Source: an uncultured Alphaproteobacteria bacterium (GTDB taxonomy: Bacteria > Pseudomonadota > Alphaproteobacteria > HIMB59 > GCA-002718135). From it: DNA of 64,000 nt. The notes under the pieces were generated by a model. That model did not search any database. It was not told the DNA's origin and worked only from the letters and a program-made list of their open reading frames with translations. The stretch is taken from the NCBI GenBank assembly GCA_902576125.1, contig CACGUF010000002.1:145-64144 (forward strand), written 5' to 3'. This document shows, piece after piece, positions 1 to 64,000 of this stretch. Numbering within the stretch: the first letter of the stretch is position 1; the number at the start of each line of letters is the position of its first letter. A program made the position numbers and the translations under genes.

Positions 1-700
1 CAACTCTTGTCGCATCATTTTTAATTGGAAGTAATTCAATCTGATCAATGTTGTGTGTACTGTCATCTCCCCACCAATCAGTATTTCTTTCGAAAATAGT
101 TCTTACATCCTGTTCTCTAAAAGTAATTTTAAAAGGCCCAGTACCATTTGCATTAGATGCACAGTAAGAAGTCTCTCCTGCATCCCAATTATATGATACT
201 TCACAACCATTTGCTTTTGCCCAAGTTTCAGACATAACAAATATCTGAGTTAATTGGTTTAAAAGAATTGGGTTTGGCCCTTCAGTTACTATTTCAAGTG
301 TATGATCCCCAGTAGCTGTAGCTGATTTAATACTTTTAATTAAATCAACCATATCAGAAGGAGCAGTCTTTGCTCTGTTTATACTGAATGCAATATCACT
401 TGCTGTTAAAGATGAACCATCATGAAACTTCACACCTTTACGAATATTAAATACCCAAGTATCTGCGCTTGTAGCATCCCATGACTCTGCAAGTTGCGGA
501 AGTATTTCCATGTTAATACCTGGGGTAACTAGTCCTTCATAAACTTGTCTAGAAACCATATGGGTTGGTCCTTCATTTTGTGCATGTGGATCTAAGGTTA
601 ATGAATCACCTGGCATTGACCACTTTAATGAAGCGGCAAATGAAGTTGAAACAAAACCTGACATAACCAATACCAAAAGAATATTAATTAATTTTTTCAT
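1..700 (-). CDS. ABC transporter substrate-binding protein, family 5 (peptide/opine/nickel type). Only the N-terminal ~233 codons are present; the 3' end lies beyond the window.
   Basis: Absent from the ORF track because it runs off the window edge. Reverse-strand ATG at 698-700 lies 8 nt after GGAGG (complement of 709-713). Hand translation begins MKKLINILLVLVMSGFVSTSFAASLKWSMPGDSLTLDPHAQNEGPTHMVSRQVYEGLV, which is a signal peptide followed by the conserved N-terminal block of SBP_bac_5 proteins. Confidence 0.7.
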   Translation of the reverse strand, partial: MKKLINILLVLVMSGFVSTSFAASLKWSMPGDSLTLDPHAQNEGPTHMVSRQVYEGLVTPGINMEILPQLAESWDATSADTWVFNIRKGVKFHDGSSLTASDIAFSINRAKTAPSDMVDLIKSIKSATATGDHTLEIVTEGPNPILLNQLTQIFVMSETWAKANGCEVSYNWDAGETSYCASNANGTGPFKITFREQDVRTIFERNTDWWGDDSTHNIDQIELLPIKNDATRV

Positions 701-848
701 TTTTATTTCCTCCATAGAAATTTGATAATGAACCCATACTACTTCACTAAAATTATTCAATATTATTAGTCCAAATTAAAGGTATATTTTGTGATAATCT
801 AAAGTAATGATAAAGATTTAGATCAATATTGAAGGTTTTTTAAGAACA

Positions 849-1499
849 ATGAAAAGATCAGAAAAAGCAAACATAGCTTACAAAATTTTAAATAGAATTT
901 ATAAAAAAGTTCCAATACCTCTAATACATAGAAATAAATTTGAATTAGTTGTTGCAGTATTATTAAGTGCTCAGTGTACAGATGAAAGAGTCAATCAAGT
1001 AACTCCCATACTATTCAAAAAAGCAAATACAGCTAAAAAAATGATAAAAATTCCAAGAAATACTATTTACAAAATCATCCGTCCGTGTGGATTAGCTCCA
1101 CAGAAATCAAAAGCTATTTATGAGTTATCAAGAATACTTGTAAAAAAATTTAAAGGTAAAGTTCCCGAAAGTTTTGAAGAGTTAGAAAAATTACCAGGTG
1201 TCGGTCACAAAACTGCAAGTGTAGTTATGTCTCAAGGATTTGGTCACCCAGCATTTCCAGTAGATACTCATATTCATAGACTTGCTCAACGTTGGGGCCT
1301 AACGAATGGTAAAAATGTTGTTCAAACAGAAAAAGATTTAAAAAATTTATTTCCAGAGAAATCTTGGAATAAACTTCATCTTCAAATAATATTTTATGGA
1401 AGACAACACTGTCAGGCCAGAAATTGTTTTGGATTAGAATGTGAAATATGTAAAGCCTGTAATCCAAAAAGGGGGAAACCGATTAAAACAAAAAAATAA
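849..1499 (+). CDS. nth: Endonuclease III (DNA glycosylase/AP lyase)
   Basis: HhH-GPD family pattern (LSAQCTDERVN, LPGVGHKTASVV, VDTHIHR) and a C-terminal Cys cluster (CQARNC...CEICKAC) typical of the 4Fe-4S loop. Confidence 0.9.
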   Translation: MKRSEKANIAYKILNRIYKKVPIPLIHRNKFELVVAVLLSAQCTDERVNQVTPILFKKANTAKKMIKIPRNTIYKIIRPCGLAPQKSKAIYELSRILVKKFKGKVPESFEELEKLPGVGHKTASVVMSQGFGHPAFPVDTHIHRLAQRWGLTNGKNVVQTEKDLKNLFPEKSWNKLHLQIIFYGRQHCQARNCFGLECEICKACNPKRGKPIKTKK

Positions 1500-1500
1500 T

Positions 1501-1920
1501 TTAAAAAGGCTGAAATACTACGAGTATAAGAATAAAAATAAGTATTACTGCTGGAACTTCATTTGTAATTCTAAAAAATTTAGTGGAAAATTTATTTTTA
1601 TCATTTTTAAAATCGTTAAGACATTTTAAACAAAAAAAATGGTATAAAGAGAGTAAAATAACAAAAAAAATTTTTAAAAGTAACCAAGTATCAATTCCTA
1701 CATAATGTGTCATTGAGAAGCCGGATATCCAAGTAACTATGAAAGATGGGAACATTATAATTTTGTATAATTTTCTTTCCATCAATTTAAAAGTTTCTGA
1801 TGTTTCTCTTGTAATTTGAGGATTAGCATGATTTACAAACAAACGTGGAAGATATAATAGACTGGCCATCCAGGCTATAATGCTAAAAATATGAATTACT
1901 TTCAGAGTGTTAAATAACAT
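1501..1920 (-). CDS. hemJ: Protoporphyrinogen IX oxidase, HemJ type (UPF0093 membrane protein)
   Basis: 139-aa multi-TM protein with the HemJ-like N-terminus (LKVIHIFSIIAWMASLLYLPRLFV). It sits directly next to hemF/hemH/hemE. Confidence 0.75.
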   Translation of the reverse strand: MLFNTLKVIHIFSIIAWMASLLYLPRLFVNHANPQITRETSETFKLMERKLYKIIMFPSFIVTWISGFSMTHYVGIDTWLLLKIFFVILLSLYHFFCLKCLNDFKNDKNKFSTKFFRITNEVPAVILIFILILVVFQPF

Positions 1921-1923
1921 TTT

Positions 1924-2742
1924 TTATTCCCACATTGCGTGTGGTGGCATTGACATTAATATTGCATCAATATTACCACCAGTTTCTAAACCAAATTTCG
2001 TGCCTCTATCATACAATAGATTAAATTCAGCATAACGACTACGCTTAACTAATTGCTTCTTTTTTTCATCTTCATTCCATTCCTGATCTTTAAGAGAAAT
2101 TAGAGTATTTTTTATAAACTGATGAAAATAAGTACCTGTTTCTTGAACAAATTCAAAATCCTTAACCCAATCATCTGTATGAAGATAGTCAAAAAAAATA
2201 CCCCCTACTCCTCTTGGTTCATTTCTATGTTTAAGAAAAAAATAATCATCACACCATTTTTTAAATTTTGTATAATATGATTTATCATATTTATTACATA
2301 AGACCTCTAAACCTCTATGATAATTTTCTTCAGAGCTAAAAACTAAACAAGGTGTTATATCCATACCTCCCCCAAACCACTCCTGACTAGTTTTTATAAA
2401 TCTAGTATTAAAATGCATTGATGGAATTTTAGGAGACATAGGATGTAAAACTACACTTATTCCTGTTGCGTTATAATAAGGATTTTCTTTTGTTCCTGGA
2501 ATTTTATCTCTCATTTTTTCATTAAAAACACCACCTACAGTTGATACATTTACTCCACCCTTTTCTATTATATTACCTTTAATTTTACTCATCACACCAC
2601 CACCGTCACTTTTATGATCCCAAGAAATAATTTCAAATTTATTGCCATCTATTTTTTGAATAGTATCAATAAGATTAGCTCTTAATTTTTCAAACCAATC
2701 TTTTGCAGAATTAAATTTTGGATCATCAATCATAATGGCCAA
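1924..2742 (-). CDS. hemF: Oxygen-dependent coproporphyrinogen III oxidase
   Basis: HemF blocks are present: GGGVMSKIKG..EKGGVNVS, PSMHFNTRF, WFGGGMDITP, RGVGGIFFD. Confidence 0.9.
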   Translation of the reverse strand: MAIMIDDPKFNSAKDWFEKLRANLIDTIQKIDGNKFEIISWDHKSDGGGVMSKIKGNIIEKGGVNVSTVGGVFNEKMRDKIPGTKENPYYNATGISVVLHPMSPKIPSMHFNTRFIKTSQEWFGGGMDITPCLVFSSEENYHRGLEVLCNKYDKSYYTKFKKWCDDYFFLKHRNEPRGVGGIFFDYLHTDDWVKDFEFVQETGTYFHQFIKNTLISLKDQEWNEDEKKKQLVKRSRYAEFNLLYDRGTKFGLETGGNIDAILMSMPPHAMWE

Positions 2743-3755
2743 CCTTGAGTATGTTTTTTTATAAGATTTACAAACATATCTATGTGATCCTCACTATCAT
2801 TTAAACATGGTATGTAATTGTAATTTTCACCACCTGATTCCAAAAAATATTCTTTATTTTCCTCTTCAAGCTCCTCTAGAGTTTCAAGACAATCGCTACT
2901 AAAACCAGGAGAAATTATGTGTATGTTTTTTATTCCTTGTTTTGGTAATTCTTTTAATGTTTCACTTGTATATGGCTTTAACCATTCTTCACGCCCAAAC
3001 CTACTTTGAAAAGTTGTCATTATCTCACCATCAGATAGTTCCATATACTCTTTAACAAGTCTTGTCGTTTTGAGACAAAAGCAATGATAGGGGTCTCCAT
3101 TAGTCAAATACCTTTTCGGTATACCGTGATAACTGAAAATAATTTTTTGTGGTTTTTGATTTTTTTTCCAAAATTTTTTTATAGAATTTGATAGAGCTTC
3201 AATGTAATTTTTTTCTTCAAAATATTGATTGATAAAACGTAATTCAGGAATCCAACGCCATTTCTGCAAAACATTTGTTACTTCATCAAAAGTACTACCT
3301 GTTGTTGCAGCACAATATTGAGGATACATTGGTAAAACTAATAATCTTCTTACTTGTTGCTTTTGTAATTTTAATAATGCTTCTTTTATTGATGGATTAC
3401 CATAACGCATACCAATTTCAAAAACTATATTTTCATTTGAATCTAAAAACGATGATTTAATTTTATTTAATTGATTATTTGCTATAACTAAAAGGGGAGA
3501 ACCTTTTTTAGTCCAAACTTTCTTGTAAGCTACTGCTGAACGTGATGGTCTAATTTGTAATATTACAAGTTTTAATAATATTTGCCATAATATTCTCGGC
3601 AGTTCAATTACCCTTGGGTCAGACAAAAATTGATTGAGATAAACTTTTAATTCTCTTTTTTCTGGAGCATCTGGAGTTCCTAGGTTTGTAATTAAAACTC
3701 CTATTTTCTCTTTGCTACCATGCTCATAATCTTTTTCACCAATATATTTTACCAT
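2730..3755 (-). CDS. hemH: Ferrochelatase
   Basis: Ferrochelatase pattern (GVLITNLGTPD, LVLPMYPQY, FSYHGIP). Overlaps hemF by 13 nt. Confidence 0.9.
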   Translation of the reverse strand: MVKYIGEKDYEHGSKEKIGVLITNLGTPDAPEKRELKVYLNQFLSDPRVIELPRILWQILLKLVILQIRPSRSAVAYKKVWTKKGSPLLVIANNQLNKIKSSFLDSNENIVFEIGMRYGNPSIKEALLKLQKQQVRRLLVLPMYPQYCAATTGSTFDEVTNVLQKWRWIPELRFINQYFEEKNYIEALSNSIKKFWKKNQKPQKIIFSYHGIPKRYLTNGDPYHCFCLKTTRLVKEYMELSDGEIMTTFQSRFGREEWLKPYTSETLKELPKQGIKNIHIISPGFSSDCLETLEELEEENKEYFLESGGENYNYIPCLNDSEDHIDMFVNLIKKHTQGWPL

Positions 3756-3760
3756 ATCTA

Positions 3761-4759
3761 TTAGCTAAATTCTTTTCTGATATTTTCTATAAATAAGTGA
3801 ACATTTTTTTCTGGAGTATTTTTATTAATTCCATGCCCAAGACCACAAACCCAACCATTTAGATTTTTAATTAATTTCATTTTTTCAATATAATCTTTTA
3901 AATCCTTAAGAAATATGTCAGTTTCTTTTAAAATTGATTCTTCATTAAAATTTCCTTGTATAAAACCAGAATTTTGAAAATTAAATATGGAAGATAGCTG
4001 TACTGAATGATCGTAACCAAAACCAGCAAAGGGTAGGTTCGTTATATATTTCAAATCCTCTTCACTTTTCCCCCTTGAATAATAACCTACTTTTTTTGGA
4101 AAAGTAATTGCAATATCTTGAAGGATTTTTGTGTAAATATTTTTGAAACTACTTTTATCTAAATCATATAAAGAACTATCAAAAATCATTACCACTTCAA
4201 CACCTGCATTTAATTGTAATTTGATGTTTGCTTTAAGAAGAGGTAAAAGTGTTTCAGTTATAAATCCTAAATTAATTTTTGTATCAATTGTTATCGAATT
4301 GTTATTTCCAAAAGCGTATTTAGATAAAGTCCATGGACCACCGACAAATCCAATTAAGCTTTTATTATTTGATAATTTTTCTCTGGTTATTTTAATAGCT
4401 TCAGATTGAAACTGCATATGTTCAATTGCTCTATCAGTATCTTTAAATTTCTCAAAATTATCTGCATTTATATAAAAATCAAATTTAGGCCCCGGATTAA
4501 ACTCTAATTTTAAGCCAAGTCCTTCTAAAATAAATAAAATATCACTAAATAAAATTGCAACATCATAATCAAATTCTTTTACAGGACCGTAAGCAACCTC
4601 TGCAGATAAATCTGGAGTTTTGCAAAGTTGTTCAAAAGAATATTTCTCTTTTAATTTTTGATAATGAGAATGATATCTCCCTGCTTGTCTCATAAACCAA
4701 ATCGGAGGTGTTTTCTGATTTTTTCTTTTAAGAGCATTCTGAAATAAAATATTAGACAT
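3761..4759 (-). CDS. hemE: Uroporphyrinogen decarboxylase
   Basis: N-terminal signature PPIWFMRQAGRY and a URO-D-like length of 332 aa. Confidence 0.9.
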   Translation of the reverse strand: MSNILFQNALKRKNQKTPPIWFMRQAGRYHSHYQKLKEKYSFEQLCKTPDLSAEVAYGPVKEFDYDVAILFSDILFILEGLGLKLEFNPGPKFDFYINADNFEKFKDTDRAIEHMQFQSEAIKITREKLSNNKSLIGFVGGPWTLSKYAFGNNNSITIDTKINLGFITETLLPLLKANIKLQLNAGVEVVMIFDSSLYDLDKSSFKNIYTKILQDIAITFPKKVGYYSRGKSEEDLKYITNLPFAGFGYDHSVQLSSIFNFQNSGFIQGNFNEESILKETDIFLKDLKDYIEKMKLIKNLNGWVCGLGHGINKNTPEKNVHLFIENIRKEFS

Positions 4760-4760
4760 T

Positions 4761-6269
4761 TTAAGAATTCAATAATTTTCTCTTCCAAATATCATATGAA
4801 AGCTCAACAAAAAGATTTTTATTATCACCCAATACTTTACTAATCTCATTGTAAGTATTTCCTGGTCCACAGGAGTGATATTTATCTATAATTTCTGGAT
4901 ATTTAGCTAAAGTTGACTTGAAAGCTGAGCCGCTCATCCAATAGAAATATTTTTTCATCTTTGTATTTATTTCAAAATCAATACTTTCTAATTGATATGT
5001 ATTAATTTTATTTTTTATATGGCTTTCAGGTGATCCACTATGTGTTAACTTGACCCATGAAAAATTTGTAAGTGAATTGATATTATTTTCAAAATTTTCA
5101 CCAAGTCCATCAGAGCTGCCATTTACCCAAATTCCCTTAGCAATTAATTCTTTCCAAGTTTTTAAACCACTTGCCCAAACAATATTGTTTGTTTTAATTT
5201 TAGCTTTATCTTGAAGAGCACTAATGCGAGAAATATAAATACATTTATTTTCTATATTATTTACTTCAAAAATAGTTTTATCTAATTGTTTTCGATTAAA
5301 TATTTTGTAGGATTTTAAATTTTCTGGATATATTTCTTTTATATCCCCACAAGAATAATTTAATTTATGTTTACTTATGATTTCCCAGCTTTCAAAATGC
5401 TTACCATTTTCAACTTCCCCTCTTTTTGAAACAATTGTACCTAGTTTGTGAGAAATATAAGATACACCAATTTTTTGGTGACATCCACCGCCATATTTTT
5501 TTAAAATATTTCTTTCTTGATCAACATTTGAAAATTCTTGAGAAAAATTAATATGTTTTAATAAATCATTTAATTTATTATCTTTGCATCTAGTCTCAAT
5601 AGCCAGTGCGCCCTGACCTGGTGAACAAGGATTGACAGATAAAGGTAATATTGTCCAAATACATTCATCAATATATTTTTGTATAGTTTTTTTTAATTGA
5701 TTAAACTCAGAATAATTATTTAAAAGCAACCTATCTATTGCTGCTTTTGCTACAATAAAAGCATCACTTGCAGGATCTTCTAAAAACTTTTTAAATCTAG
5801 TAGGTATATTTCCTCTTATATTTTTAAAAATTACTTCATCATAATTTTGAGGAAGATAATTTTTGACAAAATTCATTAAATTATACTTTCTTCTAGGTGA
5901 GGAACAAAGAATAGTAAGTTTTTTATTATTTTCTTTTTTATTTTTTTTTAGAAATAATATATCTCTTTTGTCAGCTCTTTCTATTGTTGCTGATATTTTA
6001 GTTTTATTTCCAACTTCTATTGGTAAATCTTTCCAGGAATGAACAATCAAATCACATTTATTTTGGATTAATTCATCTCTTAAATCATTTGTAAAAACTC
6101 CTTCTAGAGGCATTTCAGAAAGAGGTGTAACTAAATCTTTATCACCAGATGTGCTTCTTGTTAAATATTCTAGTTTAGTTTTTGGAAATTTAGACTTTAA
6201 ATATTCTCCAAATTGATATGCTTGAATAACAGCTAAATCACTTTTTCTTGATAAAATTCGTATTTTCAT
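4761..6269 (-). CDS. hemC: Porphobilinogen deaminase with a ~200-aa C-terminal extension (possibly uroporphyrinogen-III synthase-like)
   Basis: Residues 1-300 follow the HemC layout (MKIRILSRKSDLAVIQA, HSWKDLP, IRGNIPTR, SPGQGALAIE, cofactor Cys in YGGGCHQKIG). The protein is 502 aa, whereas ordinary HemC is about 310 aa. Confidence 0.8.
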   Translation of the reverse strand: MKIRILSRKSDLAVIQAYQFGEYLKSKFPKTKLEYLTRSTSGDKDLVTPLSEMPLEGVFTNDLRDELIQNKCDLIVHSWKDLPIEVGNKTKISATIERADKRDILFLKKNKKENNKKLTILCSSPRRKYNLMNFVKNYLPQNYDEVIFKNIRGNIPTRFKKFLEDPASDAFIVAKAAIDRLLLNNYSEFNQLKKTIQKYIDECIWTILPLSVNPCSPGQGALAIETRCKDNKLNDLLKHINFSQEFSNVDQERNILKKYGGGCHQKIGVSYISHKLGTIVSKRGEVENGKHFESWEIISKHKLNYSCGDIKEIYPENLKSYKIFNRKQLDKTIFEVNNIENKCIYISRISALQDKAKIKTNNIVWASGLKTWKELIAKGIWVNGSSDGLGENFENNINSLTNFSWVKLTHSGSPESHIKNKINTYQLESIDFEINTKMKKYFYWMSGSAFKSTLAKYPEIIDKYHSCGPGNTYNEISKVLGDNKNLFVELSYDIWKRKLLNS

Positions 6270-6340
6270 GGATTATATTTTCTCACATAACACTATATAA
6301 TAAATAAATAAAATTATCATTGATGAAGCTTTAAAGAAAT

Positions 6341-6892
6341 ATGGTTTATTATAAAGGAACTGATAATTCATGGGGTGTTGTTGCTAAAATTTTTCATTGG
6401 TTAATAGCCCTTTTGTTATTTTGGCAAGTTGCAACTGGCATAAGCTTACACAATATGGAATTTTCACCTCTGAAAATCGGTTTTATTGGTTTACATAAAA
6501 TTTTTGGAACTATCATATTTACACTAATAGTAATTAGACTTCTGTGGAGATTTTTTAATACCCATCCAAACTCTAAATCATTACCTAAAAAGCATAAATT
6601 AACTTCAAATTTAGTGCACTTTTTTTTATATTTTTTAATAATCTCCATTCCAATTCAGGGCACATACATGACTTGGCTGGGAGGTTCTGAAGTTAGTATG
6701 TTTGGATTAATTGAAATTCCTTCACTGGTTGAAATGGACTTTTTTTTATATCAAAAACATCTTAAAATTCACTACTATAGCGCAATAATTTTAACCTCAT
6801 TATTTACATTACATATTTTAGCAGCACTTTATCACAAATTAATAATTAGAGATAAATATGGTGTATGGGGTAGAATGGTGTTCAAAAAATAA
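6341..6892 (+). CDS. Cytochrome b561 family membrane protein
   Basis: 183 aa with four TM segments. N-terminal KIFHWLIALLLFWQ and later His-containing helices are typical of the CybB/YodB type b561 family. Confidence 0.75.
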   Translation: MVYYKGTDNSWGVVAKIFHWLIALLLFWQVATGISLHNMEFSPLKIGFIGLHKIFGTIIFTLIVIRLLWRFFNTHPNSKSLPKKHKLTSNLVHFFLYFLIISIPIQGTYMTWLGGSEVSMFGLIEIPSLVEMDFFLYQKHLKIHYYSAIILTSLFTLHILAALYHKLIIRDKYGVWGRMVFKK

Positions 6893-6958
6893 GAAGGTGT
6901 GACAATTGTGCAAATAAGTTTCTTGGTTTTTATTTATAAACGTTTACTTAAATTATAG

Positions 6959-8194
6959 ATGAATTATTCAAAATTTTTTACTTCAGAATTAGAGAAACTC
7001 AAGACAGAAGGTCTTTATCGAAATTTCAGAGAAATTGACAGACCAATAAAGAAATTCCCTAAAGCAGATGAAATACAAGGTGATGAAGAAAGAAACGTAG
7101 AAGTATGGTGTTCAAATGACTATCTTAATATGAGTCAACATCCAGAAGTAGTAAATGAGACAGTAAAAACACTTTTAGAAATAGGTTCAGGATCTGGTGG
7201 AACAAGAAATATTTCAGGAACAAGCTCTTATCATACAGCATTAGAAGAAAGGTTGGCAAAAGTCCATAATAAGGACAATGCTCTTCTTTTTGCCTCTGCT
7301 TACACGGCTAATCAATCAACATTGTGGACTTTAGGAAAAAAAATAAAAAACTTAGAAATATTCTCTGATGAACTTAATCATGCTTCTTTAATTCAAGGTA
7401 TAAAAAATAGTGGTGCTTCATGTCATATTTTTAAACACAATAATGTTGATCATCTTGAATTTCTTTTAAAATCAGTTGATAAAAAAAATCCTAAATTAAT
7501 TGTATTTGAAAGTTTATATTCAATGGAAGGTATTAGATCTCCTATAATAAAAATAGTTGAGCTCGCAAAAAAATTTAATGCAATGACATATCTAGATGAA
7601 GTTCACTCTGTAGGCTTATATGGTGAAAAAGGCAAAGGTATAGCTGTAGAAATGAAAGTTGATCAAGAAATTGATATTGTTAATGGTACACTTGCAAAAG
7701 CTTACGGGCAGATGGGAGGATACATAGCAGCAAATAAAGAAATAATTGATTATATTCGTAGCTTTGCTCCTGGTTTTATCTTTACTACCTCAATATGCCC
7801 ATCAATTGCTGCAGGATCAAGCAAAGCAATTGATATTGTATCTTTAGCAGATCAATTAAGAGTCAAAATTCATGAAAATGCATCTTCAATAAGACAATTA
7901 TTAGACTCAATAGCCATTCCATATATTGATACAAATAGTCATATTATTTCTGTTATGATAAATGATCCTTTTCTCTGTAAAAAAGTATCAGAAAAACTAA
8001 TTGATGATCATGGAATATACGCACAACCTATTTTCTATCCTACAGTTCCAAAAGGCCTTGAAAGACTTAGAATTACTGTAACTCCTAGACATCGAAAAGA
8101 ACACATCGAAAATATGGTTAAATGCCTTGATAAAGTATGGTCTGACTTAAGTTTACCAAGAAAAAACTCGTCGAAGCTCAAAGTTAATATTTAG
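6959..8194 (+). CDS. hemA: 5-aminolevulinate synthase (C4 pathway)
   Basis: Class II PLP aminotransferase with ALAS blocks (EGLYRNF, WCSNDYL, SGGTRNISGT, DEVHSVGLYG, GTLAKA). Confidence 0.9.
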   Translation: MNYSKFFTSELEKLKTEGLYRNFREIDRPIKKFPKADEIQGDEERNVEVWCSNDYLNMSQHPEVVNETVKTLLEIGSGSGGTRNISGTSSYHTALEERLAKVHNKDNALLFASAYTANQSTLWTLGKKIKNLEIFSDELNHASLIQGIKNSGASCHIFKHNNVDHLEFLLKSVDKKNPKLIVFESLYSMEGIRSPIIKIVELAKKFNAMTYLDEVHSVGLYGEKGKGIAVEMKVDQEIDIVNGTLAKAYGQMGGYIAANKEIIDYIRSFAPGFIFTTSICPSIAAGSSKAIDIVSLADQLRVKIHENASSIRQLLDSIAIPYIDTNSHIISVMINDPFLCKKVSEKLIDDHGIYAQPIFYPTVPKGLERLRITVTPRHRKEHIENMVKCLDKVWSDLSLPRKNSSKLKVNI

Positions 8195-9093
8195 GATAAA
8201 AGTGTTTCCTTTTTACTTTTAATGCAATAGGCATAATAGATTACTGCCAGAATTATTGTTCCACCTCCAAGAACTACAGTGAAGCTTGGAACTTCATTTA
8301 TTCCAAAAATTGGTATCCATACCCAAAAAACACCGCCAACACATTCCATTAAAGATAAAAATGTCAATTCTGCTGATGGTAAATATTTTGCACCTAAAGT
8401 GTATAAAATTAAACCTGATGCAACAATCAAACCGTGGAGCAAACTAAGTTGACTGTTTATTACTGGCATATCAGTAAAAGGTTGAAATGAAAAACCTAAA
8501 ATACAAAATGAGAAAAAAGCACAGAATAGACCTGCTAAAAAAACTGTTGTAAATTTTGGTGTTTCAGGTTTCCATCTTATAGTCACAGAGTATAAAGCAA
8601 ATCCTGTTGCTGAAATAAAACCTATTATAGCTCCAACTGCACTTCCAGAAATACTATCATTGTATATCATTATACATACTCCAAAAAAAGCTATTGTCAT
8701 TGCAATTAAAGTAGACTTACTTAGAGTTTCACCTAGAACAAAATAACCCACAATTGCAGCAATAAATGGCATAGCAGCTAACATAAACAAAGTTACTGCA
8801 GCTGCAGTCATAGTAATTGAAAAAATAAATCCAGTGAATGCAGTAGCTAAAAATATTCCCCCAAGAATTGATGAAATTCCTATACTAAAAAAACTTTTAT
8901 AAAAACTAAGTCCTTCTTTTAAAAATAAATAAATTACCAAAATTATTGCAATTGCTATTCCTCTGTAAAATAAATATTGAAAAACATATGAATGCGCATC
9001 ATCCATGTATCTTACAGTCACTGCACCAAAACTCCATATTAATCCCGCTAAAAAAACTACAATAAATGAGTTAAAATAAGTATTTGAATACAT
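8191..9093 (-). CDS. DMT superfamily (EamA-like) transporter
   Basis: 300 aa with about 10 hydrophobic helices arranged as two EamA-like halves. The substrate is unknown. Confidence 0.7.
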   Translation of the reverse strand: MYSNTYFNSFIVVFLAGLIWSFGAVTVRYMDDAHSYVFQYLFYRGIAIAIILVIYLFLKEGLSFYKSFFSIGISSILGGIFLATAFTGFIFSITMTAAAVTLFMLAAMPFIAAIVGYFVLGETLSKSTLIAMTIAFFGVCIMIYNDSISGSAVGAIIGFISATGFALYSVTIRWKPETPKFTTVFLAGLFCAFFSFCILGFSFQPFTDMPVINSQLSLLHGLIVASGLILYTLGAKYLPSAELTFLSLMECVGGVFWVWIPIFGINEVPSFTVVLGGGTIILAVIYYAYCIKSKKETLLS

Positions 9094-9161
9094 TAATAAG
9101 TTAACTGTGTATTAATTTATACAAAAAGTAAATTATAAAAAAATTTTAATATAATTTTATT

Positions 9162-9662
9162 TTAATTGCATACGCCAATAGAGCCAAGAGCACATTTTTT
9201 TCCATCCACCCATGTAGCACTAGATAAATTTGCTTCATCAAAAATTGCTCCTGAAATATTAGCTCCTAACAAATTAGCTTCATATAAATTAGCCCCTTTA
9301 AATGAAGAGGTAAAAAGATTCGCTCCTTCAAAATTAACTTTAGCAAGATTTGCATTTTCAAAATTTGCATTATTACAATTAGCCCCTTGTAAGTTAGAAG
9401 CATATAAATTTGAGTTACTAAAATTAGCAAAAATAAAATTGCCTACAGATAGATCAGAATTATTTAATTGTGATTTCTCTAAATTTGCTAAAGACAAATT
9501 AACTCCTGACATTTTAGCATCTGCCATTCCAACCCCAATTAAATCAAGGTTTTCAACAAAATTGCAATTTGTCCAATCAACTTCATTTGCAGGTTGATCC
9601 TCACATCCAGCGTATACAAAATTTGATGAAAATAATAATATAAAGAAAACTACAAATCTCAT
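9162..9662 (-). CDS. Secreted pentapeptide-repeat protein
   Basis: N-terminal signal peptide (MRFVVFFILLFSSNFVYA/GC) followed by about 25 tandem A(D/N)LxX-type pentapeptides (ANLEKSQLNNSDLSVGNFIFANFSNSNLYASNLQGANCNNANFENANL...). Confidence 0.85.
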   Translation of the reverse strand: MRFVVFFILLFSSNFVYAGCEDQPANEVDWTNCNFVENLDLIGVGMADAKMSGVNLSLANLEKSQLNNSDLSVGNFIFANFSNSNLYASNLQGANCNNANFENANLAKVNFEGANLFTSSFKGANLYEANLLGANISGAIFDEANLSSATWVDGKKCALGSIGVCN

Positions 9663-9702
9663 TAATTATAAATAAGTAAACTTTATGTTTAATTTAAGGC
9701 AG

Positions 9703-11595
9703 TTACCGTGAAGTAAGTTTCAATTCAATTCTTCTATTTTGCTGGTAATCTTCTTTAGTATCTCCATTACTTATGGGATAAAATTCTGCATATCCAGCAG
9801 CAGAAAGTCTTTCTGGAGGAAAACCAATTTCAAGTAGTAATTTCAAAACTGAATTAGCTCTTGCAGAAGATAATTCCCAGTTAGAAGGAAATTTTGAAGT
9901 TTTTATTGGTCTTTTATCAGTATGCCCTTCAACTTGAATTATCCAATCAATATCTTTTGGGATTTCATTTGTGGTCTCCATTAATTTAATCCCAATTTGT
10001 TTTAATTTTTGTTTTCCATCTTCTTGTAAATTTGCTGATGCAGAGTCAAAAAGTAACTCTGATTCAAATATAAATCTATCTCCAACTATTTTAATGTCAT
10101 CTCTCTCACCTAAAAGAGATTTTAATTTTCCAAAAAATTCTGAACGATATTTTTGTAGCTCAAAAATTTTTGATGTTAATGCTTTGTTTAATCTCTCTCC
10201 AAGTATTTCAATCTCTAGATTTTTAGAGGCAGTCTCTATCTCACTTGCTTCAAGGGCTTTATTAAGCGTCAATATCTCAATTTTTAGATTTTCAATTTCA
10301 TTCGAAAGAATTGATATTTGTTGTAAAGTTTCTGATGACTCAATTTCCATTTCCTTAATCTGATTACTTGAAATCTCATTTTCAGCAATCCTTTGACTTT
10401 CAACTTTTTCAATAGTTTTTTTAAGTGTTGCAATCTCTAATTCTTGCTCCATACTTTTTGCATCTGAGATTGATAAAACATTATTTAATTCTATAATTTT
10501 ACCTCTTAGATCAAAAATAGTTTTATCTTTATTTATAAGATTTTTATTTAATTTTGCTAATTCTTGATTCTTGGATCTAATTGCTTCAAGTTGTTCTTGA
10601 AGTGTTGCATCTTTTAAACCAAGGCTATCATTTATTTCTAGCAAGTCATTCGTTAGGTCTTGATATTGAGTTATTTGGTTTTGCAACTCTTCATCTCTTA
10701 AAGCTAATTCTACATTTGTTTGCTTTAATTCTAAATTTGCTTGCTCTAAAAGAGTAAGGGTGTTTTGTGTTTCTTCTTGAGAATAAATTAAATCTTGATT
10801 TAACTCTTCAAGTTGTTGATTTTTTGCTTTAATAGCATCTAGTTGTTCAATAATTCCACCATCTTCAATTCCTAAACTTTCATTTATTGCAAGTAGATTA
10901 TCATTTTTGATTTTAAGTTCTTCAATTTTAGTTTGGAGTATTTTCTCATTAGAAGCTAATTTTTTATTTACTAAATTTAATTCACTAATATTTTCATTTA
11001 AATTAGCTTCACTAATATTAAGTTTTTTATTTGATTCATCTAGTTTATTATTTAAAGTTTTAAGTTGATCTATTCTAGCAGCAAGAGCTTTATTGATTCT
11101 CTCACCTAATCCCTCAGTACTCAAAATAGTGCTATCAAGACCTTCGTAAACCTCTAGTGCTTTTGCAACAATTCTTAATTCATTTAAAAGGTCAGTAATT
11201 TGCCCAGATAGAGCAATTATATTTTGTTCTTGTACAAATATTTCAGTACTTTTTTTTGCTAAATCTGTTTGCAGTCCTTTAGAAATAAATTCTTGTTTCT
11301 GCAAATCTTGTTTTACACCACTTAAAGCAGACTCTGTTTCTGAAAGATTATTTAAAGCTTCTTCTTTTTCACTAATCTCAACCTGTAATATTTTAGACAA
11401 CTCACTTATTTGTAATCTTAATTCTTGTAACGCTTTATCTCTACCTGAAATAGCATCACTCAAATATATTTGAGAAACAGTAAAAACCATAAGAACAAAA
11501 ATTATTACAATTAATAATGTTGCTAATACGTCTACAAAACCTGGCCAAATATTTGTAGATTCACCAAGTCTGTTTCTTAAAGACCTTGATGCCAT
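9703..11595 (-). CDS. MotB/TolR-like membrane anchor fused to a ~430-aa coiled coil and a C-terminal OmpA/MotB peptidoglycan-binding domain
   Basis: N-terminal TM segment with an embedded Asp (WPGFVDVLATLLIVIIF). Residues ~45-480 are heptad-like and rich in E/K/Q/L/N. The C-terminus matches an OmpA-like domain (VGDRFIFESELLFDSASANL, VEGHTDKRPI, SNWELSSARANSV, NRRIELKL). Confidence 0.8.
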   Translation of the reverse strand: MASRSLRNRLGESTNIWPGFVDVLATLLIVIIFVLMVFTVSQIYLSDAISGRDKALQELRLQISELSKILQVEISEKEEALNNLSETESALSGVKQDLQKQEFISKGLQTDLAKKSTEIFVQEQNIIALSGQITDLLNELRIVAKALEVYEGLDSTILSTEGLGERINKALAARIDQLKTLNNKLDESNKKLNISEANLNENISELNLVNKKLASNEKILQTKIEELKIKNDNLLAINESLGIEDGGIIEQLDAIKAKNQQLEELNQDLIYSQEETQNTLTLLEQANLELKQTNVELALRDEELQNQITQYQDLTNDLLEINDSLGLKDATLQEQLEAIRSKNQELAKLNKNLINKDKTIFDLRGKIIELNNVLSISDAKSMEQELEIATLKKTIEKVESQRIAENEISSNQIKEMEIESSETLQQISILSNEIENLKIEILTLNKALEASEIETASKNLEIEILGERLNKALTSKIFELQKYRSEFFGKLKSLLGERDDIKIVGDRFIFESELLFDSASANLQEDGKQKLKQIGIKLMETTNEIPKDIDWIIQVEGHTDKRPIKTSKFPSNWELSSARANSVLKLLLEIGFPPERLSAAGYAEFYPISNGDTKEDYQQNRRIELKLTSR

Positions 11596-11597
11596 TT

Positions 11598-12638
11598 TTA
11601 TTTTTTTCTTTTAGAATTTAATTCTTGAATACTTTTATTCAAATCTGTGAATATCTTTCTTGTAGAAGCATCTATGATACCTTCATCATTTATTTTATTA
11701 ATAAGCTGTAAAATACTTGATTGAGTATTTAATTGAGTTGATAAAAAATTTGATAATTTTTCATCTAAATTTTTAGATTGATTATTTATATTTTTTATCT
11801 GCTGACTTAGTTGAGATAAATGATCATTAATTTGATTTTGATTTTCAGTTGTTTTTTTAAGAGAATAAACAACACTATCAAGATTGTCATATATTTTTTG
11901 AAGAGCTTCTCTATCTACATCATCAGAACCCGAATGATTGATTAAATCAGGTACAGAATTGCTATTTAAAACTTTCTCAAAAAATAAGCTAAATTTATTT
12001 TGTGCCTGTCCAAGATTAATATCCATAAAACCCAAGATAAGAGATCCTGCTAAACCAAGAAGTGAGCTGCTAAATGCTATACTCATTCCTTGAAGTGGAG
12101 CGTTTAATCCATCTTTTAATGAATTAAAAAAACCAGCGACATTTGTATCATCTATGCCAAGTCCGCTAATAACATTTCCAACGGAACCAATAGTTTTAAG
12201 CAAGCCCCAAAATGTGCCCAATAAACCAAGAAAAACCAACAAACCTACTAAGTATCTAGAAGTCTCTCTAACACTCGATAAAGACATATCAGTATTTTCA
12301 ATCAATCTAGTGATAGATGAGCTTTTAAAAACAAATCTTCCTTCAATCTGTTTTAATTCTTTTGTTATATTTTTTAAATATCCTGTATTATTTAAAAATG
12401 ACTGAGAGGATTTATTAATATCAAAATTTACTAAAGCTCCAAAATCTTTGTTAAGACCAACAAGTTTAATTAGGTTAAACAAAATACCAATAGCTAATGC
12501 TGCTAATATAATTAAATTTATAAAAATATTTGATAAAAAAGCTTCTTGAAGAACTGGATAAAGAAGTACAACAATTATAAATACAAGAGCTAAGAAAATA
12601 CCCACTCTTAATAAATATTGGCTTAAGCTTTGTGACAT
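11598..12638 (-). CDS. MotA/TolQ/ExbB-family proton-channel protein with a coiled-coil C-terminal tail
   Basis: Four predicted TM segments. TM3/TM4 carry the family signature (FLGLLGTFWGLLKTIG; AFSSSLLGLAGSLILGF). A ~110-aa Q/N/L-rich tail follows. The stop codon lies 2 nt upstream of the MotB-like start codon. Confidence 0.8.
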   Translation of the reverse strand: MSQSLSQYLLRVGIFLALVFIIVVLLYPVLQEAFLSNIFINLIILAALAIGILFNLIKLVGLNKDFGALVNFDINKSSQSFLNNTGYLKNITKELKQIEGRFVFKSSSITRLIENTDMSLSSVRETSRYLVGLLVFLGLLGTFWGLLKTIGSVGNVISGLGIDDTNVAGFFNSLKDGLNAPLQGMSIAFSSSLLGLAGSLILGFMDINLGQAQNKFSLFFEKVLNSNSVPDLINHSGSDDVDREALQKIYDNLDSVVYSLKKTTENQNQINDHLSQLSQQIKNINNQSKNLDEKLSNFLSTQLNTQSSILQLINKINDEGIIDASTRKIFTDLNKSIQELNSKRKK

Positions 12639-12694
12639 AAAATAATTTATATTAGTATATGTTTTTAATAAGTATTTTATACATCTAAATTATG

Positions 12695-13879
12695 TCAATT
12701 ATACATATAATTTCTTGTTAAGGGTAAATTAGTAATATTCTTCGCAATCTGGATTTGAAACACAACATTTCCCATATTAACAAATGAATATTTGCTTGCA
12801 AGTAAGTAAAACTCCCACATTCGATAAAAGCGTTCATCAAACATTTTAATAATCTGATCCTTGTTTTTTTTACAATTTCTATACCAATGGGTAAGCGTAT
12901 GGGCATAATGTAGTCTAAGAATTTCAATATCAGTTATATTAATATTTAGTTTTTGAGTTTCGTTTATAATATCAGACAATGAAGGAATATAACCTCCAGG
13001 AAAAATATATTTTCTTATCCACGGGCTTGTAGCAGTTGGTATGCCTCTCTGGCCAATAGTATGAAGTAAAAATATTCCATTATCCTTTAGTAATGCGTAT
13101 GTTTTTTCTAAGTAAGTTCTAAAGTATTTAATACCAACATGCTCAAACATTCCAACAGATACAATTCGATCATATGTTTGCACTTCATTTCTATAATCTT
13201 GTATCGCAAAAGAAACTTTTTCAGATAAACCCTCTGCTTGAGCTCTTTTTGAAGCAGTGGCAAATTGATTTTCAGAAAGGGTAATTCCTTTAACATTGGC
13301 TCCAGTTTGTTTAGCAATTTCTATAGCCATGCCTCCCCATCCACAACCTATATCTAATACGTTCATATTCTCTTTAATTTGAAGTTTATTGATTATATGT
13401 TTTTTTTTATCAATTTGAGCTTGGTTTAAGCTAATATTTTCATTGTGAAAATATGCGCAAGAATATTGCATATCTTTATCTAAAAAAAGTTTGTATAAAT
13501 CTTCCTTTAAATCATAATGGTGTGCAACATTTTGTTTTGATTTAACAGCCTCATTAAGTTGTTGAAAAATTTTAAAATATCCAGAGAAATTTTCATAAAT
13601 TCTATAAATAAAATTATTTCTAAGAAAATCATCGTAACATGATGTAATAAGATCAATTAATTCTTCTATTGTACCTTCTTCTATTAAAATTTCTTGATTC
13701 ATATAACCTTCTCCAAAATGAAGGCCAGGATTTCTGAATAATTTTTTTTCTATTGATTTAGATTTTAATCTAACTTTTAAATTTTTAGGTCCACTTCCAA
13801 AGTTTCGGATTTTATTACTACTATCAATAATTGTAATTTTTCCTTTAAAGTTAACTTTTTTAAGTACAGAATACAGCAT
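12695..13879 (-). CDS. cfa: Cyclopropane-fatty-acyl-phospholipid synthase family SAM-dependent methyltransferase
   Basis: CMAS family blocks (HYDLKEDLYKLFLDKDMQYSCAYF, VLDIGCGWGG, ITLSENQ, SVGMFEHVG, FPGGYIPS). Confidence 0.85.
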   Translation of the reverse strand: MLYSVLKKVNFKGKITIIDSSNKIRNFGSGPKNLKVRLKSKSIEKKLFRNPGLHFGEGYMNQEILIEEGTIEELIDLITSCYDDFLRNNFIYRIYENFSGYFKIFQQLNEAVKSKQNVAHHYDLKEDLYKLFLDKDMQYSCAYFHNENISLNQAQIDKKKHIINKLQIKENMNVLDIGCGWGGMAIEIAKQTGANVKGITLSENQFATASKRAQAEGLSEKVSFAIQDYRNEVQTYDRIVSVGMFEHVGIKYFRTYLEKTYALLKDNGIFLLHTIGQRGIPTATSPWIRKYIFPGGYIPSLSDIINETQKLNINITDIEILRLHYAHTLTHWYRNCKKNKDQIIKMFDERFYRMWEFYLLASKYSFVNMGNVVFQIQIAKNITNLPLTRNYMYN

Positions 13880-13924
13880 AATTTTTTAAGCTACATACTT
13901 TAAGAAAATGATTTATTAATGTCA

Positions 13925-13962
13925 ATAAAATGAAAATGCCTGCGTTAAGAACACAGGCATTT
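13925..13962 (-). terminator. Rho-independent terminator downstream of the GcrA-like gene
   Basis: AAATGCCTG (13934-13942) pairs with CAGGCATTT (13954-13962) across an 11-nt loop. On the reverse strand the stem is followed by TCATTTTATT. It lies 14 nt after the stop codon at 13976. Confidence 0.6.
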
Positions 13963-13975
13963 AAAGAAGAAAAAT

Positions 13976-14200
13976 CTAAGCAGCAATGCGACGGTTTTTT
14001 TGAGCTTCTTTTTCTTTTTTTAGCTCTCTTTCGTCAATATAAGCAATATCACAATGCTCTTTGCAGTAAGGTTTGCCACTTAACGTATTTGCCTCACAAA
14101 AATGAAAATCTTTTTCTTGAGGATCGCCAATTGGCCACTGACAACTTGAAAATGTATGTGTGACTCTATTTTGCTTAAAATAATTTTTAATAATAGACAT
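13976..14200 (-). CDS. GcrA-family protein consisting only of the C-terminal domain
   Basis: CQWPIGDPQEKDFHFCEANTLSGKPYCKEHCDIAYI matches the conserved GcrA C-terminal block (C-x-WPxGDP...FxFC...PYCxxH...AY). The ORF is only 74 aa. AAGGA lies upstream of the ATG. Confidence 0.7.
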   Translation of the reverse strand: MSIIKNYFKQNRVTHTFSSCQWPIGDPQEKDFHFCEANTLSGKPYCKEHCDIAYIDERELKKEKEAQKNRRIAA

Positions 14201-14371
14201 TATTTAGTTCCTTTTAACCCAAAAAAATTGAAGTAATAATAACGAGGTAGGTTATATGTTTGAAAAATCTAGTATTCAAGTACAATTATAAAAAAATGCA
14301 TATATCCCAATATGTAAGTATTACAATTAATGAGAACTACTACATATAGATATTAAAAAAATATTTAGAGA

Positions 14372-14572
14372 TTAGAAAAACGAATCGACATTTCTAACAA
14401 GCCAAATCAAAACAAAAAAGATTAGAAAAGCTCCGTAAGAATTAATTATAATTTTCCTACTTAGTCTAGAATTTGGAGGTTTCCTTAAATAAACAAATAA
14501 GATTGTTATAGACCAAAACAATAATAGAATCGCCCAACCTAAGACAAAAGCAACATAAAAATCATAATGCAT
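14372..14572 (-). CDS. Small hypothetical membrane protein (two predicted TM segments)
   Basis: 66-aa ORF 9 nt downstream of msrA on the same strand, with two hydrophobic helices. No family recognised. Confidence 0.4.
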   Translation of the reverse strand: MHYDFYVAFVLGWAILLLFWSITILFVYLRKPPNSRLSRKIIINSYGAFLIFFVLIWLVRNVDSFF

Positions 14573-14581
14573 TTGTTTAAT

Positions 14582-15037
14582 TTAGAGATAACTCTTTTTT
14601 TGAATATATTTTTGATGATAGTCCTCAGCTTTATAAAAAGTATCCGCTTTGGTAATTTCTGTAACTATCATATTTTTAAAATACGATTGATACTTTTCCT
14701 TTGAGTGCTTAGCAATTTCTTTTTGAAATTCATTAAAGTAATAAATAACTGATCTATATTGCCTACCAATATCTGGGCCTTGCCTATCAAGAGTGGTTGG
14801 ATCATGACATTTCCAAAATTCATGAACTATATTTTCATATGAAATTATATCTTCATCAAAATCAACTAATAATACTTCAGCATGATCAGTATTTTCATAA
14901 CAAACACTTTCATATGTTGGGTTTTTAGTTTTACCTCCTGAATACCCCACTTCAGTTTTAATAATACCATTAATTTTTCTGAAATGTTCTTCTACACCCC
15001 AAAAACATCCCGCACCAAATAAAGCTTTTTGAATCAT
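14582..15037 (-). CDS. msrA: Peptide methionine (S)-sulfoxide reductase
   Basis: Active-site motif GAGCFWGVE at the N-terminus, plus YHQKY near the C-terminus. Confidence 0.9.
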   Translation of the reverse strand: MIQKALFGAGCFWGVEEHFRKINGIIKTEVGYSGGKTKNPTYESVCYENTDHAEVLLVDFDEDIISYENIVHEFWKCHDPTTLDRQGPDIGRQYRSVIYYFNEFQKEIAKHSKEKYQSYFKNMIVTEITKADTFYKAEDYHQKYIQKKSYL

Positions 15038-15075
15038 AGAATAAATATATACACTAAATAAATTTAATCAAATTT

Positions 15076-15657
15076 ATGAAATTAAAATATAAAATAATTA
15101 ATAAAAAGGATCTATATTCAGGTTTTTTTAAATTAAAAAAATATGAGTTTATTCACCAAAAACATGATGGAAGTTGGACTGATCAAGTAGATCGAGAAAT
15201 TTTTAGTGGAGCACATGTATCAACTTTGTTACCATATGACCCTGTGAGGAATGAAATTGTTTTAATTAAACAATTTAGAGCTGGCGTAATATCAAGGTAT
15301 GATGATGATTATCTTTATGAAATTGTAGCTGGAATAATTGATAAAGATGAGTCACCAAAAGAAACGGCAGAAAGAGAATGTTTTGAGGAAACTGGTTGTA
15401 GGGTTAATAAGATTAAATCAGTTCAAGGTTATTTTCCAGCTCCCGGATCATCAGAGTCTTATTATCATTTGTTTTTAGGTGAAATTAATTCTTTTGAAGG
15501 TGAGAGAATAATGGGACTTGAAAATGAAAATGAAAATATATTAGTAAAATCTTATAAAGTTGAAAAAGTCAGAAAAATGCTAGAAGAGAGAGAAATTAAG
15601 AACGGCGTTTCACTTATAGCACTTCAATGGTTCTTCTTAGAGTATTATAAAAATTAG
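15076..15657 (+). CDS. NUDIX hydrolase, ADP-ribose pyrophosphatase type
   Basis: Nudix box GIIDKDESPKETAERECFEETG and NudF-like length and layout. Confidence 0.8.
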   Translation: MKLKYKIINKKDLYSGFFKLKKYEFIHQKHDGSWTDQVDREIFSGAHVSTLLPYDPVRNEIVLIKQFRAGVISRYDDDYLYEIVAGIIDKDESPKETAERECFEETGCRVNKIKSVQGYFPAPGSSESYYHLFLGEINSFEGERIMGLENENENILVKSYKVEKVRKMLEEREIKNGVSLIALQWFFLEYYKN

Positions 15658-15992
15658 GTACCTAGACCTCTCTCATAAGGTTGAACCAGTTCTTTACAAA
15701 TTAGTTGCATATCAAAAGTTTCAATCATCTTGTCAATTGTTTGATATTCTTGACATTCATATATTTCATTATCTTTTTGTAAAACAGTTACAAATAAAAG
15801 AATATATAACCCATTAGCAGTCTCTATGTTATTTATGGCATAACTTTTGACATCAAAACCTTCATTGATTAAATCTTTATAGGTTTTATCTGATTCTCTC
15901 CATTGATCTAAATTAGGATTAGCATTTGATATTGAATTAAATAATAAAAAAGTAATTCCAATAATAAATGTTTTTAATTTTTTCTTAACCAT
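15654..15992 (-). CDS. Hypothetical secreted protein
   Basis: 112 aa with an N-terminal signal peptide (KKKLKTFIIGITFLLFNSISNA). No family recognised. Confidence 0.45.
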   Translation of the reverse strand: MVKKKLKTFIIGITFLLFNSISNANPNLDQWRESDKTYKDLINEGFDVKSYAINNIETANGLYILLFVTVLQKDNEIYECQEYQTIDKMIETFDMQLICKELVQPYERGLGT

Positions 15993-16519
15993 TCTAAAAC
16001 ATCATTTATATGTTTATCTATTGAATATATAGGATAAAAAACTTTTTTAACAATTTTTTTTTCAACAATTATAGTTAATCGTTTTAGATATATTTTGTTT
16101 TCAACTGAAAATGTTGGAAGATTTAAAGCATTTTTTAATTCTAAATTTTCATCACTTAGCACATCATATTGAACTGAAAGACGATTTGTCATTTCCTTAT
16201 TGTATTCAACATTTTGAGTAGTAATACCTATAGGAACAGAATTTAAACCTATTAAATTATCATAATTGTCTCTAAATTTACAAGTTTGTAATGTACAACC
16301 TCTGGCTCCAGATATTTTGTTCCAATCTTTAGGAAGTGGCATATCTGGTCTCCCCGTCATAGGAAAAAAATATAATATCACTCTAAACGTATCTGTACGA
16401 TCAAGACGTAAATAATTACCCTCTTGGTTAAGTAATGAAATGCTTGGAATATTTGAATTTTTTAAATGATTTATCGTGCCATCATCTTCTGGGATTAGAA
16501 TTTTTTGATCAGAACTCAT
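15974..16519 (-). CDS. Peroxiredoxin-like (AhpC/TSA, Bcp/PrxQ-like) redoxin
   Basis: ARGCTLQTCKFRD resembles the Bcp/PrxQ peroxidatic-Cys motif (GCTxExCxFRD). Thioredoxin-fold length. Confidence 0.65.
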   Translation of the reverse strand: MSSDQKILIPEDDGTINHLKNSNIPSISLLNQEGNYLRLDRTDTFRVILYFFPMTGRPDMPLPKDWNKISGARGCTLQTCKFRDNYDNLIGLNSVPIGITTQNVEYNKEMTNRLSVQYDVLSDENLELKNALNLPTFSVENKIYLKRLTIIVEKKIVKKVFYPIYSIDKHINDVLEWLRKN

Positions 16520-16564
16520 TATTGTATTGTAAAAAACAACTCTTTATATCATAACTAATAAATT

Positions 16565-17503
16565 ATGACTCAAATAAAACCAACTCAAGGACAAACTACT
16601 CCTCGCTTTGCAGATATAGCAACTTTTTTTCGTTTACCCATAATCAAAGATTTAAGTAAATTAGATTATTGTATTTGCGGAATTCCTTGGGATGGAGGTA
16701 CAACAAATAGACCAGGTGCTAGGCATGGTCCAAGAGAAATAAGAAATGCATCTTCACTAATTAGAACATATCATCCATCATCATTAAAAAGCCCTTACGA
16801 TAATTTTCAAATTGCAGATATTGGTGATTGTCCAGTGAATCCTGCTGATCTTCAAGACTCATTAAATAAGGTTACAAATTTCTATAATTCAATTTCTGAG
16901 TCAAAAACCATTCCATTGTCTATTGGTGGTGATCATTTAATTTCTCTTCCTATTTTGAGAGCATTAGCAAAAAATAAACCAGTGGGAATGTTTCAATTTG
17001 ATTCACATTCGGATACTTGGGATACCTATTTTGGAGGTTTTAAGTATACCCATGGAACACCATTTAGAAGAGCTATTGAAGAAGAGCTTATTGATCCAAA
17101 AAAATATGTCATACTGGGGTTGCGAGGAGGACTTTATGATCCAGACGATTTAAAATGGGCAATTGATCAAGGGATAACAATTATATCTACAGATAAATTT
17201 TATGAAATTGGATTAAAAGAATCAATTAAAATAATAAAAGATGTGCTGGAAGAGACACCAACTTACTTAACATTTGATATAGATGGTATTGATCCAACAT
17301 ATGCTCCTGGAACAGGAACCCCAGAGGTTGGTGGAATTAATGTTAGAGAAGCTCAATTAGTCATAAGAGAATTAAGAGATTTACATTTTATAGGAGCGGA
17401 TGTTGTTGAAGTATCTCCTCCATTTGATCTAAATAATATGACTTCATTAGTTGGTGCAACAATAGCATTTGAAATATTGTGTACTATGACTAAAACAAAT
17501 TAA
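16565..17503 (+). CDS. Ureohydrolase family enzyme (agmatinase or guanidino-acid hydrolase)
   Basis: Canonical Mn-ligand motifs are present: GGDHLIS, FDSHSDTWD, TFDIDGIDPTYAPGTGTPEVGG. Confidence 0.85.
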   Translation: MTQIKPTQGQTTPRFADIATFFRLPIIKDLSKLDYCICGIPWDGGTTNRPGARHGPREIRNASSLIRTYHPSSLKSPYDNFQIADIGDCPVNPADLQDSLNKVTNFYNSISESKTIPLSIGGDHLISLPILRALAKNKPVGMFQFDSHSDTWDTYFGGFKYTHGTPFRRAIEEELIDPKKYVILGLRGGLYDPDDLKWAIDQGITIISTDKFYEIGLKESIKIIKDVLEETPTYLTFDIDGIDPTYAPGTGTPEVGGINVREAQLVIRELRDLHFIGADVVEVSPPFDLNNMTSLVGATIAFEILCTMTKTN

Positions 17504-17577
17504 TCGTGTAATATTAATTTGGAAGAGCGCACCTTATTTTCTTTTTTGCATTATTAGAAAAATTTATTTAGTAAAAA

Positions 17578-18147
17578 TTATAAGTAAGAAACTAAACCAA
17601 TTTTTTTTCTAAAGCGATCTCTAATTGTAACTGCATTAAGAGGTATTGGTTTAATTGGCACATTTCCTGAATTTATTTTAGATATGATTACATATGAATT
17701 ATCTTTATCAGCTAAAGCTTTTTTTAAATTTATATTTGTTTCTTCACCAGAGCATTCTATTACATTTTCACAACCAGAACCAGCCGCTATATCTTTTAAA
17801 GATGTCCTTTCGTTTGTAAAAGTTTTCTGATCACCTGTGGATCCATATGATCCATTATCAATGATTAAAAGAGTATAATTTGCAGGAGCTCTATTGCCAA
17901 TAGTTGCAAATGTATTCATATTCATTAATACTGATCCATCTCCATCAATACTAATTACATTTTTATTAATAGTTAAAGATAAACCTAAACCAATTGATGA
18001 GGCTAATCCCATACTACCTAACATGTAAAAATAGTTTGAACGATCATTAATTTTATATAATTCTTGGGAAGGAAGGCCAATATTACAAACAACAAATTCT
18101 TGTTGAATTGTTTCTTGCAAAAGATTTAATAATTCAAATCTATTCAT
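17578..18147 (-). CDS. comE: Sulfopyruvate decarboxylase beta subunit-like (ThDP-binding PP domain)
   Basis: 189 aa with the ThDP motif IDGDGSVLMNMN...N. Paired with a 165-aa PYR-domain ORF 2 nt upstream. Sizes match split ComD/ComE. Phosphonopyruvate decarboxylase is the alternative assignment. Confidence 0.6.
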   Translation of the reverse strand: MNRFELLNLLQETIQQEFVVCNIGLPSQELYKINDRSNYFYMLGSMGLASSIGLGLSLTINKNVISIDGDGSVLMNMNTFATIGNRAPANYTLLIIDNGSYGSTGDQKTFTNERTSLKDIAAGSGCENVIECSGEETNINLKKALADKDNSYVIISKINSGNVPIKPIPLNAVTIRDRFRKKIGLVSYL

Positions 18148-18149
18148 AA

Positions 18150-18647
18150 TTAGTCGTTATTCATTAGATTAAAATTAAGCATAACAGCAACAGGGCTTTC
18201 AATGACTTTGGCATGATTAGTAAAAGTAGATATTTTATCTAAATCTTCTTCATTATTACAATTAAGCATAGGTATTCGTAAAGTTTTAAGAATATCTTCA
18301 GTCACACTAGCCATGCCTCCTTGCGCACCTACAGGCTCTCCTGGAGTTCCGCGATAACTTATGAGGAAAACAACTGGCATTTGATATAATTGGAGTAAAG
18401 AAACTATTGAATTTACTGAATTCCCAATACCAGTATTTTGCATCATAATACAAGGAAGTTTATTTCCAAGATAAGCCCCAGCACAGATGCCCATACCCTC
18501 TTCTTCTCTAGGAATTGTAGAATAATAAATATCTTTATCATTCTCTAAAATTGTTATCATATTAGCCAATAATTTACATGGTACACTTAGAAAAAAATCC
18601 ACTCCACCTGATTTTAAATTTGTTATAATTTTTTTGCTAATTTTCAT
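18150..18647 (-). CDS. comD: Sulfopyruvate decarboxylase alpha subunit-like (ThDP PYR domain)
   Basis: 165 aa. REEEGMGICAGAYL contains the catalytic Glu context of ThDP enzymes. Adjacent to the beta subunit. Confidence 0.6.
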   Translation of the reverse strand: MKISKKIITNLKSGGVDFFLSVPCKLLANMITILENDKDIYYSTIPREEEGMGICAGAYLGNKLPCIMMQNTGIGNSVNSIVSLLQLYQMPVVFLISYRGTPGEPVGAQGGMASVTEDILKTLRIPMLNCNNEEDLDKISTFTNHAKVIESPVAVMLNFNLMNND

Positions 18648-18694
18648 TCATAATAATTAATAGTCTAATGAAAATAATACAAGAGTTTATTTTT

Positions 18695-19744
18695 TTAAAA
18701 ATTGTTACGTAATTTAATTTTTATTTTAGATAAATAATTTTGATTTTTTCGTAAAATTGGAGAGGGAAAATTTAAGTGATTCATTGAGTCTGGATAATTT
18801 TGAGGCTCTAAACAGATTCCATATTGAATACCATAGGATTTATTATACTTGCCAATATACTTATTTAACATCATATTTCCTGTATAGACTTGAATGCCCT
18901 CCTGATTTGTAAAATATTCAACTCCCATTCTGGTTTTTTTACTGTAAATTTTAGCCACTGGTTGAGTCATAGATTGATCATCCAAAACATAATTATGATC
19001 AATACCGCCTGAATTAAGAAAATTACTATTTATTAAAAATTCTTTATTTAAATCAAATTTTGTACCTTTAACTTCTAAAATTTTGCCAGTAGGAATGGAT
19101 TGCGCATCTGTTTCGCAAATTGATAAAGAATTTATATTAATAATGTGATCTTCATTGTTATCATACTGATCACCATGTCCATGAAAATTCCAATAGTTAT
19201 GGTTTGTTAAATTAACTATTGTATCTTGATCTGTACTTGCTTGAAAAGCAATCAAAAGTTCATTGTTATTATTTAACTCATAAATAACACTACAATTAAG
19301 ATTGCCTGGATAGCCCTCTTCCATATGAGCTGATAAATAACTTAATGTACACTTGATTGAACTGTCTTCTTCTTTAATATTATCTATTTCCCATATTTTT
19401 TTATTGAAACCAACTTTACCTCCGTGGAGATGATTTGGAGGGGCATTTTGATATAATTGATAATTGTGATTGTCTATTGAAAATTTTGCATTTCCTATTC
19501 TATTTGCAACCCTACCTATTATTGAATTAAAATACCCATTGGACTCTAAAATACCATCAACATTTCCATAACCCAATAAAACATCCTCTGTCTTATTTTC
19601 TTGGTGTAAGTAAGGAATATTTAATTCATGAATGTACCCACCATAGGTATAAAATTTAAAGCTAAAATTATTGTCATTATGAACTTCTACTGACTCTATA
19701 TTTAGTTCAGATGGGTTATCTATTTTTTCTACTTTAACTTTCAT
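18695..19744 (-). CDS. galM: Aldose 1-epimerase (galactose mutarotase family)
   Basis: Mutarotase blocks GRVANRIGNAKF, NHLHGG and EPQNYPDS. Confidence 0.8.
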   Translation of the reverse strand: MKVKVEKIDNPSELNIESVEVHNDNNFSFKFYTYGGYIHELNIPYLHQENKTEDVLLGYGNVDGILESNGYFNSIIGRVANRIGNAKFSIDNHNYQLYQNAPPNHLHGGKVGFNKKIWEIDNIKEEDSSIKCTLSYLSAHMEEGYPGNLNCSVIYELNNNNELLIAFQASTDQDTIVNLTNHNYWNFHGHGDQYDNNEDHIININSLSICETDAQSIPTGKILEVKGTKFDLNKEFLINSNFLNSGGIDHNYVLDDQSMTQPVAKIYSKKTRMGVEYFTNQEGIQVYTGNMMLNKYIGKYNKSYGIQYGICLEPQNYPDSMNHLNFPSPILRKNQNYLSKIKIKLRNNF

Positions 19745-20649
19745 TATACCTTTCTATCTCTTGTTTCTGATAAATTCTTTTGACGTAAATATATAATAAT
19801 TCCTCCAGCCACTATAAATAAAGCACCTGGAAATAATTGATCTACTGGCCACTCTTTAAAGAAAATCCAACCCAAGATTAAGGCAAAAAATATTTCAATA
19901 TAATCAAAGGGCATAATTTTACTAAGTTCTGCTTTTCTAGAACCATAAATTAATAATAAAACACCTGTCCCACCCGTAAAGCCCATTAAAAACAATATAA
20001 ACAAATCATATAAACTTCTGAAATTTTCCCACATATTGAATATAATAACCAAAAGTATTGCACAGATTAAAGTACCGATATTTGCGTAAAGATTTATTAA
20101 TGGCACAGGGGTATCATTTGAAAAATTTAAAGCTGTTATTCTTGCAAGAGAATAACCAAAAGCAGCCATTACAGGAAGTAACATATAAAAATTAAAGCTT
20201 TCAGACCAAGGCTGCATAATAAGAATTATACCTACAAAACCTGTTAATACGGCTAAAGTTTTATACCATCCAAATTTTTCCCCAAGTAGTGGTATAGCTA
20301 ACAATGTAACCATCATTGGTCCTGTGTACTCCATTGTTGCGACTAATGCATAAGGTAAATAAAGATACGAGGTATATAAACATATTTGGGCAAAAGACAT
20401 AATAAGTCCCCTTGCTAAGCCAAAACGCCATCTTTTAATTACTAATTTTTTTCCACTCGCATGCCAGTCTTGTGAAAAATATAAGGCAATAAAACAAGGT
20501 ATAATTCCAAACAGATTTCTAAATACTGATAATTGTGCAGCTGGATAATAATCTCTGAGGTATTTTATCGCAATACCCATACAATCTAATAAAAATAATC
20601 CGGATAAGGAAAGTGCAACCGCTATAAATAAATTACTTTTCACCCACAA
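19744..20649 (-). CDS. DMT superfamily (EamA-like) transporter
   Basis: About 10 TM helices in two EamA-like halves. The start is uncertain: TTG at 20649, or GTG at 20643, which overlaps the upstream TGA as GTGA. Confidence 0.65.
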   Translation of the reverse strand: MWVKSNLFIAVALSLSGLFLLDCMGIAIKYLRDYYPAAQLSVFRNLFGIIPCFIALYFSQDWHASGKKLVIKRWRFGLARGLIMSFAQICLYTSYLYLPYALVATMEYTGPMMVTLLAIPLLGEKFGWYKTLAVLTGFVGIILIMQPWSESFNFYMLLPVMAAFGYSLARITALNFSNDTPVPLINLYANIGTLICAILLVIIFNMWENFRSLYDLFILFLMGFTGGTGVLLLIYGSRKAELSKIMPFDYIEIFFALILGWIFFKEWPVDQLFPGALFIVAGGIIIYLRQKNLSETRDRKV

Positions 20650-21632
20650 CTAACGCCACATCGATCTACCCAGTGATCTGGTTCAACTTCTTCTAATCTC
20701 ATTTCAATATTTCCTTCCTTACCGTCTGGTGAAGCATGAGGGCATCTTGTTCTAAAAACACATCCAGAAGGAGGGTTCATTGCACTAGGTATCTCTCCTT
20801 CAAGTTCAATAGCTTTTGATTTATTTTCAGGATCAATAGATGGAATAGAAGATAATAATGCTTTTGTATAAGGATGTTTCGGATTACTAAATAGCTCTCT
20901 TGAAGGAGCCATCTCAACAATGTGGCCAAGATACATTACCGCCACAATATCACATACATGAGCCACAACACTTAAATCATGACTTATAAATAAATATGTT
21001 AAATTTAATTCATGTTGAAGTTGTTTTAAAAGATTTAATATATCAGCTTGAATTGATACATCTAATGCAGCTACACTTTCATCAGCTACAATAAACTTTG
21101 GATTACTTACTAATGCCCTTGCAATTGAAATGCGTTGTCGCTGACCCCCAGAAAAAGCATGTGGAAATCTTCTTAAGTGTTCAAGATTTAATCTACATTT
21201 AGCTGCAATATCTCGAACTCTCGCATCAGTCTCTTCTCTAGAATTTGTTATCTTCATAACTTCTAGTGGTTCTGCAATTATATCTCTAACTGTCATTCGA
21301 GGACTAAGTGCAGCGTAAGGGTCTTGAAAGATTAGCTGTGCTTTTTTTCTGTATTCTTTCATTTCCTTTGAATTAATGGTTGTTAAGTCAAAATCTCTTT
21401 CATCATCATGAAAGATCACATTTCCAGTGCTTATTTTATTTGCACCTAATATTGCTCTTCCAAGTGTAGTTTTTCCAGATCCAGACTCTCCAACTAAACC
21501 AAAGAAAGAGCCTTTTTTAATCTTAATATTAATATTGTTAACCGCTTTTATTTTTTGTTTTTTTGAAAGAAAATTTTCTTGATAGTCAAAAGATACTGAA
21601 AGATTATTTACTGATACGATATTTTCACTCAT
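20640..21632 (-). CDS. Opp/Dpp-type ABC transporter ATP-binding protein (OppF/DppF-like) with a Cys-rich C-terminal tail
   Basis: Walker A GESGSGKTT, signature FSGGQRQR, Walker B FIVADE. The start is set at the ATG that overlaps the upstream stop as ATGA (21629-21632), not at the TTG used by the ORF track. Confidence 0.85.
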   Translation of the reverse strand: MSENIVSVNNLSVSFDYQENFLSKKQKIKAVNNINIKIKKGSFFGLVGESGSGKTTLGRAILGANKISTGNVIFHDDERDFDLTTINSKEMKEYRKKAQLIFQDPYAALSPRMTVRDIIAEPLEVMKITNSREETDARVRDIAAKCRLNLEHLRRFPHAFSGGQRQRISIARALVSNPKFIVADESVAALDVSIQADILNLLKQLQHELNLTYLFISHDLSVVAHVCDIVAVMYLGHIVEMAPSRELFSNPKHPYTKALLSSIPSIDPENKSKAIELEGEIPSAMNPPSGCVFRTRCPHASPDGKEGNIEMRLEEVEPDHWVDRCGVSCG

Positions 21633-22615
21633 ATTTTTCCACAATCAACACCACATTTATCTAACCAATGGCCTGGTTTAACCTCTACTAAACCCATCTC
21701 AATATTTTCTTCCTTACCTTCTTTTGATGCATGGGGGCATCTTGTTCTAAAAACACATCCACTAGGTCTATCTAGAGGACTGGGAATATTTCCTGGTATA
21801 GGTGTAAGCGGTGCATCAAGATTATTAATATCTGGAAGCGCATTAATTAAACCTTTTGTATAGGGATGCATTGGATTTTTTAAAATTTCATTTACCGGTC
21901 CTTGCTCGACAACACTACCAAGATACATTACCGCAACATCATCTGCTACTTGAGCAATAACACCAAGATCATGAGTGATAAATATTACACCCATATTGTA
22001 TTCTTTAATAATATCTTTCATTAAATTTATTACCTGTGCTTGAATAGTTACATCTAACGCTGTTGTAGGCTCATCGGCTAATAATAGTTTAGGCATTGTG
22101 GATAAAGCCATAGCAATCATTGCCCGCTGCCTCATCCCTCCTGATAGTTCAAAAGCATATTGATTAAATCGTTTTTCAGCATCTGCAATTCCTACCCTAT
22201 TTAACATATCTATTGATATATTTTTTGCTTCCTTTTTATCCATTGGTTTATGAATCATAAGTTGTTCAACCATTTGACTGCCTATTTTAATTGCTGGCGC
22301 AAAACTAGCCATAGGTTCTTGAAAAATCATTGAAACTTTTCCACCTCGAATTTTTTTCAAATCATTTTTAGAAGTAAACTTAAGAACATCTTCATCATCA
22401 ATTATTATTTCAGCATTATCATTATAAATAGTATTACCTGGATTAAGTTGCATTATTGATTTTGCTGTGACAGATTTACCAGATCCTGACTCTCCAACAA
22501 TCCCCAAAACCTTTCCTTGATCCAATGTTAAAGATACATTATCAATTGCTGTTATACGACCTTCATCAGTATCAAACTTTACATCAAGATTATTTATTTC
22601 TAAAAGATGAGTCAT
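21629..22615 (-). CDS. Opp/Dpp-type ABC transporter ATP-binding protein (OppD/DppD-like) with a Cys-rich C-terminal tail
   Basis: Walker A GESGSGKSV, signature LSGGMRQR, Walker B LLLADEPTTALD. Confidence 0.85.
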   Translation of the reverse strand: MTHLLEINNLDVKFDTDEGRITAIDNVSLTLDQGKVLGIVGESGSGKSVTAKSIMQLNPGNTIYNDNAEIIIDDEDVLKFTSKNDLKKIRGGKVSMIFQEPMASFAPAIKIGSQMVEQLMIHKPMDKKEAKNISIDMLNRVGIADAEKRFNQYAFELSGGMRQRAMIAMALSTMPKLLLADEPTTALDVTIQAQVINLMKDIIKEYNMGVIFITHDLGVIAQVADDVAVMYLGSVVEQGPVNEILKNPMHPYTKGLINALPDINNLDAPLTPIPGNIPSPLDRPSGCVFRTRCPHASKEGKEENIEMGLVEVKPGHWLDKCGVDCGKI

Positions 22616-22621
22616 AGAATA

Positions 22622-23785
22622 TTAATTTTTTGTTTTGTGTGGATCTGCAGCATCTCGAAGACCATCTCCGACATACACAAATGTTAAAATTAAAACAACT
22701 AAGAAAAAGACAGGTATAAAATACCATTGATAGTTTAGTAAAACATCTGCCTTTGTTGCATTTTGTAAAAGTACACCCAATGAATTTACAGGTTCTCTTA
22801 AACCTAAGCCTATGAAACTTAGAGCAGTTTCAGATAACAACATGTAAGGAAAGCTGATAACCAGATCAACAATTATGTAGCTTGTAAAACTTGGTAAAAG
22901 ATGTCTGATAATTATATGCGTTGATGAAGCTCCACACATTTTAGCTGCAAGAATATATTCTTGACTTCTTTCACTTAGTAAATGAGTTCGAACACGTCTT
23001 GCCAAAGTTGGCCAAGATATCAAACCTAACAAACAGGATATAAAGAAAAATCTAAGTTCGGAACTCCATTCAAGGGGAGCAAAAGCTGCTAGACACATAA
23101 AGAGAGGTATGGGGGGCACAGTTCGAATGGCATCAGTAAACATTTGCAACAAACTATCGATCCAACCACCATAATATCCTGAAATACCTCCAATAATTAA
23201 GGATAAAACAAAAGAGATAAATACTCCCAATGTTCCAACTGCAAGTGAAATATATATTGCACTTAAAGTTCTACTAAATAAATCTTTTCCTGCTTTATCA
23301 GTACCAAATAAATGAATTCCACCCTCTTCAACACCAAATAAATGTGTATCAAAAGTTATGCCTGGAATTGTAAAGTCTAATGCCTTACCTGGAAGATTAA
23401 TACTATAATTAAAATATTTATATTCCCATCCTTTCACAAAAAAATAAACATAGCGTCTTTTTTCAGTATCTGTTTTATAAACCCATCTAAAATTTGTATC
23501 AGCTCCTCTATACTTAGTTAATGTGTGCAAAAAAGGTCTTGGAGAAAAACCATTTTCATCCCAAAACATTGGTATTTGTGGAGCTCCATTTTCATAATCT
23601 TTATCACGCCCAGCAATTGTAGGATCATATGGCGAAAGGAAGCCAGAAAAAAGACTGCACACTATCATAAACAATAAAATAGATCCTGCGATCATTGCAG
23701 AACGATTTCCAAAGAAACGAGTTCTAACTAACTGCATTTGAGTAGCAGTATAATATGCTTCTTTCTTTCTAGTACTAACCTCCAC
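22622..23785 (-). CDS. Opp/Dpp-type ABC transporter permease (DppC/OppC-like, with a long N-terminal periplasmic insert)
   Basis: BPD_transp_1 pattern, including the EAA-like loop (AAKMCGASSTHIIIRHLLP). 387 aa. Confidence 0.8.
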   Translation of the reverse strand: MEVSTRKKEAYYTATQMQLVRTRFFGNRSAMIAGSILLFMIVCSLFSGFLSPYDPTIAGRDKDYENGAPQIPMFWDENGFSPRPFLHTLTKYRGADTNFRWVYKTDTEKRRYVYFFVKGWEYKYFNYSINLPGKALDFTIPGITFDTHLFGVEEGGIHLFGTDKAGKDLFSRTLSAIYISLAVGTLGVFISFVLSLIIGGISGYYGGWIDSLLQMFTDAIRTVPPIPLFMCLAAFAPLEWSSELRFFFISCLLGLISWPTLARRVRTHLLSERSQEYILAAKMCGASSTHIIIRHLLPSFTSYIIVDLVISFPYMLLSETALSFIGLGLREPVNSLGVLLQNATKADVLLNYQWYFIPVFFLVVLILTFVYVGDGLRDAADPHKTKN

Positions 23786-24788
23786 CCATAACTCCTTTTC
23801 TAATTCTTGGATCCATGATTGCTAATAGTATATCAGTAACAAAATTTACAAAAACTATTGTAGCTGTTAATAAGAATATAATAGCACCTGCTAATTGTTG
23901 ATCATTAGATCTAGCTAAAGCCTCAATCAACAATGCGCCAGCTTCAGTCAAAATTAAAATTAAAGCAACTACTGGTAGAGCACTAAATATTCTATTTAAA
24001 TCAAAACCAATCGAATTTATTACAGGTCCAAGCGAGTGCTTTGCGGGATAACGCCATAATAAACTCATACCTGATATTCCTCTAGCTCTTGCAGCCATAA
24101 CATAAAGTTTATCATTTTCATCTAACATTAATGCTCTAACAGTTTGGAGCGCAAAAGCAGTAGCATTCCACCCAAGAACAAAAATAGGCAGCCATGCCCT
24201 AGCAAGAAAATCTTTTAACTTATCAGCAGACCAAGGCGCATTTTCATATTCCTGAGAGAATAAACCTGTCATAGTATCTCCATAATAAACTGTCATAAAA
24301 AGCATAATACAAAGTGCTACTAAAAAATTCGGTAGTGCTATTCCTAGATAACTAACAAATTTAAGAGACTGATCTAAAGAGACATATTTTGTCGTGGCGG
24401 AAATAATACCGACTGGTATCGCTATTAAATAAGAAAAGATTAACGCTACTAAACATATGGTAAGTGAGAGCACAAACCTCCCACTAAGAAGATCATTGAT
24501 ATTCATTCGAAGAATACAGCTATCTCCAAAATCTTGATTTACCACAATATCCGAAACCCATTTTCCGTATCTATAAAAAAATGGTTTATCTAAACCTAAG
24601 CGAATTTTTTCAGCTTCAATATCTTCAAATGTTATTTGAGAACCTTGTGTATTTTTAAAAGCTAAATATCTTTCTGCACATGTGCCAGGAACTAATTCCA
24701 TTAATGAAAAGACTATAAAACAAACTATGAGTAATGTTACAATTGCTAAAAAAGCTCTTGTTAATGTGAATTGGATAAAATTAATCAT
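23775..24788 (-). CDS. Opp/Dpp-type ABC transporter permease (DppB/OppB-like)
   Basis: Six-TM permease with an EAA-like loop (YVMAARARGISGMSLLWRY). Confidence 0.8.
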   Translation of the reverse strand: MINFIQFTLTRAFLAIVTLLIVCFIVFSLMELVPGTCAERYLAFKNTQGSQITFEDIEAEKIRLGLDKPFFYRYGKWVSDIVVNQDFGDSCILRMNINDLLSGRFVLSLTICLVALIFSYLIAIPVGIISATTKYVSLDQSLKFVSYLGIALPNFLVALCIMLFMTVYYGDTMTGLFSQEYENAPWSADKLKDFLARAWLPIFVLGWNATAFALQTVRALMLDENDKLYVMAARARGISGMSLLWRYPAKHSLGPVINSIGFDLNRIFSALPVVALILILTEAGALLIEALARSNDQQLAGAIIFLLTATIVFVNFVTDILLAIMDPRIRKGVMGGG

Positions 24789-24820
24789 ATTTTGATTTTA
24801 GTTAATTAACCATTAAGAAT

Positions 24821-24861
24821 AATTAAAAAAAGAAAAGCGGCAATATAAAATTGCCGCTTTT
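24821..24861 (-). terminator. Intra-operon rho-independent terminator/attenuator between the binding-protein and permease genes
   Basis: GCGGCAAT (24837-24844) pairs with ATTGCCGC (24850-24857) across a 5-nt loop. On the reverse strand the stem is followed by TTTTCTTTTTTT. It starts 22 nt after the binding-protein stop codon. Confidence 0.75.
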
Positions 24862-24882
24862 AAAGATATTTATTTACTTATC

Positions 24883-26943
24883 TTATTCGTCTAACCACCA
24901 CTGAGTAGCTAGATATGGATAAGTTCTATAATACTCATAAGAAGTTGTTTTGAATTGAGTAAAGTTTTTCAAAGCATTTCTATGATATGTTGGGAATGGT
25001 GCTTTTACAGTACCAATTAACAAAGTTTGTTCTGTTAACATGGTAGTGATTTTTTCACCCCACTCGTTAGATTCAGCTGTGCCTAAAGCATATGATTGAA
25101 ATTTATCAATCCCATCACTTAAGTCATAAACCCACTGAGGAGGTTCTACACCGTCTGAGCCATTACTATCTATATAAGCAGCCCATAACATACCTTGAGT
25201 ATGGTTGAAGTAGTTACCAAATGGAGCTTTAAATGTTTCAGGGTTACCTGCGATAATAGCCAATGGTTGACCTTTATCCCAAGCGTGAACATCTAAAGCA
25301 TTTGAAGATTGTGAACCACGATATTCATCAGGTGTAACTTCTTTAAAAGTTGTTTTAACACCAACATCATTCCACATACGTGCAACTAGTTCAACTTCAA
25401 CACCACCAATACCTTGAGTAGCGTAGTCAATATTCACTGCAAAAGGAGATCCGTTTGGAAGTTCTCTAAAACCATCTCCATCTACATCTTTTAATCCAAC
25501 TTCATCTAGAAGTGCATTAGCACCATCTGGATCATACTGAGTCATATGCATTTTGATTTCATCTGAAACAAAATCAGGTGCAGGTGAAATACCAACAAAC
25601 TGCTCTACAACACCCATACCATAATAAGCTACATCGTTAATCTCATTTCTATCAAGTGCAATTGACATTGCTTGACGGAAACGAATATCTCCATAAACTT
25701 TACGTTTTTCCATATCTGGATGAGTTACATTAAAGCTAAATAATGCAGCACCACAACCTGGGTTAATTTGAAGATTATATGCTCCAGAATCAGCACCATC
25801 TAATAACTGAGGAGCAGATTCAAGTTGAACAGATTGAGATTTATAATCAACTTCACCATTAACAAGTTTTAACAATCTAATCTCATTTTCATTGATATAT
25901 CTTTCATTTTGATAATCAATGTATGGTAATTGATTTCCAGCAGTATCAACTTGGTGAAAATAAGGATTAGCAGCGTAAACTCTTCCCTCAGTAGTATCTT
26001 CAATAGTCATATATGCTTCTAATGAAGGATAAGCAGCGTATTCTAAACCACTCACAAGATCAGGGTTTCTCAATAAAGGAGTTGGAGTATCTGTCCAGCC
26101 TGAGTTACCATAATAAGCAGCGAGAGCATCCCAACCATCTACAAAACCTAAAGCTTGTGCATTAGCATCAGCATTAGAGTCTATTTCAGGATGAAATTGT
26201 TCTAAGAAATGTGCAGGCATAAAAAATTGATTGTATGTCCATGCAATAGTTGCTGTTAAACCAGGAAAAGGTGATGGTAAGTTAAATCTAGCAGTTACAT
26301 CATCGATAACATCAACCGTCATTGGTTCACCACCAACAAGAAGGTATGGATATGGTTTTTCTCTAATTTTTGGATTCATCATTAGATCTTCATACCAAAA
26401 TTCAATATCTCTTGCTGTAAATGGTTCTCCGTTTGACCACTTATGTCCTTTTCTTAATGTAAAAGTTAAGGTTGTAAAATCATCATTCCACTCAAAACTT
26501 TTAGCTACATTTGGAACAATAGTTGTTAAATCATCAGCAAATCTCAATAAGTTTACGTGACGAGTCGATAACATATCTGAAGTACCAGCTTCAGTAGCAT
26601 TTGATAAGAAGTTAATCGTACCACCGTACTTACCAATTGAATCATAAGGTCTAACAACTAGCGGCTCATCTGGAAGTCTATCTCCAACTGGAGGTAAAGC
26701 TTTATTACCCTGAATACTTGCATTAATACTTGCAATATTTGGGTTTTCCTTAAATTGCATTTCGCAACCTGCTAATTGTTCAAACTCATCTAATTCGTAC
26801 TGTTGAGTATATTGTCCAGCATCAACACCATTTGGATTACTTTGAGTTGAACCATTACCAGCGCAAGCACCAGCAAAAGAATAACTACTCCATGATATTG
26901 AAGCTAAAGAAAATACAACAGCTAAAATTAATTTTTTAAACAT
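24883..26943 (-). CDS. ABC transporter substrate-binding protein, family 5, unusually long (686 aa)
   Basis: Signal peptide (MFKKLILAVVFSLASISWSSYSFA) and SBP_bac_5-like body. Located upstream of the two permease genes and two ATPase genes. Confidence 0.8.
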   Translation of the reverse strand: MFKKLILAVVFSLASISWSSYSFAGACAGNGSTQSNPNGVDAGQYTQQYELDEFEQLAGCEMQFKENPNIASINASIQGNKALPPVGDRLPDEPLVVRPYDSIGKYGGTINFLSNATEAGTSDMLSTRHVNLLRFADDLTTIVPNVAKSFEWNDDFTTLTFTLRKGHKWSNGEPFTARDIEFWYEDLMMNPKIREKPYPYLLVGGEPMTVDVIDDVTARFNLPSPFPGLTATIAWTYNQFFMPAHFLEQFHPEIDSNADANAQALGFVDGWDALAAYYGNSGWTDTPTPLLRNPDLVSGLEYAAYPSLEAYMTIEDTTEGRVYAANPYFHQVDTAGNQLPYIDYQNERYINENEIRLLKLVNGEVDYKSQSVQLESAPQLLDGADSGAYNLQINPGCGAALFSFNVTHPDMEKRKVYGDIRFRQAMSIALDRNEINDVAYYGMGVVEQFVGISPAPDFVSDEIKMHMTQYDPDGANALLDEVGLKDVDGDGFRELPNGSPFAVNIDYATQGIGGVEVELVARMWNDVGVKTTFKEVTPDEYRGSQSSNALDVHAWDKGQPLAIIAGNPETFKAPFGNYFNHTQGMLWAAYIDSNGSDGVEPPQWVYDLSDGIDKFQSYALGTAESNEWGEKITTMLTEQTLLIGTVKAPFPTYHRNALKNFTQFKTTSYEYYRTYPYLATQWWLDE

Positions 26944-27060
26944 ATTATTTCTCCTCTTTAAATTTAAAGTAATGATGAAGTCATTACATATATAAGCTAA
27001 AAATACAAAAAAAATTTGACAGTTTTATTACATTTATTTTGTAAAAATTTGAATTGGCAA

Positions 27061-27969
27061 TTAAAGCCAAACCGGGTTTGTCCAGGCAAAATCGCCAAAA
27101 TCATTAGCAATACTGACCCTAAACCAATCTGATGGATACTTTTTTAGGTCAAATTCAGCCTGTGTAATATTTTTTCCGTTCTGACTCATGGATTTAGCTC
27201 CTTGACCAACAATACAAACTTGATTTGAAGGGGAACACTGAATATTTACTTTATAGTTATCAATTTTAAAATCAAAAATTTCAACTCCTGTAGAAGAATA
27301 ATATTGTCCATTTTTTAAAGCATTTAAAATTGATCTTTCTGATAATTTATCCGCAGCAACCATCACCCATCCACCTCCAGAATCTTGCATCTTAAAATGA
27401 GAGTCATCTGTAGCAGTTAAAAATATTCTATTATTTTCTTGCAATAAATAATCTGCTGCTGCAGTACCAAAACCACGTTGAGCTTCTATGTGACATGAAT
27501 GATTATAAATTTCAATGCCATGTGCATGACTTAAAGAAAGACATTCATCAAATGTTAGAGAATACCATTCTGGATGAGCGATTGTAACAAACGCACCTGC
27601 TTGAATTGCTCTTTGAACTAAACGAGGTGCTGTTTCTTTTTCATCAGCACATTTAAAATCTAATGGTAAACCATTTGCAACAATATGCCAAAGTTCATCT
27701 TTAACATATTTTTTACCTAGACAATGAAGTTCTGCTGATGGAATAGTTATAAAGTCTTTTTGATTAAGATGTTTTGTTTGTAATACTGTTTCAGCTGCAA
27801 ATTTTGTATCTTTCCATAAATGATCTGAAAGGCATGTAAAATCATAACCTATTTCCTTATACTTATTAACAACTTCTTGTGGATTTAAAGCTCCATCTGA
27901 ATGATTGGAATGTCCATGCAAATTACCTTTAAAGTACTTATGTTTATTTTTTGATGGCAATAAATCCAT
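27061..27969 (-). CDS. PHP-domain metal-dependent phosphoesterase
   Basis: N-terminal motif GNLHGHSNHSDG and later His/Asp motifs (AHPEW, TDDSH) typical of the PHP fold. Confidence 0.7.
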   Translation of the reverse strand: MDLLPSKNKHKYFKGNLHGHSNHSDGALNPQEVVNKYKEIGYDFTCLSDHLWKDTKFAAETVLQTKHLNQKDFITIPSAELHCLGKKYVKDELWHIVANGLPLDFKCADEKETAPRLVQRAIQAGAFVTIAHPEWYSLTFDECLSLSHAHGIEIYNHSCHIEAQRGFGTAAADYLLQENNRIFLTATDDSHFKMQDSGGGWVMVAADKLSERSILNALKNGQYYSSTGVEIFDFKIDNYKVNIQCSPSNQVCIVGQGAKSMSQNGKNITQAEFDLKKYPSDWFRVSIANDFGDFAWTNPVWL

Positions 27970-28030
27970 AAATATTATTAGACTAAATTTATTTATTTTT
28001 AATCAAAATAAAATCTATATAATTTCATTC

Positions 28031-29083
28031 ATGTTAACAACAGTTATTGGGGCTTATCCTAAACCAAATTATTTAAAAATTACTGATTGGTTTAATGCAT
28101 CAGGAGGGACAGACACTCAATTTCCTACAAAGTTTTATAATAATGAAATTAAACAAATGGGTAATGAAGCTGAAAAATTATTTATTCGTGCTACTAAAGA
28201 AATAATTCATGATCAAGAAGAGTGTGGGATTGATATAATTACAGATGGTGAAGTTCGTAGAGAAAATTATATTCATTATCACTGTAGACATTTAGAAGGT
28301 ATAGATTTTAATCATCTTACCGAAAAAGTTGCAAGAACAGGGAATTATAAATGTTGGCTGCCAACAATAACAAACAAAATATCAGCAGCAGATCCTTTCT
28401 TAGTAGATGAATGGAAAAGTAATCAGACTCTAACAGATAAACCAATAAAAATTACAATTCCTGGACCAATGACTATTGCCGACACAATAGCAAATTCCTA
28501 TTACAAATCAGATGATGAAATGGGATATGATTTAGCAATAGCTATCAATATAGAAATTAAAAGATTAGTTGAGGCTGGCTGTAAATATATACAGGTAGAT
28601 GAACCTCTTTTTGCACGCAAACCTGAAAACGCTCTTAACTTTGGAATTAGTAATCTTGAAAAATGTTTTGAAAATATTAATGATAGTAGTATTGAAAAAA
28701 TCACACATATTTGTTGTGGATATCCTGACAAAATTGATGCTATTGATTATCCAAAAGCTCCATTAGACTCTTATAAGAAAATTACAAAGGCACTGGATAA
28801 CTCAATCATTGATAGTATCTCGATTGAAGATGCTCACCGTTACATTGATTTGAGCTTGCTATCAGATTATCAGAGGACAAAAGTAATTTTTGGTGTGATC
28901 AAAATTGCTAGTTCTTCAATTGAAACTGAGGAGGAAATTGAAAATAGAATTAAGGAGGCACTTAATTATATTTCAAAAGAGCAACTAATTTTAGCACCAG
29001 ATTGTGGGCTAGGACATTTATCTAGAGAGCTCGCTATTCAAAAACTAAAGAAAATGTCATCAGTTGCAAGAAAATTTAGTTAA
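28031..29083 (+). CDS. Cobalamin-independent methionine synthase catalytic-domain protein (core-MetE / MetE C-terminal-like)
   Basis: GAYPKP start region and Zn-ligand contexts ITHICCGYP and APDCGLGHL. The start is moved to the in-frame ATG at 28031, because the 42 upstream codons of the track ORF overlap the PHP gene. Confidence 0.75.
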   Translation: MLTTVIGAYPKPNYLKITDWFNASGGTDTQFPTKFYNNEIKQMGNEAEKLFIRATKEIIHDQEECGIDIITDGEVRRENYIHYHCRHLEGIDFNHLTEKVARTGNYKCWLPTITNKISAADPFLVDEWKSNQTLTDKPIKITIPGPMTIADTIANSYYKSDDEMGYDLAIAINIEIKRLVEAGCKYIQVDEPLFARKPENALNFGISNLEKCFENINDSSIEKITHICCGYPDKIDAIDYPKAPLDSYKKITKALDNSIIDSISIEDAHRYIDLSLLSDYQRTKVIFGVIKIASSSIETEEEIENRIKEALNYISKEQLILAPDCGLGHLSRELAIQKLKKMSSVARKFS

Positions 29084-29156
29084 ATAGAATAGAACAAGAT
29101 TTGTGATTCCTTTGTAATAGATATTCTTATCTTTTATTATATGATAATATCAACTA

Positions 29157-30221
29157 ATGACTATTCATAATTCTATTTTAGAAGTAAATTTAAGAAATCT
29201 TCAATATAATTATAAAAAGCTATCTGGGTTAGCAAGAAAATCAATTTGTGCTGCAATTATTAAATCGGATGCATATGGCACTGGTGTTTTAAAAGTTTTT
29301 GATGCCCTTTACAAAGTCAATTGTAGAAATTTTTTTGTTGCAACAACTCAAGAGGCACTAGAAATAAGAAAAAAAAGATCAACTAGTAATATTTATGTAT
29401 TGAATGGTTTAGAAAATAACAACATTTCTGTTTTTAGTAAGAATAAAATTATTCCTATTTTAAATGATATAGATGAATATTGTTTCGTAACTAAAAATAT
29501 AAAAAAATATAAAAAGTTAAAATTTGGGTTACATGTCGATACTGGGATAAATAGACTTGGTATCAACTTCAAAGAATTTTTTGAATTAAAATTTAAAAAT
29601 AATATTCATATTTTGATAAGTCACTTAGCAAGTTCAGATGAATCAAATAACTATTATAATTCTATTCAAAATACAAAGTTTAGAAAAGCAATTGATCAAC
29701 AATTTACTACAGCAATTAAAAGTCTCTCAAATTCATTTGCATTAATCTTAGGAAAAAATTACCACTATGATTTAGTTAGACCCGGTATTTCTTTATATGG
29801 AGGTCACCAAAATACAAAAATGAAAAAAGTAATTAAACCTGTTGTTACATTAAAAGCAAAAATACTGCAGATTAAAGAAATTGGTAAAAATGAATACATC
29901 GGATACAATCAAACTTACAAAACAACAAAAAAATTAAAAATAGCAGTGATTGGTATTGGATATGGAGACGGACTTTCAAGATTATTAAGTAATAAAGGTA
30001 AAGTTTTTTATAAAGATAATAGTTATAAAATTTTAGGACGTGTTTCTATGGACACTATTACTATTGATATCACTAAAAACAGTCGTCATTTAAAAGTAGG
30101 TAAATACGTAGAAATATTAAATCATACCTTTGGAATTGATAGCTTGGCACACCAATGCATCACGATTCCTCACGAAATTCTAACATCTATTACTAAAAGA
30201 GTTAAACGCGTTTATATTTAA
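29157..30221 (+). CDS. alr: Alanine racemase
   Basis: PLP-Lys context AIIKSDAYGTG, plus C-terminal RVSMDTITIDIT typical of Alr. Confidence 0.85.
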   Translation: MTIHNSILEVNLRNLQYNYKKLSGLARKSICAAIIKSDAYGTGVLKVFDALYKVNCRNFFVATTQEALEIRKKRSTSNIYVLNGLENNNISVFSKNKIIPILNDIDEYCFVTKNIKKYKKLKFGLHVDTGINRLGINFKEFFELKFKNNIHILISHLASSDESNNYYNSIQNTKFRKAIDQQFTTAIKSLSNSFALILGKNYHYDLVRPGISLYGGHQNTKMKKVIKPVVTLKAKILQIKEIGKNEYIGYNQTYKTTKKLKIAVIGIGYGDGLSRLLSNKGKVFYKDNSYKILGRVSMDTITIDITKNSRHLKVGKYVEILNHTFGIDSLAHQCITIPHEILTSITKRVKRVYI

Positions 30222-30224
30222 TTT

Positions 30225-31085
30225 TTATAAACCATGCAATTGATTATAGCCTGATACAACTGGAGATGTCCAATCATTTAGAACTTTAGATGTTGTTTTG
30301 AAAACTGATACTTTTAAAGGATAGCACTGAGCTGTGTCTGATGAATGTTCAGAACTACAATCCCCTCCAGGACAAGCAGATAATACTCCAAGTAGATCTA
30401 TTTCAGCAAAAAATTCCAAAAAATCTCCCGGTCTCACTGGGCTTGCCTTCATAAAATATTGATGTGTATCAAGAGTAAAGCCTGTGCACATAAAAACATT
30501 AAGAACATCATGAACTAAATTTTCAGCTTCCTCTTTTAATAAATTTTTTTCTTTAACTAAAGCTCTTGTTAGATTGGAGTGACAACAATAATGATATTGA
30601 TTATTTGTAATTAAATGATTTGTATAGGGATCACACCTTGTCCCAATAACATCGTGTACTGAACCACCATCTCTATCAAATCCATACCAATCTAGAGTGT
30701 CATATGTGATAGTAGCAAGTGGTCTTATATGAGGAAATGTACTCCACATTCGATCTTTCAGTGAGAGATGTGTTCCGTGTAAAGCGCGAGTTTTGCCTGA
30801 ATAAAACTTTTCTTTATAATTATTTGCATTGAGCAAATTTAGATCCCCAACTTGAGGGCCTTCAATACTTTCTATTCTAAAAAAATATCCTGCTTTTACG
30901 TCAAAACATTTTGCATCTCTTGGGGGAATTATAACTTCATCTATTTTTTCCAGCTGTTCTCTAGCTTGTTGATAATTTTCCCAATAAGGAATTTTTAATG
31001 TATCATTTGGATAACAAATAACAGGAGAATTTAATTTTCGATTTTCCCCATCTACAGGTTTTTGATGTTGGGAATATTTTTTCAT
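30225..31085 (-). CDS. DUF1989 family protein (urea-carboxylase-associated / carboxyguanidine-deiminase-like fold)
   Basis: IPPRDAKCFDVKAGYFFRIESIEGPQVGDLNL matches the characteristic DUF1989 N-terminal block. 286 aa. Confidence 0.6.
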   Translation of the reverse strand: MKKYSQHQKPVDGENRKLNSPVICYPNDTLKIPYWENYQQAREQLEKIDEVIIPPRDAKCFDVKAGYFFRIESIEGPQVGDLNLLNANNYKEKFYSGKTRALHGTHLSLKDRMWSTFPHIRPLATITYDTLDWYGFDRDGGSVHDVIGTRCDPYTNHLITNNQYHYCCHSNLTRALVKEKNLLKEEAENLVHDVLNVFMCTGFTLDTHQYFMKASPVRPGDFLEFFAEIDLLGVLSACPGGDCSSEHSSDTAQCYPLKVSVFKTTSKVLNDWTSPVVSGYNQLHGL

Positions 31086-31111
31086 ACTTAATTCATTTCA
31101 TAAGAAAACAT

Positions 31112-32089
31112 TTATTTATATGCAATTACACTAATAATCTCAAACATAATAGATGCAGCTACCATTGAAGTAATATTATTCTTTTGATCTTTGCTAGGCA
31201 TTAAGCATACAACATCACCGCCAATAACATTTTTGCTTTTAACAGATTGAATAAGTGCTTTTGCCTCATCAATAGTAAAGCCAGTAAAACTAGGTTCTAT
31301 ATTTGATACTGCAGGAGCAACAGTGGAATCAAGTGAGTCTAAATCAAACGTAATATAAACAGGATTATCACCAATTTTATCTAAAGTTTCTCTGATGACA
31401 TCATCAATGCCTCTTTTTTTAAATTCATCCATTGTTACTACATTGTAACCAAGGTCATAACTTGGTTGCAACCAATCTAAAGTTCTAGGATTGCCACGCA
31501 TACCGATTTGCATACTAGTTTTTGGATCTATAATTCCTTGCTCAACTAAGTAAGCACCCCAATGAGCAGCACTTTTTTTAGCACCCATAAAATGATCTAA
31601 TTGACTAAAGGTGTCAGTGTGAGCATCGATATGAAGAAATGATATTTTTTTTCCATTTGTTAATTCTAGATTATTACTTCCTAAACCTTGAAGAATGCCA
31701 CCAGTAATAGAATGATCTCCACCAATAGATACAACTGGTTTTTTTTCTTTTGCAATTCTCTCATAAAAATTAGTAATATCTTCAATGCATCTTTCATTAT
31801 TATTTGCATGTGGAAGAGCAACATCGCCTAAGTCGAATATTTTTTTTTGTTTCCATGGATTAATATTGAAATCTAAATGTACTCTTCTTAATCCAGCAGA
31901 TACATGTCTAACAGCTCTTGGACCTAAATGTTGATCTCTTTCTGTTGTTCCATTACCAGTACTATGAGGTACACCAACAAGAGCAATATCACATTTTGAT
32001 AAATCTTTATGATGTTCACAGCGAAACAATGTTGGTATTCCCCACCAATACATGGTCTCCATCATCAACTCATCATTTGAGTTAGTCAT
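31112..32089 (-). CDS. Ureohydrolase family enzyme with a divergent substrate loop (candidate guanidino-compound amidinohydrolase)
   Basis: Mn-ligand motifs GGDHSIT, IDAHTDTF and TFDLDSLD are retained. The usual DPxxAPGTGTPExGG is replaced by DSTVAPAVSNIEPSFTG. Confidence 0.75.
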   Translation of the reverse strand: MTNSNDELMMETMYWWGIPTLFRCEHHKDLSKCDIALVGVPHSTGNGTTERDQHLGPRAVRHVSAGLRRVHLDFNINPWKQKKIFDLGDVALPHANNNERCIEDITNFYERIAKEKKPVVSIGGDHSITGGILQGLGSNNLELTNGKKISFLHIDAHTDTFSQLDHFMGAKKSAAHWGAYLVEQGIIDPKTSMQIGMRGNPRTLDWLQPSYDLGYNVVTMDEFKKRGIDDVIRETLDKIGDNPVYITFDLDSLDSTVAPAVSNIEPSFTGFTIDEAKALIQSVKSKNVIGGDVVCLMPSKDQKNNITSMVAASIMFEIISVIAYK

Positions 32090-32098
32090 TTTATTAGA

Positions 32099-33214
32099 TT
32101 AATTTATTGCAGTGCTTGGATCAACAAAATTATAACCCAAATCTTCTGCTACTGCTTTGTAAGTAACATTTCCTTGGCAAACATTTAAACCTGCAAGAAA
32201 ATTTGCATCACTATTTAAAGCATCTCGATAGCCACTTTGCGCTAAGTGCAATACAAAAGGTATTGTTGCTGCATTTAGAGCAAAAGTAGAAGTTCTTGGT
32301 ACACCTCCTGGCATATTAGCAACACAGTAATGCACAACATCATCAATAACATAAGTTGGGTTAGCATGAGTTGTTGGTTTGCTTGTTTCTACACATCCAC
32401 CTTGATCGATAGCAACATCAACAATTACAGAACCTCTTTTCATCACTTTAAGCATATCTTTTGTAATTAATTTAGGAGCATTAGCACCTGGAATTAAAAC
32501 TCCACCAATTAATAAATCAGTTTCAGCAACATAATCTTCTAAATTTATATCATCTGAGACAAGTGGGATAATCCGATCACCAAATTTTGCTTGAAGTTCT
32601 TTGAGACGATCTTCCGATTTATCAACAACATGAACTTTTGCTTCCATTCCCGTTGCAATGGTTGCTGCATTTTCACCTACAACTCCACCACCCAAAATAA
32701 GAACATTCCCGGGATTAACTCCAGGAGCCCCGCCAATCAGTAAACCTCTTCCACCTTGGGGTTTTTCTAAGCAGTGTGCTCCAGCTTGTATTGACATTCT
32801 TCCAGCAACAGCACTCATTGGAGCTAACAATGGCAATCTATTATTTTCATCAGTTACAGTCTCATATGCAATACAAATTGATTTTGAGTCTACTAATCCC
32901 TTAGTTAAATCTGGAGCTGCTGACAAATGTAAATAGGTAAATAAGACTTGATTTTCTCTTAACATATTTACTTCTTCAGATTGCGGTTCTTTGACTTTTA
33001 CTATCATATCTGAATCATTAAATACATCGCCAGCTGTTGGCACAATTTTCGCTCCAGCTTTTTCATAATCTACATTTTCAAAACCAGCACCAAAACCAGC
33101 ATTACTCTCAACTAAAACATTATGTCCATGATTTGTTAGTTCCTGTACGCTTGTAGGAGTAAGACCAACTCTAGACTCTTGAGCCTTGATCTCACTAGGA
33201 ATGCCAACTTTCAT
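32099..33214 (-). CDS. ald: Alanine dehydrogenase
   Basis: MKVGIPSEIKAQESRVGLTP N-terminus and NAD fold GGGVVGENAA, both typical of AlaDH/PNT-family Ald. Confidence 0.9.
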   Translation of the reverse strand: MKVGIPSEIKAQESRVGLTPTSVQELTNHGHNVLVESNAGFGAGFENVDYEKAGAKIVPTAGDVFNDSDMIVKVKEPQSEEVNMLRENQVLFTYLHLSAAPDLTKGLVDSKSICIAYETVTDENNRLPLLAPMSAVAGRMSIQAGAHCLEKPQGGRGLLIGGAPGVNPGNVLILGGGVVGENAATIATGMEAKVHVVDKSEDRLKELQAKFGDRIIPLVSDDINLEDYVAETDLLIGGVLIPGANAPKLITKDMLKVMKRGSVIVDVAIDQGGCVETSKPTTHANPTYVIDDVVHYCVANMPGGVPRTSTFALNAATIPFVLHLAQSGYRDALNSDANFLAGLNVCQGNVTYKAVAEDLGYNFVDPSTAIN

Positions 33215-34554
33215 TATTGTTCCTTAAAATAATTAGTAATACCAGTTCTTAGTTTCTCAATCATTTCATCAATATGTTTTTTTTCAGATATAAATGGTGG
33301 TGCAACGATTAAACAATCTCCTGTAGCTTTTAAGCTTAAACCAGAAGCAAATAAATGTTTAAAACAAGCATATCCAGCTTTTCCAAGACGCTCATCCATT
33401 CTTAAGTCAATACCTCCCATCATTCCATATCCTCTAATATCAGTGATACCTTCAATATCTTTCAAACTAAATAAGCCATCTAAGAAATATGGAGACATTT
33501 CTTTAGCCCGATTAAATAAATCTTCTTTATCAAAAATATCTTGCATTGCTAATCCAGCTGCAACTGAACAAGGTATTGCGGAGTAAGTATAACCATGAAA
33601 AAATTCGATAGCTCCTTTTGGTGCCGCATCAACCATTGAGTCATAAATATGCTCTCTAGATGCCACCGCTCCAAGAGGAACAACACCATTTGTGATTGCT
33701 TTTGCCATTGTTATAATATCAGGAGTAACTTCAAATGCTTGAGAGCCAAAAGGTTCCCCCATTCTTCCCCAACCTGTTATAACTTCATCAAAGATAAGAA
33801 GAATACCATGTTTATCACAAATCTGTCTAAGTTTTTTTAAATATCCTTTTGGTGGTACCAAAGTTCCTGTAGATCCTGCTACTGGTTCGACAATACATGC
33901 TGCAATATTCTCTCCACCTATATGTCCTGCAATTCTCTCTAAATCTTCTGCAAGGTAATCACCTTTTTCAGGCTCCCCACAAACAAATTTATTTTCTGGT
34001 AAGTGTGTATGACGTAAGTGATGAGTATTTGGCATTAAGATACTTGAAAAAGTTTTTCTATTTGCAACCATTCCACCAACAGAAATTCCTCCAATATTCA
34101 TTCCGTGGTATCCTCTTTCACGACCAACGATATGATGACGATGTCCCTCACCTTTAGCTTTAAAGTAAGCTATAGCAGTTTTTATTGCTGTATCTACTGC
34201 AGATGAACCACACATAGTAAAAAATATTCGATTTAAATCTTCTGGGGTATGTTTAGAAATTTTTCTTGCTAATTCAAAAGAGCCATTAAAACCTTGTTGA
34301 AAAGGTTGAACATAATCTAGTTGTTCAAGTTGTTTATAAACAGCTTCTCTAATTTCTTGTCGACCATGACCTGCAGGACTGCAAAACAATCCAGAGCTTG
34401 CATCAATTAATTGATTACCATGATGATCAGTGTAATACATTCCTTCAGCTTTTACCATTAGCCTAGGATTGTCTTTAAAATCGTGATTAGATGTAAATGG
34501 CATCCAATGTTCTTCAAGTGAATTAGGTAATTCGTTTCTATTTTCTAAATCCAT
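33214..34554 (-). CDS. Class III omega-amino acid:pyruvate aminotransferase (taurine:pyruvate or beta-alanine:pyruvate type)
   Basis: Strong resemblance to beta-alanine/taurine-pyruvate transaminases (HWMPF, GYHG, DEVITGWGR, PLP-Lys in ITMAKAITNG). The start is set at the ATG at 34554, which follows GGGGA, rather than the TTG at 34566. The stop overlaps the ald start. Confidence 0.85.
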   Translation of the reverse strand: MDLENRNELPNSLEEHWMPFTSNHDFKDNPRLMVKAEGMYYTDHHGNQLIDASSGLFCSPAGHGRQEIREAVYKQLEQLDYVQPFQQGFNGSFELARKISKHTPEDLNRIFFTMCGSSAVDTAIKTAIAYFKAKGEGHRHHIVGRERGYHGMNIGGISVGGMVANRKTFSSILMPNTHHLRHTHLPENKFVCGEPEKGDYLAEDLERIAGHIGGENIAACIVEPVAGSTGTLVPPKGYLKKLRQICDKHGILLIFDEVITGWGRMGEPFGSQAFEVTPDIITMAKAITNGVVPLGAVASREHIYDSMVDAAPKGAIEFFHGYTYSAIPCSVAAGLAMQDIFDKEDLFNRAKEMSPYFLDGLFSLKDIEGITDIRGYGMMGGIDLRMDERLGKAGYACFKHLFASGLSLKATGDCLIVAPPFISEKKHIDEMIEKLRTGITNYFKEQ

Positions 34555-34686
34555 AAATATCCCCAAATATGCAAAATTTATCTAGCCTTACATCATACAA
34601 ATAGCTTATCCAAGAACAATTCTTGCTGTTTTTCTTAATTTCATAGGAAAAATTGACGCCCTAGTATAGAAGAAAAAAAATCATTT

Positions 34687-35598
34687 ATGCTAACAAAAAA
34701 AGAAGCCTACATACCCAATAATTTAATATCATTGGCAAAAAAAACACCTGATCTATCAGCAGGAATTATATGTGCCGATCATGACTCTACTATAGAGTCA
34801 GCTAAAAAGTCGGTAGAATTGAGTTTAATAAAACCAATTTTTATTGGAAATAAAAAAAAAATCATTGAAAAGGCAAAAAAAATCAAATGGGAAATAAATT
34901 CTTATGAAATAATTGATTCATCAAAAGATGTTGAGGCAGCTATGCTTGGGGCTGAACTTGCTAGAGACAATAAAATCAAAGTAATCATAAAAGGTAATCT
35001 TCATACAGATGTATTAATGAAAACATACTTAAAAAAAGAGTATGGTCTAATTGAAGGAAAAAGATTAAGTCATATTTGGCATATGACCATTTCTCGAGAT
35101 GATAAACCACTTTTTATAACAGATGGTGCATTAAATGTTGCGCCTCGCCTTGATGTAAAAATGCATATCCTAAAAAATGTAATTAAATTTGCAAATCAAA
35201 TACAAATTTCTAAACCAAGAGTAGCTATTTTATCGGGAACTGAAGATCCTATAGAAAGTATGCCTAGTTCTATGGAAGCAAAAGAATTAATGGAACGTGC
35301 AATAAATGAAAACATTAATGCTTATGTTCATGGTCCTCTTGCATTTGATAATGCTATTTCACCTGATGCAGCCAAAATAAAAAAAATTTCTAATGAGGTT
35401 GCAGGAAAAGCAGACATCCTTTTAGTCCCAAATTTAGAAACTGGAAATTCTTTATCAAAAATAATGGTTTATTTTATGGGTGCTTGCGCTGCAGGATTTA
35501 TTGTTGGTGGCAAAGTTCCTGTTGTTGTGACTAGTAGAGCAGATAACTCCGCTTCACGAATAGCTTCCATAGCTGCTGCAGTAATAGCAACTCAATAG
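34687..35598 (+). CDS. pta: Phosphate acetyl/butyryl-transferase family protein
   Basis: PTA_PTB family pattern (KGNLHTDVLMK, ITDGALNVAP, VPNLETGN). Divergent from the aminotransferase-ald unit. Confidence 0.65.
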   Translation: MLTKKEAYIPNNLISLAKKTPDLSAGIICADHDSTIESAKKSVELSLIKPIFIGNKKKIIEKAKKIKWEINSYEIIDSSKDVEAAMLGAELARDNKIKVIIKGNLHTDVLMKTYLKKEYGLIEGKRLSHIWHMTISRDDKPLFITDGALNVAPRLDVKMHILKNVIKFANQIQISKPRVAILSGTEDPIESMPSSMEAKELMERAINENINAYVHGPLAFDNAISPDAAKIKKISNEVAGKADILLVPNLETGNSLSKIMVYFMGACAAGFIVGGKVPVVVTSRADNSASRIASIAAAVIATQ

Positions 35599-36500
35599 TG
35601 AAAAATAATAAATTGATAAGTGTTGCATTTTTAGCAATTGGCGCAACTTTATTTGGCTCATTAATGGGTACAGGTGTTAAATTCCTCTCAGATGATCTTC
35701 ATCCAATAATTATTTGTTTTTGGAGATGTTTAATAGGACTGATATTAATTACTCCTTTTGTTGTAAGAAATAATTTCAAAGCTCTTGAGACTAAAAATAT
35801 GCGCTTACAAATTATTAGAGCATCAATTAACATTCTCTCAATGATCTGCTGGTTCAGTGCTATAGGTATGATGCACTTTGAAAAAGCAACTGCACTTGGA
35901 TTTACTACTCCTCTTTTTACAACTCTTCTTGCCGTAATTGTTCTTGGAGAAGTAATTCGTTTTCATCGAACAGCTGCTCTTATACTTGGCTTTATAGGTA
36001 TTCTGATCATCATAAGACCAGGGTATATGCCTTTTGAGTTAGGAGTCATTTTAATGTTAATTGCCTCTTTTAGTTTTTCTTTTGTACTTATTTTTGTAAA
36101 AAAATTATCTGCTACTGATTCTAGTCTAACTATAATTTTTTATCATCTCTTATATATGACACCTGTTTTTTTCATCTTGGCTTTGTTTTATTGGGAAAAT
36201 ATTAGCCTAAATCAATTAATAGTTTTTGTTTTTATGGGAGCTTCAGGATTATTATCACACTGGTGCCTAGCACAAGCATTTAAATTTTCAGACACAACTT
36301 TTGTTATGCCTTTACAATTTACTAAACTGATTTGGGCTTCACTAATAGGTTTATTCATTTTTTCAGAAAAACCAGACATATGGACATGGCTTGGTGGAAT
36401 AGTTATATTTATTTCAGTAGTATACATTACATACCGTGAGGCCTTTAAGAAAAAAGGAACTGAAAAACCAATTCAGGTTGATAGAGCAATTATAAATTAA
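35598..36500 (+). CDS. DMT superfamily (EamA-like) transporter
   Basis: About 10 TM helices. The GTG start overlaps the pta TAG stop by 1 nt (TAGTG). Confidence 0.65.
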   Translation: MKNNKLISVAFLAIGATLFGSLMGTGVKFLSDDLHPIIICFWRCLIGLILITPFVVRNNFKALETKNMRLQIIRASINILSMICWFSAIGMMHFEKATALGFTTPLFTTLLAVIVLGEVIRFHRTAALILGFIGILIIIRPGYMPFELGVILMLIASFSFSFVLIFVKKLSATDSSLTIIFYHLLYMTPVFFILALFYWENISLNQLIVFVFMGASGLLSHWCLAQAFKFSDTTFVMPLQFTKLIWASLIGLFIFSEKPDIWTWLGGIVIFISVVYITYREAFKKKGTEKPIQVDRAIIN

Positions 36501-38371
36501 ACAATTTTCTTATCTTTTAAAAAATTAATAATTTGATCTGCAAGTTGCTCTGCACTACTTTTTTTTGTATCAAGAGTTAGATCAGGATTTTCTGGGCTCT
36601 CATATGTGGAATCAATCCCTGTAAAATTTTTTAATTCTCCTGCTCTTGCTTTTTTATATAATCCCTTTGGATCTCTCTTTTCACATTCTTCTAATGATGT
36701 ACTAACAAATACTTCAAAAAATTCTCCTAACTGAAACAACTCTTTTGCCATTTGCCTCTCTGAGCGGAAAGGAGAAATAAAAGAAACTAGAGTAATTAAG
36801 CCAGCATCAGCCATTAGCTTTGAAACCTCAGCAACACGTCGAATATTTTCTACTCGATCCGTATCAGTAAAACCCAAATCTTTATTCAATCCATGACGAA
36901 CATTATCACCATCTAATAAATAAGTTCGTTTGTTGATAGTATAAAGTTTTTGCTCAAGAATATTGGCAATTGTTGACTTACCCGATCCTGACAACCCTGT
37001 AAACCATATAACACATGGTTGTTGAGCATTTTGTTTTGAGCGAGTTTCTTTATTAATACTCATTTCATGCCAAGAAATATTAGAAGAACGACGTAGAGCA
37101 TGATCAATCATGCCTGCGCCAATTGTCTTATTATTGTATGGGTCAATAATTACAAAACTGCCTAATTGGTGATTGTTTTTGTATGAAGTAATACTATGCA
37201 TTTTATTTAATGCAATTTTACAATAAGCAATGTCGTTTAAATTCAATCTTTTGGTTGCTATTTCTTCGTAAGAGTTCACATTAATACTGTGAACTAAATC
37301 TGTTATTTGTCCATTAATATAAGTGTTATTAAAACGAAAAATATAATTACGCTCTGGGAGCATTGATTCTTGCTCCATCCAAACAATATGAGCTGCAAAC
37401 TTATCAGCTTTAATGATTGCCTTATTATCTTTTGTTAGAATGGTGTCTCCTCGCGAGATATCTAATTCATCTTTTAATGTTAATGTTACAGACTGATTAG
37501 TAAAAGCGACATTCAACTCACCTTTAGGTCCATAAATATTTTTAATTGATGTTTGATAATTAGATAATGCTGTTGTTATCAAATCTCCTTTTGATATTTT
37601 GCCAGAAGTAATAGTTCCAGAGTATCCTCTAAATTCTGAACTTGATCTATTAACCCACTGAACTGGCATGCTAAATGCATTTTTTACATTTTCATCTTGA
37701 ATATGAATATTTTCTAAAGTTTCAATAAGTGAAAGACCTGTATACCATTTAGTATTTTCAGAAATCGAAAAAACATTTGCTCCTTTTAGAGCTGAAAGTG
37801 GTATATAATTTGTTGAAAAAAAATTAAAATTTTTAGTAAAATTTTTATATTCATTAACTATTTTTTCAAAATTGTTTTGATCATATTTAACTAAATCCAT
37901 TTTGTTGATTGCAACTACTACATGTTTTATCCCTAAAAGATTAACAATAAAACTATGTCTTTTTGTTTGTTCTAAAACTCCTTTTTGAGCATCAATTAGA
38001 ATAATTGCCGCATCAGAATTAGATGCACCTGTTGCCATATTGCGTGTGTACTGTTCATGTCCAGGTGTATCAGCAATAATAAATTTGCATTTAGGTGTTT
38101 CAAAAAAACGATATGCAACATCAATAGTAATCCCTTGCTCTCGTTCAGCTTGTAAACCATCTATTAGCAAAGCTAAATCTAGTTCTTTTCCCTGTGTGCC
38201 ATATTTTTCACTTTCAGCCTTAGCTTGATTCATTTGATCTAGAAAAACATTTTGAGAATCATATAATAATCTTCCTAATAGAGTTGATTTACCATCATCT
38301 ACTGAACCACATGTTAAAATCTTAATTTGGTTTTTTTTATTTTGATCTTGAAAAAATTTTTTTAAATCCAT
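36497..38371 (-). CDS. cysNC: Bifunctional sulfate adenylyltransferase subunit 1 (GTPase) / adenylylsulfate kinase
   Basis: N-terminal GTPase motifs (GSVDDGKST, DTPGH, NKMD). C-terminal APS kinase P-loop (WFTGLSGSGKSTIA). 624 aa. Confidence 0.9.
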   Translation of the reverse strand: MDLKKFFQDQNKKNQIKILTCGSVDDGKSTLLGRLLYDSQNVFLDQMNQAKAESEKYGTQGKELDLALLIDGLQAEREQGITIDVAYRFFETPKCKFIIADTPGHEQYTRNMATGASNSDAAIILIDAQKGVLEQTKRHSFIVNLLGIKHVVVAINKMDLVKYDQNNFEKIVNEYKNFTKNFNFFSTNYIPLSALKGANVFSISENTKWYTGLSLIETLENIHIQDENVKNAFSMPVQWVNRSSSEFRGYSGTITSGKISKGDLITTALSNYQTSIKNIYGPKGELNVAFTNQSVTLTLKDELDISRGDTILTKDNKAIIKADKFAAHIVWMEQESMLPERNYIFRFNNTYINGQITDLVHSINVNSYEEIATKRLNLNDIAYCKIALNKMHSITSYKNNHQLGSFVIIDPYNNKTIGAGMIDHALRRSSNISWHEMSINKETRSKQNAQQPCVIWFTGLSGSGKSTIANILEQKLYTINKRTYLLDGDNVRHGLNKDLGFTDTDRVENIRRVAEVSKLMADAGLITLVSFISPFRSERQMAKELFQLGEFFEVFVSTSLEECEKRDPKGLYKKARAGELKNFTGIDSTYESPENPDLTLDTKKSSAEQLADQIINFLKDKKIV

Positions 38372-39270
38372 TAAAAATATCCTTCTTGTTTCTTTTTTTC
38401 CATTGATCCAATTTGATCATTATCTATTGCCCTTCCTTCTCTTTCAGAATTCTTACTTTCTAATAATTCAACGATAATTTCTTCTACTGATTTAGCTGAT
38501 GACTCAATAGCGCCAGTTAATGGATAGCAGCCTAAAGTTCTAAAACGTATTAATTTGTTTTGTACTTTTTCATAATCTTTTATATCTAATCTTTTATCGT
38601 CAACCATAAGAAGTAAATTATCTCTTTGAATTACAGGTCGTTCTTCTGCGAAATATAATGGGACGATATTTATTTTTTCTTGATAAATGTATTGCCATAC
38701 ATCTATTTCTGTCCAGTTCGATAAAGGGAAAACTCTAACACTTTCTCCTTTAGCTATTTTTGTATTAAATAAATTCCATAACTCAGGGCGTTGATTTTTT
38801 GGATCCCAATGATGATGCTGATCTCTAAAGGAAAAAATTCTCTCTTTCGCTCTTGATTTTTCTTCATCTCTTCTTGCCCCTCCAAAAGCTGCATCAAACT
38901 TATATTTGTTTAAAGCTTGTTTAAGTGCTTGTGTCTTCATTATATCTGTATGAAGTTTTGAACCATGAGAAATTGGTCCAATATTATTTTTCACTCCCTC
39001 TTGATTGATATGAACTAATAAATCTAAATCATATTCTTTTTCAATATCATCACGAAATTTAATCATATCCTTAAATTTCCAAGTAGTGTCAACATGTAAT
39101 AATTTAAATGGAAGTTTTCCAGGAGCAAAAGCTTTAAGTGCTAAGTGCAGCATGACTGCAGAATCCTTTCCAATGGAGTATAACATGACAGGATTGTCAA
39201 ACTCAGATGCTACTTCACGGATAATATGAATACTTTCAGATTCTAATTTTTCTAAATGTGATAAATTCAT
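38371..39270 (-). CDS. cysD: Sulfate adenylyltransferase subunit 2
   Basis: PAPS-reductase-fold CysD blocks ([41 protein letters not shown]). Confidence 0.9.
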
Positions 39271-39273
39271 CTC

Positions 39274-40068
39274 TTACTTAAGTTTAAGGTTGCCTATAGC
39301 ATAGAATTGCGGATTAAGAATATCCTCTTTTGTATTATAATATACATCACTGTCTTTAAAGGTAAGGATTTTACCACCAGCTTCGTTAACAATTATATGT
39401 CCAGCAGCAATATCCCATTCAGATGTTGGTCCAAATCGTGGGTAAATATCAGCTAGACCTTCAGCAATTAAACAAAACTTTATTGAACTTCCCACTTGAA
39501 CAATTTCTGCACCTGGATATTTTTCATTAACCCAACTGGTAAAGATACTATTTGAATGAGATCGACTGCCAATTATACGAGTTATATGTGATTGATCAGA
39601 AACAACAATTTTTTTAGCTTCATCAAGATGACTTAGTTCAATATTTGTATTTATTTTATAAGATCCATTATTTTTTTGAGCAAAATAGATTAATGATTTT
39701 GCAGGTACAAATATAATTCCTAAAATTGGCTTATTATTTTCAATCAATGCTATATTAACGGTAAACTCTCCATTTTTTTTAATAAATTCTTTGGTGCCAT
39801 CCAACGGATCAACAAGCCAATATTTTTTCCAATTTTTTCTTTTATTCCATTCTACTAGTGATTCTTCACTTAAAATTGGAATGGTTTTATCCAAATTATT
39901 AAGTGAGTTTAAAATTATTTCATTTGAGGCTAAATCAGCTTTAGTTAAAGGCGATGAGTCATTTTTATCAGTAACTTCAATATCATCGTTGTAATATTCA
40001 AGAACTTTATTCCCTGCCTTTATAGAAATATTACAAATATCTAGTAACAATTTTTTATTCTTAATCAT
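39274..40068 (-). CDS. cysQ: 3'(2'),5'-bisphosphate nucleotidase (inositol monophosphatase fold)
   Basis: Motifs LSEES, WLVDPLDGTKEF and EWDIAAG. First gene of the cysQ-cysD-cysNC unit. Confidence 0.85.
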   Translation of the reverse strand: MIKNKKLLLDICNISIKAGNKVLEYYNDDIEVTDKNDSSPLTKADLASNEIILNSLNNLDKTIPILSEESLVEWNKRKNWKKYWLVDPLDGTKEFIKKNGEFTVNIALIENNKPILGIIFVPAKSLIYFAQKNNGSYKINTNIELSHLDEAKKIVVSDQSHITRIIGSRSHSNSIFTSWVNEKYPGAEIVQVGSSIKFCLIAEGLADIYPRFGPTSEWDIAAGHIIVNEAGGKILTFKDSDVYYNTKEDILNPQFYAIGNLKLK

Positions 40069-40116
40069 TTTAATTTGACTTTTATAGAACCTAAATTAGT
40101 GTTTTGACAGGTTTTT

Positions 40117-41316
40117 ATGGAAAAAGAAATTTATAAAATCATAGATAAAGAAAAGTTAAGTGTTGTTAGTGAGAATATAGAAAAAGCGCACGGTCTTCCT
40201 AATGAATGTTACTTGAATGGACCTTATAGTAAAATTGAACGTAAAAAAATCTTCGAAGAAAAGTGGGTTACAATAGGTGTTGCAAGTTCAGTTCCAAATC
40301 CAGGAGATGTTAAACCTTTTGATCTACTTGGTATTCCACTAATCATAGTTAGGGATAAACAAAAAAAAATTAGAGTTTTCCATAATGTTTGTAGTCACCG
40401 AGGATATAAGTTAGTTAGTGAAACTTGCTCTCTTAAAAATGTATTAAGATGTCCTTATCACTCATGGTCATATGACTTGGAAGGGAGGTTAATTGCCACA
40501 CCTCATTTAGGTGGAATAAATAAAAATGAACATCATGATTTTGATAAATCTAAAAGTGGATTGAAAGAAGTGCGATCATCTGTTTGGCTCGACTTAGTTA
40601 TGGTAAATATTTTGGGGAATGAATTACCTTTTGAAAAATATATAGAACCGCTTGAGGAAAGATGGTCTGAGTTTTGGACAAAACAAGATCAAGAAATGAT
40701 CTGTCATGCAAAAGATTATGGATATTTCAAATTAGAAGCAAAGTGTAATTGGAAATTTGCAATAGAAAACTATTGTGAAAGTTATCACTTACCTTTTGTT
40801 CATCCTGGTCTAAATGCCTATTCAAAAATTGATGATCATTATCATATACAAGGACTACCTAATCGTTTTGCTGGACAAGGTACACTTGTCTATAATCCTA
40901 GATTTGAAAATAATGAAAAATTTCCAACATTCCCTGGATGGAGAAAGGGGAAAGAAGATCATGCTGAATATGTCGCTTTATTTCCAAACGTAATGCTTGG
41001 TATTCACAAAGACCATTACTATGCTTATTGGTTAGAGCCTGTTGCGCATAATTTTACTAAGGAACATATGGAAATCTATTATGTAGGTGAAGAGGCTGCT
41101 CTTGATGATTCGTATAAATCATTGAGAAAACAAAATTTTGAACAATGGCATAGCATTCAAACTGAAGATTTAAATATTATTGAAGGTATGCAGGAAGGAA
41201 GAAATTCACCTGTTTACAATGGAGGTAATTTTTCTCCAGCTCTTGATAATCCTACTCACCATTTTAATAAGTGGGTAGCCACTTCATTGACCGATAATGA
41301 TTTTTCAAATAATTAA
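40117..41316 (+). CDS. Rieske [2Fe-2S] non-heme-iron oxygenase, alpha-subunit type (Stc2/GbcA/choline-monooxygenase-like)
   Basis: Rieske motif CSHRG...x17...CPYHSW and a mononuclear-iron motif in ENYCESYHLPFVHP. Confidence 0.8.
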   Translation: MEKEIYKIIDKEKLSVVSENIEKAHGLPNECYLNGPYSKIERKKIFEEKWVTIGVASSVPNPGDVKPFDLLGIPLIIVRDKQKKIRVFHNVCSHRGYKLVSETCSLKNVLRCPYHSWSYDLEGRLIATPHLGGINKNEHHDFDKSKSGLKEVRSSVWLDLVMVNILGNELPFEKYIEPLEERWSEFWTKQDQEMICHAKDYGYFKLEAKCNWKFAIENYCESYHLPFVHPGLNAYSKIDDHYHIQGLPNRFAGQGTLVYNPRFENNEKFPTFPGWRKGKEDHAEYVALFPNVMLGIHKDHYYAYWLEPVAHNFTKEHMEIYYVGEEAALDDSYKSLRKQNFEQWHSIQTEDLNIIEGMQEGRNSPVYNGGNFSPALDNPTHHFNKWVATSLTDNDFSNN

Positions 41317-41327
41317 ATAATAATTAT

Positions 41328-43370
41328 ATGACTGACTCATTGCTTCAATCATTTAAATTGAAACATTTGAATCTAAAAAATAGAATTATTACGACAAGTC
41401 ATGAACCAGCCTATAATGAGGGTGGATTTCCAAAAGATAGATATGTAGCCTATCATTTAGAGAGAGCAAAAGGAGGCATAGCCATGACAATGACTGCAGG
41501 ATCAACTGTAGTTTCAAAAGATAGTCCTCCTTCATTTGACAATATTCATGCCTATAAAGATGAAGTTGTTCCTTGGATTAAAAAACTTACTGAAGCTATT
41601 CATGATCAGGATTGTAAAATTATGATTCAGTTAACACATCTTGGAAGAAGAACTTCTTGGAGTAAAGGTGATTGGCTTCCATCTATTTCATCAGGAAAAC
41701 ACCGAGAACCTGCGCATAAAGCATTTCCAAAAGTTGCTGAGAGCTGGGACATTGGAAGAATCATTAGAGAATATGGTGATGCCGCTGAGAGAATGAAAGA
41801 AGGTGGGATGGACGGTGTTGAGCTTGAAGGTCAAGGTCATTTAATTGGTCAATTTCTTTCCCCCTTAACTAATGAATTAGAAACAGAATATGGTGGTAGT
41901 TTTGAAAATAGATTACGTTTTACACTTGATGTTCTTTCAGACATTAGAAACAAAGTTGGTCAAAAATTTATTGTAGGAATCCGTTGTGTCTTCGATGAAG
42001 TAGAAAAAGGAGGTATAACTAAATCAGATGGATTAAAGATTGCAAAAATCTTATCTGATTCAGGTTTAATAGATTATTTAAACATCAATAGAGGAAGAAT
42101 ACATACTGATCCAATACTAACTAAACATATTCCTATTCAAGGAATGAAAAGTGCTCCACATCTAGAATTTGCAGGAGAAATAAAAAAAGAAGTAAATTTA
42201 CCAATTTTTCATGCATCTAAAATTTCTGATGTAGCAACTGCTAGATATGCAATTTCAAATGGATTGGTTGACATGATAGGTATGACAAGAGGTCATTTAG
42301 CAGACCCTTATATTGTAAAAAAAATAAAAGAAAAAAGAGAAGATGATATTAGACCTTGTGTTGGAGCTACTTATTGTTTGGACAGAATTTACCAAGGTGA
42401 GGAGGCTCTTTGTATTCATAATGCGGCAACAGGAAGAGAATTAAAATTTCCAAATATTATTAGTAAATCAAAAATAAAAAAGAAAATTGTTGTAGTTGGT
42501 GCTGGGCCTGGAGGACTTGAAGCAGCAAGAATAGCAGCAGAAAGAGGTCATGAGGTTATAGTTTTTGAAGCAGCACCTGATCCTGGAGGCCAAATTAGAT
42601 TATGCGCAAAATCTTCAAGAAGAAAAGATATGATGGGTATTATTGATTGGCGAATGCAGCAATGCATAAACAAAAATGTTAAATTCAATTTTAATATTAT
42701 TGCTGAAGCTCAAGATGTGATGAATCAAAACCCTGATACTATAATCATCGCAACAGGAGGTATGCCGAACCTCGAACTTTTTGAAACAAAAAAAGATTTA
42801 GAAAATGTTTTTACAAGCTGGGATATAATTTCAGGGGACGTTAAGTTAGCTGAAAATATATTAATCTATGATGAGGCAGGTGATCATACAGCTATGCAAT
42901 CAGCAGAAATAGCTATTGAAAAAGGATCAACTGTTGAATTTATGACACCAGATAGATTAATTTCTTCTGAAATAATGGGAATGAATTTAACTCCTTATTT
43001 AAAAAATCTTCAAAATAAAAAAATAACATACTCTATTGCTAAAAGATTAAAAGATGTATCAATAAAAGGGAACAAATTAAATGCTATAATTGGTTCTGAT
43101 TATGATGAAAATTTTAAATATAGCTCTACTTATGATCAAATTTTTTTAAACTATGGAGTAAAACCTTTAGACGAGTTATATTTTAATCTTGTATCTTTTT
43201 CCAAAAATGAAGGTGAAGTGAACTACACTAAATTCATAAAAGGTGAGGCACAAAATATTATTAAAAATAAAAATAACAAATTTTATTTATATAGAATAGG
43301 AGATGCTATTTCTTCTAGAAATATCCATGCAGCTATTTATGATGCATTAAGACTAGTAATAAACTTATAA
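41328..43370 (+). CDS. Two-domain FMN (old-yellow-enzyme TIM barrel) plus FAD/NAD(P) oxidoreductase (StcD/DgcA/2,4-dienoyl-CoA-reductase family)
   Basis: N-terminal OYE pattern (NRIITTSHEP, QLTHLGR). Central Cys cluster RPCVGATYCLDR...CIHN. C-terminal dinucleotide fold VVVGAGPGGLEAA. 680 aa. Confidence 0.8.
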   Translation: MTDSLLQSFKLKHLNLKNRIITTSHEPAYNEGGFPKDRYVAYHLERAKGGIAMTMTAGSTVVSKDSPPSFDNIHAYKDEVVPWIKKLTEAIHDQDCKIMIQLTHLGRRTSWSKGDWLPSISSGKHREPAHKAFPKVAESWDIGRIIREYGDAAERMKEGGMDGVELEGQGHLIGQFLSPLTNELETEYGGSFENRLRFTLDVLSDIRNKVGQKFIVGIRCVFDEVEKGGITKSDGLKIAKILSDSGLIDYLNINRGRIHTDPILTKHIPIQGMKSAPHLEFAGEIKKEVNLPIFHASKISDVATARYAISNGLVDMIGMTRGHLADPYIVKKIKEKREDDIRPCVGATYCLDRIYQGEEALCIHNAATGRELKFPNIISKSKIKKKIVVVGAGPGGLEAARIAAERGHEVIVFEAAPDPGGQIRLCAKSSRRKDMMGIIDWRMQQCINKNVKFNFNIIAEAQDVMNQNPDTIIIATGGMPNLELFETKKDLENVFTSWDIISGDVKLAENILIYDEAGDHTAMQSAEIAIEKGSTVEFMTPDRLISSEIMGMNLTPYLKNLQNKKITYSIAKRLKDVSIKGNKLNAIIGSDYDENFKYSSTYDQIFLNYGVKPLDELYFNLVSFSKNEGEVNYTKFIKGEAQNIIKNKNNKFYLYRIGDAISSRNIHAAIYDALRLVINL

Positions 43371-43376
43371 ATACAA

Positions 43377-44651
43377 TTAAATCAAATCAAGAGGTATTGA
43401 AGATAATAATTCCAAACCCTTGTCAGTAACTAAATACTGATCTTCTAACTTTGCACCTTCATTTGCATCAACCTCCCCAATATAACTTTCAACACACACC
43501 ACCATATTTTCTTGAAAGGTACCACTATAATCTCCATTACTATAATCTTCATCGGGATAGCCAATATACGGCCATTCATCACTCATTCCAACACCATGTA
43601 TTTGACATGGATAATGATTATCAAAACAATTGTCTGGAAGCTTCCAGGCTTTTTCTGCAAATTCTCTAAAAGATAGTCCAGGCTTAATTAATTGCTCATT
43701 ATATTTTACATTTTCATAAGCCAAGCTATGAATTTTATTTTGATAATTGCTTAATTTTTTTCCTTCTACAAATGTTCTTGAAATATCAGCACAATATCCA
43801 TAAGGTCCAACCATATCGGTATCAAAAGCAACGAGCTCACCTTCTTGAATAATTCTATTACTACACTCTTGAAACCAAGGATTAGTTTTTGGACCTGAAT
43901 TTAATAATCTTGTTTCAAACCATTCACCTCCATTTTCAATGTTTGTTTTATGTAAAATTGACCACAATTCTTCTTCTGTCATGCCTGCTTTTAAATTTTC
44001 ATGCATAAGTAAAATGCCTTTCTCTGCTGTTTTAACTGAAGCTTTCATGCATATAATTTCATCTTGAGACTTTATCGATCTTGCAATTTCCATAAATTTT
44101 TGAGCGTTAATTATTTCGTATTCATAATTATTATTTAAAGCATTGATACCGGCTGGATCACAAACATCGATAATCAGTTTTTTATTTTCAGAACTATATT
44201 GCTTCATCAGGTCATCTATAACCTTTGACCATTCAAGCGCTTTATCATAAACGTCATTTCCCCAAGTAAAATGATCCCAACTGATCACTTCTCTTACTTC
44301 ATCAATAGTACAATTATTTAGATAAATATGTTCACAATTTGGGTATTCAAATAATATTACTGGACCAGTCGCAGGAATAAAAACATATCGCGTCATCAGA
44401 TGAAAAGAAAATATTGACATATTTCTTGTATCAGTAGCATAACGAATATTTATTGGATCAAATAAAATACATGCACCTATTTCGTTTTGTTGTAATTGAT
44501 CTCTTACTCTATTTAATCGATACATTCGCATACGATCAAAATTAATTTTATCTTCATAAAGTTTTGGTTTGAATCCGTTGTTTATAATTGAATCTTTTTC
44601 CCCAAACTTCGGACCAATTTTTCTATTGATATTTTTTGTATTAAAATTCAT
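43377..44651 (-). CDS. M24-family (creatinase/prolidase fold) metallohydrolase
   Basis: Creatinase_N-like N-terminal half and M24 C-terminal half (FDTDMVGPYGYCADISRTF, HGVGMSDEWP, VESY). The start is moved to the ATG at 44651; the longer track ORF would overlap the divergent CMD gene. Confidence 0.7.
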   Translation of the reverse strand: MNFNTKNINRKIGPKFGEKDSIINNGFKPKLYEDKINFDRMRMYRLNRVRDQLQQNEIGACILFDPINIRYATDTRNMSIFSFHLMTRYVFIPATGPVILFEYPNCEHIYLNNCTIDEVREVISWDHFTWGNDVYDKALEWSKVIDDLMKQYSSENKKLIIDVCDPAGINALNNNYEYEIINAQKFMEIARSIKSQDEIICMKASVKTAEKGILLMHENLKAGMTEEELWSILHKTNIENGGEWFETRLLNSGPKTNPWFQECSNRIIQEGELVAFDTDMVGPYGYCADISRTFVEGKKLSNYQNKIHSLAYENVKYNEQLIKPGLSFREFAEKAWKLPDNCFDNHYPCQIHGVGMSDEWPYIGYPDEDYSNGDYSGTFQENMVVCVESYIGEVDANEGAKLEDQYLVTDKGLELLSSIPLDLI

Positions 44652-44697
44652 ATTATAATAATATACATTATACTTATAAACAAAAACAGAGGAAGAT

Positions 44698-45075
44698 ATG
44701 GATGAAGAATTATTTAAAAAAGGTTTAGAAAAAAGAAAAGCTACTTTAGGCAAAGAATATGTAGAAAAAAATTTAGAACAAGCTGATGAATTTACTCTTC
44801 CTTTTCAAAAAGCAATGACTGAATGGTGTTGGGGTTTTGGCTGGGGAGATGAAGTAATTGATATGAAAACTCGATCAATGATGAACCTATCAATGATTGG
44901 GGCTTTAGGTAAAATGCAAGAATGGGAAATTCATTGCAGAGGGGCAATAACCAATGGAGTATCTAAAGAAGAGATAAGGGCTATTATTCATGTAATAGGC
45001 ATTTATTGTGGAGTCCCTCAGGCGTTAGAATGTTTTAGAGTGGCAAAAAAAGTGTTCGGAGAAAAAAATCTTTAA
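44698..45075 (+). CDS. Carboxymuconolactone decarboxylase (CMD/PcaC-like) family protein
   Basis: 125 aa that aligns by eye with gamma-CMD (RKATLGKEYV, WGDEVIDMKTRS, IGIYCGVPQA). Confidence 0.75.
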   Translation: MDEELFKKGLEKRKATLGKEYVEKNLEQADEFTLPFQKAMTEWCWGFGWGDEVIDMKTRSMMNLSMIGALGKMQEWEIHCRGAITNGVSKEEIRAIIHVIGIYCGVPQALECFRVAKKVFGEKNL

Positions 45076-45083
45076 TTTGATTT

Positions 45084-46004
45084 TTAGCTATAAATGTAAA
45101 ACATATAACCAATATATAATAGCAAACCTATAGACCCATAAGTTCTGCCGATTCTTTTTAAAAAAAACATAAATCCTAAGATCATGACAGTTACAAATAA
45201 CATAAAGAGTAAATCCTCAGATCCTATTACTGATGGTATGCTAAAGTTTCCAAAAAAAGAAGAAACGCCTAATACGCCCAAGATATTATAAATATTTGAT
45301 CCCAAAACATTACCGAGAGCAAAATCAACTTTACGTCTAATTGCTGATAAAATTCCAACTACTAGTTCAGGAAGTGAAGTACCAAATGCAACTAATGATA
45401 CACCTATTATAGCTTCTGGAATATTTAATTCATTTGCAATATTAATTGCTGATTTAACAAAAAGATCTGATCCATAAATGAGCAATACTATTCCAACTAA
45501 AATTAATATTATTGATATTATAAGAGAATAATCACCTTTTTCCTCAACATCAGATACATCAAGTGAGCCCTGTTTAACTTGCATGTACATAATAAAAAAT
45601 AAAAGACCAATAGATAAAATGCCAAAAAGGAAATTAAAAGGTAAGATTAAAAAGCTCATAGCTATTAAAACTAAAGCCAAGAAAATGTTTATCCAAGCTT
45701 GGTTAATTTGATTTTGGTTAATATTACTAATAGGAATTAAAAAAGATGTTGCGGCCATTACAAGTATTAAATTAGCAATATTACTTCCGATAACAGCACC
45801 GACAGCTAAATCAGCATGATTTATAACTACAGCATTAATACTACTTGCTAATTCTGGTAAAGATGTTCCCCCAGCAATAATAACTACACCAATAGCAAAT
45901 AATGAAACTTTTAATTTTTTTCCAAAACTAATTGAACCTCTAATAATTAGTTCAGCACCAAAAACAAGCAGACCTAAACCTATAAACAAAAAAATTAAAT
46001 TCAC
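45084..46004 (-). CDS. Ca2+/Na+ antiporter family (CaCA, YrbG-like) membrane protein
   Basis: Two alpha-repeat motifs (GTSLPELASS... and GTSLPELVVG... with GSNI(A/Y)N) within about 10 TM helices. Confidence 0.8.
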   Translation of the reverse strand: MNLIFLFIGLGLLVFGAELIIRGSISFGKKLKVSLFAIGVVIIAGGTSLPELASSINAVVINHADLAVGAVIGSNIANLILVMAATSFLIPISNINQNQINQAWINIFLALVLIAMSFLILPFNFLFGILSIGLLFFIMYMQVKQGSLDVSDVEEKGDYSLIISIILILVGIVLLIYGSDLFVKSAINIANELNIPEAIIGVSLVAFGTSLPELVVGILSAIRRKVDFALGNVLGSNIYNILGVLGVSSFFGNFSIPSVIGSEDLLFMLFVTVMILGFMFFLKRIGRTYGSIGLLLYIGYMFYIYS

Positions 46005-46078
46005 ATGTTCTTTTTAATTTATTTTGTAAAAAAAGATATAAGCAAAGATTAGTCAATGATTATTGGAGATCAATAAGT

Positions 46079-47855
46079 TTATTGAACGACAGTATCCTTA
46101 CTATTAATACCAGCAACTTCAACCGGTGCTTTCATTGCATCCCTTCTAAATGGCTCACCAAGCTCTTGATTTAGAATGACTTCAATAAAAGTTGTAATAC
46201 CATTCATTTGATCAACACATGATGCTTTAAGAGCTTCTGTTAACTCTGATTGAGTTGTCACTTTAACGCCTTTAAAGCCGCATGCTTCTGCAATTTTTGC
46301 ATAACTTAATTTTGGATCAAGTTCTGTTCCAATAAAGTTATTATCGTACCAAAGGGTGGTATTTCTTTTCTCTGCACCCCATTGATAATTTCGAAATATA
46401 ACCATTGTAATATTTGGCCACTCTTCTCGACTACATGAAGTCATCTCACTCATACTAATTCCAAAAGCACCGTCTCCTGAAAAACCTACAACTGGAGTAT
46501 TAGGACAACCAATTTTTGCACCTAAAACAGATGGAAAGCCATACCCGCAAGGTCCAAATAAACCTGGAGCTAAATATTTTCTTCCTTGTTCAAAAGTAGG
46601 ATAAGCATTACCAATAGCACAGTTATTTCCAATATCACTTGAAATTATAGCATCTTCTGGCAATCCTACTTGAATAGCTCTCCAAGCCATACGAGGAGAC
46701 ATCCTATCTGGGTCTCTCTCCCTTGAGTCTTTATTCCAAGTAGTCCCTTCATCATCCTCTTCATGATCTAGACTTGTTAGTGTTTGAAGCCATGCAGATT
46801 TAGTCTGATGTATTAGAGCTTTTCTGTCTTCTCTTCCACTATCCCCTGCAGTTGAAGATAATTGACTTAGAATTTGTTGGGCAACGAGTTTAGCATCACC
46901 ACAAATTCCTATTGAGATTTTTTTTGCTAAACCAATTCTATCAGAGTTAAAATCAACCTGAATTATTTTTGCCTCTTTTGGCCAATAGTCAATTCCATAA
47001 CCAGGTAGTGTTGAGAAGGGGTTTAATCTTGTGCCAAGAGCTAGAACTACATCGGCTTTAGAAATAATTTCCATTGCTGCTTTAGATCCATTGTATCCAA
47101 GCGGACCCACAGCAAGCGGATGTTTTCCTGGAAAACTATCATTGTGTTGATATCCGCAAGCAACAGGAGCATCTAATTTTTCTGCAATTTTTTTTGCAAT
47201 CTTCAATAGCATCAGCAAGAACTACACCTGCTCCAGATAATATTACTGGAAATTTTGCATTTGATAAAAGTTTTGCAGCCTCATTTATTGCTGTGGCTCC
47301 TCCAGAAGGTCTTTCAAATTCAATTATAGAAGGCAATTCAATATCAACAACTTGGGTCCAAAAATCTCGTGGAACATTTATTTGAGCCGGTGCTGATCCT
47401 CTTTTAGCCTTTAATATTACTCTATTCAATACTTCTGCCATTCTAGATGCGTCACGAACTTCTTCTTGATAACATACCATATCTTTAAATAAGTTCATTT
47501 GTTCTACTTCTTGAAAACCACCTTGACCCATTGTTTTATTTGCTGCTTGAGGAGTAACCAAAAGCATTGGAGTGTGATTCCAATATGCTGTTTTTATTGG
47601 AGTTACTAAACCTGTTATACCCGGACCATTTTGTGCAATACACATAGCAACTTTACCGGTAGATCTTGTGTAACCGTCAGCGATTAACCCTCCATTGGAC
47701 TCATGTGCAACATCCCAAAAAGTTATCCCTGCTTTTGGAAAAAGATCAGAAATTGGCATAAATGCTGAACCTATTATTCCAAAAGAATGTTGTATTCCGT
47801 GCATTTGTAAGACTTTTACAAAAGCTTCTTCTGTAGTCATTTTAGCCATCTTCAA
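46079..47855 (-). pseudogene. xsc: Sulfoacetaldehyde acetyltransferase-like ThDP enzyme, interrupted by a +1 frameshift in an 8-nt homopolymer
   Basis: Track ORFs 47139..47855 and 46079..47218 are the N- and C-terminal parts of one ThDP enzyme. The N-terminus MTTEEAFVKVLQMHGIQHSFGIIGSAFMPISDLFPKAGITFWD resembles Xsc. Removing one T from the T8 run at 47188-47195 joins ...DAIEDCKK to IAEKLDAPVACGYQ.... Confidence 0.75.
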
Positions 47856-47957
47856 ATCTCCAATTAATATATTATGTTATCTATTTAGACATATTTATAA
47901 AATTTAAATTTTGGACTATAATAATTTGACAGCATAATCTAGAAAATTAATTAGATA

Positions 47958-49844
47958 ATGAATAAAAAAAATGAAAAATCAGGAAAGATCATAGAAGATG
48001 CTCAATATAATTTAAAAGGTCAGGATATAATTAAATTTATTGCTAAAACACTACCTCATCAACCAGGAGTTTATCAAATGGAGGATGATGAAGGAAAAAT
48101 TTTATATATTGGAAAAGCTAAGAATCTTGCAAAAAGAGTAATTAATTATACTTCATTAAATAATCTTACTCGTCGTTTACAAAGAATGGTGAGCTTAACA
48201 AAAAAAATGAATTTTTTTGTTACTAATACTGAAATAGAAGCCCTTCTACTCGAATGTAATTTAATTAAAAGACATAAGCCGCGTTTTAATATTATTCTAA
48301 GAGATGATAAATCTTTTCCTTATATTTTAATTAATAATGAGTATCAATTTCCTCGACTCCAAAAATATCGTGGTGCAAAAAAAATAAGAGGTGATTATTT
48401 TGGTCCGTTTGTTTCACCCTCAGTTGCTGATTATACTTTGATAGCTCTTCAGAAAGCTTTTCTCTTAAGAAGTTGTTCTGAAGGTATTTTTAAAAACAGA
48501 TCTCGACCATGCTTATTATTTGATATCAAAAGATGTAGTGGGCCCTGTGTAGATTATATTGATCAAAAGAAATATAAAGAAAGCATTGATGATGCAAAAA
48601 AATTTTTAAAAGGTAACACAAAAAAAATTGAAAAAAAATTAACTGCTAAAATGAAGATAGCTAGCAAAAATCAGATGTTTGAAGAAGCAGCGCGTCTTAG
48701 AGATAGAATTAAATCAGTAAATCAAATTCAAAAGTATCAGTCTGTATATATAAAAGATATGCGCAATATTGATATATTTGCAATAAAACTAAATGACAAC
48801 AAAAGTTGTATTCATGGAAAATTTTATAGAAACGGAAGCAATTATGGAAATAAATCTTTTTTTCCTTCTCATGAAGAATCAAGTGAAGCTAAAGAAATTC
48901 TCGAGTCTTTTTTATATCAATTTTATGCAGACAAGGATGTGCCTCCAAAAATTTTAGTTAATATTGATGAAAAATTATTTAAAGAGGTAGAAATAACATT
49001 AAATAAAAAAAATAACTCAAAAACTAAAATTTTTAAACCTAAGTCAGGTGAAAAATTACAACACATTTTGCTTGCAGAAAAAAATGCTTTTGAGAGTATA
49101 AAATTAAAAAAAACAAGTATTGAGTCTCATCTTTCAGCACTAAGTGCGTTATCAAAATTATTCAACATATCAGATAATATTAATAGAATTGAAGTTTACG
49201 ATAACAGTCATACTTTTGGTAAAAATGCTGTAGGAGTTATGATTGTTGCTGACAAAGAAGGTATGAGTCCCAAACATTATCGTAAATTTAATATTCGATA
49301 TGATCTTAAAGATAAAAAAATTTCAAAAATTGATGATTATTATATGATGGAAGAAGTTCTCAGTAGACGCCTTTCAAAAATTAATCAAAAAGAAAATACC
49401 ATAGAGCCAAATGTGATTATTATTGATGGTGGACGAGGTCAATATAATAGTGTTCAGAAAATTCTCAAAAAATATAAGTTAAAAAACATACAATTATTGA
49501 GTATATCTAAAGGGTCTAACAGAAATGCAGGGAGAGAGATTATTCATCTTGAAAATAAAGATATAAACTTAAAACCAAATGATACTTTACTGAATTTTAT
49601 TCAGAGATTAAGAGATGAAGCTCATAGATTTGCAATTACTTCACATAGAGCAAGAAGATCAAAATCTTCTTTTAAATCTGTTTTTGAAGAAATCAAAGGC
49701 ATAGGACCAAAGAGAAAAAAAGAGCTCCTTCTGCATTTTGGTACACTTCAAAAGATAAAATCTGCTTCATTGAAAGAACTTAAAAAGATAAAATCTATTC
49801 CAGATAAGAAACTCGAGGATATATACGAATTTTTTAATAGCTAA
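47958..49844 (+). CDS. uvrC: Excinuclease ABC subunit C
   Basis: GIY-YIG N-terminus (GVYQM...ILYIGKAKNL), a UvrBC-interaction region, and a C-terminal HhH (GIGPKRKKELL). Confidence 0.9.
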   Translation: MNKKNEKSGKIIEDAQYNLKGQDIIKFIAKTLPHQPGVYQMEDDEGKILYIGKAKNLAKRVINYTSLNNLTRRLQRMVSLTKKMNFFVTNTEIEALLLECNLIKRHKPRFNIILRDDKSFPYILINNEYQFPRLQKYRGAKKIRGDYFGPFVSPSVADYTLIALQKAFLLRSCSEGIFKNRSRPCLLFDIKRCSGPCVDYIDQKKYKESIDDAKKFLKGNTKKIEKKLTAKMKIASKNQMFEEAARLRDRIKSVNQIQKYQSVYIKDMRNIDIFAIKLNDNKSCIHGKFYRNGSNYGNKSFFPSHEESSEAKEILESFLYQFYADKDVPPKILVNIDEKLFKEVEITLNKKNNSKTKIFKPKSGEKLQHILLAEKNAFESIKLKKTSIESHLSALSALSKLFNISDNINRIEVYDNSHTFGKNAVGVMIVADKEGMSPKHYRKFNIRYDLKDKKISKIDDYYMMEEVLSRRLSKINQKENTIEPNVIIIDGGRGQYNSVQKILKKYKLKNIQLLSISKGSNRNAGREIIHLENKDINLKPNDTLLNFIQRLRDEAHRFAITSHRARRSKSSFKSVFEEIKGIGPKRKKELLLHFGTLQKIKSASLKELKKIKSIPDKKLEDIYEFFNS

Positions 49845-49872
49845 TAGGTTAAACTTAATCTAAAAAAAATTA

Positions 49873-50421
49873 ATGAAAATAAATATTTCAAATATTCTTA
49901 CTATAACTAGAATAATAATAATTCCTATAATTGTTTTGTGTATATATCTTAAAGATCCTTTTTATGGATGGATAGCTTTTGTACTTTTCTGTCTAGCAAG
50001 TATAACTGACTATTTTGATGGTTATATTGCTCGTATAAGAAATGAAGTAACTAACTTTGGAACCTTCCTCGATCCAATAGCAGATAAACTATTAGTTGCA
50101 GCAGTAATTTTAATTTTAACTTCAAAAGAAGTTATAGCTGATTGGGAGACTATTCCAGCTTTAATAATATTACTAAGAGAAATAGCTGTATCCGGATTAA
50201 GAGAATATCTGGCAAAAATAAAGGTTAGTGTTCCCGTGTCAAGAATCGCTAAAATAAAAACATCTATTCAATTAATTGCTCTAGCTTTTTTAATACTTAG
50301 TGAGAGTGTAATTACGATAGTTCCAATTATTATAATTGGAAAATTTGCATTATGGACTGCAGGAATATTAACATTGTATACAGGATATGACTATCTTAAA
50401 TCTGGCCTAAGGCATTTTTAA
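49873..50421 (+). CDS. pgsA: CDP-diacylglycerol--glycerol-3-phosphate 3-phosphatidyltransferase
   Basis: CDP-alcohol phosphatidyltransferase motif DYFDGYIAR...G..LDPIADK. Confidence 0.85.
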   Translation: MKINISNILTITRIIIIPIIVLCIYLKDPFYGWIAFVLFCLASITDYFDGYIARIRNEVTNFGTFLDPIADKLLVAAVILILTSKEVIADWETIPALIILLREIAVSGLREYLAKIKVSVPVSRIAKIKTSIQLIALAFLILSESVITIVPIIIIGKFALWTAGILTLYTGYDYLKSGLRHF

Positions 50422-50667
50422 ATGAAAATAAAATATTTCGCCTGGATTAAAGATATAACTAATAATGATGAGGAAGAAATAAATTCAGAAGAAATTAATA
50501 ATTTAGATGATCTTAAAACATTTATGAAAAAAAAATATCCTGATTTAAAAAAATACTTGGATAAAGAAATATTAAGATTTGCAGTAAATCAAGAATATAT
50601 AATAAATAACATAAATCTAGATATAAATGATGAAATAGCAATTTTTCCTCCAGTAAGTGGGGGTTAA
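50422..50667 (+). CDS. moaD: Molybdopterin synthase sulfur-carrier subunit
   Basis: 81-aa ThiS/MoaD-like protein ending in GG, immediately upstream of moaE. Confidence 0.75.
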   Translation: MKIKYFAWIKDITNNDEEEINSEEINNLDDLKTFMKKKYPDLKKYLDKEILRFAVNQEYIINNINLDINDEIAIFPPVSGG

Positions 50668-51083
50668 TGATTAAAATTCAAAAAGAGGATTTTAACGCAG
50701 AGAATGAAATTGATAAAATAAAAAATCTATATTCTAATGTAGGCGCTATATCATCTTTCACTGGATATGTAAGAAATGAGAATAATAATAGAAAAGTCAA
50801 CTCAATAAATTTAGAAGTTTATAAAGATATGGCATATAAACAGTTTGAGAAAATAATTAATGAAGCTAAAATGAAATGGAAACTTATAGATTGCTTAATT
50901 ATTCATCGATATGGAAAATTAGATATTAACAGTAAAATTGTTTTAGTTTCTTGCTTTGCACAGCACAGGAAAGATAGTTTTGAGTCATGTAATTTTATTA
51001 TGGATTATCTAAAAAAAGATGCGCCATTTTGGAAGAATGAATTCTATGAAAATTCAAATGAATGGTTAGCAAATTCTAATTAG
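50667..51083 (+). CDS. moaE: Molybdopterin synthase catalytic subunit
   Basis: MoaE-like layout (GAISSFTGYVRN, HRYGKL, APFWKNE). Confidence 0.8.
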   Translation: MIKIQKEDFNAENEIDKIKNLYSNVGAISSFTGYVRNENNNRKVNSINLEVYKDMAYKQFEKIINEAKMKWKLIDCLIIHRYGKLDINSKIVLVSCFAQHRKDSFESCNFIMDYLKKDAPFWKNEFYENSNEWLANSN

Positions 51084-51960
51084 TGTTTTTAACCATTTCA
51101 CTGAAATCACCCATAAATTTAAAAGTTGTTGAATTGTCACCTGTGGTGAAATTTACAGCATCAATTGATTTTATCGGTGTTATTTCTGCTGCTGTTCCTG
51201 TTAGAAAAGCTTCATCATAATTATCAATTTCATTTGGTAATATGTATTTTTCTGTAATTTTGTATCCTTGTTTGGTAACCATTTTAATAACTGCTTGGCG
51301 AGTAATACCATTTAAAAAACAATCAGGAATTGGTGTATGAATTTCTTTATCTTTGATAAAAAAAATATTTGCTCCAGTACCCTCAGCCACATAGCCTCTA
51401 TAGTCTAACATTAGAGCATCATGATACCCATTTTTTTCAGCATATTCCTTCGACATTGTACATATAATGTAAGGTCCAGAAGCTTTAGCTTCATAAGGAG
51501 CTGTATCTGGTGCAGGTCTTTTCCATGGTGAAGTAATTAATCTTAAACCAGCTTTTCTATCTTCAATTTTAAAATAAGATGCCCAGTCATCCCAAACTGC
51601 TATTGCAACATTTATATTAGAATGAGTTGTTGAAATTCCCATTTGCTCACCCCCCCTCCAAGCAAGTGGTCTAACGTAACAATCTTTATAATTCATTTTA
51701 TTAATAAGTTGATTCTTAGCTTCATTTATTTCTTCTTTAGTGAAAGGAATATTAATTCCAATAATTTTTGCAGAATTAAAAAATCTATCTGTATGTTCCT
51801 CAGATTTAAAAATTTTTCCATTATATGATCTTTCTCCCTCAAAAACTGCACTTGCATAATGCAATCCCTGAGAAATTATATGAGATGTAGCATTCTTCCA
51901 TGGAATAAATTCACCATTCATCCAAATCCAACCATCTCTTTTTTCAAATGATTTACTCAT
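51076..51960 (-). CDS. ilvE: Branched-chain amino acid aminotransferase (class IV)
   Basis: Class IV aminotransferase pattern (LHYASAVFEG.R.Y, EGTGANIFF, GITR). Confidence 0.85.
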   Translation of the reverse strand: MSKSFEKRDGWIWMNGEFIPWKNATSHIISQGLHYASAVFEGERSYNGKIFKSEEHTDRFFNSAKIIGINIPFTKEEINEAKNQLINKMNYKDCYVRPLAWRGGEQMGISTTHSNINVAIAVWDDWASYFKIEDRKAGLRLITSPWKRPAPDTAPYEAKASGPYIICTMSKEYAEKNGYHDALMLDYRGYVAEGTGANIFFIKDKEIHTPIPDCFLNGITRQAVIKMVTKQGYKITEKYILPNEIDNYDEAFLTGTAAEITPIKSIDAVNFTTGDNSTTFKFMGDFSEMVKNTN

Positions 51961-52022
51961 AAATTACTTCAATAATTTTTTTTAATGACAATTGACTATC
52001 AGTGATGCATAATTAAGTCAAT

Positions 52023-52508
52023 ATGGCTGACCTAAATAATTTATTATCACCTTTTTTTTTGAATGATAAAGAAGTAAGAAAAGTTATCGAACTTCTATTT
52101 TTTTCATATAGAGATTTTACTTCTGGACCTGATAAAATTCTAGAAAAATTAAATTTTGGTAGAGCTCATCATCGAGTGATATATTTTGTTGGAAAGAAAA
52201 ATCATATTACAATTAAAGAACTTTTAGGTGTTTTACAAATAACTAAACAAAGTCTTTCAAGGGTACTTAATCAACTAGTAAATGAAAAATTTATTATAGT
52301 TTCAACTGGTTTTGACAAAAGAACAAAAAAATTATCTCTTACTGAAAAAGGTAAAAAACTTGAAAATGAATTATCAACAATTCAAATAAATAAAATTAGA
52401 GGTGTGATAAATGAATTTAGTGAAGAAGATATAAATGGTTTTAAACAAATACTATATGAAATGATAGAAGTAGATAATAAAAAAACATTTCAAGAAATAA
52501 ATGATTAA
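52023..52508 (+). CDS. MarR-family transcriptional regulator
   Basis: Winged-helix region ITIKELLGVLQITKQSLSRVLNQLVNEKFI...DKRTKKLSLTEKG. Confidence 0.75.
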   Translation: MADLNNLLSPFFLNDKEVRKVIELLFFSYRDFTSGPDKILEKLNFGRAHHRVIYFVGKKNHITIKELLGVLQITKQSLSRVLNQLVNEKFIIVSTGFDKRTKKLSLTEKGKKLENELSTIQINKIRGVINEFSEEDINGFKQILYEMIEVDNKKTFQEIND

Positions 52509-52510
52509 AG

Positions 52511-53191
52511 ATGAACAGAACTATTCTATTAGTGGATGATGATCAAAGATTGAGAGATTTAATAAAAGATTATTTAAGTGAAAAAAACCTAAATATATTT
52601 ACTTGTCAAGATTTTGCAGAAGCTAAAGAAGTAATAAAATTTTTTATTTTTGATTTAATAATTTTGGATAGAATGATGCCCACTGGAGATGGTGTTGAAT
52701 TAATTTCATATATAAAAAACAAATCTAATACCCCTGTTATTATGTTAACAGCCATGGGAGAACATGACAATAAGATTCATGGTTTAAAAACTGGATCTGA
52801 TGATTATATTACAAAACCTTTTGAGCCAGAAGAATTATATCTTCGCATTATAAAATTGTTAAAATTGTATGAAAATATTAATCAATCTGAATTACGTATT
52901 GAGTTTGGAGATTTTATTTTTGATACAAAAACTCAAGATCTTAAAAAAAATAATAAAGAAATTTATTTAACTGAAGGTGAAAATAAGCTTCTAATAAAAT
53001 TAATTAATAAAAGAAATAATCTACTTTCAAGAGAAGAATTAGCTGAAAAAGAATTTGATGAAAGTGAATTAAGAAAAGTAGATGTAGGTATAACTAGATT
53101 ACGTCAAAAAATTGAAAAAATACCAAAAAAACCCCAATTCATAAAAACTATAAGAGGTAAAGGTTATATGTTAGTTTGCAGAGAAATATGA
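52511..53191 (+). CDS. OmpR-family two-component response regulator
   Basis: Receiver domain (LLVDDD, phospho-acceptor in LIILDRMMP, conserved K in ITKPF) and a winged-helix output domain (TIRGKGY). Confidence 0.85.
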   Translation: MNRTILLVDDDQRLRDLIKDYLSEKNLNIFTCQDFAEAKEVIKFFIFDLIILDRMMPTGDGVELISYIKNKSNTPVIMLTAMGEHDNKIHGLKTGSDDYITKPFEPEELYLRIIKLLKLYENINQSELRIEFGDFIFDTKTQDLKKNNKEIYLTEGENKLLIKLINKRNNLLSREELAEKEFDESELRKVDVGITRLRQKIEKIPKKPQFIKTIRGKGYMLVCREI

Positions 53192-54487
53192 TTTTTAAAA
53201 AAATTATACCCCTGTCATTACTAGGAAGATCAATAATTATTATTTTTGTACCAATTATTGTACTGGTAATAATTACTTCAATAATTTTTTATCAAACTTC
53301 TTGGAATATTATTTCAAAAAGATTAACTCAATCAGTTGTGGCAGATATAAATGTACTTGTAAAACTAATTGACAAAAATCTGGAATTTGAAGCAAGACAA
53401 ATAGCTAAAGAAGATTTTAAAATGAAAATTAAAATTGAAGATAATGCAAATATGAGTGCAAATTCTTATAAAGAGCAAAGAGGTATTTTATCAAATAGAC
53501 TCAAACAATCACTTATTGATCTTAGTATTCCATTTGTTTACGATTTAAGTAATATTGATGAGGGTGTCGAAATAATTTTGCAAATAAATGAAAAAAAATT
53601 TTTATTAATTAATGTAGATAAAGATAGACTATACAGCGAAACAGCTTTTGTTTTTTTTGTTATGGATGATATTTGCTTCAATTCTTCTTTTATTTTTTTC
53701 CTATTTTTTTATGAATAAACAAATCCGACCTCTCAAAAGATTGTCGATTATAGCTGAAACATTTGGAAGAGGTTTAGATGCTCCAGAATTAAAAGCAACA
53801 GGAGCATCAGAAATTAAACAAACAGCAAATGCATTTAATCAAATGAGAACAAGAATTAAAAGATTTTTAAAACAAAGAACTGATATGCTAGCAGGAGTAA
53901 GTCATGATCTTCGAACACCTTTAACAAGAATGAAACTTCAATTATCTCTTCTAAAAGATGAAAAAGCAAAAAAAGAATTAGAGTTAGATATCAATGAAAT
54001 GACAGCAATGCTTGACAGTTATGTTAGCTTTGTAAGGTCTGAGGCACCTGAGCCAATTGAAAATATTAATTTAAATAAATTAATAAAAGATATAATTAAA
54101 AATATAGACTCAAAAAAATATGGTATTAATTTTTTAGAAAAAAATATAATTAAAACTTCAGGAAGGCCACTACAATTAAAAAGAGCTATTCAAAATATAA
54201 TTGATAATTCTCTGAGATATTCAGATAAACTAAATATTGAAATTTTATTAAGTAATGATGGCTGCATATTAATTATAGAAGATAATGGCCCAGGCATTCC
54301 TGATAAAAATTACGAAGATGTCTTCAAGCCATTTTTCTCGTTAGATCCTTCTCGCAATAAGCTAAAAGGTGAAAGTGGTTTGGGCTTATCTATAACAAGA
54401 GATATTATTAGATCCCACGGGGGTGAGATAAAATTATCAAAATCTAGTTACGGAGGCTTAAAATCACTAATTCAACTTCCAATTTAA
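53188..54487 (+). pseudogene. EnvZ/ChvG-like sensor histidine kinase, interrupted by a +1 frameshift in an 8-nt homopolymer
   Basis: Track ORF 53176..53718 encodes TM1 plus the periplasmic domain. Track ORF 53648..54487 encodes TM2, HAMP, the H-box SHDLRTPLT and the N/G boxes (DNSLRY, DNGPGIP, GLGLSI). Together they form one kinase if one T is removed from the T8 run at 53651-53658. The ATG at 53188 overlaps the regulator stop as ATGA. Confidence 0.75.
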
Positions 54488-54825
54488 AAGAGTTTCCCTC
54501 CATTTGGTACAAATTTATTTGGTTCAATAATTACAGGTTCACCATTATTATCTGGAAATCCTAAAACTAGTACTTCAGACATTAAATTACCAATTTGTTT
54601 TGGTTTAAAATTTACTACTGCTGAGACTTGCTTATTTATTAAATCATTTGGATTATAATTTTCGGTAAGTTGAGCAGAGCTTTTTTTTATTCCAATTTTT
54701 TTTCCAAAATCAATCTCTAAAATAATAGACGGTTTTTTGAGTTTCAAATTAACTTCAGCTGAAATAACTGTTCCAACCCTAATATCTACTTTCTCAAAAT
54801 CTTGATATTGAATGATTTCTGTCAC
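54484..54825 (-). CDS. tRNA-binding domain protein (CsaA/EMAP-like OB fold)
   Basis: FEKVDIRVGTVISAE and a later LMSEVLVLGF block are typical of CsaA-type tRNA-binding proteins. Confidence 0.7.
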   Translation of the reverse strand: MTEIIQYQDFEKVDIRVGTVISAEVNLKLKKPSIILEIDFGKKIGIKKSSAQLTENYNPNDLINKQVSAVVNFKPKQIGNLMSEVLVLGFPDNNGEPVIIEPNKFVPNGGKLF

Positions 54826-55367
54826 TTTAGATATTTACTTAATTTTTCAGCTTGGTCTAGATTTTTATCAAGTGCATTCATAGTTTTTTCTAAAGAAGAA
54901 GTCTTGTCATCAATCCAAGAGTAGAATGTAATAAGATATATGATAAAAAGACCTTTCAATCTAACTGCACCTCTTAATCCATTAACATTGAATTCAGCTA
55001 ATTCTGCTGTAACTATCATACTCTCCAGAAATGAAGGAAAGAGTTTTAGTATTTTTTTTGGAGATTTTTTAAATGCTTCAAATATTTTTAAGAAGGAAAC
55101 TTTGTTTTCCTGCAAAATATCAAATCTTGCCATTAATACTTCAAATAACATATCCTTAGTACTTGAACTTTCTAAAGTTTTTGTATTTTGAATTAATTGA
55201 TTATCTACATATCTATTTATAATCTTCAACAGATCTAATTTGGAATTAATTAATTTTTGTTTTTTTAAATTTTTGTCAAGCACATCATCTAAAGATAATT
55301 TTTCCCAGGACTTATTATGAAGTTTTTTTAGAGTATTTTCAGCAATTTTTTTTTCTACATCAATCAT
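54822..55367 (-). CDS. Conserved hypothetical helical protein (possibly a TetR-C/COQ9-like fold)
   Basis: 181-aa ORF translationally coupled to both neighbours. There is only weak resemblance (W..D.S...TM.ALD) to COQ9-like proteins, so no function is assigned. Confidence 0.4.
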   Translation of the reverse strand: MIDVEKKIAENTLKKLHNKSWEKLSLDDVLDKNLKKQKLINSKLDLLKIINRYVDNQLIQNTKTLESSSTKDMLFEVLMARFDILQENKVSFLKIFEAFKKSPKKILKLFPSFLESMIVTAELAEFNVNGLRGAVRLKGLFIIYLITFYSWIDDKTSSLEKTMNALDKNLDQAEKLSKYLK

Positions 55368-56182
55368 TAATTTTTTTTACCAAGTATTTTTGCTTTTTTG
55401 AATGCAGACATATATGTATTATAAATTATCTTTTCGATATTAATTTTTTTTAAATAATTTATACCCGCTTCAGTTGTGCCACCTTTAACAGCAATTAGTT
55501 TTTTTAGATCAATTGGTTCTTTTTTTGTTTCTTGCATTAAATAAATTGATCCTAAAATAGTTGTTACAACTAACTCCCTAGATTGTTTTTTTGAAAATCC
55601 AAGTTTTTGTGCGCCTACCTCTAAAGAATGAATTAAAGCAAAAATGTAACCAGGCCCACTACCTGAAACTGCTGTTGCTTTATCAATTTCATTTTCATTT
55701 TTTAACCATAATGTCTTGCCAACATTTAAAAAAAGTTGATTTATTTTTTTTTTATTACTAGCACTTAAATTATTACTAGATACAAAACATGAAATACCAT
55801 TTCTAATTAAAGCGGGCATGTTTGGCATTATTCTAACAAATTGATTTGCATTTTTTATTCTTTTTTCAAAAAAATTTATTTTTTTTCCAGCAATAATACT
55901 GCTTATTAAAATATTTTTTTTAAGTTTAAAATTTTTATATTCAGATAAAACATAATCTGCAATTTGTGGTTTTACTGCAAAAATAATTATATCAAATTTT
56001 TGCATTTCTTTTTGAGTAGGAGCTTTATTTTGCACGTTAATCTTTTTAATTTTAAATTTATTTTTTAATTTTTTATAATTATATGGATCAACTATTGTAA
56101 AAGAATATGATTTTAAATTTAGCCAAGAATTGACTAATGCAGTACCCATATGACCACATCCAACTAACAAGATTTTATTCAT
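55367..56182 (-). CDS. proC: Pyrroline-5-carboxylate reductase
   Basis: N-terminal dinucleotide fold (LVGCGHMGTAL), RIMPNMPA, and the C-terminal GGTTEAG motif. Confidence 0.9.
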   Translation of the reverse strand: MNKILLVGCGHMGTALVNSWLNLKSYSFTIVDPYNYKKLKNKFKIKKINVQNKAPTQKEMQKFDIIIFAVKPQIADYVLSEYKNFKLKKNILISSIIAGKKINFFEKRIKNANQFVRIMPNMPALIRNGISCFVSSNNLSASNKKKINQLFLNVGKTLWLKNENEIDKATAVSGSGPGYIFALIHSLEVGAQKLGFSKKQSRELVVTTILGSIYLMQETKKEPIDLKKLIAVKGGTTEAGINYLKKINIEKIIYNTYMSAFKKAKILGKKN

Positions 56183-56226
56183 AACTAAAATATTAATTAT
56201 ACTTTTTTATAAAAATATATAGCTTT

Positions 56227-56715
56227 TTAAGCTGAGCCGAGAACTTCAAAATTTGTAAAAGATATAGACTCACATGGTTCAATGTCATCAAATAACACAT
56301 GTTGAAATGCGGGATAATATTTTTCACATTCGTATAAAGCTATATCAACTAAATTTTCTAATTTTTTATGTAAAAAATCATTATCCGAATTTGACATGAT
56401 AGTGTGACGAAAAGCAGGAATGCCATTTTTACTAGTTATATCAAAATGGCCTAGCCATAATTTTTCGTTAATTAACCCTATTAATTCATATGCTTTGATG
56501 ATTTTTAATTTAGGAAACTTTAAATCAAAAGTAATTGTAAAACTTATAGCTTTAATATTTTCGGACCAGGTAAAGTATAATCTATATTGGCAGCACTTTG
56601 ATGCCATATCAGCAACTAATTCGTATTCATCTGCCCTACTAAAACTCCAGTTTTTTTCGTAAATTACTTCCTCAACAATATCAATTGGATTTAAGATTAA
56701 ATTTTCAAGATCCAT
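56227..56715 (-). CDS. YbjN-domain protein (putative sensory-transduction regulator family)
   Basis: 162 aa in the position upstream of proC that is commonly seen in alphaproteobacteria. Family resemblance only. Confidence 0.5.
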   Translation of the reverse strand: MDLENLILNPIDIVEEVIYEKNWSFSRADEYELVADMASKCCQYRLYFTWSENIKAISFTITFDLKFPKLKIIKAYELIGLINEKLWLGHFDITSKNGIPAFRHTIMSNSDNDFLHKKLENLVDIALYECEKYYPAFQHVLFDDIEPCESISFTNFEVLGSA

Positions 56716-56821
56716 ACTTCATCTAGTATTAAAATTGTGTACAGTACTAGATATAGTCTTACTAAATTAGTATACGGTTTCGCAAGCTAAATAGATAATT
56801 TTAAGGAAAAACTGTGAATAA

Positions 56822-57094
56822 TTAGTTGTTTTTCGAGGTTTTTTTTCTCTTTTTCTTTTTAACAGTGGCTCTCTTTTTAGTTTTTTTCGATTTCTCGTTA
56901 TCAATTATAGATTTTTGCACCATTTTTTTAAGAGCTTCAAACTCATCTCTTTTCACGAGATTCATTTTATTTACCACTTTATTAACTCTCAAAGCAACTA
57001 TTGTCTCAATTTCTTTTTTCAAACTTGAGAAGGTACTCATTGCATCAACTGCAATTTTTGATAAGTCTGACAAAATTTTGCTTTTATTAACCAT
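56822..57094 (-). CDS. ubiK: UbiK/YqiC (BMFP) family accessory protein with a Lys-rich tail
   Basis: The central block NLVKRDEFEALKKMV matches the conserved DLVSREEFEA motif of UbiK/BMFP. 90 aa. Confidence 0.65.
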   Translation of the reverse strand: MVNKSKILSDLSKIAVDAMSTFSSLKKEIETIVALRVNKVVNKMNLVKRDEFEALKKMVQKSIIDNEKSKKTKKRATVKKKKRKKTSKNN

Positions 57095-57119
57095 AATATA
57101 GTACCCTATTATAAATATA

Positions 57120-57896
57120 ATGATTTTAATTCAACCTTCAATAGACCCAGTAATTATATCTTTAGGCTTTGTTGATATTCGTTGGTACAGCATGGCATAT
57201 ATTTTAGCTTTCATTTTTGGATCAATATTAATTAAACAACTAAATAGAAAATCAAATAATCTTCTTGCAAATTCACAAATTGATAATTTTTTTATTTGGG
57301 CTGTGCTAGGTGTAATTATTGGAGGTAGAATAGGATATGTTCTATTCTATCAAATTAAATTATTTTATTTAGAACCATTTTATATATTTGAAATATGGAA
57401 AGGAGGTATGTCATTTCACGGTGGGTTGATTGGAATTATTTTTGCAATTTATTTTTTCTCATTAAAAAATAATATTAAATTTTTTTATTTATCAGATTTA
57501 GTTTCAATAGTTGCTCCTATAGGTTTACTTTTAGGAAGAATATCAAATTTTATAAATACTGAATTATATGGAAGAGTTACTGATTTTCCCCTTGCAATAA
57601 TATACCCACAAATTGATAATAATCCGAGACACCCATCTCAATTATATGAAGCATTTTTTGAGGGGGTAATCTTGTTTATTATTTTATTTTTTTACTTTAA
57701 TAAAAACTTAAACAAAAATATTACTGGAAATGCAAGTGCATTATTTTTAATTTTCTATTCAGTTTTTAGATTTACAATTGAATTTTTAAGAGAACCTGAT
57801 TTACAATTAGGTTTATTTTTTAATTATTTTTCTATGGGTCAGATTTTATGCATTCCATTAATTTTTGCGGGTTTAATTATTTTATTACGTAGATGA
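57120..57896 (+). CDS. lgt: Prolipoprotein diacylglyceryl transferase
   Basis: Lgt blocks (IRWYSMAYI, GGRIGYVLFY, WKGGMSFHGG, GRISNFINTELYGR, HPSQLYE). Confidence 0.9.
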   Translation: MILIQPSIDPVIISLGFVDIRWYSMAYILAFIFGSILIKQLNRKSNNLLANSQIDNFFIWAVLGVIIGGRIGYVLFYQIKLFYLEPFYIFEIWKGGMSFHGGLIGIIFAIYFFSLKNNIKFFYLSDLVSIVAPIGLLLGRISNFINTELYGRVTDFPLAIIYPQIDNNPRHPSQLYEAFFEGVILFIILFFYFNKNLNKNITGNASALFLIFYSVFRFTIEFLREPDLQLGLFFNYFSMGQILCIPLIFAGLIILLRR

Positions 57897-58939
57897 AAAT
57901 TAAAGAATTATTAATTTCACAAATTAAAAAAAAAGGTAAAATTAATGTTTGCCAGTTTATGGAAATTTGTCAATTTAGTGATTATGGATATTATATAAAA
58001 AATGAACCAATTGGAAAAAAAAATGATTTTATAACCGCACCAGAAGTTTCACAAATGTTTGGTGAAATTCTTGGTGGATTTTTAATAAATTACTGGGATC
58101 AAAAAATTAAGAAAGAATTTAATTTGATTGAATTAGGGCCAGGAACTGGTGCTTTAATTTCCGATATTTTACGTACTGCAAATATAAATAGAAATTTTCT
58201 TAACGCGATCAATATTATTCTCATTGAAAAAAATAAATCATTAATAAAAAAACAAAAAAATATTTTAAGTAATTTTAATTTTGACCAAGTTAATTGGATT
58301 CAGGAGTTTAATATTAAAAAAAACAATAGACCATCAATCATATATTCTAATGAATTTTTTGATTGTTTTCCAATTAGGCAGTTTTTTAAAAAAAATAAAT
58401 GGTATGAAAAATTTATAAATTATAATGAAATTGAGGATATATTTAGTTTTATTTCAGAAGAAGTAAAAAGTAAAAAAATACTTAAAGATCTTGAAAAATT
58501 TAATAATGTTGAAGTGGCTGAAATTTCTGAGTCTAGAAAAAAATATTTTGAGTTGGTTTGTAAATATTTAAAAGAAAACAAGGGAATTTTTGTAACTATT
58601 GATTATGGTTATAATGATCCATTAAAAAACCTTTCTCTTCAAACAATTCATAATCATAATAAAACTCATTTGTTTGAAAATTTAGGCAATCAAGATATTA
58701 CAGCTTATGTAAATTTTAATGATTTTTTAGATATTGCTAATCAACATAATCTAAAAATAGATTTATTTTGTAATCAAAATGATTTTTTAATTGATTGTGG
58801 TTTAAAAGAAAGGAAAGAAAAATTACAAAAAGATAAAAATGAGAAAACTATGAAAAAAATTGAATTAGAGTATGAGCGTCTTACAAATTCTTCACAAATG
58901 GGTGAAATTTTTAAAGTTTTAGTTATATCATGTCTTTAA
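57893..58939 (+). CDS. MidA/NDUFAF7-family (DUF185) SAM-dependent methyltransferase
   Basis: DFITAPEVSQMFGE, IELGPGTGAL and SNEFFDCFP are characteristic of DUF185. Confidence 0.8.
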   Translation: MKIKELLISQIKKKGKINVCQFMEICQFSDYGYYIKNEPIGKKNDFITAPEVSQMFGEILGGFLINYWDQKIKKEFNLIELGPGTGALISDILRTANINRNFLNAINIILIEKNKSLIKKQKNILSNFNFDQVNWIQEFNIKKNNRPSIIYSNEFFDCFPIRQFFKKNKWYEKFINYNEIEDIFSFISEEVKSKKILKDLEKFNNVEVAEISESRKKYFELVCKYLKENKGIFVTIDYGYNDPLKNLSLQTIHNHNKTHLFENLGNQDITAYVNFNDFLDIANQHNLKIDLFCNQNDFLIDCGLKERKEKLQKDKNEKTMKKIELEYERLTNSSQMGEIFKVLVISCL

Positions 58940-59694
58940 AAAAAAAATATTATAGTATTAAAAATACCAAAATAATTCATGGATTTTTTACAAGACTCTA
59001 TGGTTTCTCAAAAAAAGATTTTGAGTCTCTTAATTGTAGTAGCTCTAATGGAGATAACAAATATTTAGTTTACAGAAACAGATTAAAGGCAATGACAGAA
59101 TTAAAATTAAACAAAAAAAAATTAATTTTAATTAATCAAATTCATTCTTCAAAAGTAATTGAAATTAATAAATTTAATATTAATAAAAAAATAGAAGCTG
59201 ATGGAATGATCACTTCATTAGATAATGTTGTTTTAGGAGTTTTAACAGCCGATTGTGCTCCAATTTTTATCTTTGATAATAAAGCTAAATTTGTATGCTG
59301 TTTACATTCAGGATGGAGAGGAGCATTTAAAAATATTTCTAAAAATGCAGTAAAATTTTTTGATAAGTACAAAATTGAAAGAAACAACCTGATTGCGATA
59401 ATTGGCCCTTGTTTAGGTGCAAAAAATTATGAAGTAGATAAAAATTTTGAACAAAACTTTTGTAATAAAAACCCATTTTATGCAAGATTTTTTAGAAAAA
59501 AAAACAATAGTAAATTTTTTTTTAATCTTCGGGGTTTGATTAAATATCAGTTAAAAGAATTAGGTTTAAAAAAAATACATAATATTAACTTAGACACATA
59601 TTCAAACAAAAGTCTTTTTTTCAGTCATAGAAGGTCTGTCCATAAAGAAAAAAATACCACAGGCAGGCTTATTAATTTGATATCTCTGACTTAA
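58930..59694 (+). CDS. pgeF: YfiH/PgeF-family (laccase-domain, peptidoglycan editing factor) protein
   Basis: LTADCAPI, HSGWRG and a C-terminal FFSHRR are typical of Cu-oxidase_4/YfiH. Confidence 0.8.
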   Translation: MSLKKKYYSIKNTKIIHGFFTRLYGFSKKDFESLNCSSSNGDNKYLVYRNRLKAMTELKLNKKKLILINQIHSSKVIEINKFNINKKIEADGMITSLDNVVLGVLTADCAPIFIFDNKAKFVCCLHSGWRGAFKNISKNAVKFFDKYKIERNNLIAIIGPCLGAKNYEVDKNFEQNFCNKNPFYARFFRKKNNSKFFFNLRGLIKYQLKELGLKKIHNINLDTYSNKSLFFSHRRSVHKEKNTTGRLINLISLT

Positions 59695-59737
59695 TAGTTG
59701 ATCTATTTTTATACTTATATATTGGTAAAATTATTAA

Positions 59738-60673
59738 ATGAAAATTATTGCCTGCAATAGTAATAAAATTTTAGCAGAAGCCATTTGCTCCTACATAGGT
59801 GTAAGTCTTGCTAATGCATCACTTAGAAGATTTGCTGATAGAGAAATATTTGTTGAAATAAACGAAAACATAAGGGGAGAAGACGTTTTTATAATTCAAT
59901 CAACTTCACATCCTGCAAACGATCATCTAATGGAATTATTAATTACAATCGATGCTGCAAAAAGAGGTTCTGCAAGAAGAATTACAGCAGTAATGCCTTA
60001 TTATGGATATGCACGACAAGATAGAAAAACAGGACCACGTACACCTATAACTGCAAAATTAGTTGCAAATTTAATCACATCAGCTGGGGCTCACAGAGTT
60101 TTAACAATGGACTTACATGCTGGCCAAATTCAAGGTTTTTTTGATATTCCTCTAGATAATATTTTTTCTGCACCACCGATTATAAAAGATATGAAAGAAA
60201 AATTTCCTGATAATAAAAATCTAGTAATAACTTCCCCAGACGTTGGAGGTGTGGTTAGGGCAAGGGCTTTTGCAAAACGCTTAAATGCAGGTTTGGCTAT
60301 TGCCGATAAAAGAAGAGAAAAAGCTGGTGAGTCTGAAGTTATGAATATAATTGGCGATGTTAAAGGTAAAACATGTATTTTACTCGATGATATTGCAGAC
60401 TCTGCTGGTACATTATGTAATGCTGCCAAAGCTCTTAAAGAGAATGGAGCTAAAGAAATATATTCTTATATTGCCCATGGAGTCTTGTCAGGTGAGGCTT
60501 TGAATAGAATTGAGAACTCTGCTATAAAAGAATTGGTGCTAACAGATAGTATACAGGCATCAAATGATGTAAAAAATACAAAAAATATTAGACATATCAG
60601 TATTGCTCCTTTAATGGGTGAGGCCATAAAAAGGATTAACAGTGACTCATCTGTTTCTGCCCTTTTTGACTAA
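59738..60673 (+). CDS. prs: Ribose-phosphate pyrophosphokinase
   Basis: [21 protein letters not shown] and the PRPP loop [12 protein letters not shown]. Confidence 0.95.
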
Positions 60674-60690
60674 AAATAATACAAATTATA

Positions 60691-61374
60691 ATGGAAAAAT
60701 ATAAAGTAATAGAGAGATCCAAAAATACAGGGTCAACATATTCTTTGCTGAACAAAGGAATGATACCAGGCATAGTTTATGGCAAGGGTACAGAACCTAC
60801 TAAAATTGCTTTTGATAATAAAATTTTACAAAAATTAATGCATACAGGTGCTTTTTATTCTACAATCATTGATATTGATATTGATGGAAAAACTGAAAAA
60901 GTACTTCCAAAACAATTACAATATCACCCTGTAAGTGATAAATTAATTCACTTTGATTTTCTGCGAGTGCAAGAAGATACTAAAGTGACTGTTGAAGTTC
61001 GTGTTGAATTCCTAAGCCAGGATGTTTGTCCTGGTTTGAAAAAAGGTGGTGTTTTAAATTTAGTTAGACGTGAGGTTGAGTTAAGTTGTAATGCTAACAA
61101 TATTCCAGACAAACTTCAATTTGATCTTGTTAATAGTGAAATTGGTGACTCAGTTAAGATAAGTAACATAGATCTGCCAGAAGGTGTAAAACCTACTATA
61201 TCTGATAGAGACTTTGTTATTGCTACTTTAGTGCCTCCTACTGTTGAAGTTGAGACAAAACCTGCCGAAACTGAAGAAGAATCTGGTGAAGAAGCAAAAG
61301 AAGAAAAAACTGAAGATAAAAAAGAAGATAAAAAAGAAGAAAATAAAGAAGACTCTAAAGAAGAATCTAAATAA
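60691..61374 (+). CDS. rplY: 50S ribosomal protein L25 (Ctc form) with an acidic/Lys-rich C-terminal tail
   Basis: L25/Ctc two-domain layout (GMIPGIVYGKG, LQYHPVSDKLIHFDFLRV) in the conserved prs-L25-pth order. Confidence 0.85.
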   Translation: MEKYKVIERSKNTGSTYSLLNKGMIPGIVYGKGTEPTKIAFDNKILQKLMHTGAFYSTIIDIDIDGKTEKVLPKQLQYHPVSDKLIHFDFLRVQEDTKVTVEVRVEFLSQDVCPGLKKGGVLNLVRREVELSCNANNIPDKLQFDLVNSEIGDSVKISNIDLPEGVKPTISDRDFVIATLVPPTVEVETKPAETEEESGEEAKEEKTEDKKEDKKEENKEDSKEESK

Positions 61375-61392
61375 AATAATTTATAAATAATT

Positions 61393-61953
61393 ATGTTTTT
61401 AATATGTGGTCTAGGCAACCCAGGTAAAGAATACATCAATACAAGACATAATATTGGCTTTAAATTAATTGATAAACTATTAAGTTATTATAATTTTACT
61501 CCATTTAAAAAAGACAAAAAAAAAGAAATCTTTAAGGGTGATATAGATAATAATTCTTGTTTATTAATGAAACCTCTAAATTTCATGAATTTATCTGGTC
61601 AACCTATTAGAGAAGTAATAAATTTTTATAAGATAGAAAAAAGTAAAATTTTTGTAATTCATGATGATTTAGACTTAGAGTTAGGAAAGGTCAAAGTTAA
61701 ATTAGGAGGAGGAAATGGCGGCCATAATGGACTTGTTAGTATTGATGAATTGGTTGGAAATGATTATTATCGAATTCGTGTAGGAATTGATCATCCTGGA
61801 GCAAGATATTTAGTCTCAAACTACGTACTTAATAAATTTAGTGAAGCTGAGATGGCAATTATTAATAATAAGCTTGATAATGTTACTAAAAATTTTGAAA
61901 TGCTTTTAAGTGATATTGGTCTTTTTCTAACTAAATTAGCAGAGATTAAATAA
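61393..61953 (+). CDS. pth: Peptidyl-tRNA hydrolase
   Basis: GLGNPG..Y..TRHNIGF N-terminus and the GGGNGGHNGL block. Confidence 0.9.
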   Translation: MFLICGLGNPGKEYINTRHNIGFKLIDKLLSYYNFTPFKKDKKKEIFKGDIDNNSCLLMKPLNFMNLSGQPIREVINFYKIEKSKIFVIHDDLDLELGKVKVKLGGGNGGHNGLVSIDELVGNDYYRIRVGIDHPGARYLVSNYVLNKFSEAEMAIINNKLDNVTKNFEMLLSDIGLFLTKLAEIK

Positions 61954-63053
61954 TGGGTTTTAAATGTGGTATTATTGGGTTACCAAATGTTGGAAAATCT
62001 ACTTTGTTTAATGCCTTAACTGAAACAAACAAGGCTGAAGCAGCGAATTATCCTTTTGCTACTATTGAGCCTAATATTGGAAGAGTTGCTGTTCCTGATG
62101 AAAGATTAATACAACTTGGAAAGATTGGAAAAAGTGAAAAAATAATACCTTCATATATGGATTTTGTTGATATTGCGGGGCTAGTTCAAGGAGCATCTAA
62201 AGGAGAGGGTTTGGGAAATAAATTTTTAGGTCATATCCGCGAAGTTGATGCTATTGCTCACGTAGTTCGATGTTTTGAAGATGAGAATATTACTCATGTA
62301 TCGAATGCTATTGATCCTATAAATGATATTGAAACAATCAATACTGAACTTCAATTAGCAGACATTGAGTCTTTAGAAATAAAAAAAAAATCCTTAGAAA
62401 AAAAATCTAAACAAGGTGATAAAATTATTAAAGATCAAATAAGTATTATTGAAAAACTTTTAGAAAATTTAAGTAATATAAATTTGATAGAGCAAAATGA
62501 TTTTTTTGAAGAAAAGAGTCAATTTATCAAAACTTTAAATCTAATTACCATCAAACCAATGCTTTACATTTGTAATGTTGATGAAAATTCAGTTCAAAAT
62601 GGAAATGAGCTGTCTAAAAAAGTTGATGAGTATGCAATTAAACAAAATCATAATTCTGTAGTTATATCTGCATCAATTGAATCTCAAATTGCAGAACTAG
62701 AAGATAATGAAGAAAAACTAGAAATGATTAAAGAGATGGGTCTAAACGATTCAGCTTTAAGTAAAGTAATAAAAAGTGGGTATAATCTTCTTGATTTAAT
62801 TAATTATTTCACTTGTGGCCCTAAAGAAACACGTTCTTGGACAATAAAAAAAAATACGTTAGCACCTCAAGCTGCTAGTAAAATACATACTGATTTTGAA
62901 AAAGGGTTTATTAGAGCAGAAACAATAGCTTATGAAGATTTCATACAATTTAAAGGAGAAGTAGGTAGTAGAGATTCTGGAAAATTAAGACAAGAAGGTA
63001 AGGATTATATTGTTAAAAATGGCGATGTAATGCACTTTCTTTTTAATGTTTAG
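61953..63053 (+). CDS. ychF: Redox-regulated ribosome-binding ATPase YchF
   Basis: GIIGLPNVGKSTLFNALT P-loop, FVDIAGLV, and a C-terminal TGS/YchF domain (FIRAE..). Confidence 0.9.
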   Translation: MGFKCGIIGLPNVGKSTLFNALTETNKAEAANYPFATIEPNIGRVAVPDERLIQLGKIGKSEKIIPSYMDFVDIAGLVQGASKGEGLGNKFLGHIREVDAIAHVVRCFEDENITHVSNAIDPINDIETINTELQLADIESLEIKKKSLEKKSKQGDKIIKDQISIIEKLLENLSNINLIEQNDFFEEKSQFIKTLNLITIKPMLYICNVDENSVQNGNELSKKVDEYAIKQNHNSVVISASIESQIAELEDNEEKLEMIKEMGLNDSALSKVIKSGYNLLDLINYFTCGPKETRSWTIKKNTLAPQAASKIHTDFEKGFIRAETIAYEDFIQFKGEVGSRDSGKLRQEGKDYIVKNGDVMHFLFNV

Positions 63054-63805
63054 TGCACTTCGCGCCAAAGTCTATTTTTTGCTAGATATACTATTGTTCC
63101 AAGCACCAAAAAGAATAAAATAACTTTTATTCCTAAATTTTTTCTAACTTCTAATTCAGGCTCAGCAGACCATTTCAAAAATGTAACAACATCTTCAGAC
63201 AATTGTGCTGCATTATTATTTGTGCCATCATCATAGTCAACACTACCATCATAAATTGGTGCTGGCATTGCAATTTGATTTCCATCCATCCATTTATTGT
63301 AATACATTCCATCCCCAACCTCAACCCCTTCAGGAGCTTCTTCATAACCCATTAATAAATTATAAATATAATCTTCACCATATCTTCGCGCCTTAGTAAT
63401 AACACTTAAGTCAGGAGGATAAGCGCCATTGTTACTAGCTCTTGCTTCATTATCATTTAGATAAGGATTTACAAATCTATCTGCAGGTCGAGCAGACCTT
63501 TCAAACATCTCTCCCTCATCATTTGGACCATCTAATACATCATATTCTGCAGCTATTGCTTTTACCTGTGCCTCTGAAAATCCTATATCTATGAGATCTC
63601 TATAATAAAGAAGATTCATCGAATGACATCCTGCGCAAACTTCTGTAAAAACTTTAAATCCTCTTTGCAATGCAGCTCTATCAAAAGTACCTGTAATGCC
63701 ATTAAATGACCATTCATGTTTTGGCATAGGAACTTTATTAGACTCAGCAGAGTAAACATTTAAAGTAAAAGTTAATGTTAAAATAATTATTAATTTTTTT
63801 ATCAT
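63050..63805 (-). CDS. petC: Cytochrome c1 of the bc1 complex
   Basis: Signal peptide, heme motif CAGCHS, and a C-terminal TM anchor. Immediately downstream of a cytochrome b gene. Confidence 0.85.
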   Translation of the reverse strand: MIKKLIIILTLTFTLNVYSAESNKVPMPKHEWSFNGITGTFDRAALQRGFKVFTEVCAGCHSMNLLYYRDLIDIGFSEAQVKAIAAEYDVLDGPNDEGEMFERSARPADRFVNPYLNDNEARASNNGAYPPDLSVITKARRYGEDYIYNLLMGYEEAPEGVEVGDGMYYNKWMDGNQIAMPAPIYDGSVDYDDGTNNNAAQLSEDVVTFLKWSAEPELEVRKNLGIKVILFFLVLGTIVYLAKNRLWREVH

Positions 63806-64000
63806 TTAATGAATTTCTTTTTGTGTAACTGCTGATGGTAAATCTTTGCCACCCCCGAGGTAAACATCACTGATACTTGCAGGTAGCGTTTTGGGTTTTT
63901 CAATCCATCCAATAAAGGGAGTAATAATAAGAAAAAATCCAAAATAATAAACTAGTCCAATTCTTGCTATTAAAAGATATAAACCTTCAGCTGGTAACAT
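63806..64000 (-). CDS. petB: Cytochrome b, C-terminal fragment (5' end lies beyond the window)
   Basis: Hydrophobic C-terminal helix region ending directly upstream of petC. Only about 64 codons are visible. Confidence 0.65.
   Translation of the reverse strand: MLPAEGLYLLIARIGLVYYFGFFLIITPFIGWIEKPKTLPASISDVYLGGGKDLPSAVTQKEIH

What the first reader, a model, noticed from the sequence alone, without database searches (positions are those of the whole stretch)
9162..12638. Orphan MotA/MotB-type stator pair with a ~430-residue coiled-coil B subunit, followed by a secreted pentapeptide-repeat protein
**What the sequence shows.** Two reverse-strand genes lie 2 nt apart.
- The first encodes a 346-aa four-TM protein with the TolQ/ExbB/MotA channel signature (FLGLLGTFWGLLKTIG; AFSSSLLGLAGSLILGF) and a ~110-aa heptad-like cytoplasmic tail.
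- The second encodes a 630-aa protein with three parts: a MotB/TolR/ExbD-type N-terminus with one TM segment and an embedded Asp (WPGFVDVLATLLIVIIF); about 430 residues of uninterrupted E/K/Q/L/N heptad-like sequence; and a C-terminal OmpA/MotB peptidoglycan-binding domain.
- Forty nt further downstream on the same strand, with no visible terminator, is a 166-aa signal-peptide-bearing pentapeptide-repeat protein.
- No flagellar, Tol-Pal (tolA/tolB/pal/ybgC), TonB or gliding genes are adjacent.

**Why it is unusual.**
- An ion-driven 5:2-type motor is known to power flagella, Tol-Pal, Ton, gliding and Zorya defence.
- Here the long rod sits on the periplasmic B subunit, which is the opposite of ZorA, where the tail is cytoplasmic and on the A subunit.
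- At about 0.15 nm per residue, an extended 430-residue helix would be about 60 nm. That is longer than a periplasm, so it must fold back or lie along the wall.
- If the host is a non-motile SAR11-type cell, a stator-like motor with this architecture has no obvious assigned function.
Basis: partly seen in the sequence, partly recalled or inferred. Interest (0 to 1): 0.8.

Follow-up and report, generated by a model that had tools for sequence, protein, structure and literature searches.

The report
Wall-anchored ion motor with long rod
Two adjacent genes in an ocean SAR11 bacterium encode a flagellar-stator-like ion motor from a widespread but barely studied alphaproteobacterial family; here its cell-wall anchor sits on an unusually long coiled-coil rod whose length changes only in whole seven-residue steps, and what the motor drives is still unknown.

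Summary
A (346 aa, 4 TM), B (630 aa: one TM with an embedded Asp, a 438-residue helical rod, an OmpA domain) and C (166 aa, exported pentapeptide-repeat protein) lie 2 and 40 nt apart on the minus strand. The pair is not an orphan. B passes NCBIfam NF006543 (PRK09039, "peptidoglycan-binding protein"). A belongs to a family of more than 2,000 clusters found across Alphaproteobacteria, and the A–B gene order is conserved in about 69 of 79 loci. The non-flagellar "MotA/MotB" of Komagataeibacter hansenii belong to this family; they localise to the poles and affect cell length and colony spreading. A's predicted fold is closest to ZorA and ExbB, and the Thr/Ser/Asp ion-pathway residues are conserved. 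Pelagibacter has a separate TolQRAB operon. New here: the rod length varies from 137 to 445 residues across the family while keeping one heptad phase (23 of 40 distinct lengths, p≈3e-10). SAR11 strains differ only by multiples of 7 residues, and the SAR11 rod grew by internal duplications. The pentapeptide gene is a SAR11-only neighbour. Verdict: a real, uncharacterised variant of the 5:2 motor, with an extreme rod in SAR11. Its function is unknown.

The parts
11598..12638 (-). Gene A: 346-aa, 4-TM channel subunit of the MotA/ExbB/ZorA type
   Evidence: ORF. Four hydrophobic segments. AlphaFold pLDDT 87.1. Foldseek best matches are ZorA 8vvn/8qyk and ExbB 5sv0, then TolQ, with MotA/PomA weakest. 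PADLOC ZorA3 E=2.9e-15. 35 of 50 family members hit PF01618.
12024..12257 (-). A core, TM3 to TM4 (residues 128-205), with the invariant motifs GLLGTFWGL (Thr142) and MxxAFSSSLxGLAGS (Ser190/Ser192)
   Evidence: Invariant columns in the 50-sequence alignment. Aligns to Shewanella ZorA 8vvn_C residues 146-212, with the Thr and Ser conserved. The equivalent ZorA Thr147/Ser184 flank ZorB Asp26 (PMC11946911). Coordinates checked.
11601..11921 (-). A cytoplasmic helical tail (residues 240-346)
   Evidence: AlphaFold helices 240-317 and 324-345. Heptad-like pattern. Lacks the family's conserved C-terminal ...EIRLLxRTIAALAE helix.
9703..11595 (-). Gene B: 630-aa subunit made of a TM anchor, a coiled-coil rod and an OmpA domain
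   Evidence: ORF. NCBIfam NF006543 360.4 bits vs cutoff 305. Pfam OmpA. PADLOC ZorB3 E=2.5e-22. AlphaFold model.
11464..11547 (-). B transmembrane helix WPGFVDVLATLLIVIIF...; the Asp22 codon is at 11530-11532
   Evidence: The W-P-G-F/Y-V-D motif is found in 71 of 74 family B proteins. W17, P18, G19, V21 and D22 are invariant. Coordinates checked.
10150..11463 (-). B periplasmic coiled-coil rod (residues 45-482, 438 aa; about 65 nm if fully extended)
   Evidence: No proline, heptad pattern. Helical in the model, with four short breaks. Self-identity peaks at multiples of 7. The distance from the TM motif to the YRSEFF motif keeps one phase modulo 7 across the family.
10657..11055 (-). Length-variable part of the rod (residues about 181-313), where SAR11 strains differ by 7, 14, 21, 28, 35 or 56 residues; it overlaps the N-terminal copy (residues 205-271) and the start of the second copy (289-355) of an 84-residue internal duplication
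   Evidence: Alignment of 120 SAR11 homologues. Duplication 205-271 vs 289-355, z=12.7.
9706..10149 (-). B C-terminal peptidoglycan-binding OmpA-like domain (residues 483-630), with invariant GHTD, N572-x-x-L575-x-x-x-R579 and NRRIE
   Evidence: Pfam PF00691 E=1.4e-16. Invariant columns. The motif corresponds to the ZorB PG-binding residues N152/L155/R159.
9162..9662 (-). Gene C: 166-aa exported pentapeptide-repeat protein. A SAR11-specific neighbour, not a component of the family
   Evidence: Pfam Pentapeptide E=2.4e-21. Signal peptide ending A-G/A-C, five conserved Cys and about 26 consecutive pentads. Present after B in L001-L003 and L081-L082 only.
12671..12698 (-). Promoter-like site TTGACA-16-AATACT in the 56-nt gap upstream of A
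   Evidence: Consensus scan, 10 of 12 matches. This is a consensus match only; the number of sites in the region is no higher than in shuffled sequence.

Best explanation
A and B form a non-flagellar, ion-driven motor of the 5:2 kind (A5B2), belonging to an old housekeeping family of Alphaproteobacteria.

Proposed working:
- The two B chains place their conserved Asp22 helices inside a ring of A subunits. The conserved Thr142 and Ser190/192 of A line the ion path.
- Beyond the membrane, the two B chains continue as one parallel, register-continuous coiled-coil stalk. It ends in a dimeric OmpA domain that grips the peptidoglycan.
- With B fixed to the wall, proton flow would turn the A ring, together with its short cytoplasmic helical tail, around B.
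- The output partner is unknown. The only experimental data for the family (Komagataeibacter) point to a role at the cell pole or envelope that affects cell length and surface spreading.

In SAR11 the stalk has been tripled in length by heptad-preserving internal duplications and still varies between strains in whole heptads. A plausible reason is that the anchor has to cross the unusually wide periplasm of these cells.

Shown: gene architecture, family membership, conserved residues, fold similarity, heptad phase-locking, duplications, synteny.
Inferred: 5:2 stoichiometry, rotation, proton use, the parallel extended stalk, the link to periplasm width, and the physiological role.
For: - Architecture and domains.
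- A's fold is closest to ZorA/ExbB/TolQ. PADLOC ZorA3/ZorB3 hits. PF01618 hit in 35 of 50 family members. The core aligns to ZorA with the Thr and Ser conserved. The roles of those residues and of the B Asp were established for ZorAB (PMC11946911).
- The B Asp is invariant in 71 of 74 proteins. PG-binding residues are invariant.
- A-B adjacency in about 69 of 79 loci from at least 583 genomes, in housekeeping neighbourhoods (efp, suhB, rpmE, thiE).
- The rod keeps one heptad phase across the family: 48 of 67 loci, and 23 of 40 distinct lengths, p=2.7e-10. The exceptions are offset only by +1, +3 or +4.
- SAR11 indels are all multiples of 7. The model is helical. Internal duplications.
- Same family as K. 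hansenii MotA/MotB, shown by primer-encoded termini. Those proteins are polar. Overexpression gives longer cells and 3-fold more spreading; knockouts are viable and give the opposite cellulose phenotype.
- A separate TolQRAB operon exists in Pelagibacter.
- The SAR11 periplasm is reported to take up to about 70% of cell volume (PMC8168909).
Against: - No multimer model or experiment shows a 5:2 assembly or rotation for this family.
- The window's own A does not reach any Pfam or NCBIfam cutoff.
- Foldseek TM-scores are modest (0.35-0.58) and E-values only about 1e-3 to 1e-4.
- The B monomer model has low-confidence breaks, so the rod could fold back rather than extend (pLDDT 68.9, pTM 0.33).
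- Rods of 431-435 residues also occur in two non-SAR11 lineages of unknown cell geometry, which weakens a SAR11-specific periplasm argument.
- The K. hansenii phenotypes come largely from overexpression and are indirect.
- The SAR11 A has lost the family's conserved tail end, so any cytoplasmic coupling may differ there.
Confidence: 0.6

Rival explanations
1. It is a divergent or relic flagellar stator (MotAB), kept or decaying in a lineage that lost its flagella. Several databases name the proteins this way.
For: Database names such as 'flagellar motor protein MotA' and 'chemotaxis protein MotB'. A has the 4-TM MotA-like topology and B is a one-TM OmpA-type protein. NCBIfam MotD/MotS/MotB models hit the OmpA domain.
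Against: - The Mot models match only the C-terminal OmpA domain and score far below their cutoffs.
- MotA/PomA are the weakest of the 5:2 fold matches (E about 2e-2, against 4e-4 for ZorA/ExbB).
- The TM2-TM3 loop is only about 65 residues.
- The pair sits among housekeeping genes, never beside flagellar genes, in the loci examined.
- It is conserved with invariant catalytic residues in streamlined, non-motile SAR11 and in non-flagellated Komagataeibacter.
- It also occurs in genera generally known to be flagellated (Azospirillum, Bradyrhizobium). That they carry separate true stators is my own knowledge and was not tested here.
Confidence: 0.05
2. It is a minimal Zorya-like anti-phage sensor: a wall-anchored ZorAB-type motor that detects envelope damage and signals through its cytoplasmic tail.
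For: - The best profile hits for both proteins are Zorya type III models (ZorA3 2.9e-15, ZorB3 2.5e-22).
- The best fold matches include ZorA.
- A has a cytoplasmic helical tail.
- The strain-level length polymorphism of a periplasmic structure could reflect an arms race.
Against: - No ZorC, D, E, F or G-like partner; C has no PADLOC hit.
- The neighbours are heme, lipid and translation genes in conserved synteny.
- The pair is spread across an entire class in core-genome context.
- The tail is 107 residues, whereas the ZorA tail is about 70 nm long.
- ZorB's PG-binding domain is fused to the TM helix without a linker, whereas here a rod of 137-445 residues intervenes.
Confidence: 0.07
3. It is a Tol/Ton-like envelope tether rather than a continuously rotating motor. 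B combines, in one chain, the roles of TolR (Asp helix), TolA (long periplasmic helix) and Pal (OmpA-type wall binding). The proton-motive force gates attachment of the inner membrane to the wall at poles or division sites.
For: - The domain order TM-Asp, long helix, OmpA domain.
- Fold similarity of A to ExbB/TolQ.
- Polar/bipolar localisation and cell elongation on overexpression in K. hansenii, resembling TolQ overexpression as those authors noted.
- In at least 20 loci outside SAR11, a further secreted OmpA-domain gene sits directly upstream.
Against: - This overlaps heavily with the best explanation and differs only in the mode of output.
- Nothing tested here separates gating from rotation.
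- A true TolQRAB operon already exists in Pelagibacter, so any role would be additional to it.
- A has 4 TM segments, against 3 in TolQ/ExbB.
Confidence: 0.2
4. A, B and the pentapeptide-repeat protein C form a three-part machine, with C as the periplasmic partner of the rod.
For: C follows B by 40 nt on the same strand with no terminator-like site. It is exported and cysteine-rich. The arrangement holds in all six SAR11 loci examined, down to 63-64% A identity.
Against: - C-like genes are absent next to the pair in about 76 non-SAR11 loci. The only other hit is an unrelated 308-aa protein on the opposite strand.
- The whole block GcrA-cfa-A-B-C-EamA-hemA is syntenic in SAR11, so adjacency may simply reflect frozen gene order and the short intergenic gaps of a streamlined genome.
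Confidence: 0.1

Closest known systems
Komagataeibacter hansenii 'MotA/MotB' (Jacek et al. 2019, PMC6570709)
   Same: The same protein family. A is a 4-TM protein of 348 aa and B is a 1-TM OmpA-type protein of 321 aa; they are adjacent, in a bacterium without flagella. The primer-encoded termini (MTRPTTY; MARRSR......EFRLTDR) equal those of the Acetobacteraceae members in my set.
   Different: The K. hansenii B is the short form (321 aa), shorter than the shortest B in my set (rod 137 residues) and far shorter than the 438-residue rod here. The SAR11 A lacks the conserved tail end. The published work is phenotypic (polar GFP, cell length, spreading, cellulose texture) and treats the proteins as motility genes, without a mechanism.
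NCBIfam NF006543 / PRK09039 'peptidoglycan-binding protein'
   Same: B scores 360 bits against a cutoff of 305. Its N-terminal TM region and residues 331-630 match the 350-position model.
   Different: About 280 extra rod residues lie between the two matched stretches. The family name says nothing about the motor partner or the function.
ZorAB, the motor of the Zorya anti-phage system (PDB 8qyd, 8vvn)
   Same: The best fold and profile matches. The Thr/Ser pair around the B Asp is conserved. The B domain binds peptidoglycan and is of the OmpA type. A has a cytoplasmic helical tail.
   Different: The ZorA tail is about 70 nm long; here it is 107 residues. ZorB's wall-binding domain joins the TM helix directly; here a 20-66 nm rod intervenes. 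There are no ZorC-G partners. The context is core genome, not a defence island. A has 4 TM segments rather than 3.
Flagellar stator MotAB/PomAB
   Same: A has 4 TM segments. B has one TM segment with an Asp, followed by a C-terminal OmpA-like wall-binding domain. The two genes are adjacent.
   Different: No flagellar context. No large cytoplasmic torque domain. In place of MotB's plug and flexible linker there is a coiled coil that starts right after the membrane. This is the weakest structural match among the 5:2 motors.
TolQR-TolA-Pal and ExbBD-TonB
   Same: A's fold resembles ExbB/TolQ. B's long periplasmic helix recalls TolA domain II, and its OmpA domain recalls Pal.
   Different: TolR/ExbD have a different periplasmic fold and need a separate TolA/TonB. 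Pelagibacter has its own TolQRAB operon elsewhere. A has 4 TM segments rather than 3.

Membership tests
PRK09039 / NF006543 peptidoglycan-binding protein family (B) | Whole-protein score above the curated NCBIfam cutoff | tested here: met
   360.4 bits vs 305.
PRK09039 / NF006543 peptidoglycan-binding protein family (B) | N-terminal TM helix with the WPGFVD motif, a coiled coil, and a YRSEFF motif followed by an OmpA domain | tested here: met
   Motifs at residues 17-22 and 483-488. They are invariant across the family.
Alphaproteobacterial A-B module (including K. hansenii MotA/MotB) | A MotA-like 4-TM gene immediately upstream of B on the same strand | tested here: met
   2-nt gap here. About 69 of 79 loci have B within a few bases downstream of A.
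5:2 ion-driven motor superfamily (MotAB/ExbBD/TolQR/ZorAB) | The A subunit matches the MotA_ExbB channel domain (PF01618) | tested here: inconclusive
   The window's A gives no PF01618 hit, but 35 of 50 family members do (best E=7e-7). PADLOC ZorA3 hits the window's A at 2.9e-15.
5:2 ion-driven motor superfamily (MotAB/ExbBD/TolQR/ZorAB) | The A subunit's fold resembles solved A subunits | tested here: met
   The 25 best Foldseek hits shown are all ZorA, ExbB or TolQ chains (probability 0.99-1.00, TM-score by target 0.33-0.58).
5:2 ion-driven motor superfamily (MotAB/ExbBD/TolQR/ZorAB) | A universally conserved Asp in the B TM helix, and polar Thr/Ser residues on the adjoining A helices | tested here: met
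   D22 is invariant. T142 and S192 are invariant and S190 nearly so. They align to the ZorA Thr and Ser.
5:2 ion-driven motor superfamily (MotAB/ExbBD/TolQR/ZorAB) | A5B2 stoichiometry and ion-driven rotation | not testable with these tools
   Only monomer prediction was available. No experiment has been reported for this family.
Flagellar stator MotAB | Genomic and functional association with flagellar genes (FliG rotor) | tested here: not met
   No flagellar genes among the neighbours here or in the SAR11 loci. The recurrent neighbours elsewhere are housekeeping genes. K. hansenii has no flagella.
Flagellar stator MotAB | A large cytoplasmic TM2-TM3 torque domain in A, and a plug plus flexible linker in B | tested here: inconclusive
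   The loop is about 65 residues. The B helix continues from the TM segment directly into the rod. MotA/PomA are the weakest fold hits. No residue-level comparison with MotA R90/E98 or with the MotB plug was made.
Zorya defence system | Adjacent ZorC/D, ZorE or ZorF/G partner genes | tested here: not met
   C has no PADLOC hit. The flanking genes are cfa, GcrA-like, EamA and hemA.
Zorya defence system | A long ZorA cytoplasmic tail (about 70 nm) | tested here: not met
   The tail is 107 residues. The ZorA tail length is taken from PMC11946911.
Zorya defence system | The ZorB PG-binding domain is fused to the TM helix without a linker | tested here: not met
   A 438-residue rod lies between the TM helix and the OmpA domain.
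Tol-Pal / Ton motor | It is the genome's TolQR or ExbBD, linked to tolA/tolB/pal or tonB | tested here: not met
   No such neighbours. TIGR02796 tolQ scores 13.8 bits against a cutoff of 221. A separate TolQRAB operon is conserved in Pelagibacter genomes.
Pentapeptide-repeat proteins (C) | Pfam PF00805 score above the gathering threshold | tested here: met
   75.4 bits vs 20.2. About 26 consecutive pentads.

The most novel reading that the evidence does not exclude
The family is a previously unrecognised class of rotary 5:2 motor in which the fixed B dimer is a rigid, phase-locked coiled-coil strut that spans the periplasm. The strut would act as a molecular ruler or torque arm between the inner membrane and the wall. 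Its length would be tuned to periplasm width in whole heptads: about 20 nm in ordinary Alphaproteobacteria and about 65 nm in SAR11, whose periplasm is exceptionally large. Length differences between strains would then be an adaptive trait of the ocean's most abundant bacterium. The motor would power a housekeeping envelope or polar process that has no counterpart in E. coli.
Probability: 0.2. Interest if true: 0.85.

Novelty: new variant of a known kind. Interest (0 to 1): 0.62.

Why it matters
Ion-driven 5:2 motors are known to power flagella, Ton uptake, Tol-Pal division, gliding and Zorya defence. This family would add a conserved, non-flagellar, housekeeping example that databases mostly mislabel as MotA/MotB or name only as a 'peptidoglycan-binding protein'. 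It is kept in the streamlined genome of non-motile SAR11, which argues that it does something important. The phase-locked, length-variable rod offers a directly testable handle: insert 7 residues versus 3 or 4. It also gives a possible sequence readout of periplasm geometry in uncultured bacteria.

Tried and rejected
- Literature searches for 'PRK09039' and for MotA-like/MotB-like proteins in Alphaproteobacteria returned nothing relevant. Two searches failed on term syntax.
- The 2025 survey of MotAB evolution (PMC12505986) describes its non-flagellar 'GIT' B subunits as lacking OmpA homology, which does not fit this family.
- The profile search of full-length A against the PDB was swamped by coiled-coil noise such as apolipoproteins and designed bundles; ZorA reached only E=0.04. 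Restricting the query to the TM core gave the useful alignment.
- BLASTP of B against itself at E=1e-3 found no repeats. Smith-Waterman alignment with shuffled controls did.
- The exact look-up of the 100%-identical B (P0271) found no contig on record.
- The SAR11 cryo-tomography paper itself is not in the library. Only a secondary citation of periplasm volume was available.
- I could not tell whether the rod is extended or folded back: the monomer model has pTM 0.33 and its coordinates could not be inspected.
- Rejected: ordinary Tol/Ton system, flagellar stator, Zorya system, and an obligate three-gene unit with the pentapeptide protein. Reasons are given under the rival explanations.

Full report
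**1. The observation**

- A: 11598-12638, 346 aa
- B: 9703-11595, 630 aa
- C: 9162-9662, 166 aa
- Gaps: 2 nt between A and B, 40 nt between B and C

A has four hydrophobic segments, and its AlphaFold model is confident (pLDDT 87.1). The model shows a TM1-TM2 hairpin, a loop of about 65 residues, the long helices that carry TM3 and TM4, and a helical C-terminal tail (helices 240-317 and 324-345).

B has one TM helix with Asp22 (WPGFVDVLATLLIVIIF) and a Pfam OmpA domain at residues 515-621 (E=1.4e-16). Between them lies a proline-free, heptad-patterned stretch. AlphaFold predicts this stretch as helix from residue 18 to 495, with four short breaks at 153-162, 241-248, 326-329 and 373-377.

C is a Pfam pentapeptide-repeat protein (E=2.4e-21). 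It has an export signal ending VYAGC, five conserved cysteines and about 26 consecutive pentads.

No terminator-like site separates B from C. A promoter-like hexamer pair sits in the 56-nt gap upstream of A, but this is only a consensus match. The window has about 29% G+C. Its housekeeping proteins cluster with ones named Pelagibacteraceae, so the host is a SAR11 bacterium.

**2. The pair is not an orphan**

B exceeds the curated cutoff of NCBIfam NF006543 (PRK09039.1-2, 'peptidoglycan-binding protein'; 360 vs 305 bits). The model matches B in two stretches, the best one at residues 331-630, so the middle of the rod is extra sequence relative to the 350-position model.

A has no curated family, but it is far from alone:
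- It has thousands of near-identical marine relatives.
- An exhaustive HMMER search found 2,116 clusters at 50% identity, many of them full length at 30-43% identity.
- A scan of one genome per species found at least 583 loci. Nearly all are Alphaproteobacteria (Azospirillum, Nitrospirillum, Bradyrhizobium, Devosia, Acetobacter, Asaia, Kordiimonas, Tepidicaulis), with a few labelled as Desulfobacterota, Beta- or Gammaproteobacteria.

In 79 loci where A could be located, a B homologue lies immediately downstream in about 69. Most exceptions are at contig ends.

Public names for the two proteins are inconsistent. B is called 'peptidoglycan-binding protein' or 'chemotaxis protein MotB'. [quoted passage not shown]

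**3. What kind of machine it is**

Evidence that A is a 5:2-motor channel subunit:
- The window's A does not itself reach Pfam PF01618, but 35 of 50 family members do.
- PADLOC Zorya models hit both proteins (ZorA3 2.9e-15 over the TM core; ZorB3 2.5e-22).
- A Foldseek search of the A model against the PDB returned only 5:2-motor A subunits at the top: ZorA (8vvn, 8qyk) and ExbB (5sv0) at E of about 4e-4 to 1e-3, then TolQ, with flagellar MotA/PomA weakest at about 2e-2.

Evidence that the ion pathway is conserved:
- In the family alignment, the motifs GLLGTFWGL (Thr142) and GMxxAFSSSLxGLAGS (Ser190/Ser192) are invariant or nearly so.
- They align to Shewanella ZorA residues 146-212, with the Thr and Ser conserved.
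- In E. coli ZorAB the equivalent Thr147 and Ser184 contact the essential ZorB Asp26 and act as the ion filter (PMC11946911).
- The B-subunit Asp sits in a W-P-G-F/Y-V-D motif found in 71 of 74 family members. The three misses are ORF-calling artefacts.

Evidence that B binds the wall: the wall-binding residues of the OmpA domain (GHTD, N572-x-x-L575-x-x-x-R579, NRRIE) are invariant. They correspond to the ZorB residues whose mutation abolishes peptidoglycan binding.

So the parts needed for an ion-driven, wall-anchored 5:2 motor are all present and under selection. The stoichiometry and the rotation are inferred, not shown.

**4. What it is not**

- **Not the Tol motor.** The tolQ model scores 13.8 bits against a cutoff of 221. 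No tolA, tolB or pal genes are nearby. A recent analysis of 135 complete Pelagibacter genomes lists a conserved TolQ-TolR-TolA-TolB operon as a separate block.
- **Not a flagellar stator.** The neighbours here are cfa, a GcrA-like gene, msrA, an EamA transporter and heme genes. In other lineages the neighbours are efp, suhB, rpmE, thiE and an ABC exporter. The window holds no A or B paralogue.
- **Not a Zorya system.** There are no partner genes, the tail is 107 residues against about 70 nm in ZorA, and ZorB has no rod.

**5. The one piece of experimental literature**

Jacek et al. (PMC6570709) studied 'motA' and 'motB' of Komagataeibacter hansenii. This member of the Acetobacteraceae has no flagella, and these were its only motility-like genes. 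A is a 4-TM protein of 348 aa, B is a 1-TM OmpA-type protein of 321 aa, and the two genes are adjacent.

Their cloning primers encode the gene termini:
- A starts MTRPTTY
- B starts MARRSR
- B ends EFRLTDR

These are the termini of the Acetobacteraceae members of my family. Asaia platycodi, for example, has A starting MTRPTLYLLRM and B running MARRSRRSS...RRIEFRLTDR. So this is the same family.

Reported results:
- Overexpression gives elongated cells, about three-fold wider colony spreading on soft agar and a looser cellulose network.
- GFP fusions of both proteins are polar in short cells and bipolar in long ones.
- Disruption mutants are viable and make denser cellulose.
- The authors noted that the energy-receiving partner is unknown.

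**6. The rod: the new result**

*Within SAR11.* Among the 120 closest SAR11 homologues of B, the lengths are 588, 623, 630, 637, 644, 651 and 707 aa. Of these, 117 differ from 630 by a multiple of 7. In the alignment, every indel class inside the rod (reference residues about 181-313) is 7, 14, 21, 28, 35 or 56 residues, apart from one 8-residue singleton.

*Across the family.* I measured the distance from the invariant Trp of the TM motif to the invariant Tyr of YRSEFF in 67 loci.
- The rod ranges from 137 to 445 residues (median 197). That is about 20 to 66 nm if fully extended.
- 48 of the 67 loci, or 23 of the 40 distinct lengths, fall in one residue class modulo 7 (binomial p=2.7e-10 on distinct lengths).
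- No other period from 3 to 11 is enriched.
- The off-class lengths are offset only by +1, +3 or +4. These are the classic coiled-coil skip, stammer and stutter. The three remaining classes are empty.

So length is free, but the heptad phase between the membrane helix and the wall-binding head is fixed. This is what a single, continuous, register-dependent coiled coil would produce. A flexible linker would not.

*How the SAR11 rod grew.* It expanded by in-phase internal duplication.
- Residues 205-271 and 289-355 are copies, offset by 84 residues, or 12 heptads (z=12.7).
- A second copy of the family's conserved rod-end motif LGERxNKAL is stranded at residues 163-171. The first 136 or so rod residues therefore look like a complete ancestral rod (z=7.7).

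SAR11 is not the only lineage with a long rod. Two unrelated alphaproteobacterial MAGs reach 431-435 residues, and several others reach 300-340.

**7. How long is too long?**

Even the shortest family rod, at about 20 nm, exceeds that. The stalk must therefore tilt, pass through the wall or fold, or else these envelopes differ from E. coli's.

SAR11 cells are reported to devote up to about 70% of their volume to periplasm (PMC8168909). As a rough estimate of my own, that gives gaps of tens of nanometres in a cell about 0.2 µm wide. A stalk of about 65 nm is then not absurd. This link is an inference. I could not establish whether the rod is extended or folded back, because the B monomer model has pTM 0.33.

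**8. The pentapeptide protein**

C follows B in the window and in all five other SAR11 loci examined: L001-L003 (A identity 63-84%) and L081-L082. No C-like gene follows the pair in about 76 other loci. In SAR11 the whole block GcrA-cfa-A-B-C-EamA-hemA-cytb561-hemC-hemE-hemH is syntenic, so adjacency alone is weak evidence of a shared function.

Outside SAR11 a different gene recurs. It encodes a secreted, proline-rich protein with a Pfam OmpA domain and lies directly upstream of A on the same strand in at least 20 loci. In eight of them it overlaps the A start by 4 nt. SAR11 lacks it.

**9. Verdict**

The sequence observation is confirmed. This is a real stator-like ion motor with a long periplasmic coiled coil and no assigned mechanism. 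It is also a member of a large, database-named and lightly studied alphaproteobacterial family, and the pentapeptide gene is a lineage-specific neighbour.

My best explanation (confidence about 0.6 for the architecture, much lower for the physiological role) is a wall-anchored A5B2 proton motor. Its B dimer forms a rigid stalk, and its output lies in the A ring and its cytoplasmic tail. It would serve a polar or envelope process.

I rate it a new variant of a known kind, with interest 0.62. Specialists in 5:2 motors would find the architecture and the phase-locked rod notable, and the latter gives clean experiments. The family was not unknown, however, and its function remains open.

Noticed in passing
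L004, L015, L016, L023, L025, L030-L032, L048-L051, L055, L056, L058, L063, L065, L071, L072, L075 (gene directly upstream of A): Outside SAR11, a secreted, proline/alanine/lysine-rich protein with a C-terminal Pfam OmpA domain is encoded directly upstream of A on the same strand. In eight loci it overlaps the A start by 4 nt. It may be a third component of the system (a MotY-like wall anchor?). SAR11 lacks it.
   Followed up: partly
window 11601-11921 (A tail) compared with alignment A1: The SAR11 A proteins end about 35 residues early. They lack the family's conserved last helix (...ELRxEIRLLxRTIAALAE), which most other members have. Any cytoplasmic coupling may therefore differ or be lost in SAR11.
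   Followed up: partly
L081 9043-10915: In one 1.6-Mb SAR11 contig, the B gene is called as two ORFs (46 aa and 568 aa). This is either a frameshift from long-read assembly or a real disruption of B in that strain.
   Followed up: no
L068 compared with L032: Two loci labelled Asaia carry B proteins of 517 and 335 aa. Rod length can differ greatly between closely labelled taxa, unless the MAG label is wrong.
   Followed up: no
window 4761-6269 (-): The hemC ORF is 502 aa, but the HemC model covers only residues 3-273. The extra 230 or so C-terminal residues could be a fused domain, such as uroporphyrinogen-III synthase. The gene lies in a heme cluster (hemA, cytochrome b561, hemC, hemE, hemH) beside the locus.
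   Followed up: no
window 13976-14200 (-): A 74-aa ORF matches only the C-terminal third (positions 114-164 of 173) of the cell-cycle factor GcrA. It is conserved at the same place in other SAR11 genomes (Pfam GcrA in L081 and L082). It looks like a miniaturised GcrA.
   Followed up: no
window 9166-9597 (+) and 9971-10363 (+): Long antisense ORFs (143 and 130 aa) lie inside genes C and B. They are most likely by-products of the repetitive, AT-rich coding sequence on the other strand rather than genes.
   Followed up: no

Follow-up and report, generated by a model that had tools for sequence, protein, structure and literature searches.

Organization and conservation of the locus

The window, i.e., the whole stretch of 64,000 nucleotides analyzed here, originates from a marine, SAR11-like alphaproteobacterium of the HIMB59 clade. 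Four ORFs follow one another on its minus strand (33214-34566, 32099-33214, 31112-32089, and 30225-31085), encoding a class-III aminotransferase, an alanine dehydrogenase (Ald), an arginase-fold ureohydrolase, and a DUF1989 protein, respectively. Two plus-strand ORFs (34687-35598 and 35598-36500) encode a phosphate acetyltransferase (Pta) and an EamA/DMT-family transporter. The gene positions and spacings given in the first-pass annotation all agree with the ORF list: the aminotransferase gene ends on base 33214, with which ald begins, 9 nt separate ald from the ureohydrolase gene and 26 nt the latter from the DUF1989 gene, and the gap between the aminotransferase gene and the divergent pta gene amounts to 132 nt. 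The longest aminotransferase ORF starts at a TTG at 34566; since the homologues are 445-446 amino acids long, the ATG start at 34554 proposed earlier is supported. The eamA start overlaps the pta stop, which points to translational coupling.

The best explanation for the tight linkage on one strand is that the four minus-strand genes form a single transcription unit in this HIMB59-clade genome. Both promoters presumably lie in the divergent intergenic region (34555..34686), where one weak promoter-like match was found on the plus strand (34653-34681). Promoter and terminator scans of the unit yielded no more sites than were obtained with shuffled sequence.

In all 13 informative HIMB59-type species genomes, eamA-pta diverges from the aminotransferase-Ald-ureohydrolase core, with pta facing the aminotransferase gene, eamA kept with pta, and the ureohydrolase gene (82-98% identity of the product) following ald. 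The core was thus confirmed by the analysis of neighborhood conservation, but co-conservation of all four genes was not, as the DUF1989 gene occurs in only 5 of these 13 related genomes. The fact that the position of the ureohydrolase gene is fixed while the flanking DUF1989 and alr genes come and go argues for selection on its co-expression with the aminotransferase and Ald. Since this co-conservation covers a single clade (HIMB59-type), inherited synteny may also be its source.

Enzymes of sulfonate metabolism

The family assignment of Ald (32099..33214, minus strand), which regenerates pyruvate and frees ammonium, is secure (TIGR00518, 504 bits; cut-off 392). Pta (34687..35598, plus strand; PF01515) is of the short type (PTA_PTB model NF006045, 293.5 bits; cut-off 282), and its plasmid homologues, which are 39-40% identical, belong to pta-ackA pairs. 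EamA (35598..36500, plus strand; PF00892, 124 bits) could serve the pathway as an importer or exporter.

The gene at 46079-47855 (minus strand), first described as xsc-like, encodes a true sulfoacetaldehyde acetyltransferase (Xsc). It is split here into two ORFs, both matching NF005713: 389 bits are obtained for the N-terminal part (model positions 2-227) and 619 for the C-terminal one (positions 219-589), each scored apart against a cut-off of 620 bits. The split is due to a +1 frameshift at an A8 run near 47187-47194, where A7 is present in 8/8 matched loci of relatives. In the relatives' xsc genes, the matches to the two parts adjoin each other on a single strand, in the same frame where this was checked (e.g., in L101), and the genes in L159 and L161 are listed as single ORFs of 602 amino acids. 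The 11-kb distance between xsc and the aminotransferase operon and the frameshift in this assembly count against the explanation proposed below.

The minus strand also carries genes for the sulfopyruvate decarboxylase subunits (17578..18647), ComE (17578-18147; TIGR03845, 158 bits; cut-off 148) and ComD (18150-18647; TIGR03846, 210 bits, below the cut-off of 221.5), an enzyme which provides this island with another source of sulfoacetaldehyde. Neither a taurine transporter of the TauABC/TauKLM type nor a TauE sulfite exporter was found among the window ORFs of at least 150 amino acids, and no TauR regulator was found in the window.

The aminotransferase

The aminotransferase (33214..34554, minus strand) was assigned to the AptA/BauA-like clade of omega-amino-acid:pyruvate enzymes based on PF00202 (Aminotran_3, 278 bits) and the NCBIfam AptA equivalog, which it passes (582 bits; cut-off 500). 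The best solved relatives, 4B98 and 3A8U (about 380 bits), are beta-alanine:pyruvate and omega-amino-acid:pyruvate transaminases, and sequence alone places the enzyme nearest to the beta-alanine:pyruvate group.

The gene context in relatives points to taurine. In the marine contigs L161, L159, and L157, the gene immediately preceding xsc encodes a homologue (53-55% identical), the order in L159 being aminotransferase-xsc-Ald. Ald homologues adjoin xsc in L158, L159, and L178, and the latter contig shows the order Ald-xsc-Pta with a Pta of the window type. The closest plasmid homologue (54% identical) shares its cluster with genes for an aldehyde dehydrogenase and a TauE/SafE exporter, and a further homologue (51% identical) is associated with mmsA and with pyrimidine catabolism. 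The AptA model gives 582 bits for the window enzyme, 562 for the xsc-linked, 599 for the TauE-linked, and 765 for the mmsA-linked beta-alanine enzyme. The arrangements with xsc and TauE/SafE support the earlier taurine-type reading of the aminotransferase, Ald, Pta, and Xsc, and we propose that the aminotransferase may act as a taurine:pyruvate aminotransferase producing sulfoacetaldehyde.

The ureohydrolase and its GpuA-like paralogue

The ureohydrolase (31112..32089, minus strand) matches the arginase family (PF00491, 217 bits) and falls under every NCBIfam equivalog cut-off. It belongs to an uncharacterised subfamily on which no biochemical data were found in the literature. Its identity amounts to about 32% with GpuA and 31% with GbuA, and among the solved structures it matches GpuA (135 bits), GbuA (121 bits), and agmatinases (113 bits). 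All six ligands of the binuclear metal site are kept in the alignment, which suggests that the enzyme is catalytically competent. The canonical guanidinium-binding Glu, that of DVVEVxP, is replaced by Cys295, which is invariant in the alignments, and the GTGTPExGG loop has become (A/G)VSN(I/L)E plus two extra residues. These changes point to an altered recognition of the guanidino end. They are not what a switch from a carboxylate to a sulfonate substrate predicts, since such a switch would alter the opposite end of the pocket.

A second arginase-family gene is present on the plus strand (16565..17503), 13.6 kb from the operon ureohydrolase gene. Its product matches the 3-guanidinopropionase of P. 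aeruginosa (3NIP) over the full length and free of gaps (378 bits; GbuA 266, SpeB 173), and represents the genuine GpuA-like hydrolase of guanidino acids in this genome. This finding weakens the alternative considered initially, in which guanidinopropionase activity is ascribed to the operon ureohydrolase and beta-alanine:pyruvate transamination to the aminotransferase, with the oxidation of malonate semialdehyde taking place elsewhere. The names given by JGI to the homologues ("guanidinopropionase" and "beta-alanine--pyruvate transaminase") fit this 3-guanidinopropionate pathway, as do the nearest solved structures (GpuA and, with 380 bits, BauA), the AptA equivalog match, and the mmsA-linked aminotransferase homologue. 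Given that the far better GpuA orthologue lies elsewhere, that the operon enzyme does not have the GpuA substrate-binding motifs, that no malonate-semialdehyde dehydrogenase was found in the window, and that the adjacent pta and the xsc-linked aminotransferase homologues would be left unexplained, we consider this pathway unlikely.

A route from 4-guanidinobutyrate or agmatine to GABA or putrescine, followed by transamination with pyruvate, appears to be less likely still. The similarity of the ureohydrolase to GbuA and agmatinases nearly equals that to GpuA, and the solved relatives of the aminotransferase include polyamine:pyruvate and putrescine transaminases (about 272-276 bits). Nevertheless, the ureohydrolase falls below the agmatinase equivalog cut-offs (122 vs. 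174 and 168 vs. 302 bits), the aminotransferase is much nearer to the BauA/AptA type than to the putrescine enzymes, no succinate-semialdehyde or aminobutanal dehydrogenase was found in the window, and the link with pta and xsc would again be unaccounted for.

The most serious rival, which is possible though on the whole rather doubtful, is that the ureohydrolase is an independent nitrogen scavenger acting on another guanidino or amidino substrate (such as a creatine-like N-substituted guanidine, or agmatine). Its product would not be used by the aminotransferase, and the operon would be shared because of nitrogen release (urea, ammonium) or lineage-specific gene shuffling. The altered guanidinium-binding site, suggestive of an unusual guanidine, is in line with this possibility. 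So are the 66 Pelagibacteraceae loci carrying orthologues (66-70% identical): no aminotransferase, Ald, or Pta gene was present within 10 kb, so the ureohydrolase does not need an aminotransferase partner, and a divergent EamA transporter gene pairs with the orthologue in 53 of them. The roseobacter and Rhodococcus orthologues belong to clusters for the uptake or catabolism of compounds rich in nitrogen, which also speaks for the pathway proposed below. In roseobacters, the gene comes after a betaine-type ABC transporter and is followed in tandem by a GpuA-like paralogue, and in Rhodococcus it adjoins genes for a creatininase-family protein, an NCS1 permease, an FAD oxidoreductase, and an aldehyde dehydrogenase. 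The tight spacing after ald and the position kept in 13/13 HIMB59-type operons with variable flanks speak against this rival.

The DUF1989 protein

The DUF1989 protein (30225..31085, minus strand; PF09347, 146 bits) is an orthologue of R. pomeroyi SPO0365 (PDB 3DI4), which it matches over the full length (428 bits). In the DUF1989 fold, three cysteines bind Zn (PMC12560246), and the roles reported for this fold in the literature are those of a carboxyguanidine deiminase and a TMAO demethylase. The protein might therefore work with the ureohydrolase as an integral partner in catalysis, handling urea, guanidine, or a carboxylated intermediate like CgdAB: its gene lies just downstream of the ureohydrolase gene on the same strand, this position is held in relatives as far as L025 (ureohydrolase 82% identical), and a distant DUF1989 gene (product 26% identical) is present some 8 kb away from the ureohydrolase orthologue of Rhodococcus. 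We regard such a partnership as highly improbable. The score against the urea-amidolyase-associated family UAAP2 is 38.7 bits (cut-off 284.7), neither the gene nor remnants of it were found in the remaining 8 of the 13 related operons, orthologues which are 66-71% identical have unrelated neighbors in five other genomes, and no urea or guanidine carboxylase or allophanate hydrolase was found in the window. The view that DUF1989 belongs to a guanidino or urea theme is consequently not supported. Judging from these matches, the protein is of the SPO0365/3DI4 type, not CgdAB; its occurrence in only 5/13 loci, along with this type, indicates that it is a facultative passenger, the last gene of the unit, and dispensable for the module.

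Proposed pathway

The four-gene unit, the divergent pta-eamA pair, and xsc are best explained, with a probability which we put at somewhat under one half, as a module of the sulfoacetaldehyde type that breaks down an amino-sulfonate, guanidino feed included; the host operon of the ureohydrolase is most likely a taurine-breakdown operon. The atypical arginase-fold hydrolase would first split a guanidino (amidino) compound into urea and an omega-amine, the best guess being the conversion of taurocyamine into taurine. The AptA-like enzyme, at which free taurine would enter, would transfer the amino group to pyruvate, giving sulfoacetaldehyde and alanine, as the gene context in relatives suggests. 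Ald would then regenerate pyruvate with release of ammonium, Xsc would convert sulfoacetaldehyde and phosphate into acetyl phosphate and sulfite, and Pta would yield acetyl-CoA; the families of Xsc and Pta are assigned securely and their part of the pathway is established. The DUF1989 gene would be co-transcribed where present, and the separate GpuA-like enzyme may feed beta-alanine to the operon aminotransferase.

The earlier suggestion that a guanidino compound feeds the aminotransferase is reasonable, since the ureohydrolase gene is fixed in the operon of every HIMB59-type genome examined; only the share assigned to DUF1989 is not supported. Taurocyamine is the leading candidate substrate, and there is a precedent within the arginase fold, as human GDAH hydrolyses this compound (PMC9772407). 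If the proposal is true, the operon suggests that these bacteria, which abound in the ocean, may live on a guanidino compound, for instance taurocyamine.

Comparison with known systems

The DUF1989 fold (PF09347) is shared with CgdAB (carboxyguanidine deiminase; urea-carboxylase-associated proteins 1 and 2) and with the TMAO demethylase domain. The window protein differs from CgdAB in its low UAAP2 score and in being encoded by a single gene instead of an A/B pair, and from both systems in its SPO0365/3DI4 type and in that no carboxylase, allophanate hydrolase, or GCV_T domain is encoded near it.

The cluster SPOA0230-0235 on the Ruegeria pomeroyi megaplasmid encodes a LysR regulator, a ProU-type ABC transporter, to which no substrate is assigned in the supplement of PMC10130141, an arginase-family protein, and "speB". 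The latter two are orthologues of the window ureohydrolase (59% identical) and of the window GpuA-like protein (48-49% identical to "speB" in roseobacter plasmids), respectively. The two hydrolase genes are in tandem there, with a 4-nt overlap, behind the ABC importer, whereas they are well separated in the window, and the cluster contains no aminotransferase, Ald, or Pta gene.

GpuA and GbuA of Pseudomonas aeruginosa and human GDAH/AGMAT share with the window ureohydrolase the arginase fold, the six metal ligands, and the proposed logic by which a guanidino acid yields urea and an omega-amino acid which is then transaminated. The window enzyme is distant from the Pseudomonas enzymes (31-32% identity) and differs from all of these in its remodelled loop and invariant Cys, and the true counterpart of GpuA is encoded at another locus.

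The taurine pathway of Cook and Denger consists of taurine:pyruvate aminotransferase (Tpa), Ald, Xsc, and Pta. In the window, by contrast, the aminotransferase is of the AptA/BauA (beta-alanine:pyruvate) clade and is not named Tpa by the pipelines, the operon carries an inserted ureohydrolase gene and sometimes a DUF1989 gene, xsc is not linked to the operon and carries a frameshift in this assembly, and no Tau-type transporter, regulator, or exporter was found. The two systems resemble each other in that the pyruvate-dependent class-III aminotransferase and Ald are encoded in one operon, with Pta across the divergent promoter and Xsc further off, in that aminotransferase-xsc and Ald-xsc-Pta operons occur in relatives, and in that all four matching enzyme activities are encoded here in one island.

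Organization of the operon and its flanking regions

The family scans and the list of open reading frames (ORFs) place four genes side by side on the minus strand: a DUF1989 gene (30225-31085), an arginase-family ureohydrolase gene (31112-32089), the alanine dehydrogenase gene ald (32099-33214; TIGR00518) and a class III aminotransferase gene matching the AptA (beta-alanine:pyruvate transaminase) equivalog, the longest ORF of which spans positions 33214-34566. This ORF starts with a TTG codon at 34566, and since the homologues are 445-446 amino acids long, we took the ATG at 34554 to be the start, which leaves a divergent gap of 132 nt. On the other side of this gap, the plus strand carries pta, encoding a short phosphate acetyltransferase (34687-35598; PF01515, NF006045), and the gene of an EamA transporter (35598-36500), the start of which overlaps the pta stop. 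The stop codon of the aminotransferase gene overlaps the start of ald by one base, ald and the ureohydrolase gene are 9 nt apart, and the ureohydrolase and DUF1989 genes are separated by 26 nt; the gene positions and spacings read from the sequence in the first-pass annotation are borne out by these data. Scans for promoter and terminator patterns gave match counts not above those obtained with shuffled sequence, so that the reading of these genes as a single operon relies on their spacing and their conservation. The GC content of the window is about 30%, and no record was matched in exact-sequence look-ups performed on three of its proteins.

The pta-eamA pair is adjoined by cysNC, cysD and a cysQ-like gene (36497-40068, minus strand), which cover the activation of sulfate to PAPS and a PAP phosphatase and form a sulfur-themed neighbourhood; in three relatives (L012, L128 and L135), these genes sit between the operon and xsc. 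At the other end, every HIMB59-type locus has a short MetE-like gene (Meth_synt_2; 27905-29083, plus strand, true start probably near 28028) that converges on the operon's last gene. A homologue of this gene showing 51-53% identity is convergent to Ald in two xsc-carrying contigs, L158 (6531-6677) and L159 (4145-5515); the association is found again across lineages.

Conservation in HIMB59-type genomes and the place of DUF1989

All the proteins of the window were compared with 80 species-representative loci. The nearest genomes are single-cell and metagenome-assembled genomes of the HIMB59 clade, in which the ureohydrolase is 90-98% identical. The arrangement of eamA-pta divergent from aminotransferase-Ald-ureohydrolase was found in all 13 informative HIMB59-type genomes, with ureohydrolase identities of 82-98%. 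DUF1989 follows the ureohydrolase gene in only five of them; in the other eight, alr or a MetE-like gene comes directly after the ureohydrolase gene, and no DUF1989 remnant was detectable at these loci. The four-gene module initially proposed therefore holds as regards the aminotransferase, Ald and the ureohydrolase (13/13) but not as regards DUF1989 (5/13), which, being missing from most of the related operons, is a facultative passenger.

The DUF1989 protein is a full-length orthologue of the Ruegeria pomeroyi protein SPO0365 (PDB 3DI4; 428 bits). It scored 38.7 bits against the urea-amidolyase-associated family, the cut-off of which is 284.7, and neither a urea/guanidine carboxylase nor an allophanate hydrolase is encoded in the window, so that its assignment to the carboxyguanidine deiminase CgdAB was rejected. 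Orthologues showing 66-71% identity occur in Roseovarius, Amphritea, an uncultured alphaproteobacterium, a Sneathiella-like contig and Coralliovum, where they have unrelated neighbours: these five neighbourhoods had nothing in common that would point to a role. Given these scores, the eight operons out of 13 lacking the gene and its varied surroundings elsewhere, DUF1989 can no longer be taken as the sign of a guanidino or urea theme that it was initially thought to be.

The aminotransferase: beta-alanine or taurine

The aminotransferase scored 582 bits with the AptA equivalog model (cut-off 500), and its nearest solved relatives are the beta-alanine:pyruvate and omega-amino-acid:pyruvate transaminases 4B98 and 3A8U (about 380 bits). 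The names given to its homologues by JGI follow the beta-alanine:pyruvate type, and the name Tpa (taurine:pyruvate aminotransferase) is not used by the pipelines. The BauA/AptA-type aminotransferase required for the catabolism of beta-alanine is therefore present (582 vs 500 bits; 380 bits to 4B98). No CoA-acylating malonate-semialdehyde or methylmalonate-semialdehyde dehydrogenase was found in the window. In Thalassospira, a homologue showing 51% identity adjoins a CoA-acylating methylmalonate-semialdehyde dehydrogenase gene and pyrimidine-catabolic genes, and in Novosphingobium a homologue showing 54% identity is clustered with the genes of an aldehyde dehydrogenase and a sulfite exporter of the TauE/SafE family. 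These gene contexts in other organisms show that enzymes of the clade take part in beta-alanine as well as sulfonate routes.

The window's Xsc was used as the query in a scan of metagenome contigs. In contig L161, an aminotransferase gene, the product of which is 55% identical to that of the window, lies directly upstream of an intact xsc; the order in L159 is aminotransferase-xsc-Ald, L157 carries an aminotransferase gene near xsc, and in L158 xsc occurs with Ald. The bit scores obtained with the AptA model were 582 for the window enzyme, 562 for the xsc-linked enzyme, 599 for the TauE-linked enzyme and 765 for the mmsA-linked beta-alanine enzyme. Based on these contexts, we infer that taurine is the substrate of the aminotransferase; the annotations "AptA" and "beta-alanine" in marine genomes probably conceal taurine aminotransferases.

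Ald, Pta, Xsc and the probable sulfonate island

Ald, Pta and Xsc are securely assigned to their families. An alanine dehydrogenase coupled to the aminotransferase is encoded by ald (TIGR00518, 504 vs 392 bits), which overlaps the aminotransferase gene by one base, and the phosphate acetyltransferase is recognized by PF01515 and NF006045 (293.5 vs 282 bits). When an xsc-associated Pta was sought in plasmid records, only pta-ackA clusters were found; the link was seen in a metagenome contig with a GC content of 59% (L178), which carries the genes in the order Ald-xsc-Pta, its Pta being of the same NCBIfam type as that of the window.

The xsc-like gene noticed in the first-pass annotation 11 kb from the operon encodes a true Xsc (NF005713, 389 bits for the N-terminal fragment and 619 bits for the C-terminal fragment), though it is frameshifted in this assembly. 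A +1 frameshift in a run of eight A residues near 47187-47194 (within 47139-47218, minus strand) breaks the gene into two ORFs. At this homopolymer, all eight matched metagenome relatives have seven A residues; the gene is unbroken in the relatives where the frame was checked (L101, for example) and forms single ORFs in L159 and L161. The frameshift may reflect a mistake in the assembly, or the gene may be a pseudogene specific to this strain.

Among the ORFs of at least 150 amino acids in the 64-kb window, no TauABC or TauKLM taurine transporter and no TauE sulfite exporter were found, and the only transporters are EamA proteins, an Opp-type ABC system and others. The same island also encodes the sulfopyruvate decarboxylase ComDE, which lies with an aldose 1-epimerase gene, another EamA gene and the Opp-type ABC transporter genes, including that of an unusually long binding protein (686 amino acids), between the two arginase-family genes of the window (17578-19744 and 20640-26943, minus strand). 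In MarineAlpha5_Bin5 (L001), the Opp transporter is replaced by an ABC system of a different type, SBP_bac_8. The xsc-linked homologues, the gene order in L178 and the family scores all support the taurine-type reading first put forward, and it is likely that the aminotransferase, Ald, Pta and Xsc form a taurine-type set.

A divergent clade of ureohydrolases

The ureohydrolase belongs to the arginase family, where it falls under every curated equivalog cut-off. Its nearest solved relatives are GpuA (135 bits, 32% identity) and GbuA (121 bits, 31%) of Pseudomonas aeruginosa and agmatinases (113 bits), and it is thus about equally distant from all the characterized specificities. Like GpuA and GbuA, it has the arginase fold, and the six ligands of the binuclear metal centre (H126, D155, H157, D159, D249 and D251, in the GGDH, DAHxD and DxD motifs) are all kept and invariant. 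Elsewhere, several normally conserved motifs differ, each in a form that does not vary across the subfamily: PWDGGTTNRxGARHGPR is replaced by PHSTGNGTTERDQHLGPR, APGTGTPExGG by AP(A/G)VSN(I/L)E plus two extra residues, and DVVEVxP by DVVCLMP. In the last of these motifs, Cys295 occupies the position of the Glu residue, the equivalent of Glu277 of rat arginase, which binds the guanidinium group of the substrate. An exhaustive search of cluster representatives and the ureohydrolase alignment A3 showed that this Cys is common to relatives down to about 33-36% identity. The canonical relatives retain the Glu, which bears out the label "atypical ureohydrolase" and gives it a definite meaning.

Membership of the GpuA/GbuA group fails on the low identities (32% and 31%) and the replaced substrate-binding motifs, and that of the SpeB agmatinases on the scores obtained with TIGR01230 (121.8 vs 174.3) and NF002564 (167.6 vs 302); the guanidine and metformin hydrolases, at 45-80 bits only, were also rejected. 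The clade includes members from HIMB59, Pelagibacteraceae, roseobacters and beyond, and it is common in marine metagenomes, where single 90%-identity clusters contain up to 3,586 sequences.

A separate paralogue in the window (16565-17503, plus strand) aligns with GpuA over its full length without gaps (378 bits, as compared with 266 for GbuA and 173 for SpeB). Since this GpuA-like gene is present, 3-guanidinopropionate, which had been suggested as an alternative substrate leading to beta-alanine, is a poor candidate for the operon's own ureohydrolase.

Genomic context of the ureohydrolase in other bacteria

Orthologues showing 66-70% identity were found at 66 loci in Pelagibacteraceae, the flanks of which contain no aminotransferase, Ald, Pta or DUF1989 genes. 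A divergent gene of the EamA/DMT family directly precedes the orthologue at 53 of these 66 loci (among L026-L090), and a convergent GMC oxidoreductase gene follows it at 32. EamA and the ureohydrolase look like a conserved two-gene unit in this family, and its EamA member may indicate which transporter carries the ureohydrolase's substrate. With an identity of only about 25%, it was rejected as an orthologue of either of the nearby EamA proteins of the window. The window also carries together the genes of a Rieske oxygenase (weakly GbcA-like), a 680-amino-acid OYE/FMN plus pyridine-nucleotide oxidoreductase and a DddP-like M24 hydrolase (357 bits, under the cut-off of 600) at 40117-44753; homologues of the Rieske and M24 genes occur just 3' of the ureohydrolase orthologue at some Pelagibacteraceae loci (L034 and L081, about 11660-14200).

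On plasmids of R. pomeroyi and two other Rhodobacteraceae, the ureohydrolase orthologue (59-60% identity) is followed by an orthologue of the GpuA-like gene (48-49%), with an overlap of 4 nt (L091, 9001-10982; L093, 9001-10955), and both are preceded by the genes of a LysR regulator and a ProU-type ABC transporter. In R. pomeroyi, the hydrolases are SPOA0234 and SPOA0235 and the transporter is SPOA0231-0233, which has been given only a generic glycine betaine/proline annotation in a transporter inventory (PMC10130141). On the plasmid of Rhodobacteraceae strain M382 (L093, 3103-5246), the genes of an amidinotransferase-family protein and a Zn-dependent hydrolase come before those of the ABC transporter and the arginase-family pair; guanidino compounds may be processed there by a parallel deiminase/carbamoylase route. 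On a Rhodococcus qingshengii plasmid (L092, 1-8700), an orthologue showing 55% identity is divergent from the genes of an MFS transporter, a creatininase-family protein and an NCS1 permease, and those of an IclR regulator, an FAD oxidoreductase, an aldehyde dehydrogenase and a distant DUF1989 protein are also nearby, a hint that the substrate in Rhodococcus may resemble creatinine or creatine. According to the roseobacter and Rhodococcus gene contexts, the ureohydrolase works in catabolism, on a nitrogen-rich compound that is imported.

Proposed pathway and comparison with known systems

Following the logic of the operon, we infer that the ureohydrolase feeds the aminotransferase; in what is the most likely mechanism, it would remove an amidino group as urea, the aminotransferase/Ald pair would strip the amine left behind, and the carbon would flow from sulfoacetaldehyde via Xsc and Pta to acetyl-CoA. 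That the substrate might be taurocyamine is a guess by analogy, which is plausible because human GDAH hydrolyses this compound and because it is a phosphagen precursor in invertebrates (PMC9772407). Against this route stand the change predicted at the guanidinium-binding end of the ureohydrolase pocket, the occurrence of the Pelagibacteraceae and roseobacter orthologues without an aminotransferase partner, and the window itself, which has no taurine transporter and in which xsc is unlinked and frameshifted. It seems rather unlikely, albeit worth considering, that the Cys-for-Glu enzymes make up a new class of hydrolases for guanidino-sulfonates (taurocyamine or a related phosphagen-derived compound), which in HIMB59 would be hard-wired to taurine catabolism. 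If this were true, the clade would constitute an unrecognized, abundant sink for guanidino compounds from animals and plankton in the marine nitrogen and sulfur cycles.

HIMB59, SAR11 and the roseobacters are among the most abundant marine heterotrophs, and the dissolved organic nitrogen and sulfur compounds that they use are known only in part. The fixed place of the ureohydrolase in a taurine-type operon provides a concrete, testable lead, both to a new marine substrate and to how the chemistry works in a divergent branch of the arginase superfamily. In the literature searched, no description was found of either this ureohydrolase subfamily or the operon, which agrees with the initial view that the operon type is undescribed; a paper on Pelagibacter polyamines deals with aminopropyltransferases and not with the ureohydrolase. 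The pieces of the pathway are known, while neither their combination nor the divergent, abundant clade of ureohydrolases is described in the literature searched.
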